From an uncultured Candidatus Saccharibacteria bacterium (lineage in GTDB: Bacteria; Patescibacteriota; Dojkabacteria; SC72): DNA of 30,173 bases. The DNA is taken from contig CAZAUH010000001.1 in the NCBI GenBank assembly GCA_964488325.1, forward strand, positions 14,339 to 44,511, written 5' to 3'. The position numbers and the translations under genes were made by a program. This document shows, one piece after another, positions 1 through 30,173 of this stretch. Positions within the stretch are counted from its first letter, which is position 1; each line of letters starts with the position of its first letter. The notes under the pieces are model-generated. The model had not been told where the DNA came from. It saw only the letters and a list, made by a program, of their open reading frames with translations, and made no database searches.

Positions 1-519
1 CTTTTATCAGGAATATATCTATCTTCTAAATTAGGTGGAGATATTGCAAAGTATATTGGTATAGGAACCGCAATATATTTTCTTACAAGGGCTATCTTCC
101 AAATACCCCTTGGTTTAATAGCTGATAAATATAAAAATGATAAAGATGAAATCCTAATCCTTTTTGTAGGGACTCTGCTCATGGGTATACCCTTTCTCTT
201 TTATCCAGATTTGTCCAAACCCTACCAGTATTACATCTTACAATTCATATTCGGACTTGGAGTAGCTCTAAATGTAACTAACTGGAGAAAACTCTTTGCA
301 TTAAACATTGATGGCGGAAGAGAGGGAATACAGTATGGAATATACGAAATGATATTAAGTCTCTCCATTGCAGTATTAAGTATAGTAGGAGGAATGATAG
401 CAAATATGGGTTCTATCTATTTTGATTCTGTTATGTCTTTTGCAGCCGTTTTTATGATGTTAGGTAACATATGGATTATACTAATCTATAAGTATGATGA
501 CAGGAAAAGTAAAATTTAA
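1..519 (+). CDS. MFS transporter, 5'-truncated by the window edge
   Basis: Frame 1 is open from base 1 (LLSGIYLSSKLGG...FQIPLGLIADKYKNDK) into the listed 181..519 ORF. It has several hydrophobic helices and an MFS motif-A-like GLIADKY. Confidence 0.8.
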   Translation, partial: LLSGIYLSSKLGGDIAKYIGIGTAIYFLTRAIFQIPLGLIADKYKNDKDEILILFVGTLLMGIPFLFYPDLSKPYQYYILQFIFGLGVALNVTNWRKLFALNIDGGREGIQYGIYEMILSLSIAVLSIVGGMIANMGSIYFDSVMSFAAVFMMLGNIWIILIYKYDDRKSKI

Positions 520-536
520 TTATTTATTAAGTAATT

Positions 537-950
537 ATGTCTAAAACAACCCTTCTTGCTCTTTCAATTATTCTTCTAACAATCTTAGGAGTGTTTATAT
601 ATTTTTATATTACAAAAAACTCTGAGTGGTTAAATGGTAATACACAAAAAGATACAAACAGCAATAACATTCCAGATGAAGTCAATACAAATGATACTTT
701 TATCCTTAAAAAAGAATATGTCTCAGAAAACAGTTGGGAATATAAAGTAACAGGACAGCTACCGAACCCCTGTTATAGTGCAACTGTTGATACATTAGTT
801 GCAGAGAGTTACCCTGAACAGGTTACAATTAATATAACAGTAAATAAGCCAAACTCAGACAAAATATGTGCACAGGTAATTTCTGATTTTGAATATGAAG
901 GCAGTCTTTCTGCAAGTGAGCAGGCTTATTTTACCCTAATAGTAAAGTAA
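537..950 (+). CDS. Membrane-anchored exported hypothetical protein with a Cys pair
   Basis: N-terminal hydrophobic anchor, Asn-rich linker, and a beta-rich domain with GQLPNPCY and ICAQVISDF motifs. Confidence 0.7.
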   Translation: MSKTTLLALSIILLTILGVFIYFYITKNSEWLNGNTQKDTNSNNIPDEVNTNDTFILKKEYVSENSWEYKVTGQLPNPCYSATVDTLVAESYPEQVTINITVNKPNSDKICAQVISDFEYEGSLSASEQAYFTLIVK

Positions 951-955
951 GTATC

Positions 956-1711
956 TTACTCCTTAATACTATTTCTTATTGTATTTCCTAAATCAAAAAA
1001 ATCATTAGGTATTGTCATTATTATCTTCTGAGCAGGATCAGCAGATATCTCTTTTAATGTTTGAAGTGTTCTTAAAGAAAGAGCACCCTTTGATTCAGAA
1101 AGAATCTTAGCTGCTTCAGAAAGTTTTATTGATGCATCTTTCTCTCCGTCCGCTTTAATTATTCTTGCCTTCTTATCTCTTTCAGCTTCCGCCTGTTGTG
1201 CCATAGCTCGTTTCATATCGGCAGGTATCTCAATATTTTGTACCTCAACAGCAGATATATCTACACCCCAGTTTTCTGCTGCAATATCAACAATACTCTT
1301 AATCTCTTCTGCAACTGTTTTTCTTTTTGAAAGTAAATCATCCAATGATACGCTACCTACAACATCTCTTAGTGCAGTTTGTGATTTAGCAGATATTTGA
1401 TTCCTAAAATTTTGAACCTTAAAGATAGCAACTGGTGTATTAACAACCTTAAATCTCACAATTCCATCTATTACACATGATACATTATCCAATGTAATTG
1501 TTTCTTGATTTGGAATGTCCATAACCTGTTCTCTAATATCAACTCTTTGAACTGTTTCAAGATATGGAATAACTAAGTTTAAACCAGGCTTGAGCTCTCT
1601 TGAATATTTTCCAAGTGTGAGAACTAAACCTACAAATCCTTCTGGTACAATTCTGATTCCAAAAAGTATTGTAATTAAAGATATAACTATTAGTATGATT
1701 ACATATTCCAT
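956..1711 (-). CDS. SPFH/band 7 (stomatin/slipin-like) membrane protein
   Basis: N-terminal TM, then IRIVPEG...LGKYSRELKPGL, ITLDNV, ALRDVVG, AMAQQAEAER coiled coil and LRTLQTL tail, all typical of SPFH proteins. Confidence 0.93.
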   Translation of the reverse strand: MEYVIILIVISLITILFGIRIVPEGFVGLVLTLGKYSRELKPGLNLVIPYLETVQRVDIREQVMDIPNQETITLDNVSCVIDGIVRFKVVNTPVAIFKVQNFRNQISAKSQTALRDVVGSVSLDDLLSKRKTVAEEIKSIVDIAAENWGVDISAVEVQNIEIPADMKRAMAQQAEAERDKKARIIKADGEKDASIKLSEAAKILSESKGALSLRTLQTLKEISADPAQKIIMTIPNDFFDLGNTIRNSIKE

Positions 1712-1810
1712 TTTATTGTTTTAATAATTAAGATGATTAAATATAGTATATTGTGGAAATAACATCAATACTTTGAAGTTCTTTTCATTTTTATATACAA
1801 TTACCTCATT

Positions 1811-2596
1811 ATGAAAAATATAGATACTCAAAATTTAAAAATAAAACAGTTCTTTATAAAAAACAATGTTAAATATGTCATATTTGATATGGATAGAACA
1901 TTGGTTGATACAGGACCATACTTTAATAAAAAAATGTATAAAGCAATGTTAAAGGTTATAAAAAAAATCTATCCTAATAAATCCATTTCAAAACAAATGG
2001 AAATCACATCTCAGATTCGTAGTATTTCTAACGAAATATTTTTAAAGAATCCAATTCCTACACCAGTAGATCAATTAAGTTATCAGGCATTTGAAATGTA
2101 TTTCTCAAATAATAAAAAAGATTATAATAAAGAAGAGATACTCAAGTCTTTAAAACTCTCATTTAAGAATTTTTACAATATCTCTCCATCTCTTTTTCCG
2201 TATACCGTGAAGACACTGAATCAGATCAAGAATGCTGGTATAAAGATGGGAGTTTACTCTCATGCACAACAACAGTGGACCGAAAAGAAAATAGATAAAA
2301 TAAAAAACGCTTATAAAAGAAAATTTGATCAAGATTTAGATCTACCTTTCTATACAACAGATATAAAGGATTCAAAAGATTGCGATGGATGGAAAAAGGC
2401 AGGTAAATATCTTAAGTTTGATATAGATAGGACGTTAGTAGTAGGTGATAGTCTAACATCTGATATATACCCTGCGATAGATGCTGGATACAGATGCTTA
2501 GTATATTTGGTATACGACAAGGGTATTCCTAAAATTGAGAAAGAGGCAAGAGTATATATAACACAAAACATAGGAACCATGTTTGATAACCTTTAG
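1811..2596 (+). CDS. HAD-superfamily hydrolase
   Basis: Motif I FDMDRTLVD and motif IV VVGDSLTSD. Confidence 0.85.
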   Translation: MKNIDTQNLKIKQFFIKNNVKYVIFDMDRTLVDTGPYFNKKMYKAMLKVIKKIYPNKSISKQMEITSQIRSISNEIFLKNPIPTPVDQLSYQAFEMYFSNNKKDYNKEEILKSLKLSFKNFYNISPSLFPYTVKTLNQIKNAGIKMGVYSHAQQQWTEKKIDKIKNAYKRKFDQDLDLPFYTTDIKDSKDCDGWKKAGKYLKFDIDRTLVVGDSLTSDIYPAIDAGYRCLVYLVYDKGIPKIEKEARVYITQNIGTMFDNL

Positions 2597-3927
2597 TGCA
2601 TACCCCTTGCAGCCATAATACCGGTTACTGCAGCTCCTGTAATAGAACCTGAAAGACCCGCTGCATCCCCTGCTACAAACAAACCCTTAACAGATGTCTC
2701 TAAAGTTTTCTCTGTTTGAATTTTAGATGATCTAAACTTTACTTCTGGAGCATAGAGTAGTGTTGAGCCTGAATTAATTCCAGGCATTACCTTTTCTAAT
2801 ATCTCTAATCCTTCAATGATATTCGTTACTATTCTATGTGGTAATCCCATAGATATATCCCCAGGAACAACATCTTTCAAAGATGGTTCTACAAATGATT
2901 TTTCAAGTCTTGACCATGTACTTCTTCTACCATCACGTAGATCATAGAGACTTTGAAGTAATGGTTTGCCGCCTCCTAGTAGAGATGTTAGCTCTGCAAT
3001 AGACTTCGCATATGCTATGGAATTCTCCAATGGCTCTTTCAAATTTACTTCACACAGGAAAGCGAAATTAGAATTCTTACTATTATGATCTGAATTAGAA
3101 TGGCCATTAACGCATACATAGCTATCATAATTCTCAACAGCTACCAAACCCCTTGGACAGCTACAAAAAGTTCTAACTATATCTTGATATGTTCTAGTCC
3201 TAACCCTATATACAGTTTCATAAAGCGTCTCAGCTTGGATTTTCATAATAGAGGAGGGGAATTCCACTCTTACTCCAACCTCAACCATATCATATATATA
3301 TTTTATACCATATTTATCTGCTAATTTCTGTAACCATCTAGCATTTACTCTTCCTGGAGCTAGTAATACTTTACTCGAATATATCCTTTTACCATCTTTA
3401 GTAATTACACCTTTTACCATACCATCTTTAACTAATATATCCTCGACATATGTACAATCCTTTATCTCTACTCCCTTCGATAGAAGATACTCCTGAAAAC
3501 TTTTAACAAACATTTTTAATTTATCTGTTCCAACATGTCTTGCTTTTCTTAAAACCAATTCAATATCATTAGTCTCCGCTTCTTTAATTAATGTTTTTAA
3601 TTCTTCTGTTTCCTTTGGATAGTACTCAGAATCAATCTTAAATTTATTAAAGATTGAATCTACATAGTCTAATATTTTTTGATACTCAAACTTAGAGATA
3701 AGATGAAATGCTTTCTCATGAGAAAGATTTGCTGTAAGAGTCAATTTACCATCAGAGTATGTACCTGCTCCTCCAATTCCCTCCATCACTTCTGAGGGTT
3801 TTCTGTTTTCAATTCTATTACCTATATCAATGATAACTATATTCTTTTTTCTTTTTTTAAGAAGTTCGTAGCAAGCAAATAAACCTGCAGGTCCAGCACC
3901 AACAATTAGGTAATCATATCTCTTCAT
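2593..3927 (-). CDS. FAD/NAD(P)-dependent oxidoreductase (uncharacterised FAD-dependent dehydrogenase type)
   Basis: Rossmann IVGAGPAG, GIGGAGTYSDGKL, VNGHS and C-terminal GLFVAGDAAG FAD motif. Confidence 0.88.
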   Translation of the reverse strand: MKRYDYLIVGAGPAGLFACYELLKKRKKNIVIIDIGNRIENRKPSEVMEGIGGAGTYSDGKLTLTANLSHEKAFHLISKFEYQKILDYVDSIFNKFKIDSEYYPKETEELKTLIKEAETNDIELVLRKARHVGTDKLKMFVKSFQEYLLSKGVEIKDCTYVEDILVKDGMVKGVITKDGKRIYSSKVLLAPGRVNARWLQKLADKYGIKYIYDMVEVGVRVEFPSSIMKIQAETLYETVYRVRTRTYQDIVRTFCSCPRGLVAVENYDSYVCVNGHSNSDHNSKNSNFAFLCEVNLKEPLENSIAYAKSIAELTSLLGGGKPLLQSLYDLRDGRRSTWSRLEKSFVEPSLKDVVPGDISMGLPHRIVTNIIEGLEILEKVMPGINSGSTLLYAPEVKFRSSKIQTEKTLETSVKGLFVAGDAAGLSGSITGAAVTGIMAARGMH

Positions 3928-4018
3928 AGAAATATCTTTTAGATTAACAGATAGACTATAGTAGAAATTATATATATATTCAAGATATTACAAAGGTTGC
4001 CAAAAGACCTAATTCTTT

Positions 4019-5527
4019 CTAAATAATTCCAACTCTTTCAATATATTCCTCTTTAAAGTATCCATACTTTTCATCTGGCATTAACAACACTTTATCTATC
4101 TCCAATAGTTTTACAAACTGTGGTTGATGACTAACTATTAATATCGTCCCTTTATATTCCTTTAGCGCTGATAACAATATATTCTGAGAATCAAAATCTA
4201 AATATGTTGTAGGTTCATCTAATACTAAGACGTTATGTCTATTTGCAAAAAGTTTTGCTAATGCTAATCTTGTTTTTTCTCCGCCAGATAATGTTTTAAT
4301 CTTTTGATTAACCATATCTCCAGTAAGTAAAAATCTTCCTAAAAAAGCCCTTCTATCTATATCTCCCCAATTTAAACCGTATACATTATCTAATACTGTT
4401 TGTTCATAGTCTAAACCCTCATACTCTTGAGAGTAATAGCCAACATCAGTACCTTTTCCCCATGTAAATTTACCTCCACTTTGCTTCAATTTCCCAACTA
4501 ATATTTTTAAAAGAGTAGTTTTACCTACACCGTTTTGACCGATAATCGCTATTCTCTCTCCCTTTTCTACCTCAAAAGAGACATCTCTTAATACGGGTAT
4601 ATCCTTAATATATTGTTTTGAAATATGTTGCACATTTAATATGTTTCTTCCACAATTAAATGGGATAGGTATCTGTATTTTCATCTTCTTACTTTTTATT
4701 AACTCCTTTGATAACTCCTTTACTATCTCTTGCTCTTTTTTTGCCTGTTTAAACTTCTTTGCTCCCCTCATTTTTTCTTTTGTCATACCTCTTCCAGAAA
4801 GAGTCTTAGCATGTTCAAAGACTCTCTTAGCTTTTCTCTCCTGAGCTTTTAATCTTTTTAATAGCAACTCATCTTTAAGAGCTAACTGTTTAAGAAAGTT
4901 ATCATAGTTACCTCTGTATACCTCTACATTATGTTTAATATCATTTAAATACCATATCTTACTAATCCCTTTATTCATCAATCTTAAATCATGAGAAACA
5001 ACTAAAACAGAGTAGGGATAGTTAACAAGGTATCCCATCAACCATTGTGCGGAGGGAATATCTAAAAAGTTAGTAGGCTCATCTAGTATTAATAGATTTG
5101 ATTTCTCAAAAAGAAGCTTAATTAATTCTACCTTTATTTTTTGTCCACCAGATAATTCGCTTAATATTGAATCTGAAGTCTTTCCTTTCATATTCATATT
5201 ATTAAGAAACTTGTTTATCTCCCATTCCTCAATTTCTATTTCTCTCTCAATAATTAGGTACTCACCAATTGTAATATTCTCTTTATTTGAAATATCACTT
5301 ACTATCTCCTTATGTATCTCCTGAGAAAGATATGACATCTTTCCATTAAAAGATATACTTCCTAAATCTGGTTCCTCTTTTCCTGCTAGTATTTTTAACA
5401 AGGTAGATTTTCCTGCACCATTAACACCAACAAGCCCTATCTTTTCGTTTGGACCCATATACAAAGAGATATCTTTTAATATTTCATTTCCACCTTTTGA
5501 AATGGATATTGAATTAATGCTTAACAT
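4019..5527 (-). CDS. ABC-F family ATPase (ribosome-associated, no TM domains)
   Basis: Two ABC domains: GVNGAGKST/LSGGQ/LILDEPT/SHD and GQNGVGKTT/LSGGE/LVLDEPT/SHQ, joined by a basic GNY-initiated linker. Confidence 0.92.
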   Translation of the reverse strand: MLSINSISISKGGNEILKDISLYMGPNEKIGLVGVNGAGKSTLLKILAGKEEPDLGSISFNGKMSYLSQEIHKEIVSDISNKENITIGEYLIIEREIEIEEWEINKFLNNMNMKGKTSDSILSELSGGQKIKVELIKLLFEKSNLLILDEPTNFLDIPSAQWLMGYLVNYPYSVLVVSHDLRLMNKGISKIWYLNDIKHNVEVYRGNYDNFLKQLALKDELLLKRLKAQERKAKRVFEHAKTLSGRGMTKEKMRGAKKFKQAKKEQEIVKELSKELIKSKKMKIQIPIPFNCGRNILNVQHISKQYIKDIPVLRDVSFEVEKGERIAIIGQNGVGKTTLLKILVGKLKQSGGKFTWGKGTDVGYYSQEYEGLDYEQTVLDNVYGLNWGDIDRRAFLGRFLLTGDMVNQKIKTLSGGEKTRLALAKLFANRHNVLVLDEPTTYLDFDSQNILLSALKEYKGTILIVSHQPQFVKLLEIDKVLLMPDEKYGYFKEEYIERVGII

Positions 5528-5535
5528 AATCCAAG

Positions 5536-5544
5536 ATTATATCA
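5536..5544 (-). promoter_or_regulatory. Extended -10 promoter (TGATATAAT), near-leaderless, for the ABC-F gene
   Basis: Perfect TGnTATAAT on the minus strand, 8 nt before the ATG at 5527. Confidence 0.7.
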
Positions 5545-5609
5545 TTTCATATTGCTTTTATTCTCTATTCCATGTTAAATATATTAATAACTTTGTATAT
5601 TTAAAAGTA

Positions 5610-6197
5610 ATGAGAAAATTTTTACTTTCCATTTTTGCATTAGCTCTATTGGTAACACCAATGGTTGTTTTTGCACAAGAGGAAGAACTTATGTTGACAA
5701 CTACATTAGACGATACGGAACAAACAGAAGAGGAATTAATATCTCCAGAAAGCCCCTTCTACTTCCTATCAACTCTTTTTGAAGATATTCAATTACTTCT
5801 AACCTTTGATACAGAAAAGAAAATAGAGAAAACTTTAGAGTTTGCTCAAAAGAAATTAGATGCTATGGAGAATCTAGATAAAAATGAAGATTCCAAGATA
5901 ATGGAAAAATTAGAGTATAGATTTGAAAAGCTATTAACAAAAACTGAAAGGAAAATGGAACAGAATGAATATACACAGGAGGAAAGTGCTCTAAAAACTC
6001 AAGAGATTAGAGATAGACATCTTGCAGTATTGAACTCTGTATTAGAAAAAGTACCCGAGGGACAGGCCCAAGAGAGTATACAAAAGGTTATAGATAAAAC
6101 AGAGGAGAGATATATTAAGAAAGATGAGAAGATAAAGAGTAATAACAAAGGTGGAAACAAAAATAATGTAGAGGATGATACTTTAATTGAGGAATAA
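5610..6197 (+). CDS. Secreted DUF5667-like helical protein
   Basis: Start moved to ATG 5610 (MRKFLLSIFALALL...VFA signal peptide). PESPFYFL...LLLTFDTEKK resembles DUF5667. The 5502 start would overlap the divergent ABC-F start. Confidence 0.7.
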   Translation: MRKFLLSIFALALLVTPMVVFAQEEELMLTTTLDDTEQTEEELISPESPFYFLSTLFEDIQLLLTFDTEKKIEKTLEFAQKKLDAMENLDKNEDSKIMEKLEYRFEKLLTKTERKMEQNEYTQEESALKTQEIRDRHLAVLNSVLEKVPEGQAQESIQKVIDKTEERYIKKDEKIKSNNKGGNKNNVEDDTLIEE

Positions 6198-6220
6198 ATA
6201 AATTAAAAGAATAGTAATAA

Positions 6221-7981
6221 ATGAAAAGTCAAAAACTCTTTTCTTTGCTTGGTGTTGGAATAATATTTTTAGGAGTAATATTCTTTGTCTTTCTTCTCAG
6301 TATTGCCTTTCTAATTACAAAAAAAGAAGATGTTGATTACAATGAAGAATCTATTACATCAAGATATATAACCAGTTCTACTCCTGTTCTAGATGCCAAA
6401 CAAGATTCTGAGATTACTCAAGTGGATACGAATTTTGAAAAACAGGGAGTTCTTAAAGTTCAAGAGAATAGAAAAGTTATTAAAATAGAGAATCCTTTGT
6501 CAGAAAAAGAAAAATTAAATTTAGAGAAGAAATACTCAATAACTTTTACAGATGATAAAGAAAATAATGGTATATATGTTGTTACTCTTTCGGAAGATAC
6601 AGATATCTCATCTTTTGAACAGGAGATACAAGCCAAAGTAGAAACAGATATACCCATAAAGATGTTTGCTGATAGCATAGATTGGGGTGTAACAAGAATA
6701 GGGGCTGATAAAGTATGGAGCCAAGGAACAGGTACTGGTGTCAAAATAGGTATTGTAGATACAGGTGTACAGCTAAATCACCCTGATTTAGTAAATAATA
6801 TAGTTGCAGGATATGATTTTGTTAATAATGATACAGATGCTAGTGATGATAATGGACATGGTACACATGTTGCAGGTTTAGCAAGTGCATCCTTTAATGA
6901 GGTTGGTGTTGTAGGAGTTAGCCATTCATCAAAAATTATTCCAATCAAAGTACTTAATGCACAGGGATATGGATATTTGTCCGACGTAGCTAAAGGTGTA
7001 TATTTTGCAACTGATAATGGGGCAAAGGTTATTAATTTAAGCTTGGGATCTTCTACAGACTCATTAATTCTGAAAGATGCAATTAACTACGCTGCAAATA
7101 AAGGTGTACTAGTTATTGCAGCCGCCGGTAATGATAGTGGAAGTCCATGCTCCTATCCTGCTGCATACAGTAATGCTGTTTGTGTTGTTGCAACGGATAG
7201 TAGAAATTTACTTGCAAGTTTTAGTAATATTGGAGGTGAGTTAGCAGCACCAGGGGTATACAACTATTCAACATATTTAGGTAGTACATATAGATATTTA
7301 AGTGGAACAAGTATGGCAACTCCTCATGTTTCTGGAGCCGCAGCACTTCTTTTTTCAATATGTACAACATGTTCCGCATCTGATATTAGAACTCTTATGA
7401 ATGAAACAGCTATTGATCTTGGAGAGGTTGGAAAAGATATCTTGTTTGGATATGGTTTAGTTGATTTAACATCTGCAATTGTTCAATTACAATCGGTTCC
7501 TCAAGAAAACACTCCTACCGAAACTCCAACTCAAACTCCTGATACTCAAACCCCTACGACAACAGAGCCGGATATTATTGAATCTCCAGAGAAACAAGTA
7601 ATAATGATACTCGAACCTGTTGCTTCAAGAGGTAAAAAGTACATTCCAAGTATAGTTTCTGATATTGATATTAAATACACTCTATCCCCAGTTATTCAAG
7701 AAGATAATGTAGAAAAAATCACCATGTATGTTGATAATACTGAAATCGCTTCTTCTCTTGAACAAAGTGGAACATTTGTACTTTCAAAAGATTTACTCAA
7801 TCATTCTCAACATTGGGTTAAACTAGTTGCAACCTTTAAGGATAATAAAAATAGTCAGACACAATTAATAGTAGATATGACATATCTTAGGTCTTTAGAA
7901 AAGAAATCTAATGCTAAAGACAAATCTGTTTTAGGAATCTCTTTTTCAATATTTGATTGGTTAGATATATTTAATAAATAG
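6221..7981 (+). CDS. S8 (subtilisin-like) serine protease, membrane-anchored/secreted
   Basis: Catalytic IVDTG, HGTHVAG and GTSMATPHV, oxyanion AAAGND, N-terminal TM, Thr/Pro-rich linker and C-terminal beta domain. Confidence 0.95.
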   Translation: MKSQKLFSLLGVGIIFLGVIFFVFLLSIAFLITKKEDVDYNEESITSRYITSSTPVLDAKQDSEITQVDTNFEKQGVLKVQENRKVIKIENPLSEKEKLNLEKKYSITFTDDKENNGIYVVTLSEDTDISSFEQEIQAKVETDIPIKMFADSIDWGVTRIGADKVWSQGTGTGVKIGIVDTGVQLNHPDLVNNIVAGYDFVNNDTDASDDNGHGTHVAGLASASFNEVGVVGVSHSSKIIPIKVLNAQGYGYLSDVAKGVYFATDNGAKVINLSLGSSTDSLILKDAINYAANKGVLVIAAAGNDSGSPCSYPAAYSNAVCVVATDSRNLLASFSNIGGELAAPGVYNYSTYLGSTYRYLSGTSMATPHVSGAAALLFSICTTCSASDIRTLMNETAIDLGEVGKDILFGYGLVDLTSAIVQLQSVPQENTPTETPTQTPDTQTPTTTEPDIIESPEKQVIMILEPVASRGKKYIPSIVSDIDIKYTLSPVIQEDNVEKITMYVDNTEIASSLEQSGTFVLSKDLLNHSQHWVKLVATFKDNKNSQTQLIVDMTYLRSLEKKSNAKDKSVLGISFSIFDWLDIFNK

Positions 7982-8017
7982 CATCCAAGATATCCTGTCA
8001 GAAAAAGGGTATATCTA

Positions 8018-8026
8018 TGATATAAT
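8018..8026 (+). promoter_or_regulatory. Extended -10 promoter (TGATATAAT), leaderless, for def
   Basis: TGnTATAAT exactly 6 nt before the ATG at 8033. Confidence 0.72.
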
Positions 8027-8032
8027 TCCCAT

Positions 8033-8524
8033 ATGTCAAACATTCTTAAAATATATACAATTGAAAATCAAAAAGAGAGTGAATTTCTAAGAAAAATATC
8101 TAAAGAGGTAACTAAAGAGGAAATTAATAGTAAAGAGTTTCAGTTATTTCTAGATGATCTTTTGCATACAGCAAAAAAAATTGTTACTCAAGAGGGATAC
8201 TCTGCTGCAGGTTTAGCTGCAATTCAAGTTGGAATAGATAAGAAAGTATTTTGTATTCTTAGAGAGGATATAAACGATTTCGAGATAATGATTAATCCTA
8301 AAATAAAGGTAATTAATACAACAGAAGTAATAGGAATAGAGGGGTGTTTAAGTGTTCCTAAAAAGGAAGGGAAAGTATCAAGATTTAAGAAAATAAAAGT
8401 GAAATATACAAATAGAGATGGAAAAAATTTAAAAGGGATATTTAGTAATCAAGAAGCCAGAGAGATACAACACGAATATGATCATACACAAGGTATTCTT
8501 TTTATTGATAAATTAGTAGACTAG
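8033..8524 (+). CDS. def: Peptide deformylase
   Basis: GLAAIQVG, EGCLS and QHEYDH motifs. Confidence 0.96.
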   Translation: MSNILKIYTIENQKESEFLRKISKEVTKEEINSKEFQLFLDDLLHTAKKIVTQEGYSAAGLAAIQVGIDKKVFCILREDINDFEIMINPKIKVINTTEVIGIEGCLSVPKKEGKVSRFKKIKVKYTNRDGKNLKGIFSNQEAREIQHEYDHTQGILFIDKLVD

Positions 8525-8581
8525 AAACTTTTCTACTTTCCATATACAATATATCTAGAATATATTTTAATCCTGTTTACT

Positions 8582-9727
8582 ATGCAAAAAATATTCCTAT
8601 CATTAATAATAATCTCTTTCTCCTCTTTCTTTGTATTTGCACAACAAGATACCACTTTAAATGAATTAACTGCACAAAATAATGATGTAAAAGCAGCTGA
8701 AATAGAGGAATTAAACCAGAAAGAAGAGGAAAGAACAAAAGAGATAGCAAATCTTCTTGGTTTTATCTTACCTGAGTACACCGATAACCCAAGTTATGTA
8801 ATAACCTTTAAAGATCCCTCTTCAGAACAGAAAGGTGTTGAGATTGCACTCGATAGTGGTACCTACACAATAATTAAAAGTCCATATACCTTCCCTGCTC
8901 TTAGTATTGGAAATCATAATGTAAAATTTAGATTCTATGATTCAACTAATACAATTAAGATCTTGGAATATGACCTAATTATAATCCCTAGAGCTCCCAT
9001 TATTGATACTCCAAAGATAGGGGAATCTACAATTTCTATATCAGGAACTGCTCTCGCGAACTCTGACGTTATATATACCATAAGTGCAAACGCATATAAT
9101 AAAAGTGGAATAGTAGACACAAATGAAAATGGAGAGTGGTCAATTGGAATTACTCCAGATGGCGGACTATCTGATGCAATATACACATTTTCTGCATTAA
9201 CTAGAAAATATGGATATGTAAGTGATCTCTCTGCTCCAATTACATTTAGTATCGGAGAAAATAGTAACACACCAACAGTTAATGGAGGTAAAGAAATATA
9301 TTTTTCATTTAAGGATATTCATAAAGAGAATTTAATAGGGGTAATTAAAAATAATAAAGATTTATTAATTCTTTTTGGAGCTTCTACTTTACTAGGTATA
9401 TTTCTAACAATTATTTTTAAGAATTTAATAGATGGTAAAAGAAGTGAAAAACAGTATAAAAATGTAGAGACCATTATCAAAAAAAATCCTAATGAAAAAG
9501 ATGCAAAAACATTAAGAGAACTATTTGGAGAAAGTGACAAAAAAGAAGATAATAAAGAGGAAGAAACGAAAGAAGAACCAAATAAAGAGGTTGAACCTAC
9601 TAAACACGAAACTATTGTTAATAAAGATGTCTTTTTAAAAAGATTTAAACAGATGGATCCAGATAACGATGCTGGTAAAGAGACAAAAAAGAAGATTAAG
9701 ATATCCCTAACCTCAAAAGAAGAGTAA
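8582..9727 (+). CDS. Exported Ig-like-domain protein with C-terminal TM and charged tail
   Basis: Signal peptide, beta-rich segment (ISISGTALANS...VDTNENGEWS), TM LLILFGASTLLGIFLTIIF and Lys/Glu-rich tail. Confidence 0.7.
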   Translation: MQKIFLSLIIISFSSFFVFAQQDTTLNELTAQNNDVKAAEIEELNQKEEERTKEIANLLGFILPEYTDNPSYVITFKDPSSEQKGVEIALDSGTYTIIKSPYTFPALSIGNHNVKFRFYDSTNTIKILEYDLIIIPRAPIIDTPKIGESTISISGTALANSDVIYTISANAYNKSGIVDTNENGEWSIGITPDGGLSDAIYTFSALTRKYGYVSDLSAPITFSIGENSNTPTVNGGKEIYFSFKDIHKENLIGVIKNNKDLLILFGASTLLGIFLTIIFKNLIDGKRSEKQYKNVETIIKKNPNEKDAKTLRELFGESDKKEDNKEEETKEEPNKEVEPTKHETIVNKDVFLKRFKQMDPDNDAGKETKKKIKISLTSKEE

Positions 9728-9761
9728 TTCTATAAGTAGAAATATGTTATTATTTCAAATA

Positions 9762-9845
9762 GCCAGAATGGTGAAATGGCAGACACGCTACGTTCAGAAC
9801 GTAGTCTTCGATAAGAGGGTGGGGGTTCAAATCCCCCTTCTGGCA
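9762..9845 (+). tRNA. tRNA-Leu(CAG)
   Basis: Acceptor stem GCCAGAA/TTCTGGC, anticodon arm CTACG-TTCAGAA-CGTAG, long variable arm and GGTTCAAATCC T-arm. No encoded CCA. Confidence 0.96.
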
Positions 9846-9848
9846 GAG

Positions 9849-11627
9849 TTATTTACTCCAGTATGCAACATCTGCAAATCTTTGATATGGAAACATTATC
9901 CCACTGATATCACTAATTTGTACATTATCTCTTACAACATATTGGTAGTTTGGATGATACAAAAACATCACAGGTACATCCTGAGTTATATATTTCTGGA
10001 ACAAAGCGTAATTAGTGGTTCTTTTTTCTAATTTAAGACTCTTTCTTGCTTCTTCTAATAGGATATCAACTCTCTCATATGTATATCCTGAAAGATTTAA
10101 ATCAGGATAGTTAGTCTTAAGAGAATGCCATAAGTTATACTGATCTGGGTCAATTGTAGTTTCAACTTCATACATTAATAGTTCGAAATCTCTAGTAGCT
10201 ACTATCTCTTGTGTAAGCTGTGTATATGAAAGTGGTTCGAGATTAAGAACAACTCCCTCCTGTTTTAATAAATCACTTAATGCTCTAGCAATTCTTTCAT
10301 TTAAATCGTTTTGATAATAGCTTAGGGTAAAACTCAATATCTTTTTATCCTGTGTTTCAAAATATCCACTTGTTTCATTTTTGGTATATCCCAATTTGTT
10401 TAAAATGGCGTTTGCTTTCTCTTGGTTATACTCATAACGTACAATACTACTCTCACTATACGCCCATGAGCTTTGTGCAATTGGACTATCAGCAACCTCT
10501 CCAGATATGCTAGCGTTTTCTAAAAGTATCTTTTTATCAGTTAAATGATTTAATGCTATCCTAAGATCTTTACTCTCTAATCTCTCTTTCCTTGTATTAA
10601 AAAATATCATTCTTAATCTAGAATTTAATGTAACAGAGTACTCTCTATAACCAGAATACTCATCTGTATATGACATACTAAATTCATCAACACTACCAAT
10701 TGCATCTAATATCCCATTTCTAAATGCTGCTTCAAGACCATCATAACTTGAATAGAGACGATATATAAATGTTTCAATTTTGGGTGTAATCCAATAATGC
10801 TCTGAAGCTTTAAGATATACAACATTGGGCTCAGACCTATATACTTCATAAGGACCTGATCCAAGTGGGAATTTCGCAAAAGAATCAAAAGGTATCTTTG
10901 ATATCTGTATATTTTCAAGTTTATGTTTAGGAACAATATATACAGAAATAGCCTCAAAGAAAGTAGCATTACTCTCAGGAAGAGTAAATCTAATCTTGTC
11001 CTCTGATATTTTCTCAATCTTAACATCAATCAATGAAGTTCCAATAGTATCATAGTTATATTTTGATGAGAGTTCCTTTGCGATTTCTAATGTAAACAAA
11101 ATATCATCAACTGTAAGAGGTTTCCCATCTTGCCATTTATGATTTAGCGACACTGTAATATCATAGGTTTTTCCATCAGGTGAGACAATCCATTTTTCAG
11201 CAATACCTTTTTGAGGAGTACCCTCTTTAGATATATTAACTAACTTTTCAAATACCAATGCTCTAATATCAGCATCTACATTACTTTGTGAAGTAAATAT
11301 GGGATTAAAGGAAGAGATTGCTCCAACACTACCCTCAATAAAGATATCCTCTCTTTCTTTCGAAATAACATTCGCAAATGTAGAACTAGTTAAAAAAGCA
11401 AAAAGAGATATCCCGATAACAGAAAAAATGAGAATAAAACTAAGAGGAGCAGTATCTCTAAAAAATCTTCCTATATTTAAAGGATACTCCCATATCCAAT
11501 CCCTAAGAGATATTCGCTTTTTCTTCGTACCTACCTTAATTATATTCTTCGATGGCTTAATCAGTTGAAAGGCCTCTTTCATTGACTTACTTATTAATTC
11601 CTTTTCCTTGCGAATTGGATTTGACAT
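9849..11627 (-). CDS. Peptide/nickel-type ABC substrate-binding protein (family 5), N-terminal TM anchor
   Basis: EGSVGAISSFNP, KWQDGKPLTVDDILFT, PLGSGPY and late LLEEAR motifs of SBP family 5. Confidence 0.88.
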   Translation of the reverse strand: MSNPIRKEKELISKSMKEAFQLIKPSKNIIKVGTKKKRISLRDWIWEYPLNIGRFFRDTAPLSFILIFSVIGISLFAFLTSSTFANVISKEREDIFIEGSVGAISSFNPIFTSQSNVDADIRALVFEKLVNISKEGTPQKGIAEKWIVSPDGKTYDITVSLNHKWQDGKPLTVDDILFTLEIAKELSSKYNYDTIGTSLIDVKIEKISEDKIRFTLPESNATFFEAISVYIVPKHKLENIQISKIPFDSFAKFPLGSGPYEVYRSEPNVVYLKASEHYWITPKIETFIYRLYSSYDGLEAAFRNGILDAIGSVDEFSMSYTDEYSGYREYSVTLNSRLRMIFFNTRKERLESKDLRIALNHLTDKKILLENASISGEVADSPIAQSSWAYSESSIVRYEYNQEKANAILNKLGYTKNETSGYFETQDKKILSFTLSYYQNDLNERIARALSDLLKQEGVVLNLEPLSYTQLTQEIVATRDFELLMYEVETTIDPDQYNLWHSLKTNYPDLNLSGYTYERVDILLEEARKSLKLEKRTTNYALFQKYITQDVPVMFLYHPNYQYVVRDNVQISDISGIMFPYQRFADVAYWSK

Positions 11628-11636
11628 ACTTTAACT

Positions 11637-11870
11637 TTAGGCAGAGTATTTATAAATCAACAACGATATCAATATCAGAAGTACTATGAGAGTAATTGTA
11701 AAGTAGTAGAGAAATTTCTCTAAACCTCTCTTTGTTCTAAATACCTCTCCACCACCACCAAACATCTTACCTAATCCCTCTGCTCTATTTTGCAAAAGAA
11801 CAGAAATAACAAGAATTAGACAAATAGCAATTTGTACGTAAAGAAGAATATTTTGTAGACTTGAATTCAT
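11637..11870 (-). CDS. secG: Preprotein translocase subunit SecG
   Basis: Two TMs around VLLQNRAEGLGKMFGGGG...RTKRGLEKFL. The start is placed at the second ATG (11870), 7 nt after TATAAT. Confidence 0.92.
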   Translation of the reverse strand: MNSSLQNILLYVQIAICLILVISVLLQNRAEGLGKMFGGGGEVFRTKRGLEKFLYYFTITLIVLLILISLLIYKYSA

Positions 11871-11888
11871 AGCCATGATTATACAATA

Positions 11889-12296
11889 TTAAGAACTTTT
11901 CTCAAGAACCTTTAATATTGAAGACAAAAAAGAGTAAGAAACACTTCCAAATACCATTGTAATTAATACTGTAACAGGAAAACTATGTATAACTAAATTT
12001 CCAGTACTAATACCCTCAAAAGTATATTCCTCTATATTAAATCCTGGCATAAACTGTTGAATCAAGAAAAAACCTCCAAAACAGAGTAGGGAGGTCATAA
12101 TAAAATTTGTTATAAAGTTTTCTCTAATAGTAAGGAAGTTTAATATCCCAGAGGAAAGAAATACTGTAATTGAAAGAATTAATAAACAGGATATTAAATA
12201 TATTGGATTAGTAGGCATAGTTATTCCTCTATATATTGTAAGGATAAAGTATGCACACAGCATATACTGAATAAAATTTTTTAGAAACTTCCCCAT
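11889..12296 (-). CDS. 4-TM membrane protein, divergent phage-holin-4/YvlD-like
   Basis: Four hydrophobic segments. The ILNFLTIRENFIT...FMPGFNI pattern resembles the holin 4-2 family, and it lies directly upstream of secG. Confidence 0.6.
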   Translation of the reverse strand: MGKFLKNFIQYMLCAYFILTIYRGITMPTNPIYLISCLLILSITVFLSSGILNFLTIRENFITNFIMTSLLCFGGFFLIQQFMPGFNIEEYTFEGISTGNLVIHSFPVTVLITMVFGSVSYSFLSSILKVLEKSS

Positions 12297-12429
12297 TTAT
12301 CTACATATTCATCTTAGATACATTAATATTAGCATTTTACATATTTAAGACATATATATGCAAATTGAAATAATATAGGATAGATAAATTGTTGTTGAAG
12401 TTATACATCTTAATGTATATTGAATATAT

Positions 12430-13854
12430 ATGGATTCTTTTTGTAAGACAAAAATTATAGCAACCATAGGTCCTTCTTCATGGGATGATACTACTTTAAA
12501 AGAGATGATCTGTAACGGTATGGATGTTGCAAGAATAAATGCTTCTTTTGCTGATTTTGATGAACTTTCAAGAGTATCAAAAAGTATAAGGGATATATCC
12601 CCCAGAGTAGCATTAATGTTAGATACAAAAGGATTCAAAATAAGAGTAACAGGCTTTGAAAAAGAGAGAGAACTCAAAACCGGAGACAGAATAATAGTTG
12701 TTTCTGAGGAGTACTTAAAAAGTAAACCGGAATCTGATAAATACTTAGCGATTACATACCAATCTCTTTATAAAGATATCTCACGTAATGTGACCATACT
12801 TTTAGATGATGGTAATATAATTCTTAAAGTAGTTGATATTAAAGATCAAGAAATTATCTGTGAAATAGTTCAGGGTGGAATACTTAAACCTCAAAAGACA
12901 GTAAATATTCCAAATGTTCATCTAAATTTTCCTCCTTTAAGTGAGAAAGATATTCGAGATATTAAGTTTGGAGTAGATAATGATTTTGACTTTATTTCTG
13001 CATCATATATACGAAACATTAATGATGTAGCTAATATTAGAAAAGTAATGGGTAATACTGATACAAAGTTAATAGCAAAGATAGAGGATAGAGAAGGTAT
13101 AGATAATTTTGATCAGATATTAAACTTTGTAGATGGCATTATGATTGGAAGAGGTGATATGGGTGTAGAATTACCCCTAGAAGAGGTCCCAATAGTCCAA
13201 AAACAGCTGATATATAAAAGTAGGTGCATTGGTAAGCCAGTAATTGTAGCTACACAGATGTTAGAATCAATGAAAGAGAATATTAGACCCACAAGAGCAG
13301 AGGTAAGTGATGTTGCAAATGCTGTAATGGATGGTTGTGATGCATTAATGCTTTCAGCAGAGACATCTATTGGGAAAAACCCTTCTGAAACAATTAAGAT
13401 GATGAATGATATTGCACTTAAGATTGAAAACGTTCTAACTCCTCAAAAAGTAGATGGATATACTCAAGCAAGTATAGAAACAGATGTATTATGTAATTCA
13501 TTATTAGATATTTCTAAAAATTTAAATCTTAAAGGAATCGTGGTGATATCTGAAAGTGGTAAGACCTCACAAAGCATTTCAAGACACAGACTAAATATCC
13601 CGATATGGGAAGTAGGTAATAATCTAAAGAGGATAAGGCAAAACTCATTACTAAGAGGAGTGAAAGGATACTTTTTAAAGGACTTACCAACTGATAGAGA
13701 TATTGCAGTACAAAGAGCAGTAGAGTGTGTATATTCATATGGAGAGTTGGATTTAGAGGATAAAATTGCTATTATTAGTGGCAGTTCTATTAAAAACAGA
13801 TCCAACAACAGTATACTAGAAATTTCAATAGTAAAAGATGTAATTGGATCTTAA
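12430..13854 (+). CDS. pyk: Pyruvate kinase
   Basis: KTKIIATIGP, AKIE, IGRGDMGVE, VATQMLESM and PTRAEVSDVANA motifs. Confidence 0.96.
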   Translation: MDSFCKTKIIATIGPSSWDDTTLKEMICNGMDVARINASFADFDELSRVSKSIRDISPRVALMLDTKGFKIRVTGFEKERELKTGDRIIVVSEEYLKSKPESDKYLAITYQSLYKDISRNVTILLDDGNIILKVVDIKDQEIICEIVQGGILKPQKTVNIPNVHLNFPPLSEKDIRDIKFGVDNDFDFISASYIRNINDVANIRKVMGNTDTKLIAKIEDREGIDNFDQILNFVDGIMIGRGDMGVELPLEEVPIVQKQLIYKSRCIGKPVIVATQMLESMKENIRPTRAEVSDVANAVMDGCDALMLSAETSIGKNPSETIKMMNDIALKIENVLTPQKVDGYTQASIETDVLCNSLLDISKNLNLKGIVVISESGKTSQSISRHRLNIPIWEVGNNLKRIRQNSLLRGVKGYFLKDLPTDRDIAVQRAVECVYSYGELDLEDKIAIISGSSIKNRSNNSILEISIVKDVIGS

Positions 13855-13859
13855 TACTT

Positions 13860-13932
13860 GGTGACGTAGCCAAGCTGGTTAAGGCCGTGGTCTGCAAAAC
13901 CACTACCATGGGTTCGAGTCCCATCGTCACCT
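13860..13932 (+). tRNA. tRNA-Cys(GCA)
   Basis: Acceptor stem GGTGACG/CGTCACC, anticodon arm GTGGT-CTGCAAA-ACCAC, T-arm GGTTCGAGTCC and U discriminator as expected for Cys. No encoded CCA. Confidence 0.96.
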
Positions 13933-13959
13933 TTTACTCCTTTTATATTTTAAACAGAT

Positions 13960-14961
13960 ATGAAAAAAAGGATATTGAGTATAGATTTTTTAAGAGCTAC
14001 TGCTATCCTCTTTATGACTATTACCCATGTTAATGCAATACTCTACTTAGGCAATAATCCTATTCTAGATATATTTACAACTATTGGTGCTGCTATTAGT
14101 TTCTCAATTTTTCTATTCTCTTCTGCATATATTTCAGGTATTAAGATTCAAAAGGGTGAAAAGATTCCTATAATTAATACATTGAGAAGAGTACTAGAAA
14201 TATATATTGTTTATATTCTTCTTGGGGTATTAGTTTCAATTGTATTAGAGGGAGATATTACTTTAACAAAGATATTTGATATCGCATTGTTAAAACATAT
14301 TCCTGAATTTACTGAATTTCTAATATCATTTATCCTGTTCTCCTTTGTGTCTTTGATATTTCAAAAACAGATAAGGTATTTAATCAGCAAACCTTTCCTC
14401 TTTATTTTTATTACAATATTTATCTATATGTTAGGTGATTTTATATATGTTGTAATATCTAAACATACATATCCTGAAGTTATAAGGATAGTATTTGAAA
14501 ATATATTTGGATATCAATCACTTCATAGATTCCCATTGACTTACTATTTACCCCTATATACATTTGGAATACTTCTAAGTAAGTATAAAAAGGATAAGGT
14601 TTTAATATATACATTTATTACCTCTTTATTAATCTTTTTAATTCTATATTCCTTCAAACTCTCTTCCTGGAACAGGTGGCCTCCATCTATTATGTTTTTA
14701 TCATATGGTTTTCTATATATTCCTTTTGTATTACTAATTTATAGAAAATTTCAAAAAGCATTCTTTAACAAATTTCTTGTTTTCTTCACACGTATTGGCC
14801 GATACCCACTTGAGCAGCTCTTTCTTTCAACCTTTCTATTATTTACAATTAGAGCATTAATTCAACCAACTACCAATGAGATAGTGAGCATTTTAGTTAA
14901 TATTTTCATATTAACTACCTTGTCGCTTTACCCTATAGTATTTCGTCGTAAAATGGTATAA
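13960..14961 (+). CDS. Multi-TM acyltransferase-like protein (DUF1624/HGSNAT-catalytic/OpgC-like)
   Basis: N-terminal RILSIDFLRATAILFMTITH matches the R-x-x-S-I-D-x-x-R...M...H motif. About 9 TMs and a late RWPPS motif. Confidence 0.7.
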   Translation: MKKRILSIDFLRATAILFMTITHVNAILYLGNNPILDIFTTIGAAISFSIFLFSSAYISGIKIQKGEKIPIINTLRRVLEIYIVYILLGVLVSIVLEGDITLTKIFDIALLKHIPEFTEFLISFILFSFVSLIFQKQIRYLISKPFLFIFITIFIYMLGDFIYVVISKHTYPEVIRIVFENIFGYQSLHRFPLTYYLPLYTFGILLSKYKKDKVLIYTFITSLLIFLILYSFKLSSWNRWPPSIMFLSYGFLYIPFVLLIYRKFQKAFFNKFLVFFTRIGRYPLEQLFLSTFLLFTIRALIQPTTNEIVSILVNIFILTTLSLYPIVFRRKMV

Positions 14962-14962
14962 T
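14954..14962 (+). promoter_or_regulatory. Extended -10 promoter (TGGTATAAT), leaderless, overlapping the upstream stop codon
   Basis: TGnTATAAT 6 nt before the ATG at 14969. The TAA stop of the upstream gene (14959-14961) lies inside the hexamer. Confidence 0.68.
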
Positions 14963-14968
14963 TAAGGT

Positions 14969-16270
14969 ATGAATAAGAAATTAATAATATTGATTGGGCT
15001 ATTCCTTTTATTAATTGCCTCTTCACTATTAATTCCAAAACTTAATAACTCTCCAAACCCTCCATTATCTAATGACAACGAGGTAAAAGGAGATACAAAA
15101 GATATATGTCTTGAAACTCAAGGCTTGGCATCTGATATATTTCAATCTTTAGCAATTGAAAGAAAATGGTATGTTAAGTCTCCATACATAGAGAATAATA
15201 ATATTAAGTTTGAATTTGACTTACCAAAAGATAATGTCTCAGTATCATACTCCTTAAATGAAGAAACCTTTCCTGCACAATATATAGAAAATAAATGGAG
15301 TATTGATATCCCTATCGAGACTTTAGATTCTAATGAATATAAGCTAATAATTAAATCTGAAATTTGTGAAGCCAAAATCTCCAAATCCTTCTCTTTTAAG
15401 GTGTCAAATCCTGTGTATGTTGTATGGAGTATAGACTGGGAAGGATTTGATGTTAAAGATAAATATCTAGATGAGATGGCTAGAATTTCAAAACAGTATT
15501 CTGCTCCAATGACACATTTTTTTAATCCATATATATACATATACCTATCTTCTTCAAGAGCAAGCGATTTAACAAATTGGGTTAAAAGTAGAGATGGAGA
15601 AAGTATTGGTTTACATATCCATATGTATAACAAGTTAGTACAGGCTAGTGGAGTTACTGTTAATAATGATCCTGCTTGGGGAAGTCCTACAGGTAATGGT
15701 CATGATACTCCAAATAGTAACTATGGATATGATGATTATAAAAGGATTATTCAATGGTCATTACAACAATATGAGAAGAATGGATTAGAACAACCTACCA
15801 TGTATAGAGCAGGGGGATGGTATATAGATGAGGAAAATATTCTTGTATTAAAAAATCTTGGGTTTTATGTTGAATCATCTGGAAGAACATTCTATAAACA
15901 TGGAAGTAACCTTTTAGAGGGACCTTGGAATCTAAAAGAGAATACTCAGCCATATCAAATGAATAGTAAAGATCAAAATATTACAGACAATCCAGATATC
16001 AATATCTGGGAATATCCTAATAACGGGGGAGATTCATGGGCATTCTCTACTGAAAAATTAATCTCTAGATTTAAAGCTAACTATAATGGAGGAATTGCAA
16101 AAAGTAATACAGTAATAACTTTCATCTCCCATCCACATTGGTTTGATAAGGAAGGACCTAATATTGAAGGTGTATTAAAATATATCTCAAACAGTACATA
16201 TTCTTCTGATAACGGTCCTGTAATATTTATTACACTTGATAAAGTACACCAATATACTGTAAAACAGTAG
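14969..16270 (+). CDS. Membrane-anchored polysaccharide deacetylase-like (CE4/NodB-fold, WalW-like) protein
   Basis: N-terminal TM, then SIDWEG, GLHIH, YRAGGW and SHPHW metal/catalytic-type motifs. Confidence 0.72.
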   Translation: MNKKLIILIGLFLLLIASSLLIPKLNNSPNPPLSNDNEVKGDTKDICLETQGLASDIFQSLAIERKWYVKSPYIENNNIKFEFDLPKDNVSVSYSLNEETFPAQYIENKWSIDIPIETLDSNEYKLIIKSEICEAKISKSFSFKVSNPVYVVWSIDWEGFDVKDKYLDEMARISKQYSAPMTHFFNPYIYIYLSSSRASDLTNWVKSRDGESIGLHIHMYNKLVQASGVTVNNDPAWGSPTGNGHDTPNSNYGYDDYKRIIQWSLQQYEKNGLEQPTMYRAGGWYIDEENILVLKNLGFYVESSGRTFYKHGSNLLEGPWNLKENTQPYQMNSKDQNITDNPDINIWEYPNNGGDSWAFSTEKLISRFKANYNGGIAKSNTVITFISHPHWFDKEGPNIEGVLKYISNSTYSSDNGPVIFITLDKVHQYTVKQ

Positions 16271-16272
16271 TA

Positions 16273-18441
16273 ATGGAATTTGAAAATTGGGTTACTCAAG
16301 TTAGTGATAAACTTCCGAATTTTACAGTAAGAATCTTCTTACTAATATCTATCATTTTGTTGATACTAATATCTATTTTGTTCCTTGAGCTCTCAAAAAG
16401 AGAATATCGTTCTCTCCTTTTAAAGAAAATAATTGGAATACGCTATCTTCTACTGAGTTCCATTTCATTAATCATGGGTTTGGGAATGTACTTTCTTTAT
16501 GATTCACGTATTAAAGAAATCTTTGGAAACAACTTAATCTATATACTCTTTCCCTTTGGTTTCTGTTCAATCTTTTCTGCATGTAAATATATATTCGGGT
16601 TATTTAATAAAAGAAAGATACAGGGAATTCTTTCAAAAATGGAACTCCTTTTACTTTCTTTAATTTTTTTATCTCTCCTTCTCATTTCCCTATTTACAGT
16701 TCCTCATGTATCAGCCACGACCCAATCTAACTCCCAAATATTGGAAAATACTGAACAAGTAACTTTAAAATTCTCATCTCCATTAAAAACATCTGCTCTA
16801 ATAGTAACTGTTTCTCCAGAGAATCAGTTTGATTTTGAATATGACTACTTTTTAGGATTAAAGTCTTTTGTTGAAAGTATTACAATCATTCCAACAGAAT
16901 CATTCTTACCCAATCAAAAAATTGTTATCTACACAACAGGAATACAAAGAATTTTTCCTTGGGGTATTAATCATGAAAACAGCCAAGAGTTTTTTACACC
17001 TAAAGATCCTGATGTCCAAGAGGTTGTACTTGGTACAGATATTTCAAATGTTAATATTGAGCAACCTATTCTGATTGAATTAGATTCTAATGATCAGAAA
17101 TCAGTAGAGTGGACTGCAATATTCAAACCCGAGGCAGAGTACAAACTACTTAGAGAATTTGATAACACATTAACAATCCAACCTACAAAATTAAAACAGG
17201 GTACTGCATACGAATTAGAAATAATTAAAAGTATTATTATTTACAATCCAAAAACTTTAGAGAAAATATCTACACAGTCTCAAGAGAGTGTAAGAAATAT
17301 CTCATTTAAAACAACACCTGCTCCCGGCATAGAAAGTTATAATAGGAGTAATGGTATATATCCTAATAGTGAACCATTAAAAGTAAATTTTCAAGTTCCT
17401 TTAGACGAAGCTTCACTTAAAGATAGAGTACTCATTTCTCCAACAGTAGATGGTGATATCTCACTTTCAACTGATAAGAAGCAGTTGCTTTTTACTCCAA
17501 AGGGAAGTTTTGCAAAGAATACTGAATATACATTCACACTATTAAGTGGAATAGAAAATCTTCTAGGAGGATATACAGAGAGTGATATATCTATTACATT
17601 TAAAACTCCTGGATACGTTGCATTACTGTATTCTACTCCTAGAAATGGCTCTACTAGCTTATCTTTATCTACGCCTTCAATTTCACTTACATTTAACCAA
17701 CCTGTTAATCACAACAGTGTTCAAGAAAGATTTAGTATATCTCCAGCTGTGAATGGCACCTTCTCATGGAGTGGAAACACTCTTACGTATAGCTTTGCTA
17801 ATTCCCTATCATATGGAACCAAATATTCGGTTAGTATTGCTAAGGGTATAGTTGCTACATATGGAATAAACTCCGCATCAACTATTACCACTTCATTCTC
17901 AACAAAGCCTGAGACTGTTCAACTTAATGTTCCCCTCTACTATCAAACAGAATCATTTACATGTAATTTAGCTGCTACAAGAATGATACTAGCATATAAA
18001 GGGATTTCAAGTTCGGAGGGAAGTATAAGAGACTCAATTGGAATAGGACAAGACCCAAATTCAAGCTGGGTAAATAAATACGGAGTACATTGGGGACCAT
18101 TATCATCGTATATCTCAAGTAGGGGTATTAGTAACTCTTTAAAAAGAGGTTGGAATCTTACCTCTGCTTTACAAGAGATAAAAAATGGTCATCCAATCCT
18201 AATATATGTTTATAATGGAAGCTCTATTCCTAAAGGACCTATGGAATTAGAAGGAGGATATATAGGTTACAAAGGTATGCACTCTGCTGTAATTATCGGA
18301 TACTCAGGTACTCCTGAATCTCCTACAGCTGTCATTGTAAATGATCCATGGAGAGGTAAAAGAAATCTTACTCCAAGTACCTTTAAATATCTCTGGTACT
18401 ATTCTAGATACTTAAACAATACAGGAATAGTAATATATTGA
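16273..18441 (+). CDS. 4-TM protein with Ig-like (Big_5-type) repeats and a C-terminal C39-like cysteine peptidase
   Basis: Four N-terminal TMs; Ig-like starts LKFSSPL, VNFQVPLD and LTFNQPVN; C39-type VPLYYQ...TCNLAA (Cys), HSAVIIGY (His) and NDPW (Asp). Confidence 0.82.
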   Translation: MEFENWVTQVSDKLPNFTVRIFLLISIILLILISILFLELSKREYRSLLLKKIIGIRYLLLSSISLIMGLGMYFLYDSRIKEIFGNNLIYILFPFGFCSIFSACKYIFGLFNKRKIQGILSKMELLLLSLIFLSLLLISLFTVPHVSATTQSNSQILENTEQVTLKFSSPLKTSALIVTVSPENQFDFEYDYFLGLKSFVESITIIPTESFLPNQKIVIYTTGIQRIFPWGINHENSQEFFTPKDPDVQEVVLGTDISNVNIEQPILIELDSNDQKSVEWTAIFKPEAEYKLLREFDNTLTIQPTKLKQGTAYELEIIKSIIIYNPKTLEKISTQSQESVRNISFKTTPAPGIESYNRSNGIYPNSEPLKVNFQVPLDEASLKDRVLISPTVDGDISLSTDKKQLLFTPKGSFAKNTEYTFTLLSGIENLLGGYTESDISITFKTPGYVALLYSTPRNGSTSLSLSTPSISLTFNQPVNHNSVQERFSISPAVNGTFSWSGNTLTYSFANSLSYGTKYSVSIAKGIVATYGINSASTITTSFSTKPETVQLNVPLYYQTESFTCNLAATRMILAYKGISSSEGSIRDSIGIGQDPNSSWVNKYGVHWGPLSSYISSRGISNSLKRGWNLTSALQEIKNGHPILIYVYNGSSIPKGPMELEGGYIGYKGMHSAVIIGYSGTPESPTAVIVNDPWRGKRNLTPSTFKYLWYYSRYLNNTGIVIY

Positions 18442-18478
18442 TAAAAGGACAAATCTATTCTAAAATACATAACTCTGA

Positions 18479-18562
18479 GCCGAGATGGCGGAATAGGCAG
18501 ACGCGCGGGACTTAAAATCCCGTTCTAGAAATAGAGTGGGGGTTCGATTCCCCCTCTCGGCA
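18479..18562 (+). tRNA. tRNA-Leu(TAA)
   Basis: Acceptor stem GCCGAGA/TCTCGGC, anticodon arm CGGGA-CTTAAAA-TCCCG, long variable arm and GGTTCGATTCC T-arm. No encoded CCA. Confidence 0.96.
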
Positions 18563-18566
18563 GGTT

Positions 18567-18812
18567 CTAATCAACATCCTCAAATAAATCAGGATTCTCA
18601 TTACCACACTTTGGACATTTTTTAATCTCTTCTACACCCTCATATACATATCCACACTTTAAACATTTCCATCTAGTCCATGTAAGATCTAAATCTTCAG
18701 GATTATCTGGGTTCTCAATATACTCTTTAGGTAAATTAGGATCTATATGTGATGTTAAACCATTAGGTGTTACACTTGTATTTTGATTATCATTCTTTAG
18801 TGTATCCTCCAT
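18567..18812 (-). CDS. Small rubredoxin-like (CxxC...CPxC) metal-binding protein
   Basis: WKCLKCGYVYEG...KCPKCG. Overlaps the 3' end of cmk by 23 nt. Confidence 0.78.
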   Translation of the reverse strand: MEDTLKNDNQNTSVTPNGLTSHIDPNLPKEYIENPDNPEDLDLTWTRWKCLKCGYVYEGVEEIKKCPKCGNENPDLFEDVD

Positions 18813-19386
18813 CTTTAATCTTTTCTAAAATTAAATTAAAAGTATCTACCTCGTTCATATTAGAGGTATCTAAAACAATATTATAATACAACTCTGGTTT
18901 ATCATACCTCACCTTATACAATCTCCAATATTTCTCTTTATCAATCTTGTATCTTTTTTTTAATCTCCTCTTAATTTCAAAATACCTTTTTAATTTCTTT
19001 AAACCTTTAATATTCTCTTTATCTAAATGTCTTTTTATCTTAACATTCTGCTTAGCATCTAACCATATTGAAACATCACATTTAAGATTTTTTACTTTGG
19101 CCAAAGCTCCATATACCTTACTATCAATTACGACATCTCCCTTTTGTGCATACTGCTCTAACATACCATCTATCTCATAATCTAAACTGTTTCCACCCTT
19201 TGATATCTGTTGAAGAAATTCCTCGAAATATTCATAATCTTTCTCTTTTGCAGCTTTTCTAAAAAGATCTCCAGCATATATATGCTTAATATTAAAATGC
19301 TTAGCTAACATCTTTGAAATAGTGGTAATACCTGAACCACCTGGTCCTCCTACAGCTATTACAATCTTTTCATTTCTTTGAGTCAT
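18790..19386 (-). CDS. cmk: Cytidylate kinase, archaeal-type (AAA-family NMP kinase)
   Basis: IAVGGPGGSGITT P-loop, HIYAGDLFR, YEID and YNIVLDTS match the archaeal-type Cmk layout rather than E. coli-type Cmk. Confidence 0.78.
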   Translation of the reverse strand: MTQRNEKIVIAVGGPGGSGITTISKMLAKHFNIKHIYAGDLFRKAAKEKDYEYFEEFLQQISKGGNSLDYEIDGMLEQYAQKGDVVIDSKVYGALAKVKNLKCDVSIWLDAKQNVKIKRHLDKENIKGLKKLKRYFEIKRRLKKRYKIDKEKYWRLYKVRYDKPELYYNIVLDTSNMNEVDTFNLILEKIKDGGYTKE

Positions 19387-19418
19387 TCTAATATATATAG
19401 TATATTAATAGGAATATA

Positions 19419-20606
19419 ATGTCGAGCAAAAGAAAGCAAAAAAGAAAGGCATCTAGTGAACATCATTCACCCGATAAATCTATACTAATATTTATGATTG
19501 GTATGGCAATCTTTGGTGCCATTATGATATATGATGCAAGTGTATATATTGCTAATCAACAACCATTTAACAACCAATTTCATTTTCTTACATTACAGAT
19601 TGCATGGTTAATATTTGGAGGAATATTAGCATTTGTTGCATATTTAGTAGACTATAGAAAAATATTAAAATTTTCATTTCCTATTCTACTCACTGTTGTT
19701 TTACTACTAATATTAGTTCTTGTACTTGGTCAAGAGGTAAATGGCTCAAAAAGATGGTTTCAAATAGGTGCACTTCCACCCATACAGCCTGCTGAATTTG
19801 CTAAACTTGCAGTAATTATGTATTTCTCAAGTTGGTTTTCAAATAAAGAGTATTCCTTTACTAAGTTTGAAGATTCATTTAAAAAGGGATTCTTAAAAAA
19901 TCTAATCCCCTTTCTAGCAATACTTGGAATAGTTGCATTACTTGTTCTCTTTGAACCTGATTTGGGAACTGCAATGATAATATGTGTAACCGCCTTTATT
20001 ATGTTTTTTGTCTCTGGAAAAGATAAGGCACATAGAATTGGTTCTTTTGCTATGATTCCTCTTGTTGCTCTTTTAGGAGTAATAGCTATCATATTAGAAC
20101 CTTACAGAATATCAAGAATTCAAACATACCTAAATCTAATATTTAAAGGAGAGGTAGCAGATGCACAGGGAAGTGGGTATCAGATGCAACAGATACTTAT
20201 TGGAATTGGGAGTGGAGGATTCTGGGGAAAGGGATTTGGGCAATCAAGACAGAGGTTTGGATACTTAGTTGAAAATACCGCATTTACTGATTCAACATTT
20301 GCAGTACTTTTAGAAGAGTTGGGATTATGGGGTGGGGGATTAATAGTTCTTTCTTGGATATTTTTTCTTTGGAGAGGATTTAAAATTGCACTTAACGCTA
20401 TAGATCAACAGGGACAGTATCTTGCAACAGGAATTACCGTATGGCTTTCATGTCAAGCATTCTTTAATATGGCAGCAAATGTTGGATTAATTCCACTAAC
20501 AGGAATTCCTCTACCCTTTCTAACATACGGGGGGTCTAGTACAATAGTAACAATGATAGCTTTTGGATTACTCTTAAATGTAAGTAAATATACAAAAAAT
20601 GCTTAA
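19419..20606 (+). CDS. ftsW: SEDS-family glycan polymerase FtsW
   Basis: GSKRWF, QPAEFAK, EPDLGT, GYQ, GSGG-GKG, TD (catalytic Asp) and PLTGIPLPFLTYGGSS. Directly upstream of murG. Confidence 0.93.
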   Translation: MSSKRKQKRKASSEHHSPDKSILIFMIGMAIFGAIMIYDASVYIANQQPFNNQFHFLTLQIAWLIFGGILAFVAYLVDYRKILKFSFPILLTVVLLLILVLVLGQEVNGSKRWFQIGALPPIQPAEFAKLAVIMYFSSWFSNKEYSFTKFEDSFKKGFLKNLIPFLAILGIVALLVLFEPDLGTAMIICVTAFIMFFVSGKDKAHRIGSFAMIPLVALLGVIAIILEPYRISRIQTYLNLIFKGEVADAQGSGYQMQQILIGIGSGGFWGKGFGQSRQRFGYLVENTAFTDSTFAVLLEELGLWGGGLIVLSWIFFLWRGFKIALNAIDQQGQYLATGITVWLSCQAFFNMAANVGLIPLTGIPLPFLTYGGSSTIVTMIAFGLLLNVSKYTKNA

Positions 20607-21777
20607 ATCAGAAATAAAGATAATGATAACAGGAGGAGGTAGTGGAGGACATATCTCTGTCGTAAAAAGTATAATTCATTCTTTAGTTGAAGATTACAAT
20701 ATACCAATTGAAAACTTAATATATGTTGGAGGGGATCTTGGTATGGAGGGAGAGCAGATTGGTAACTCTCTTGAACAAAGACAGTTTAAAGATAGTAAGT
20801 TTAAAAAATACTTTATTAGAGCAGGCAAACTACAAAGGAAAATATCTTTAAAAACAGTTTATTTACTCTTTAGATCTTTACTTGGGTTTTTTGACTCAAT
20901 GTCAATTGTTAAGAAAAGTAATCCAACATTGATTTTCTCCTCTGGTGGATTTGTATCAGTACCTGTATGTATAGCAGGATGGATGTTTCATAAACCTGTA
21001 TATTTACATGAACAGACAGCCTCTGTTGGTCTTTCAAATAGAATAGTTGGTAAGTTTGCAAAAAAGATATTTGTTACTTTTAATGATTCCCTTAAATATT
21101 TCCCGAAAGCAAAAACTGTTCATGTTGGTAATATTGTAAGAAAAGAGGTGTTTGAGAAAGAGATAACACAGCAAACAGATAAAGAGATAGTATCTCTAAT
21201 GGTAACAAACAAAAAACTTCCATTTGTATATATATCTGGTGGTAGTTTAGGTTCACACAATATTAATATAAAGGTTTTTGATTCCCTAAACTCTCTTTTA
21301 AGAAAATACAGGGTACTTCTTCAAACAGGGGATAATGAGATATACAAAGATTATGAAAAAGGAATTGATATAAAGAATAAATTAACAGGAGAGTATCAAG
21401 AAAGATTCGTTGTTAAGAAATATATTGATAGCAGTAGTATTGGATATGTCTTAAATAACATGGACCTCTTTTTAGGAAGAGCTGGTGCAAACACAGTATA
21501 TGAAATAGGGGTTTTAAAAAAGTTTGCCCTTTTAATACCAATACCCTGGGTTACACATAACGAACAGTATTTAAATGCTAAGGTTTTATCTGATATTGGT
21601 ACAGCAAATATTTTAGAAGAGAAATATTTAAATAATTGTGATCTTGATAATGAGATTGTTAGATTACAAAAACAGTTAGAGATAAGAGATATTAATTATG
21701 AAAAATTAGAGAAACTCTTTCCAACTAACGCTACTTTCAAGATATTAGATGACATGTTAGGGACATATCTAAAGTAG
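20599..21777 (+). CDS. murG: Lipid I GlcNAc transferase MurG
   Basis: GGGSGGH, GGFVS, HEQ, GGSLG, RAGA...E and EQYLNA motifs. Confidence 0.93.
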   Translation: MLKSEIKIMITGGGSGGHISVVKSIIHSLVEDYNIPIENLIYVGGDLGMEGEQIGNSLEQRQFKDSKFKKYFIRAGKLQRKISLKTVYLLFRSLLGFFDSMSIVKKSNPTLIFSSGGFVSVPVCIAGWMFHKPVYLHEQTASVGLSNRIVGKFAKKIFVTFNDSLKYFPKAKTVHVGNIVRKEVFEKEITQQTDKEIVSLMVTNKKLPFVYISGGSLGSHNINIKVFDSLNSLLRKYRVLLQTGDNEIYKDYEKGIDIKNKLTGEYQERFVVKKYIDSSSIGYVLNNMDLFLGRAGANTVYEIGVLKKFALLIPIPWVTHNEQYLNAKVLSDIGTANILEEKYLNNCDLDNEIVRLQKQLEIRDINYEKLEKLFPTNATFKILDDMLGTYLK

Positions 21778-21819
21778 CTCTACTACTGTTTATTTCCCAT
21801 CTGTTATATACTCTACCTA

Positions 21820-22842
21820 ATGAAAGTAGAAAAAAATGTATCACTTAAGAAATTAAATACTTTTAGAGTAGATGTATATACTGATATTTTACTTGCCATT
21901 GATAGTGATAATGATTTTTCAAATATAGAGGTAACGGGATATTTAAAAAATGACAACCTATTAATCTTGGGTGGAGGTTCTAATATACTCTTTACAAAAG
22001 ATTTTAAAGGTTGTGTTACCTTAATACGAAATATGGGGAAGGCCATATTAGAAGAGAGTGACCAATCTCTTACCGTACAGGTTAGTGCGGGTGAAAATTG
22101 GGATGATTTTGTAAAATGGAGTGTAAAAAAGAATTTAATTGGTCTACACAATCTTGCTTTAATACCAGGAACTGTTGGTGCTACCCCAATACAAAATGTA
22201 GGAGCATATGGAGTTGAAATCAAAGATTTTCTTACTGAGGTTGAGATTATTGATATTCAAAAAGGCAGAACTGAGATAATCAAAAACAGTGAGTGTAAAT
22301 TTGGATATAGAGATAGTATATTTAAAAATGAATTAAAAGATAAAGTCATTATTAAAAGTGTTACATTTAAACTACCTAAATATGCAGGAAAATTTGATGA
22401 TAAATATACCCAATATGCAGGTATTAAAGATGAACTAAAAGAAAAAGAACCCACTCCCAAAAACATATATGACTCTGTTGTAAGACTTCGAGAAAGCAAA
22501 TTACCTAAAATAGAAGAGTTCGGTTCCTGTGGAAGTACCTTTAAAAATCCAGAGATATCAATATCAGAGTACGACAGACTTTTAAAAACATTCCCGGAGT
22601 TACCTAAGTATGATACTGATAAAAAAGGAATTGTTAAAATACCAGCAGCATATATTTTGGAAAAGTTGGGATGGAAAAATAAAAGAAAGGGAGATGTTGG
22701 AACATGGATATATCATCCTTTAATTGTTACAAACTATGGAAATGCTACTGGTCAAGAGATCCTTTCCTTTATTAATGAAATCAAATCTGATTTTAAATCT
22801 AATACTAATTTAGATTTAGAGTGTGAAATTAATATTATTTAA
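21820..22842 (+). CDS. murB: UDP-N-acetylenolpyruvoylglucosamine reductase MurB
   Basis: GGGSN, IPGTVGA, QNVGAYG, GYRDS, GSTFKNP and C-terminal LECE. Confidence 0.96.
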   Translation: MKVEKNVSLKKLNTFRVDVYTDILLAIDSDNDFSNIEVTGYLKNDNLLILGGGSNILFTKDFKGCVTLIRNMGKAILEESDQSLTVQVSAGENWDDFVKWSVKKNLIGLHNLALIPGTVGATPIQNVGAYGVEIKDFLTEVEIIDIQKGRTEIIKNSECKFGYRDSIFKNELKDKVIIKSVTFKLPKYAGKFDDKYTQYAGIKDELKEKEPTPKNIYDSVVRLRESKLPKIEEFGSCGSTFKNPEISISEYDRLLKTFPELPKYDTDKKGIVKIPAAYILEKLGWKNKRKGDVGTWIYHPLIVTNYGNATGQEILSFINEIKSDFKSNTNLDLECEINII

Positions 22843-22851
22843 TACAATCAT

Positions 22852-24144
22852 ATGTCAAACCTAATCGTTAAAGGTGGGAATAAACTAAATGGAGAGATAA
22901 CTCCTGCGGGAAATAAAAACTCCGCTCTCCCAATACTGTGTGCATCTCTTCTTACAGATGAACCTGTATTAATTAAGAATTTCCCTGAATTAACTGATGT
23001 TGGTAAATTAATTGAATTAATGCAAGAGTTAGGTTCCAAGATAGAGTGGAACAAAGAAAAACAGGAAATAAAAATAGATAACTCTCATTTTTGTAAATCT
23101 TTTGGAGATAGTGGATTTCCACTAGGAATGAGAGGTGCTGTTTTACTACTTGCACCCTTACTTCATAGACACAAGGTATTAGAAGTTAAACAGGAGATTG
23201 GAGGATGTTCATTAGGAATAAGGGAGTTAGATCCTCATTTAGAGGTACTAACAGGATTAGGGGCAAACGTTAAATCAAATGATAAAATCACTATAGAGGC
23301 AAAAGATGGTCTAACTGGTAACACCCTATGGCAAGACTATATGTCTGTTACAACTACCGAAAACTTTGCTATGGCTGCTTCTTTAGCCAAGGGAACATCA
23401 ACCATGGTAAACGCTGCATCTGAACCCCATGTGCAAGACCTATGTAACTTTCTCATTCAAATGGGTGCAAAGATAGAGGGTATTGGTTCATCAACATTGA
23501 TTGTTCATGGCGTTGAGAAACTGCATGGTACACAATTTACAATCTCTTCTGATCATCATGAAATTACTACTTTACTTGCCCTTGGGGCAATGACTGGAGG
23601 TCAGGTTAGAGTTACCAACGCTATCCCTCAACATTTTCAATTGATAAATAAGACTTTTGCAAAATTTGGGGTAGAAATTAAATATGATGGTGATACTGCA
23701 TACTCTGTAAACAACGGAGTATTAAAAGTGGTTGAACCATTTACAAAAAATCTTTTACAAAAAGTAGAAGCAGCTCCATGGCCATACTTTCCCACAGATC
23801 TTTTACCATTAATAATGGCTTTAGCTGTAAAAGCAGATGGAAATACTATGTTTTGGAATAAACTGTATGAAGGAGGACTATTCTGGATACCTGAAATGAT
23901 TAAGTTCGGGGCACATATTGTAATGTGTGATCCTCATAGAGTAATTGTGTTTGGAGGAAAAGAGTTAAGTCCAGCGACTGTTGATGCTCCCAATATTATT
24001 AGAGCAACTGTCGCCCTATTAATGGTTGCGTTAACAATAGAGGGAGAGAGTGTAATTAATAACGCAGATACTATTAAAAGAGCACATCCTAATTTTGTAG
24101 AGAACTTACAAAAACTTGGTGCAGATATTAAATGGGTTGATTAG
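22852..24144 (+). CDS. murA: UDP-GlcNAc 1-carboxyvinyltransferase MurA
   Basis: GNKNSALP, GGCSLGIR (catalytic Cys retained), TEN and FPTD. Confidence 0.95.
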   Translation: MSNLIVKGGNKLNGEITPAGNKNSALPILCASLLTDEPVLIKNFPELTDVGKLIELMQELGSKIEWNKEKQEIKIDNSHFCKSFGDSGFPLGMRGAVLLLAPLLHRHKVLEVKQEIGGCSLGIRELDPHLEVLTGLGANVKSNDKITIEAKDGLTGNTLWQDYMSVTTTENFAMAASLAKGTSTMVNAASEPHVQDLCNFLIQMGAKIEGIGSSTLIVHGVEKLHGTQFTISSDHHEITTLLALGAMTGGQVRVTNAIPQHFQLINKTFAKFGVEIKYDGDTAYSVNNGVLKVVEPFTKNLLQKVEAAPWPYFPTDLLPLIMALAVKADGNTMFWNKLYEGGLFWIPEMIKFGAHIVMCDPHRVIVFGGKELSPATVDAPNIIRATVALLMVALTIEGESVINNADTIKRAHPNFVENLQKLGADIKWVD

Positions 24145-24334
24145 TTAGGTATAACAAAGAAAAATAAATATTCCTTTCTATTAAAGCATTACTTAAAAGC
24201 AGTTCATTCTTCCTATTAGGTATATATCAATATATCTTTAATCTTCCAATTTCCCTTTCTTAAAGGTAAATATATTCATAATAGATGACTTGTAGTAATA
24301 CACTCTTGACCATCATATTAATTTGGTATACATT

Positions 24335-24375
24335 AATGGCAAGAAGTGGTAAAAAGTGGTGAAAGATGATATATT
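24335..24375 (+). promoter_or_regulatory. MraZ operator direct repeats (10-bp period) abutting an extended -10 promoter
   Basis: AAGTGGT at 24344 and 24354, with degenerate copies on each side (TGG/TGG/TGG/TGA at 24337, 24347, 24357, 24367). TGATATATT at 24367-24375 is 6 nt before the mraZ ATG. Confidence 0.82.
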
Positions 24376-24381
24376 CTTTTT

Positions 24382-24819
24382 ATGATAATTGGAGAATATA
24401 GAAGTAAAGTAGGGGATAAAAAAAGAGTATCACTTCCTAAGAAATTTAGAGATGAATTAGGTGAAGAGATAATATTAACAAGGGGTTACGAAGACGCACT
24501 AATACTTGTTAATAAGGGAATGTGGGAAAAGATTGCGAAAGATGTTATAGGTGGCTCTTTTATAAATAAAAATGTTCGTGATACTAGCAGATTCCTAATA
24601 GGTAGTGCTATAGAGATATCAATAGATAAGCAGGGAAGATTTTTAATTCCAGATTCTCTTTTTGATCATGCAGGATTAAACAAAGATGTTGTATTTTTAG
24701 GTTTAATCAATTGGATAGAGGTATGGGATAGAGAGAAATGGGATAAGAGAGTCGAATATCTAAAAGCAAATGGAGATGAAATAGCAAATGAGATTAATAA
24801 GATGAAGGAGGAGAAATAG
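24382..24819 (+). CDS. mraZ: Transcriptional regulator MraZ
   Basis: GEYRSKVGDKKRVSLP, DKQGRFLIP and IEVWD motifs; heads the rsmH-ftsL-ftsI run. Confidence 0.95.
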   Translation: MIIGEYRSKVGDKKRVSLPKKFRDELGEEIILTRGYEDALILVNKGMWEKIAKDVIGGSFINKNVRDTSRFLIGSAIEISIDKQGRFLIPDSLFDHAGLNKDVVFLGLINWIEVWDREKWDKRVEYLKANGDEIANEINKMKEEK

Positions 24820-25707
24820 ATGGAAAAGATACACATACCTGTACTTTTAGATGAAGTCATTAGTTTCCTTGAAATTAAGCCTAATGGTTTTTACATTGAT
24901 TGCACACTAGGAGATGGGGGACACAGTTTTGAGATATATAAAAGATTGAGTAGCGATGGACTACTTCTTAGTATAGATCAAGATCAATATGCTATCGATT
25001 TTGTTCAAGAGTATTACAAAGATGTGATAAAGAAAAATTGGGTTATAAAAAAATCTAATTTTTCAAAGATTGCCTCTATTACATCCCAATACGAAAGACA
25101 ACCCGATGGGATATTAATGGATTTAGGTCTCTCATCTAGACAGTTAGAGGATTCACATAACAGAGGTTTTAGCTACTTAGAAGAGAGTGAACCATTAGAT
25201 ATGAGAATGGATGAGGAGTTAGGAGTAAAAGCTAAAGATATCCTAGTAGTCCTTTCAGAGAAAGATTTATCTACACTCTTTCTAAAATATGGAGAGGAAA
25301 AATATGCTAGAAAAATTGCTAAAGCTATTAAAGATGATATTACGAATATTATTACGGTTGGAGATCTTACAAGACTTGTCTATAGAGTTGTGCCGACAGC
25401 TCATCAAAATTCAAAGAACCCTTCACGCAGGGTCTTTCAGGCCCTGCGTATTGTGGTAAATGATGAACTAAACTCTTTGAAAGAGGGCTTAGACAAATCT
25501 TTTAAGCTCTTAAATCAAAAAGGAAGGATATGCGTAATATCTTTCCATTCGCTCGAAGATAGAATAGTTAAAGATTACTTTAACAGTTTAGTTGATAGCG
25601 GAGAGGGATTACTTCTTACCAAACAATTAAGTGCCCCAACCGACCAAGAGGTAAGAGACAATCCCAGATCCGCTTCAGCTAAATTAAGAGTATTAGAGAA
25701 AATATAA
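24820..25707 (+). CDS. rsmH: 16S rRNA m4C1402 methyltransferase RsmH
   Basis: HIPVL, DCTLGDGGHS, DLGLSS, PLDMRM, ISFHSLEDR and NPRSASAKLR. Confidence 0.97.
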   Translation: MEKIHIPVLLDEVISFLEIKPNGFYIDCTLGDGGHSFEIYKRLSSDGLLLSIDQDQYAIDFVQEYYKDVIKKNWVIKKSNFSKIASITSQYERQPDGILMDLGLSSRQLEDSHNRGFSYLEESEPLDMRMDEELGVKAKDILVVLSEKDLSTLFLKYGEEKYARKIAKAIKDDITNIITVGDLTRLVYRVVPTAHQNSKNPSRRVFQALRIVVNDELNSLKEGLDKSFKLLNQKGRICVISFHSLEDRIVKDYFNSLVDSGEGLLLTKQLSAPTDQEVRDNPRSASAKLRVLEKI

Positions 25708-25724
25708 CAGTAGTTTACTGCCCA

Positions 25725-26030
25725 ATGAAAACAACTGAAAAAATAAAAGGGTCCATATTTCCAAAGATATTAATCTTTTCATTTGTTCTCTTTACAGTAT
25801 CCCAATTAGTAGTTAATTCTGTTTTAACACCACTTGGTACTAGACTAGAATCTTTAAATACAGAAAAAGAACATCTTTTAGAGGAAAACAGGGTAGTATC
25901 CGAAGAGATAGCAAAAAACAGCTCTCTTAAAGTAATCGAAAGCCTTTCTGGAAAGAAGTTAAATCTTTCACAAACTAAAGTGCAAACATTTGTATATATT
26001 GAGGATTCTACATTAGTAGCTAATAACTAA
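25725..26030 (+). CDS. ftsL: Cell division protein FtsL-like
   Basis: Small bitopic protein with one TM and a coiled coil (LESLNTEKEHLLEEN), located between rsmH and ftsI. Its stop overlaps the ftsI start (TAATG). Confidence 0.7.
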   Translation: MKTTEKIKGSIFPKILIFSFVLFTVSQLVVNSVLTPLGTRLESLNTEKEHLLEENRVVSEEIAKNSSLKVIESLSGKKLNLSQTKVQTFVYIEDSTLVANN

Positions 26031-27874
26031 TGAGTAGGCTAAATCATCTACATTCTTCAAAACATAAGGGGAAAAAATCTTCTATTGGTGCTAAAATTCA
26101 AAAAAATAACTATAACTTTGTAATAGCCTTTTTGACAATATTAGGCCTTGTAGTTCTAATTCAAGCATTCCGTTGGCAAGTTTTAGAATCAGATAAATTT
26201 ATTGCTATTGCAAAACAACAGTATACCGATAAAGGGAAACAGACTGCTGAAAGGGGAATGATATACGCAAACGATGGAACAATTCTTGCAGTAGACCAAC
26301 CCATATGGAATGTATTTGCCTCTTTAAGTACAGATGAGAAAGAAAGAGAGCTCTTCTTTAGTAAAAAAGATCTTTTCATCTCAACAATATCCTCTATTCT
26401 TGCTGTAGAAAATGAGAGTATTGAAAGTAAAATAACTGACGACTTTCAATACGTTAACCTAGCGAAAGGTGTCGATACTGAAACAAAAATAGCAATTGAA
26501 AGTGCGAATATCTTTGGAAATGAAGATACCAATAGAGCTGGATTTGGTCTCTATTTTGAAAGAGCGTTAAAAAGGGTATATCCCAATGGAGAGCTTGCAT
26601 CTCATGTTTTGGGTTTCATTGGAAAAGATAGTGAAGGAAGCGATTTAGGACAGTATGGTATAGAAGGTTTTTACTTCGGAGATATTACCGGTAAGGAAGG
26701 ATACACATACGAAGAAAAGGATTCTTTAGGTAACACTATCTTAACAGCAGAATATGAACCTGTACTTCCTAGATCTGGTAAAGATTTTACACTTACTATT
26801 AAACCATCACTTCAAAACAAAGTAGAAAGGATATTAAAAGAGAATGTTGAAAAGACTAGTTCAAAAAGTGGAAGTGTGATAATAATGAATCCAAAAACAG
26901 GAGAGATTTTGTCTATTGCAAACTATCCCTCTTACAATCCTAATGAGTATTGGAGAATATCCGATCCATGGGTATTTAAGAATCTAGTAGTTGCTGATGT
27001 CTACGAATACGGTTCTGTTCAGAAACCAATTACCGTTTCAATTGCTCTTGAATCTGGTGATGTCCCTAAAGACTTCACATGCAATGACAAAACAGGATAC
27101 TTGGATCTATATGAAGCAACAGGATATGCAGATTTAAAGGGAAGAAAAATATATCAATGGGATAAAAGACCTGATGGTCTTCAAACATTAGCAGATATGT
27201 TAAAAAATTCTAATAACCCCTGTATAGCTAGAACTGCACTAGAGGTAGACTTTAAATACTTCTATAACAAGCTTAAAGAGTTTGGGATAGGTAGCTTTAT
27301 TGGAATAGGATTACAAGAGGAAAGTAATAGCTACTTAAAATCAGATGCACAGTGGACCAAGCTTGATACAATTACTGCATCCTATGGACAGGGTATATCT
27401 GCTACTCAACTTCAGGTAATCTCTGCTATTAGTACAATAGCAAACCATGGTAAAAGAATGAGACCATATATTATCTCCTCAATATCAGATGAAAAAGAAA
27501 AAATAAATTTTCAACCTCAGGTTCTTTCAGAACCAATTTCTTCTGAGACCGCAGATGCTGTAGCAGAGATGATGACACACGTTATTGAGGATGGAGGAAT
27601 TAATATTAAATACATTAAACAGTTAGAGGACTATTACATTGCAGGTAAAACAGGAACTTCCCAGGTTGCGAAAAAAGATGGTGTGGGATATGAAGAGGAT
27701 AAAACAATTACTACCTTTGTTGGTTTTGCTCCAGCTGATGATGCAAAGATGATAATGCTTGTAAGATTAGAAGAGCCAAAAAACAACCAGTATGCAGCAA
27801 ACACTGTAGTACCTATGTGGACTGAAATATTTCTAAATATTGTTAATGACCTAGAAATCTCAAAGAGAAATTGA
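26030..27874 (+). CDS. ftsI: Class B penicillin-binding protein (FtsI/PBP2-type transpeptidase)
   Basis: N-terminal TM, RGMIY and RVYP dimerisation-domain motifs, SxxK (SVQK), SxN (SNN) and KTG. Confidence 0.92.
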   Translation: MSRLNHLHSSKHKGKKSSIGAKIQKNNYNFVIAFLTILGLVVLIQAFRWQVLESDKFIAIAKQQYTDKGKQTAERGMIYANDGTILAVDQPIWNVFASLSTDEKERELFFSKKDLFISTISSILAVENESIESKITDDFQYVNLAKGVDTETKIAIESANIFGNEDTNRAGFGLYFERALKRVYPNGELASHVLGFIGKDSEGSDLGQYGIEGFYFGDITGKEGYTYEEKDSLGNTILTAEYEPVLPRSGKDFTLTIKPSLQNKVERILKENVEKTSSKSGSVIIMNPKTGEILSIANYPSYNPNEYWRISDPWVFKNLVVADVYEYGSVQKPITVSIALESGDVPKDFTCNDKTGYLDLYEATGYADLKGRKIYQWDKRPDGLQTLADMLKNSNNPCIARTALEVDFKYFYNKLKEFGIGSFIGIGLQEESNSYLKSDAQWTKLDTITASYGQGISATQLQVISAISTIANHGKRMRPYIISSISDEKEKINFQPQVLSEPISSETADAVAEMMTHVIEDGGINIKYIKQLEDYYIAGKTGTSQVAKKDGVGYEEDKTITTFVGFAPADDAKMIMLVRLEEPKNNQYAANTVVPMWTEIFLNIVNDLEISKRN

Positions 27875-27908
27875 GATAATTAGAGATAATAAATTCGTTA
27901 ATACTAAT

Positions 27909-28937
27909 ATGATTGAAATTCTAAAAGAGAGTCTCCAATATCTATTCATTTCTACACTAGCATCTGTACTTCTTGCACCAATCATGATTAGTATACTCTA
28001 CAAACTGAATCAGGTAAGTGGACTTAAGAAAACAGAACTTGGATCAAGAGAGGGAACCAATTCCATATTCATGAGAATTATGAAATCAACTCAAACAAAT
28101 GGTACACCAAATATGGGTGGCGTACTAATTTGGATTGTTGTTCCTTTAATAGCATATATATTTACCCCTATGTTTCCACAGTTAAGAGCTCTTCTAATTG
28201 GCTTTATGCTTTTTGGGTTTTGGGGCTTTGTAGATGTTGCAATATTTACAAATGGGTTTAAGAATAATCCTAAGATAAAGGCAATGCAAGAAACTTTTGA
28301 ATGGAGATTAGGTAAGCTCCTATTCACTATTCTTCTTAATATTATAATAATGTATCTTCTATATAGTACCGGTACTTTTACAACACTATCACTTACAAAT
28401 ACAATTGTACTTTCAATAACACCAGCAATACTTCTACTTATCGCAATAGTTAGTCAATTTGCAATCTATTCTGGAGAGCTAACTGATGGATTAGATGGTC
28501 TAATGGTAGGTATATTTATCATTATTATTTGTGCTATGTCTATGCTATTAATAGTACAACAGCAGTACGCCTTCTTACCATTTCTTGCAATTACATTAGG
28601 GGTATTAGTAGTTGATCTTTACTTTAATATTCCTCCAGCAAGATTTTGGAATGGGGGACCAGGTGCTATGCCTTTGGCCTTCTCTATCTTTTTTATTGGC
28701 TTAGTAACAAACAATATTCTTCCATATTTCCTAATGACCTCTGTTACATGGTTAATAATGGGATCAAGTGCAATACAGATATTAAGTATGAAATTCTTTA
28801 AGAAGAGGGTATTTAAGATAGCTCCAATACATCATCACTTCCAAGCAGTAGGATGGCCTCAGTACAAAATTACAATGAGGTTTTGGCTATTTACACTCTT
28901 TGCATGTATCTTAGGACTATTTGTAGGATTACTCTAA
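27909..28937 (+). CDS. mraY: MraY-family polyprenyl-phosphate sugar-phosphotransferase with atypical active site
   Basis: About 10 TMs, TPxMGG, TDGLDGL and APIHHHF, in the dcw position. The DD and MGD catalytic motifs are altered (see findings). Confidence 0.85.
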   Translation: MIEILKESLQYLFISTLASVLLAPIMISILYKLNQVSGLKKTELGSREGTNSIFMRIMKSTQTNGTPNMGGVLIWIVVPLIAYIFTPMFPQLRALLIGFMLFGFWGFVDVAIFTNGFKNNPKIKAMQETFEWRLGKLLFTILLNIIIMYLLYSTGTFTTLSLTNTIVLSITPAILLLIAIVSQFAIYSGELTDGLDGLMVGIFIIIICAMSMLLIVQQQYAFLPFLAITLGVLVVDLYFNIPPARFWNGGPGAMPLAFSIFFIGLVTNNILPYFLMTSVTWLIMGSSAIQILSMKFFKKRVFKIAPIHHHFQAVGWPQYKITMRFWLFTLFACILGLFVGLL

Positions 28938-28941
28938 CAGG

Positions 28942-29619
28942 TTACTCCTTCACACAACTACTTTCTCCATTCTTACATTGACATAGTAAGTTACCATCTT
29001 TTGAGTTATATACATCTCCATCATTTCGAATATATCCCTCATATATACAGTTATTAGATAGATAAATAGAATCATATTCATCTTGATACTGTACTCTAAA
29101 TGTATCATCTACATTCATGTTAAAGTTATTAATAAGAAATGTGTTTTCAGAAACACATGGCATATTAAATGACTCATTTGTTAAATTACTTACTACTGTA
29201 AGTATTAATTTCTCTTCATTTAATTTATAGAAACCTATTTGTGGAGCAACTATACTATCCTCATTACACATACTTTCGATTTCAAGTGTAATCTTCAAAT
29301 TGTTATTAAAATTTGAAATATCAACAAACTTAGCTTTTTGATTAATTGGGTTATTAATATCTATAAGATTAAGAAAATCAAATGAATATACTAAATCTAC
29401 GGATGTAAACTCACTTGAACCAACTGTAATTGTAATATCTTCATCACAAACCTTTTCTCCCTCACTATTACATATACAGTTTGTTCCTAAATCATCTCCA
29501 AATGCACACTGTTTAATTCCTATCGTATCTTTTAAAGATATAACGAAAATTCCCAGTGAGGAAAAAAATAGGAACAACGTAATTATTACCAACCAATTGG
29601 CATACAACCGACCTTTCAT
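28942..29619 (-). CDS. Single-TM exported protein with two small Cys-rich modules
   Basis: N-terminal TM; CAFGDDLGTNCICNSEGEKVC and CIYEG...DGNLLCQCKNGESSC; TGATACAAT lies 9 nt upstream of the ATG. Confidence 0.75.
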   Translation of the reverse strand: MKGRLYANWLVIITLFLFFSSLGIFVISLKDTIGIKQCAFGDDLGTNCICNSEGEKVCDEDITITVGSSEFTSVDLVYSFDFLNLIDINNPINQKAKFVDISNFNNNLKITLEIESMCNEDSIVAPQIGFYKLNEEKLILTVVSNLTNESFNMPCVSENTFLINNFNMNVDDTFRVQYQDEYDSIYLSNNCIYEGYIRNDGDVYNSKDGNLLCQCKNGESSCVKE

Positions 29620-29767
29620 AACGGAAATATTGTATCACATTGTAAAAAAAAAGATAGAAGGGGAATATAGTTATATATATATCTAGGTCTCAAACTATCC
29701 TTGATTTATCATAACTTAATGTATAAAATTGAAATAGATTTAGAAACTTAATTAAAAGTTTGTATTT

Positions 29768-30173
29768 ATGTTAAAGAGATTAATTAAATCTTTTGTATTT
29801 GTTTTACCTTTCCTTTTACTTTTGTTTTTTCCTTTTAAGAATGTTTACGCAGTATCAGAACCTATTATAGTTAAAGAAATTAATGAGGTTGATTATTCAC
29901 CTAGTTCACCTAATTCATTAACCTATTTTAACGAATCATTGTACTTTAGTGCAAATGATGGAACAAATGGGACTGAACTTTGGAAAAGTGATGGAACAGA
30001 ACTAGGAACTGTTATGATCAAAGATATTTGTGCTGGAAGTAGTAGTAGTTCTCCTTCCAATCTCACAGCAATAGGAACCACCTTGTACTTTAGTGCAAAC
30101 GATGCAACAAATGGTACAGAACTTTGGAAAAGTGATGGAACAGAGAGTGGCACTGTTATGGTTAAGGATATAT
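29768..30173 (+). CDS. ELWxxDGT-repeat surface protein, 3'-truncated by the window edge (absent from the ORF track)
   Basis: My translation from ATG 29768 gives MLKRLIKSFVFVLPFLLLLFFPFKNVYA (signal peptide), then LYFSANDGTNGTELWKSDGT and LYFSANDATNGTELWKSDGT. The frame is open to the end of the window. Confidence 0.92.
   Translation, partial: MLKRLIKSFVFVLPFLLLLFFPFKNVYAVSEPIIVKEINEVDYSPSSPNSLTYFNESLYFSANDGTNGTELWKSDGTELGTVMIKDICAGSSSSSPSNLTAIGTTLYFSANDATNGTELWKSDGTESGTVMVKDI
29939..30172 (+). repeat. Coding tandem repeat, 144-bp (48-aa) period
   Basis: 29939-30028 vs 30083-30172 differ at 13 of 90 nt by hand count. Confidence 0.9.

Follow-up and report, generated by a model that had tools for sequence, protein, structure and literature searches.

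The Mur ligases, long-standing antibiotic targets, are considered essential to peptidoglycan synthesis. In the canonical dcw cluster of E. coli and B. subtilis, their genes are interspersed among those for division and lipid-linked steps, in the order mraZ-rsmH-ftsL-ftsI-murE-murF-mraY-murD-ftsW-murG-murC-ddl. Some bacteria manage with parts of this pathway. Tannerella forsythia, for instance, is a MurNAc auxotroph that lacks MurA and MurB and salvages MurNAc via AmgK/MurU, and obligate intracellular bacteria typically retain MurA-F, MraY and MurG, while their polymerases have been lost. In the mealybug symbiont Moranella, peptidoglycan synthesis is reportedly a mosaic that includes host-encoded steps. 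That obligate intracellular bacteria have reduced gene sets for peptidoglycan is also the subject of a published paper (PMC5814848).

The locus described here resembles each of these cases in one respect and departs from it in another. As in obligate intracellular bacteria, a streamlined organism has a partial pathway, but the set kept is the opposite one: the ligases are lost, and polymerase and transpeptidase are kept. Tannerella, which salvages a wall building block from other bacteria as may also happen here, is a mirror image, having lost the sugar steps and kept the ligases, whereas Dojkabacteria have kept the sugar steps and lost the ligases. As in Moranella, a reduced bacterium is short of some precursor steps, and a partner would complete the wall; there, however, the missing steps come from genes transferred to the host nucleus, whereas here all four ligases are gone and the loss recurs many times within one family. 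No paper describing such a ligase-free state was found in the literature library that was searched.

The window, i.e. the whole stretch of 30,173 nucleotides that was analysed, contains the standard cluster of the Dojkabacteria (WS6, CPR), cmk(-) ftsW murG murB murA / mraZ rsmH ftsL ftsI mraY-like orf225(-). Its first part, ftsW-murG-murB-murA, spans 19419-24144, and the dcw block from mraZ to the mraY-like gene spans 24382-28937:

18790-19386, minus strand: cmk-like nucleotide kinase (PF02224/PF13207 matches), the divergent left border of the cluster
19419-20606, plus strand: ftsW, SEDS glycan polymerase (PF01098, 295 bits; TIGR02614, 311 bits)
20599-21777, plus strand: murG, GT28 glycosyltransferase converting lipid I to lipid II (PF03033 and PF04101; TIGR01133, 179 bits)
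21820-22842, plus strand: murB, UDP-N-acetylenolpyruvoylglucosamine reductase of the E. coli-like type (NF000755, 353 bits; cut-off 277)
22852-24144, plus strand: murA, UDP-GlcNAc enolpyruvyl transferase (NF006873, 393 bits; cut-off 297)
24145-24381, no strand: intergenic gap of 237 bp, the former murF-mraZ divergent promoter region
24382-24819, plus strand: mraZ (TIGR00242, 109.5 bits; cut-off 98)
24820-25707, plus strand: rsmH (mraW), 16S rRNA methyltransferase (TIGR00006, 297 bits)
25725-26030, plus strand: FtsL-like small ORF of 101 aa, assigned from position and size only
26030-27874, plus strand: ftsI, class B PBP, a D,D-transpeptidase (PF03717 and PF00905, 219 bits)
27909-28937, plus strand: mraY paralogue 'type B', a divergent polyprenyl-phosphate phospho-sugar transferase homologue (TIGR00445, 110 bits; cut-off 192)
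28942-29619, minus strand: conserved ORF of 225 aa, the convergent right border

The gene identities and coordinates given in an earlier note on this DNA are borne out, and the window's genome does belong to a lineage that this note had named, Dojkabacteria/WS6. The cmk gene occupies the identical position in about 45 Dojkabacteria loci, and the 225-aa ORF, which has no family match in Pfam/NCBIfam searches, lies in the same place in nearly all related loci. Likewise, the FtsL-sized ORF is kept between rsmH and ftsI in nearly all of them, although Pfam and NCBIfam profile searches returned no match. The catalytic residues are in place: MurA has its cysteine (in 'EIGGCSLGIR') and FtsI the motifs S329-V-Q-K, S394-N-N and K540-T-G. 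Immediately upstream of the cluster are further envelope genes, among them one for an acyltransferase-3.

The cluster shares with the canonical one the families of MurA, MurB, MurG, FtsW, FtsI, MraZ, RsmH and MurJ as well as the mraZ-rsmH-ftsL-ftsI order. It differs in starting with ftsW-murG-murB-murA, with the mraZ block second and with murA and murB inside the cluster, in the divergent MraY, and in that the genome is devoid of Mur ligases. The arrangement had been taken for a permutation; it is, however, no peculiar rearrangement, but the ancestral Dojkabacteria order, common to related loci.

Pfam/NCBIfam profile searches found neither a Mur ligase nor a Ddl within the window's cluster. 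The claim that the ligases are missing genome-wide also held up when intact murC/D/E/F were sought in the window's own genome and in closed relatives. In the former, a PF08245 (Mur_ligase_M) profile search gave no matches, tblastn with family- and genus-level MurC/D/E/F gave a best E-value of only 0.08, and the Mur-type P-loop motif G[TS]xGK[TS][TS] is absent from all frames; thus, neither MurC, D, E and F nor Mpl (TIGR01081) nor any other Mur_ligase_M protein was found. As this genome is incomplete (646 kb in 90 contigs, 74.6% complete), the strongest evidence comes from near-complete or closed relatives: Mur ligases are absent from the closed single-contig genomes G015 and G080 and from G001 and G004 (97% and 98% complete), all with the same cluster as the window's. 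Together, these searches and the closed relatives exclude a relocation of the ligases within the genome. As a control, the search was applied to 14 reference genomes, 12-13 of which proved to have Mur ligases, and to 100 family members, 69 of which have them. The remaining 31 species of the family have none, and 17 of these are among its 62 high-quality genomes; all genomes compared are metagenome-assembled. A 5.9-kb contig of G008 (C41) with MurD and a canonical MraY was set aside as probable contamination, given that the bin has 8% contamination and that its own cluster lacks murF.

Across the 100 species, the ligase sets are nested: MurC-F are all present in 18, MurE and MurF in about 12, MurF only in 35 and none in 31. 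In G091, G089 and G104, each with a full-set sister species, syntenic contigs show a precise excision of the murD-murC-murE operon, 100-1260 bp being left in its place. On the tree, the distribution requires at least 7 state changes; when loss alone is allowed, the number of independent losses to zero is at least 9-11. The cytoplasmic stem-peptide pathway has thus been truncated repeatedly and from the top down, with the murDCE operon going first and murF last, and the window's organism represents the end state. This nested pattern suggests entry at later pathway steps. The order of loss could in part also reflect gene arrangement, since murDCE form one operon and murF sits inside a strongly selected cluster.

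The last step of this truncation can be followed in the window itself. In relatives, murF sits between murA and mraZ and is read from the opposite strand (TIGR01143, 316-323 bits) and is the only Mur ligase gene of their cluster; its identity is clear from 316 bits against MurF versus only 51 bits against the Mpl profile. This slot is occupied in about 35 related loci and empty in about 24. The window's gap holds no relic of a murF pseudogene. Instead, it is the old intergenic region, aligning over its full length with the 198-231-bp murF-mraZ intergenic region of relatives and sharing with it GTGGTAAAAAGTGGT boxes and a TTGACC...TACATT block that is conserved. The murA-gap-mraZ junction also occurs on contigs that other studies assembled from independent metagenomes (23699-24489 and 24033-24497) and is therefore not an assembly artefact. 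The window thus holds the division/cell-wall cluster in its ancestral Dojkabacteria form, except that murF has been cleanly deleted.

What remains is under strong purifying selection. Between the window and ligase-free G005, the closest relative, dN/dS is 0.028 for murA, 0.031 for ftsI, 0.033 for the mraY-like gene, 0.067 for ftsW, 0.106 for murG, 0.209 for murB and 0.023 for the FtsL-like ORF. More than 20 ligase-free species have an intact copy of each of the nine cluster genes, and the SxxK/SxN/KTG motifs of FtsI are invariant across 70 species at any ligase count, 22 of them ligase-free. MurA and MurB both exceed their NCBIfam cut-offs, the membrane steps of the pathway are kept throughout the family loci, and the window's genome also has a MurJ (contig C62, 215 bits). 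The components for flipping, polymerising and cross-linking lipid II are present: MurG, MurJ, a SEDS polymerase and, with its SxxK, SxN and KTG motifs, a class B PBP. A search for RNA runs containing the window's sequence found none.

Furthermore, ligase-free genomes encode a YkuD L,D-transpeptidase with SGGCIR and 2-4 sortases with TLxTC. At least 7 ligase-free species, G005 among them, have a Ddl, which sits in native chromosomal context and has a dN/dS of 0.068 in a ligase-free pair; in the 75%-complete genome of the window, the search for it gave only a weak ATP-grasp match. In ligase-free G001, Alr and an M14 peptidase adjoin Ddl, and several ligase-free species have an Asp/Glu racemase. 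Ddl and racemases are patchy, being missing also from many full-set species, and GlmU was not found even in closed genomes. Amidase_3 proved uninformative as an indicator, as its absence from all five genomes tested includes a full-set one.

About a third of the family thus lacks the whole Mur ligase family, yet retains the enzymes for sugar precursors, the machinery for lipid II, transpeptidases of two kinds, sortases and, in some of its species, the synthesis of D-Ala-D-Ala. This amounts to a natural experiment, which points either to a new route of stem peptides to MurNAc or to transpeptidases and polymerases that work on an undescribed wall chemistry. Given that the losses are many, independent and recent, close pairs are available for comparison, and some sister species differ only in the murDCE operon.

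With the ligases lost and the genes for backbone and cross-linking selected, the peptide should come from another route, and we consider it probable that there are still stem peptides and that they reach UDP-MurNAc without Mur enzymes. In the reading that we favour, at somewhat less than an even chance, the wall would still bear stem peptides; these or their parts would be taken over in finished form from a host or the environment, or be made from amino acids, and an enzyme outside the Mur ligase family would join them to self-made UDP-MurNAc. Because such a route would be available, the Mur ligases would have become dispensable accessory genes, to be lost again and again. The logic resembles the murein peptide recycling of Gram-negatives, in which the UDP-MurNAc:tripeptide ligase Mpl supplies self-made UDP-MurNAc with a scavenged ready-made peptide, and in MurF-only species MurF would then complete the precursor. 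Mpl, however, is a Mur ligase family member, of which the window's genome has none.

A more specific proposal, which we regard as possible but distinctly less probable, is a non-orthologous replacement of MurC-F: an undescribed Dojkabacteria system outside the Mur family that either assembles the stem peptide on UDP-MurNAc or links a ready-made one to it. If true, it would account both for the status of the ligases as accessory genes that can be dispensed with, given at least 9-11 losses within a single family, and for the selection on D-Ala-D-Ala synthesis, transpeptidases and sortases. Outside the Mur family, no enzyme is known to attach amino acids or peptides to UDP-MurNAc, and no replacement ligase was identified among the candidate genes examined. 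A pair of adjacent ATP-grasp genes on contig C12 of the window's genome (565 aa and 288 aa, RimK- or cyanophycin-synthetase-like) is non-discriminating, since each of the five families of the order has it irrespective of ligase content. Similarly, 42 genes are present in ligase-free G015 and in the window's genome and absent from full-set G100; the annotated ones are an M16 peptidase, YdjM, TPR, SPFH, a zinc peptidase, HIT and a dehydrogenase fragment, none of them ligase-like. A four-gene uncharacterised operon adjoining ddl (in G049, G051 and G081) is found in 82 of the 100 species, full-set ones included, and a 467-aa uncharacterised protein is methyltransferase-like.

The earlier note had offered two other outcomes. 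The first, a peptide-free or differently substituted glycan, is less likely, and we rate it as unlikely overall. Here, the MraY-like protein would transfer phospho-MurNAc that bears no peptide, MurG, MurJ and FtsW would build bare MurNAc-GlcNAc, and FtsI would serve only as partner and activator of FtsW. In its favour, MurA and MurB are strongly selected even though no consumer of UDP-MurNAc that is known remains, and the acyltransferase-3 and other envelope genes upstream are compatible with it. It also seemed to fit the altered MraY, in which two of the three aspartates that serve catalysis in canonical MraY are replaced: Val stands at the second position of the DD pair and Gly at the Asp of MGD, while HHH is kept (the motifs are GFVDV, GFxDV in the family, ARFWNGGPG and HHH). 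The earlier note had linked these substitutions to ligase loss; across relatives, however, genomes with full MurC-F sets carry the same form, so the two are unrelated. Family members have no MraY homologue other than this form, whether they possess ligases or, unlike closed full-set G100, do not, so it probably works as MraY. The invariant transpeptidase motifs, the low dN/dS of ftsI in ligase-free lineages and the retention of YkuD, sortases, a selected Ddl and, in some species, Alr and Asp/Glu racemase further argue against a bare glycan. Had peptides simply been given up, nested losses would also be unexpected, as would selection on MurF in MurF-only species (dN/dS 0.043). A weakness of the favoured reading is that host wall material or proteins are conceivable substrates of sortases, YkuD and PBPs.

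The second outcome, in which a finished precursor (UDP-MurNAc-pentapeptide or a lipid-linked intermediate) would be imported from a bacterial host and enter at MraY without any ligation, is more doubtful still. CPR bacteria are episymbionts, top-down loss is the typical pattern of salvage, the membrane steps are always retained, and the lack of GlmU even in closed genomes implies that UDP-sugars may already be imported. Yet such import leaves the selection on MurA and MurB unexplained, and likewise that on Ddl in ligase-free species and on MurF in MurF-only species; no nucleotide-sugar importer was identified.

Decay of the pathway, in which no polymer resembling peptidoglycan would be made and the retained genes would be relics or have a part only in division or some other process, is improbable. 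Ligases, Ddl, racemases and GlmU are indeed patchy across the family, and some clusters (L096, L106, L109, L134 and L136) also lack murA and murB, but relics would hardly be found as nine intact genes with dN/dS of 0.02-0.2, with the catalytic residues of MurA and FtsI preserved and MurJ kept. Finally, that ligases exist and were missed through divergence, unbinned DNA or assembly gaps is highly improbable despite the incompleteness of the window's genome and the metagenomic origin of all others, given the two ligase-free single-contig genomes, deletions in contiguous, syntenic DNA, the same junction in independent samples, a control search that detects ligases where they occur and the missing P-loop motif.

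For annotation, these loci imply that a 'peptidoglycan pathway present' call based on the markers MurA, MraY or FtsI can mask a missing middle of the pathway. Apart from the cluster, the window also carries a gene for an SBP_bac_5 oligopeptide-binding protein at 9849-11627.

The loss of the Mur ligases that carry out the stem-peptide steps (MurC, MurD, MurE and MurF) is real, lineage-wide and repeated in these Dojkabacteria, and everything around these enzymes is conserved. The gene calls and coordinates previously proposed from the sequence of the window were borne out by the ORF listing and by Pfam and NCBIfam scans, on which the following list rests:

ftsW, 19419-20606: first gene of the cluster, followed by murG, murB and murA
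murA, ending at 24144: last gene before the gap
murA-mraZ gap, 237 bp: between 24144 and 24382
mraZ, starting at 24382: followed by rsmH, an FtsL-sized ORF, ftsI and an MraY homologue
FtsL-sized ORF, 101 aa: between rsmH and ftsI
MraY homologue, ending at 28937: last gene of the cluster
Cluster borders: a cmk-like gene (divergent) and an ORF of 225 aa (convergent)

MurB, MurA, MraZ and RsmH exceed their NCBIfam cut-offs; at 110 bits, the MraY homologue stays below its cut-off of 192. Neither a Mur ligase nor Ddl was found within the cluster in these scans.

The earlier note had raised the possibility that the ligases are missing genome-wide, and this is what we find. The window's own assembly (G000, in which the window is C1:14339-44511; 646 kb in 90 contigs, rated 74.6% complete), from an organism present in samples from bioreactors or wastewater, yielded no match to Mur_ligase_M (PF08245), although 12-13 of the 14 control genomes gave ligase matches in this search. 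Likewise, tblastn searches of G000 with order-, family- and genus-level MurC, MurD, MurE and MurF gave a best E-value of only 0.08, and all of its reading frames are free of Mur-type P-loop motifs. Since this assembly is incomplete, we relied on relatives with the same cluster. Across 100 species of the window's family, the number of ligases per genome varies widely:

Mur ligases per genome in the window's family
0 ligases: 31 species
1 ligase: 35 species
2 ligases: 13 species
3 ligases: 4 species
4-5 ligases: 18 species

Ligases are missing from 17 of the 62 genomes with at least 90% completeness and at most 5% contamination. Ligase-free genomes include the single-contig genomes G015 and G080 as well as G001 (97% complete) and G004 (98% complete), and tblastn with MurC, D, E, F and Alr of the closed full-set genome G100 found no match in closed G015 or in G000. 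In single-ligase species, the remaining enzyme is the cluster MurF, judged by its position adjoining the MraY homologue; in 12 of the 13 two-ligase species the pair is MurE and MurF, and species with a full set have, in addition, a murD-murC-murE operon located at another locus. This yields a nested series of states: CDEF, EF, F and none. A 5.9-kb contig in one relative (G008:C41, locus L057), carrying MurD and a canonical MraY, was rejected as a native ligase contig; its bin is 8% contaminated, the genome's own cluster has no murF, and the contig is probably a contaminant.

The earlier note had further described the gene order as permuted. Across 80 related loci, whose record titles name Candidatus Dojkabacteria (WS6) within the Patescibacteria/CPR, the common order is cmk(-) ftsW murG murB murA [murF(-)] mraZ rsmH ftsL ftsI mraY-like orf225(-), and this conservation identifies the order as the ancestral Dojkabacteria arrangement. 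The ligase between murA and mraZ in relatives is MurF (TIGR01143, 316-323 bits versus a cut-off of 288.6); an identity as Mpl, which scores only 51 bits, was discarded. This murF is present in about 35 and absent from about 24 informative loci, the window among the latter. The gap in the window can be aligned end to end with the murF-mraZ spacer (198-231 bp) of congeners that have murF. Both contain a TTGACC...TACATT block together with GTGGTAAAAAGTGGT boxes a short way upstream of mraZ, and thus exactly the murF gene was lost. Contigs of independent metagenomes from other studies span the same murA-gap-mraZ junction. In the clusters of loci L096, L106, L109, L131, L134 and L136, murA and murB were not found in this search, leaving ftsW-murG-murF-mraZ or ftsW-murG-mraZ.

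A tree of RsmH, FtsI and the MraY-like protein (66 species) calls for no fewer than 7 switches between having ligases and having none, and for no fewer than 16 when full, partial and zero states are told apart. A loss-only model with weak branches collapsed gives at least 11 losses to zero, or at least 9 when limited to genomes at least 90% complete. Some deletions are recent: the full-set G093 and the MurF-only G091 form a sister pair with a dS of about 0.15-0.3, and the 4.4-kb murDCE operon is reduced to about 208 bp in the syntenic contig of G091. The same interval is missing from G089 and from G104, whose full-set sisters are G100 and G099, respectively; within each of these three pairs the two species differ only by murDCE. 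Thus, the ligase genes behave like dispensable accessory genes.

The remaining wall machinery is under purifying constraint. Between G000 and its closest relative G005, both ligase-free (dS 0.3-0.6), dN/dS is 0.028 for murA, 0.031 for ftsI, 0.033 for mraY-like, 0.067 for ftsW, 0.106 for murG and 0.209 for murB; between two MurF-only species it is 0.043 for MurF. MurA has an intact catalytic Cys, MurJ is present, and FtsI keeps its SxxK, SxN and KTG motifs in 70 of 70 species, including 22 ligase-free ones from several genera. Ligase-free genomes, including the closed ones and G000, also keep one YkuD L,D-transpeptidase (with an SGGCIR motif in G000) and 2-4 sortases with TLxTC. GlmU was not found even in closed G015, G080 and G100, the last of which shows only a weak nucleotidyltransferase match, so the UDP-GlcNAc on which MurA and MurG act may come from import or from an alternative synthetic route.

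A connection between the altered MraY and ligase loss, as previously envisaged, is refuted by the distribution of two MraY paralogues in Dojkabacteria. Type A is canonical (DD, MGD, HHH); type B (DV, NGG, HHH) lacks two of the three essential MraY aspartates. Both occur together in one cluster in some other families of the order (G035, locus L016; G031, locus L014); our comparison also covered window 27909-28937 and L011 (G040). Within the window's family, type B was detected in 94 of 100 species, with a dN/dS of 0.03, and the full-set genomes examined (G017, G022, G023 and closed G100) have no other MraY homologue. Its substitutions are thus older than the loss of the ligases and do not follow it.

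Ddl occurs in 32 of 100 family species, and canonical-looking copies (226-257 bits) only in ligase-free ones: G005, G001, G081, G049 and G051. These sit in a native, syntenic chromosomal context, and dN/dS of Ddl between two ligase-free species is 0.068. In G001, without any Mur ligase, ddl is flanked by genes for alanine racemase and an M14 carboxypeptidase (G001:C12; L058 334-3504), and an Asp/Glu racemase is present in several ligase-free species. In many full-set species, Ddl (e.g. G017, G022, G099, G108) or Glu racemase (e.g. G100, G077, G093) was not detected, and even 'complete' MurC-F pathways seem to depend on D-amino acids or dipeptides from outside.

Together, the persistence of D,D-transpeptidase, L,D-transpeptidase and sortases and of D-Ala-D-Ala synthesis in organisms lacking MurF speaks for a wall that still bears stem peptides, the reading we favour. 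Of the interpretation in the earlier note, which had considered a peptide-free or differently substituted glycan or scavenged peptide-bearing precursors, the ligase absence is confirmed, the MraY link falls and peptide retention is preferred. The strong selection on MurA and MurB indicates that UDP-MurNAc is made and used, and speaks against simple import of finished UDP-MurNAc-pentapeptide, to which we give lower odds; the same holds for a peptide-free glycan, given the retained transpeptidases. Decay of the pathway likewise has lower odds. Most consistent with the data, we infer, is that a factor not belonging to the Mur family would attach the peptide or its parts to UDP-MurNAc made by the cell itself.

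Several candidates for such an enzyme were rejected. Two adjoining ATP-grasp genes (565 and 288 aa; RimK- or cyanophycin-synthetase-like) with a 210-aa ORF, at G000:C12:8913-11408 (L001 634-3204), are conserved in each of the order's five families, and this order-wide conservation led us to discard the pair. A four-gene operon (about 297, 324, 332 and 453 aa, no Pfam matches; G000:C56:154-3328, G015:C1:482661-486826, L143 10831-15446) adjoins ddl, divergently transcribed, in G049, G051 and G081, is missing from one subclade of genus g35, and was dismissed as it is found in 82 of 100 family species. None of the other genes specific to ligase-free genomes is ligase-like.

The phenomenon is a case of reductive evolution acting on the peptidoglycan pathway. 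When obligate intracellular bacteria have reduced gene sets, they typically keep the ligases and lose polymerases, the opposite of the pattern described here, where the ligases are lost; Tannerella, which lost the sugar steps and kept the ligases, is a mirror image of the Dojkabacteria state. In mealybug symbionts, missing steps are supplied by host-encoded genes. Functionally, peptide recycling of the Mpl type comes closest, but Mpl is itself a Mur ligase and absent here. A full-text literature search found no description of the ligase-free state of Dojkabacteria. This state deserves attention, since it implies that either peptides reach MurNAc in a novel manner or the chemistry of the wall is of an undescribed kind.

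Some further features of the locus deserve mention. Upstream of mraZ (window ~24290-24375), different genera share a conserved CTTGTAGTAATACACTCTTGACC, followed after about 17 nt by TACATTAATGGCAAGAAGTGGTAAAAAGTGGT; this block resembles a promoter in which GTGG boxes are repeated, and these are possibly MraZ operators. Two very different versions of murB occupy one slot among congeners (window 21820-22842; L055 of G004, L038 of G009, L150 of G080), being 37-40% identical, versus 67-86% among other congeners and 72-85% for flanking genes, a pattern suggestive of in-situ replacement; the G100 lineage has its murB relocated from the cluster to a site adjoining alr (G100:C1:420702-421775). Three co-oriented envelope genes upstream of cmk (window 13960-18441) encode a protein that weakly matches Acyl_transf_3, an unknown protein of 433 aa and one of 722 aa that combines Big_5 and Peptidase_C39_2 domains; some relatives have parts of this trio, and it shows no link to ligase status. 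Finally, a nearby subtilase (Peptidase_S8, window 6221-7981) and an SBP_bac_5 oligopeptide-binding protein (9849-11627) may be relevant to peptide scavenging.

Follow-up and report, generated by a model that had tools for sequence, protein, structure and literature searches.

Can a bacterium build a cross-linked wall when its wall cluster encodes the glycan steps of peptidoglycan synthesis and none of the ligases for the stem peptide? The question is raised by a 30,173-nt stretch of DNA, here called the window, from a Dojkabacteria (CPR, WS6) assembly labelled G000 (646 kb, 74.6% complete, 90 contigs). The canonical dcw cluster runs mraZ-rsmH-ftsL-ftsI-murE-murF-mraY-murD-ftsW-murG-murC-ddl and, to our knowledge, MurC-F are regarded as universal in wall-bearing bacteria.

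Organization of the cluster

The window carries ftsW-murG-murB-murA, a 237-bp spacer and mraZ-rsmH-ftsL-ftsI-mraY, flanked by cmk and a convergent gene (Table 1). Gene calls and profile matches agree with the order and boundaries claimed in an earlier note on this DNA. That note had also presented the order as permuted, but this is no peculiarity of the window: the order is typical of a 100-genome Dojkabacteria family, recurs at about 79 Dojkabacteria loci, and the cluster is found in 94 of the 100 family genomes. The window holds the standard two-operon wall and division cluster of one Dojkabacteria (WS6) family. It shares with the canonical dcw cluster the mraZ, rsmH, ftsL, ftsI, mraY, ftsW and murG families and an mraZ-led operon preceded by a conserved predicted promoter and 10-bp-spaced repeats. 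It differs in being split into two units, with ftsW-murG-murB-murA first and mraY last, in having murA and murB inside, and in having no murC, murD, murE, murF or ddl.

Table 1. Features of the cluster and its boundaries (window coordinates).
Feature	Position	Strand	Evidence and remarks
cmk (cytidylate kinase)	18790-19386	-	Pfam Cytidylate_kin/AAA_17; divergent left boundary; same position in most family loci
ftsW (SEDS glycan polymerase)	19419-20606	+	PF01098 (FTSW_RODA_SPOVE) 295 bits; TIGR02614 311 bits, slightly short of its cut-off of 337.5
murG (GT28 GlcNAc transferase)	20599-21777	+	N- and C-terminal GT28 domains (PF03033, PF04101) above cut-off; TIGR01133 179 bits, short of its cut-off of 250
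murB (UDP-N-acetylenolpyruvoylglucosamine reductase)	21820-22842	+	NF000755 352.9 bits (cut-off 277); PF01565 FAD-binding and PF02873 MurB_C
murA (UDP-GlcNAc enolpyruvyl transferase)	22852-24144	+	NF006873 392.6 bits (cut-off 297)
spacer, 237 bp	24145-24381	.	murF site of relatives; predicted mraZ promoter and repeats
mraZ	24382-24819	+	TIGR00242 109.5 bits (cut-off 98.35)
rsmH (mraW)	24820-25707	+	TIGR00006 296.8 bits (cut-off 154.3)
ftsL-like small bitopic protein, 101 aa	25725-26030	+	ftsL position; one N-terminal TM helix; conserved in 49 loci
ftsI (class B PBP, transpeptidase)	26030-27874	+	PF00905 218.6 bits and PF03717 (dimerisation/pedestal domain)
mraY, type-B paralogue	27909-28937	+	PF00953 34.2 bits (cut-off 27); TIGR00445 109.9 bits, far short of its cut-off of 192
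x225, Cys-rich, N-terminally anchored, convergent	28942-29619	-	right boundary; one TM helix; adjoins mraY in 67 loci

MurA, MurB, MraZ and RsmH score above their NCBIfam cut-offs, while FtsW, MurG, FtsI and MraY are recognisable but fall below the equivalog cut-offs. The position of murG next to ftsW is syntenic at every family locus compared, and the catalytic Cys loop of MurA (GGC-S-LGIR) is conserved family-wide. As in dcw clusters, mraZ-rsmH-ftsL-ftsI heads an operon (24382-27874), in an order conserved in about 60 loci. Searches of Pfam and NCBIfam gave no match for either the ftsL-like protein or x225.

Loss of the Mur ligases

The dcw-type interleaving of murE, murF, murD and murC with ftsI, mraY, ftsW and murG is absent from both the window and the genome. 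None of the remaining window ORFs encodes a Mur ligase or Ddl; the ligase-sized ORFs at 12430-18441 are a pyruvate kinase, an Acyl_transf_3-like protein, one ORF without assignment and a Big_5/C39-like protein. Searches of the whole G000 assembly for Mur_ligase_M (PF08245) and Mur_ligase_C (PF02875), the central and C-terminal domains of the Mur ligase family (MurC/D/E/F, Mpl, MurT, FolC, CapB), gave 0 matches, and neither lineage-matched tblastn nor a family MurF profile run over all six frames found a ligase. A MurD tblastn match on contig C84 (E 0.007) corresponds to a 418-aa ORF without a Pfam family, on which PF08245 is silent, and is attributed to chance.

Synteny shows the sites of the loss. 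In relatives murD-murC-murE forms a separate block and murF, in antisense orientation, separates murA from mraZ. At the murE site of relatives only 52 bp separate a PPDK-like gene from mutS in G000 (contig C5), while the murE-murC-murD-pyrG block has been deleted at its syntenic site on contig C20; neither junction holds a ligase remnant. The third site is the 237-bp spacer, whose position is occupied by murF, on the minus strand, in about 35 related loci. Lineage-matched tblastn and the family MurF profile detected no murF remnant in this spacer; one is seen in a relative (G055). The spacer contains a promoter-like TTGACC-17-TACATT (24306-24334) upstream of mraZ and 10-bp-spaced (A/T)GTGG repeats; 50 of 58 loci conserve these repeats. 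The gap is best read as the scar of a murF deletion combined with a conserved, predicted mraZ promoter/operator. As all three syntenic ligase sites (murF, murE and murE-murC-murD) have collapsed in G000, the loss is genuine and independent of assembly completeness: G000 has lost all four Mur ligases. The earlier note had considered that the ligases might be missing genome-wide, which proves right for murC/D/E/F and Ddl alike, and named intact murC/D/E/F elsewhere in the genome as the finding that would overturn this. We searched for such genes and found none; domain, tblastn and profile searches are blank and the syntenic sites are empty.

This state is common in the family. About 30 of the 100 genomes have no Mur ligase at all, the others carrying 4-5, two (E and F) or one (F), and at least six independent changes in ligase content map on the tree. 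The losses extend to MurA, missing from 13/100 family genomes, and MurB, missing from 26/100; G020, G024 and G145 are among these, and G145 bears the scar of one deletion spanning both murB and murA. Relatives that lose murA/murB retain mraY-murG-ftsW-ftsI. The result is a natural genotype series in Mur genes (A-F; A,B,E,F; A,B,F; A,B; none), whose grades could be used to deduce which intermediates are exchanged.

Selection on the retained wall machinery

For eight ligase-free genome pairs (dS up to 1-2), dN/dS was 0.04-0.08 for ftsW, 0.09-0.14 for murG, 0.09-0.16 for murB, 0.05-0.07 for murA, 0.03-0.07 for ftsI and 0.04-0.07 for mraY. In lineages without ligases, purifying selection on the measured cluster genes is strong (0.03-0.16 overall). 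The transpeptidase motifs of FtsI (S329-V-Q-K, S394-N-N and K540-T-G in G000) follow the SxxK/SxN/KTG pattern, which is kept in 22/22 ligase-free genomes and invariant in 63 family sequences, and the transpeptidase domain is conserved as much as the pedestal domain. MurJ, a second class-B PBP and a class-A PBP besides FtsI, and a YkuD L,D-transpeptidase occur in every ligase-free genome tested. At least 16 ligase-free genomes carry an intact FemX-like (FemAB-family) gene; most ligase-free genomes, though not all, have one. Retention of the FtsI motifs, the PBPs, the L,D-transpeptidase and the FemX-like gene makes a peptide-free wall unlikely.

An altered MraY paralogue

The order has two MraY paralogues, a canonical type A and a type B, of which the family has only type B. 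MraY-B resembles the solved MraY structures (4j72, 5jnq, 8g01) in length and aligns over the whole fold, but differs from them in that the second Asp of the DD motif is Val and the Mg-binding Asp of GDxGS is Gly. In the alignment with 5jnq/8g01 the motifs read D-V and GGPGA, with HHH kept. Two of the three catalytic aspartates are missing, D109 and D193/D196 (TDGLDGL) are retained, and E190, N248 and Q127/E128 are invariant residues specific to type B. The essentiality of the aspartates is known from the MraY of A. aeolicus and B. subtilis, and MraY-B offers enzymologists a natural variant lacking two of three residues regarded as essential. No MraY of the whole order reaches the TIGR00445 cut-off (192 bits).

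The earlier note had suggested that the altered MraY fits the absence of ligases. The co-occurrence check speaks against this: the altered motifs are invariant in 74/74 family MraY sequences, also where the genome has four or more ligases, and are common to sister families. An order-wide paralogue that is invariant within the family was rejected as a correlate of ligase loss. As the family lost type-A MraY before the ligases, the alteration is not specific to that loss. The sole ligase-free genome outside the family (G037) also has only type-B MraY. MraY-B is the sole MraY homologue in family genomes with at least four intact ligases and has a low dN/dS, which suggests that it is active and may transfer phospho-MurNAc-pentapeptide to undecaprenyl phosphate.

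Source of the stem peptide

The family repeatedly discards ligases, and in places MurA/MurB, yet its membrane-bound and extracytoplasmic enzymes, with the peptide-dependent transpeptidases among them, stay under strong selection. The reading we prefer, to which we assign a probability of about 0.5, is that ligase loss is genuine, that the membrane half of the pathway is retained, and that a cross-linked wall is fed by the peptide-bearing MurNAc precursor of a putative host. The family first lost type-A MraY, and decay of the ligases came after; in G000 it took the form of deletions of murF from the murA-mraZ spacer and of murE and murE-murC-murD-pyrG at two other sites. The membrane and extracytoplasmic half (MraY-B, MurG, MurJ, FtsW, FtsI, second bPBP, aPBP, YkuD LDT and often a FemX-like protein) has been kept. 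On this reading the cell would still assemble lipid-linked MurNAc-GlcNAc and, at least at the septum, a wall with peptide cross-links. The cytoplasmic steps disappear in no set order whereas the membrane steps persist, and for this reason the putative host is the most probable source of the MurNAc-peptide nucleotide or of one of its intermediates. Such an external supply would make every soluble step individually dispensable, and in G000 MurA and MurB may still feed the cell's own UDP-MurNAc into the imported pool.

Several observations count against host supply. With import of the finished precursor, murA and murB should serve no purpose, but in G000 and in most ligase-free relatives both genes are intact and under constraint (dN/dS 0.05-0.16). 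MurI, Alr and Ddl persist in some ligase-free genomes (G001, with 0 ligase-domain matches, has all three), a sign that the cell itself uses D-amino acids. Neither a transporter nor a salvage enzyme for a MurNAc-peptide nucleotide was found, and this too weighs against import. We know of no described transporter for uptake of peptide-loaded MurNAc precursors from hosts, and of no supplying partner or route for Dojkabacteria. Two other groups of enzymes proved uninformative. Across the family Alr and MurI occur patchily, as does Ddl among the relatives sampled; racemases are patchy even in four-ligase genomes and do not discriminate as markers of peptide synthesis. GlmU was undetected in 5/5 genomes and GlmS is patchy, so that neither serves as a test of nucleotide-sugar import.

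An unlikely, though serious, alternative is that non-Mur carboxylate-amine ligases place amino acids or a scavenged peptide on UDP-MurNAc or lipid-linked MurNAc, making MurC-F redundant. This would account for murA/murB staying under selection without ligases, and for the enzyme complement of G001. ATP-grasp enzymes and Mur ligases share acyl-phosphate chemistry, and a conserved candidate operon on G000 contig C12 encodes four ATP-grasp ligases behind a 7TM_transglut membrane protein. In favour of this reading the operon is present in 97/100 family genomes, but it is so whatever their ligase count; it does not track the loss, and we rejected it as a specific ligase replacement. It is also order-wide: sister families with full ligase sets have it, as do four-ligase members of the family, and its best match is the G domain of cyanophycin synthetase, suggesting a poly-amino-acid product. 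G020, G024 and G145 are without MurA/MurB too and would have no substrate for ligation. The FemX-like gene is not universal in ligase-free genomes, and FemX-like enzymes are unable to acylate a carboxylate. In a related version, which we consider doubtful, MraY-B would load MurNAc with no or an incomplete stem peptide and non-Mur enzymes (the 7TM/four-ATP-grasp operon, FemX-like proteins) would then install the peptide. If true, this would be a second, Mur-ligase-independent path to a cross-linked MurNAc-GlcNAc wall, and its existence would have let the classical ligases decay repeatedly.

The earlier note had offered either a peptide-free polymer or scavenging; scavenging is the better fit. 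For a peptide-free or otherwise decorated glycan, MraY-B would load bare phospho-MurNAc, FtsW and the PBP glycosyltransferases would polymerise it, and FtsI would act only as an activator of FtsW. SEDS polymerases do require bPBPs for activation, and such a glycan would agree with intact MurA, MurB, MraY-B and MurG in cells without any ligase and with the remodelled active site of MraY-B. It is difficult to reconcile with the FtsI motifs kept in every ligase-free genome, a transpeptidase domain conserved like the pedestal under an ftsI dN/dS of 0.03-0.07, two further transpeptidase-domain PBPs and an LDT in all genomes tested, a FemAB-family gene in most, and the losses of murA/murB. Family members with a full ligase set, moreover, use the same MraY-B, and we hold this reading to be improbable.

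It is very improbable that the ligases were missed through an incomplete MAG, divergence or an unbinned element. G000 is incomplete as well as fragmented, and MAG binning does add noise to ligase counts, as near-identical G163 and G197 give 1 and 5 ligases. Against this, the three syntenic sites in G000 are intact and empty. Two of the ligase-free family genomes are single-contig (G015 and G097, 98-99% complete) and have 0 ligases by two independent domain models, while the same domain searches find four in the closed control genome G108. Ligases present in the family are well conserved and readily detected, and lineage-matched searches were blank. Finally, that the remaining cluster is non-functional debris undergoing loss is hardly credible: relatives do lose cytoplasmic genes piecemeal, but nine of nine genes are intact ORFs with catalytic motifs kept, the ligase-free pairs show strong constraint, and the cluster persists in nearly all family genomes.

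Relation to known systems

If true, either acquisition of peptide-loaded MurNAc from a host or attachment of peptide by novel chemistry would be new biology, and either outcome would change how calls of an 'incomplete peptidoglycan pathway' in CPR genomes are read. Such a pathway in WS6, mentioned in the earlier note, has indeed been published, but at pathway level only; the finding reportedly goes back to Castelle et al. 2018.

Chlamydia, Wolbachia and Orientia, small-genome obligate intracellular bacteria, have a reduced 'intermediate' peptidoglycan (Otten et al. 2018, PMC5814848). That survey found MurA-G and MraY without exception wherever peptidoglycan was complete or intermediate, the losses being of class-A PBPs and similar proteins. 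The Dojkabacteria family shares with these bacteria a small genome, host dependence, lipid II synthesis, SEDS/bPBP pairs and patchy racemases, but shows the opposite pattern of loss, discarding MurC-F and keeping a class-A PBP, two bPBPs, an LDT and MurJ.

Insect hosts and their symbionts (the mealybug symbiont Moranella, and Buchnera in aphids) have mosaic peptidoglycan pathways, in which transferred genes reside in the host nucleus. As in the family, single soluble precursor steps are lost and presumably supplied from outside; these symbionts, however, are endosymbionts of eukaryotes, whereas Dojkabacteria are CPR bacteria and presumed episymbionts of prokaryotes.

Tannerella forsythia, without MurA/MurB, is a MurNAc auxotroph, and Pseudomonas salvages MurNAc through AmgK-MurU; MurC-F are kept in these organisms. 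G020, G024 and G145 likewise lack MurA/MurB, but unlike Pseudomonas the Dojkabacteria genomes searched gave no AmgK- or MurU-specific match. There was no MurU match in G000, G015, G020 or G024, and the G145 matches, which fall far short of the cut-off, are of RmlA type or generic. AmgK/MurU salvage was rejected on these grounds, the APH-family kinases lacking the AmgK signature and the nucleotidyltransferases being RmlA-type or generic. APH kinases were nevertheless present in 3/3 of the MurA/B-less genomes tested and in 0/2 of the MurA/B-positive ones.

Gene order of the cluster

ORF calling with Pfam and NCBIfam scans reproduced the layout that had been read from the sequence alone: cmk on the minus strand, ftsW, murG, murB, murA, a 237-bp spacer, mraZ, rsmH, an ftsL-like gene (101 aa, bitopic), ftsI, mraY and a convergent gene, x225. 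MurA, MurB, MraZ and RsmH passed the curated NCBIfam cutoffs while FtsW, MurG, FtsI and MraY gave clear domain matches with scores below the equivalog cutoffs; no Mur ligase or Ddl was found among the remaining ORFs of the window. The earlier note had called the cluster permuted, but a scan with the MraY protein yielded 79 Dojkabacteria loci, essentially all of which share the order cmk< ftsW> murG> [murB>] murA> [murF<] mraZ> rsmH> ftsL> ftsI> mraY> x225<.

About 35 loci have a genuine murF in antisense orientation precisely in the murA-mraZ interval (above the TIGR01143 cutoff in both examples tested). In the window, as in its closest relatives, this slot is empty, and no murF remnant was found in the spacer. 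The spacer carries a family-conserved TTGACC-17-TACATT followed by two to three (A/T)GTGG repeats at 10-bp spacing, an arrangement present in 50 of 58 loci that looks like an mraZ promoter with MraZ boxes and resembles an MraZ operator; the repeats are presumably the counterparts of the E. coli MraZ sites.

Loss of the Mur ligases

The assembly that contains the window (G000) comprises 646 kb in 90 contigs and is 74.6% complete. There were no matches to Mur_ligase_M or Mur_ligase_C in G000, and nothing better than chance was found with same-family and same-genus MurC, MurD, MurE, MurF and Ddl queries or with a profile of 30 family MurF sequences run against every six-frame segment. As G000 is incomplete, evidence was sought from synteny. 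In two genomes of the same genus (G009 and G006), murE separates a PPDK-like gene from mutS; on contig C5 of G000 these two genes are 52 bp apart with no murE. In G017 and G023, the block murE-murC-murD(-galU)-pyrG has an ADP-forming acetyl-CoA-synthetase-like gene on one side and an Fe-hydrogenase-like gene on the other; on contig C20 of G000 these flanks enclose only an ORF of the dCMP/cytidine-deaminase family, and neither pyrG (CTP synthase) nor the galU-like gene was found anywhere in G000. All three known ligase sites (the murF slot, C5 and C20) are intact and empty; hence, incompleteness cannot explain the absence of the Mur ligases, which are truly lost from G000. The genome-wide absence envisaged in the earlier note is therefore upheld by blank domain, query and profile searches and by three empty sites, and the intact murC, murD, murE and murF that it named as contrary evidence were searched for across G000 and not found.

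About 30 of the 100 species genomes in this GTDB family have no Mur ligase domain. They include the single-contig genomes G015 (JBMNHC01; 99% complete) and G097 (HGW-Dojkabacteria-1, PHAO01; 98%), as well as G001 (97%, about 20 contigs), G004 (98%, about 20), G123 (98%, about 40) and G191 (99%, about 80). A single domain, in the loci examined, belongs to the syntenic murF; genomes with two have MurE and MurF (typed in G009), and further genomes have four or five, the four of G017 being MurC, MurD, MurE and MurF and the closed genome G108 also having four. Among 201 genomes sampled across the class, 29 are ligase-free (G000 counted), 28 of them within the family and one, G037 (87% complete), outside it. 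A tree of RsmH, FtsI and MraY (58 rows) requires at least six changes between zero and nonzero ligase states, forced by well-supported branches, and places the window in a clade of 22 genomes, 19 of them ligase-free, that is sister to the four-ligase G017. The nearest relative of G000, G005 (97% MraY identity), is likewise ligase-free. Ligase loss is a repeated process across the family, and the initial observation of a ligase-free cluster is confirmed and strengthened.

Two genomes, G163 (L050) and G197 (L048), have almost identical rsmH-ftsI-mraY genes (branch lengths of ~0.01) and one and five Mur ligase domains, respectively. The ligase block may be difficult to bin, or else G197 (5% contamination) may contain foreign contigs. 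Binning can thus distort the ligase count of a single MAG; the evidence from closed genomes and synteny is independent of this noise.

Decay of the cytoplasmic arm

Of the 100 family genomes, 20 have a detectable MurI and 26 a detectable Alr, irrespective of ligase count, and Ddl is just as patchy (24 genomes sampled). Ligase-free G001 encodes MurI as well as an adjacent pair of Alr and Ddl, the Ddl match being strong; a ddl of the same type occurs in G005. Thirteen of the 100 genomes lack MurA and 26 lack MurB_C. Those without both proteins include three ligase-free genomes, G020 (94%, three contigs), G024 (95%) and G145 (97%), the two-ligase G055 (99%), and three of the four g34 genomes, whose one remaining ligase is the syntenic murF in the two loci that span the site. 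In G145, murB residues 1 to 170 directly abut murA residues 399 to 430, so a single deletion spanned both genes; the remnant of a degraded murF persists in G055, and in G020 and G195 murG lies directly against mraZ. All of these keep ftsW, murG, ftsI and the mraY of the window's type. The retained MurA to MurF sets are A,B,E,F; A,B,F; A,B; F only; E,F without A,B; and none. There is thus no fixed order of loss, and the whole cytoplasmic arm is decaying in the family.

No MurNAc salvage enzymes of the AmgK/MurU type were identified in G000, G015, G020, G024 or G145. APH-family kinases were present in all three MurA/MurB-less genomes tested and in neither of the MurA/MurB-positive G000 and G015, a very small sample; these kinases had no AmgK-specific signature.

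Retained membrane and wall machinery

For eight genome pairs, both members ligase-free, dN/dS was 0.03 to 0.07 for ftsI, 0.04 to 0.07 for mraY, 0.05 to 0.07 for murA, 0.09 to 0.16 for murB, 0.09 to 0.14 for murG and 0.04 to 0.08 for ftsW. All of 22 FtsI sequences from ligase-free genomes retain SxxK, SxN and KTG, the transpeptidase domain of FtsI being conserved to the same degree as the pedestal domain, and the MurA Cys loop is conserved. MurJ, a second class-B PBP of ~675 aa, a class-A PBP with a glycosyltransferase domain and one YkuD L,D-transpeptidase are each present in ligase-free G000, G001, G015 and G097, the same set as in the closed four-ligase G108. MreB is present in G000. A FemAB-family gene is full length in G000; at least 16 genomes without ligases carry it intact (63 to 96% identity), and it is absent from G001, G003, G004 and G010 and broken in G007.

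MraY paralogues

Aligned to solved MraY structures, the MraY of the window has D-V in place of the DD pair and a Gly at the Asp of the Mg-binding GDxGS motif (WNGGPGAM); it keeps TDGLDGL and HHH. The earlier note had asked whether these alterations accompany ligase loss; they do not track it: the D-V and GGPGA states are invariant in 74 of 74 family sequences, including those from genomes with four or more ligases, whose MraY proteins have the same TIGR00445 score (104 to 107 bits). Sister families have two paralogues, type A (363 to 386 aa, DD and MGDxGS) beside the ligases and type B (339 to 348 aa, DV or DE and no third Asp) beside mraZ-rsmH-ftsL-ftsI, both within one region in G035 and G031; the family has type B only. 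Type B has invariant polar residues missing in type A (E190, N248, Q127/E128 and N68; 84 sequences). Given these residues and its dN/dS of 0.04 to 0.07, we regard type B as probably an active enzyme with remodeled coordination and not a decaying gene. G037, ligase-free and outside the family, shows only type B. We infer that the canonical MraY was lost first and that the ligases eroded afterwards.

Three genomes that otherwise carry only type B (G018, G008 and G014) have type-A-like genes, located in G018 and G008 beside a Mur ligase on contigs of at most ~6 kb. These genes may be contamination or last remnants of the canonical pathway.

Source of the stem peptide

From its sequence conservation, the membrane and extracytoplasmic machinery appears to go on working once the ligases are gone, and any one of the soluble steps can be dispensed with in the family. 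Without a peptide-cross-linked wall, nothing would hold back the decay of the transpeptidases, of the L,D-transpeptidase or of the FemX-like gene; such a wall is therefore probably still made. The MurNAc nucleotide with its peptide, or intermediates of it, would most likely come from a host (probability of about 0.5), as only this reading also covers relatives without any of MurA to MurF; it would also account for the repeated losses in no set order. The main difficulty for host supply is that murA and murB are constrained in G000 and most ligase-free relatives, some of which keep Ddl, Alr and MurI. This leaves room for an unrecognized ligase that attaches the stem peptide, which we consider unlikely: the visible candidate, an operon on contig C12 of G000 that encodes a 7TM_transglut protein together with four ATP-grasp ligases, occurs throughout the order, also alongside complete sets of Mur ligases. 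A peptide-free glycan, which the earlier note had set beside host scavenging, is more doubtful still, as the peptide-handling enzymes are conserved; of that note's interpretation, the genome-wide absence of ligases stands, whereas the altered MraY is not specific to the loss and host supply is favored over the peptide-free polymer. An artefact, with ligases merely missed, and a relic, with the remaining cluster as debris, are both effectively excluded.

Reduced peptidoglycan pathways in host-dependent bacteria are the known kind, with MurNAc auxotrophy and insect-symbiont mosaics as partial analogues. Compared with the usual reduction, the pattern in this family is reversed. Reviews that cite Castelle et al. 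(2018) go no further than calling peptidoglycan synthesis in WS6/Dojkabacteria incomplete or missing. The literature searched yielded no account of the particular steps that are absent, of the graded series or of the MraY paralogue.

Locations of the features discussed
Feature	Location	Strand	Details
Window	G000:C1:14339-44511
Subtilase	window 6221-7981	+
OppA/MppA-family solute-binding protein	window 9849-11627	-	SBP_bac_5
Membrane protein and 433-aa protein	window 13960-16270	+	upstream of cluster; weak Acyl_transf_3 (OatA-like), E 4.6e-4; 433-aa protein secreted/anchored, without family
Large protein	window 16273-18441	+	Big_5 + Peptidase_C39_2
murA-mraZ spacer	window 24145-24381
Strongly conserved stretch upstream of mraZ	window 24270-24381		same region in loci L008-L082
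x225	window 28942-29619	-	225 aa, Cys-rich, one N-terminal TM helix, no family match
Deaminase-family ORF	G000 C20:10123-10563 (L144:3124-3564)		146 aa; at murE-murC-murD-pyrG site of relatives
FemAB-family gene	G000 C27:3911-4981		106.7 bits
ATP-grasp operon	G000 C12:7955-13745 (L106)	-
alr-ddl	G001:C12 (L101:1864-6168)		ddl 499 bits to NF002525; then Big_5 and M14 carboxypeptidase
APH-family kinases	G020:C2:228514-229077; G024:C29:3675-4316; G145:C2:117161-117862 (L146-L148)		277-318 aa
Type-A-like MraY genes	G018:C76 (L002/L120); G008:C41 (L100/L112); G014:C4 (L129)

Other genes

The ATP-grasp operon is tight and encodes the 7TM_transglut membrane protein, then ligases of 491 aa (ATPgrasp_ST), 326 aa, 565 aa and 317 aa (RimK-like). 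It is convergent with a MATCAP-family peptidase gene and adjoins mreB. The 565-aa ligase matches the cyanophycin-synthetase G domain without a Mur-like M domain; as a marker of the operon, it occurs in 97 of 100 family genomes and order-wide, with hardly any occurrences in the rest of the class.

The Acyl_transf_3-like and 433-aa genes upstream of the cluster do not keep their synteny with it in relatives. The solute-binding protein, the subtilase and the Big_5 + Peptidase_C39_2 protein could have a role in peptide harvesting. The x225 gene is convergent to mraY in 67 family loci, with a dN/dS of 0.06 to 0.17, and may be a candidate partner of the wall machinery.

Follow-up and report, generated by a model that had tools for sequence, protein, structure and literature searches.

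The mraY gene of an uncultured bacterium catalogued as Candidatus Saccharibacteria encodes a protein that keeps one of the three aspartates of the MraY active site, and we consider that it is probably still an active lipid I synthase (phospho-MurNAc transferase) whose Mg2+-binding carboxylate has been relocated. As an antibiotic target MraY is essential and has been studied intensively, and its DDD motif is regarded as both invariant and catalytic. Our reading is drawn from the fold, the retained residues, the selection acting on the gene, its occurrence as the sole MraY in complete pathways and a coupling between positions 190 and 265 of the metal site. The rewired MraY is most likely a working enzyme, given that an entire lineage of tiny uncultured bacteria has the same changes fixed; this lineage has been long-lived with one of the three aspartates, and in genomes with a full pathway the protein is the sole candidate for its step. 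Literature searches that paired MraY with CPR, Patescibacteria or Dojkabacteria turned up no published description of the variant. New in this analysis are the distribution of the paralogues, the stepwise order of the changes, the finding that the rewired type and a canonical sister exclude each other, and the independence of the rewiring from Mur-ligase loss.

Gene context, active-site residues and fold

The gene lies in a 30,173-nt window (the whole stretch of DNA that was analysed; GCA_964488325.1, CAZAUH010000001.1:14339-44511), in which ftsW-murG-murB-murA precede an mraZ-rsmH-ftsL-ftsI-mraY block. As the first-pass annotation of this DNA had stated, the ORF has a full-length frame (342 aa) and belongs to the operon, of which it is the final gene, starting 34 nt past the ftsI stop. 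The features are:

19419..24144, plus strand: ftsW, murG, murB and murA, which act on either side of the MraY step, producing UDP-MurNAc before it and consuming lipid I and lipid II after it
24382..26030, plus strand: mraZ, rsmH and a small ftsL-like gene, with orthologues in identical order in relatives
26030..27874, plus strand: ftsI (class B PBP), transpeptidase motifs SVQK, SNN and KTG unbroken
27909..28937, plus strand: rewired mraY (protein P0001, 342 aa), with an MraY fold and a PF00953 match
28110..28112, plus strand: N68 (codon AAT) at the MraY T75 position in the uridine-adjacent pocket, from alignments and codon read-out; invariant in 122 homologues
28233..28238, plus strand: D109 V110 (codons GAT GTT; motif GFVDV) in place of the DD pair, D117 being retained and D118 replaced by Val; invariant
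28476..28496, plus strand: E190-L-T-D193-G-L-D196 (ELTDGLDGL; E190 is GAG), with Glu where MraY has N190 and DPAGT1 has N185, the Mg2+-ligand Asn (PMC6218659, PMC6606608), and with D193 and D196 retained
28647..28658, plus strand: W247 N248 G249 G250 (RFWNGG) in place of F262 M263 G264 D265, the Mg2+-binding Asp becoming Gly; invariant
28830..28838, plus strand: H308 H309 H310, the HHH motif, unbroken in translation and alignment

Residues were read from the translation, from HMMER alignments to solved MraYs (C. bolteae, E. coli and A. aeolicus) and from the codons, and all three agree; the chain numbering of 4J72 is native plus 6, so N68 pairs with T75. The replacements singled out in the first-pass annotation (GFVDV, E190, WNGG with G250 as GGA, N68 and a missing upstream Lys) and the intact HHH motif were all borne out. 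N248 is encoded by AAT and G250 by GGA, two changes away from any Asp codon, and T63 occupies the usual position of the upstream Lys in the TPNMGG region. Retained in P0001 are D109 (=D117), K136 (the TM5 Lys), D193, D196, N240 (=N255) and H308-310, and the uridine-binding and loop motifs (D193, G194, L195, D196, N240 and the aromatic W247) are, together with H308-310, present and invariant or nearly so.

An AF2 model of P0001 (145 homologues) has a pLDDT of 93.2 and a pTM of 0.92, and its 22 top Foldseek matches are all MraY (TM 0.73-0.82, the best 0.78-0.82), with DPAGT1 ranking below them. Like the solved bacterial MraYs (4J72, 5CKR and 6OYH from A. aeolicus, 5JNQ from C. bolteae and 8G01 from E. 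coli), to which it is 20-24% identical, P0001 has the ten-helix PNPT fold (TM 0.78-0.82), TPxMGG, D117, the TM5 Lys, DGLDGL (D193, D196), FN(x)PA, G264 and HHH, and a location in the dcw cluster adjoining ftsI. It differs from them by D118->Val, D265->Gly, N190->Glu, N187->Tyr, T75->Asn, M263->Asn and K70->Thr. P0001 scores 34.2 bits against PF00953 (Glycos_transf_4; cut-off 27) and 110 bits against TIGR00445 (mraY; cut-off 192), under which motif-canonical Dojkabacteria MraYs also fall, with 170 and 145 bits. WecA and TagO-type GlcNAc-1-P transferases belong to the same PNPT superfamily (PF00953), but P0001 fits MraY models far better: no WecA model in NCBIfam matched it at E <= 0.01, the matches being to mraY and archaeal MraY only. 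Judged by its alignments, P0001 is a descendant of MraY that fails the family's textbook DDD criterion (D117, D118 and D265, A. aeolicus numbering), with D109 kept, V110 at 118 and G250 at 265.

The metal site and its evolution

In A. aeolicus MraY, T75, N190, D193 and G264 line one uridine-adjacent pocket, D265 binds Mg2+, and D117, D118 and D265 are described as critical (PMC6606608), in agreement with what the first-pass annotation had stated of this enzyme. Its further claim that the changes cluster in one pocket also holds, since they fall on the homologues of T75, N190, M263, D265 and D118, which published structures locate at the Mg2+ site and in the pocket adjacent to uridine (PMC6606608).

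A mechanistic precedent is offered by human DPAGT1/GPT (UDP-GlcNAc:dolichyl-P GlcNAc-1-P transferase; 6FM9, 5O5E, 6BW5), which shares superfamily and fold with P0001 (TM 0.66-0.74) but is eukaryotic, uses another donor and lipid acceptor and keeps the Asn/Asp pair. In the substrate-bound enzyme Mg2+ is coordinated by Asn185 (=190), Asp252 (=265) and the pyrophosphate, and the DD pair contacts neither metal nor substrate; Asp116 caps TMH8, hydrogen-bonds to Ser57 and Thr253 and supports Asp252 (PMC6218659). The DD pair of DPAGT1 is accordingly structural and mutable, with at least 10% activity in D115 and D116 mutants, and Asp252 is not strictly essential (D252A 7%, D252N 5-fold higher), whereas N185D is inactivating at 0.7% of wild type (PMC6218659). 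An acidic residue at the 190-equivalent is therefore not harmless alone. Motif alignment places Asn185 at position 190 of P0001 and Asp252 at position 250, and because these two are joint Mg2+ ligands in DPAGT1, Glu at 190 appears well placed to replace the lost carboxylate, as the first-pass annotation had proposed. Taken by homology with the published positions, all five replacements would lie in one connected network around the metal.

We predict the following mechanism. In the canonical PNPT site the amide of the Asn190-equivalent and the carboxylate of the Asp265-equivalent would together hold Mg2+, which bridges the UDP pyrophosphate. In the rewired site the carboxylate would have moved across, being supplied by Glu190 while position 265 is Gly, such that one acidic ligand is preserved. 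D118, if its role is the structural one seen in DPAGT1 (capping TM8, hydrogen-bonding to the T75-equivalent and supporting the metal-binding Asp), would have become dispensable, and its replacement (D to E, G or V) would have been accompanied by T75N and M263N, both of them lining this pocket. In other respects the reaction would be that of MraY, with undecaprenyl phosphate receiving phospho-MurNAc(-peptide) from the UDP donor.

Comparative data are consistent with such a relocation. An exhaustive profile-free search returned 4418 relatives with just 15 clusters at E <= 1e-30, marking the rewired MraY as a small subfamily. The best 150 representatives were aligned with sequences from the relatives' genomes, and a tree was computed with the trait columns masked. 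In 132 full-length MraY-like cluster representatives, the combination of an acidic residue at 190 with a non-acidic one at 265 occurs 20 times and the opposite arrangement 108 times, while 4 lack an acidic residue at either position and none is acidic at both; this coupling gives further support to the proposed role of the new Glu. P0001 conforms in having one acidic residue in the N190/D265 pair, relocated as E190 with G250, where E190 is the predicted metal ligand.

In the tree, the rewired sequences fall in an 18-row Dojkabacteria-centred clade (SH-aLRT 98) with E or D at 190 and G, A or S at 265, whose sister is the canonical-motif P0133. Position 118 varies within the clade (D in 5 rows, E in 3, G in 3 and V in 7, the last being the subclade of P0001, in which T75N and M263N always co-occur), and the deeper members have DD or DE with E/D190 and G/A265. 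These states suggest a likely order in which N190 became acidic with the loss of D265, and D118 was lost later within the clade. Two sequences elsewhere in the tree (P0176 and P0195) have arrived at this swap on their own, pairing D190 with N or T at 265, which suggests that carboxylate relocation has recurred outside the clade. The tree requires three separate origins of the swap, all in one direction, although three independent pairs (p = 0.25) are too few for significance. N187->Lys accompanies N190->Asp and D265->Asn/Thr in P0176 and in P0195, which is named Patescibacteria group bacterium.

A third active-site configuration was seen in 16 cluster representatives (P0139, P0146, P0149, P0177 and others, with L038 from G008:C41 as a genomic example). 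It has T75->Arg, N190->Gly/Ser/Ala and D265->Glu (YMGE) with DD and HHH kept, apparently a co-varying rebuild of the same site.

If the rewired MraY is active, it is a natural test of the DDD residues and would support the view based on DPAGT1 that the DD pair is structural and that what counts at Mg2+ is one carboxylate and one amide or carboxylate. The pocket also binds natural nucleoside inhibitors, and the variant would show how much change it tolerates with function kept. The changes sit where tunicamycin, mureidomycin, muraymycin and capuramycin-class inhibitors make contact, and the variant might bind these poorly too.

MraY-type genes and Mur ligases in related genomes

The metagenome-assembled source genome (646 kb, 90 contigs) carries two GT4 genes only, the rewired mraY and the following:

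L002:1360-2568 (source genome contig C2), minus strand: WecA-like second GT4, 402 aa, TIGR02380 50 bits

With TIGR00445, PF00953 and a canonical Dojkabacteria MraY as queries, no canonical mraY was found in this genome, which is 74.6% complete, and for that reason the absence of a second mraY was judged on closed relatives. Each of five near-complete or closed genomes of the same GTDB family (G103, G015, G023, G080 and G083) carries exactly the rewired MraY and the WecA-like GT4; the second, canonical mraY that the first-pass annotation had thought worth seeking was found neither in the source genome nor in closed relatives. G103, a closed single contig, contains MurA, MurB, MurC, MurD, MurE, MurF, Ddl, MurG, FtsW and FtsI with the rewired form as its sole MraY-type gene, and on this gene content no protein but the rewired one is a candidate for making lipid I in an otherwise complete pathway. 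G023 and G080 have 4-5 Mur ligases beside the same two GT4 genes. G025 belongs to another family; it has 5 ligase matches, and its sole form is the intermediate DD/D190/A265. MurG, the user of lipid I, is present in 96 of the 99 family genomes, and in relatives the rewired mraY always adjoins ftsI or murA.

The L002-type GT4 keeps DD (LDDV) but has GGSPG in place of DGxDG and Ser at the D265-equivalent, and ends in a conserved C-terminal SPESKYSY tail. Because it is found throughout the order, including genomes with a canonical MraY, we assign it a separate function and consider it unlikely to be the real MraY; it could be a PNPT that works differently, or a pseudo-enzyme.

Four family genomes (G046 and G065-67; genera g28 and g33) are without the rewired type and carry a 315-326-aa MraY with canonical DD/N/D/HHH. 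This canonical-motif sister (P0133 type) is the nearest canonical relative of the rewired clade (SH-aLRT 96). It resembles P0001 in length (34-38% identity), belongs to the same bacterial family and also lies in the dcw cluster, but keeps DD, N190, FMGD and HHH and sits after murG, whereas the rewired gene sits after ftsI. None of the family genomes examined carries both types, a pattern that fits two alternatives for a single task. The sister loci (L066:1613-2560, L067, L070 and L073), with the order murG-mraY-murF (minus strand), provide a natural control. A further short MraY-like paralogue (315-328 aa) occurs sporadically in the family (L047, L068, L069, L071 and L072; G014, G065, G066, G097 and G047), with TPSSFG, DD, NSFNITDGxDGL, FLGDSGSY and HLHLLNS and a TIGR00445 score of 119 bits.

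The fully rewired form coexists with a long canonical MraY in three genomes of about 1 Mb from another family of the same order (G031, G035 and G042), where the rewired copy lies between murA and mraZ and the canonical one 13 kb upstream among Mur ligases. The maintenance of two copies in genomes of this size argues for some functional difference rather than simple redundancy. The two types are far apart in the tree and are not recent duplicates, which rules out recent duplication of the long canonical Dojkabacteria MraY as the origin of the rewired gene. In G031 the genes form a super-cluster (L059/L065; G031:C1:245000-278900) that runs cmk, ftsW, murG, an 865-aa gene, an ATP-grasp gene, canonical mraY, a DegT-like aminotransferase, murF-like, murE, murC, murB, murA, rewired mraY, mraZ, rsmH, ftsL and ftsI; the arrangement in the window resembles it minus the middle block of about 15 kb.

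Mur ligases are unevenly distributed over the 99 family genomes (none in 30, one in 35, two in 13, three in 4 and four or more in 17), and the single gene of the one-ligase genomes is MurF-like, adjoins the cluster and is divergent from mraZ. In the window this MurF slot is empty, with a 237-bp gap between murA and mraZ (24145-24381). No Mur ligase was found in the source genome or in the near-complete G001, G004, G012, G015 and G083 (in G001, G004, G015 and G083 not even at E <= 1), all of which keep MurA, MurB, MurG, FtsW and FtsI. Since its genus has no Mur ligase, the source organism may be missing the usual donor, UDP-MurNAc-pentapeptide. A D-Ala-D-Ala ligase gene is kept in two near-complete genomes of this genus (G001:C12:32030-32632 and G004:C16:4531-5064), where the absence of Mur ligases leaves no known enzyme to use its product.

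Together with the rewired site, the repeated loss of Mur ligases in the family raises the question of which cell-wall precursor these episymbiont-like bacteria make. The enzyme could be an active transferase with a changed donor (UDP-MurNAc without peptide or with a truncated or scavenged one, or another UDP-sugar), a functional paralogue of MraY that makes a lipid I analogue. We judge this alternative unlikely. The coexistence of both forms in three small genomes speaks for it, as do the six ligase-free genomes named above, which make UDP-MurNAc with the rewired MraY as its only evident consumer, and the location of the replacements in the pocket beside the sugar-phosphate (PMC6606608). Canonical B. 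subtilis MraY, moreover, requires at least the L-Ala-iso-D-Glu dipeptide on its donor (PMC4987650). The rewired pocket, however, stays the same whether a genome has 0, 1 or 4-5 Mur ligases and so does not track the available donor, the HHH motif is unaltered, and FtsI keeps all of its transpeptidase motifs (SVQK, SNN, KTG), implying that stem peptides still exist. Ligase loss also extends to the carriers of the canonical-motif sister (G046, G065-67), which have one ligase each; this, with the constancy of the pocket, indicates that ligase loss is not explained by the rewiring, and the idea that the rewired MraY caused it is weakened accordingly. It is likewise rather unlikely that in ligase-free genomes the enzyme loads peptide-free phospho-MurNAc, or MurNAc with a scavenged peptide, on the lipid carrier, from which MurG and FtsW would build glycan through a lipid I/II analogue without MurC-F.

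Conservation, selection and the case for an inactive protein

Homologues of P0001 occur at 53-97% identity across the GTDB family of the source genome, and the names of close database matches assign the source organism to Candidatus Dojkabacteria (WS6, CPR). Across 122 homologues (62-100% identity) the new residues T63, N68, V110, Y187, E190, W247, N248 and G250 are invariant, as are the functional residues D109, K136, D193, D196, N240 and H308. Pairwise dN/dS against the gene at 27909-28937 is 0.03-0.11, indicating strong purifying selection, and these values and the invariance of both new and retained catalytic residues uphold the first-pass annotation in its argument against decay and show that close relatives share the changes under such selection, a point it had proposed to check.

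The preferred reading, a working lipid I synthase, has points against it: D117, D118 and D265 are reported critical in MraY (PMC6606608), N185D inactivates DPAGT1, G031, G035 and G042 carry two copies, and the source genus is without Mur ligases. Some of these could equally describe a dead MraY kept for a structural or regulatory role within the machinery for division and the cell wall, with lipid I made otherwise or not at all, the scaffold that the first-pass annotation had named as its alternative. Two of three aspartates reported critical are gone (PMC6606608), the TIGR00445 score is under the cut-off, a canonical MraY is co-present in some relatives, and the patchy loss of Mur ligases with an apparently split murG in a few genomes is readable as a decaying pathway. 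Yet a scaffold would not need D109, K136, D193, D196, N240 and H308-310, all invariant in the 122 sequences, nor does it account for the way in which every member of the clade makes up for the lost carboxylate at the position of the partner ligand. The rewired gene is the sole MraY-type gene where the MurA-F, MurG, FtsW and FtsI set is complete, the only other GT4 being the WecA-like protein without DGxDG and the D265-equivalent, and MurG, which depends on lipid I, is kept nearly throughout the family. Scores below the TIGR00445 cut-off are general for Dojkabacteria MraYs, canonical ones included. Weakened chiefly by the residue invariance and the sole-MraY genomes, the scaffold survives as an improbable alternative.

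The rewired residues recur in about 90 genomes that were assembled independently, and over 100 database clusters have them as well. A search over sequencing runs of any kind matched DNA runs only, and independent wastewater and bioreactor runs gave contigs without indels in which the key codons are unchanged among the differences listed; the assembly errors that the first-pass annotation had allowed for did not appear. With this breadth of sampling, the full frame and the dN/dS values, there is a negligible chance that the gene is an artefact of sequencing or assembly or has lately become a pseudogene.

The apparently split murG genes were seen in four genomes of the source genus (G003:C18:9596-10881, G010:C13:12370-13436, G014:C11:4851-6112 and G007:C7:7912-9051), where the gene is in two frames or has two TAG stops, perhaps through assembly error or the onset of decay; the rewired mraY is unbroken in all four.
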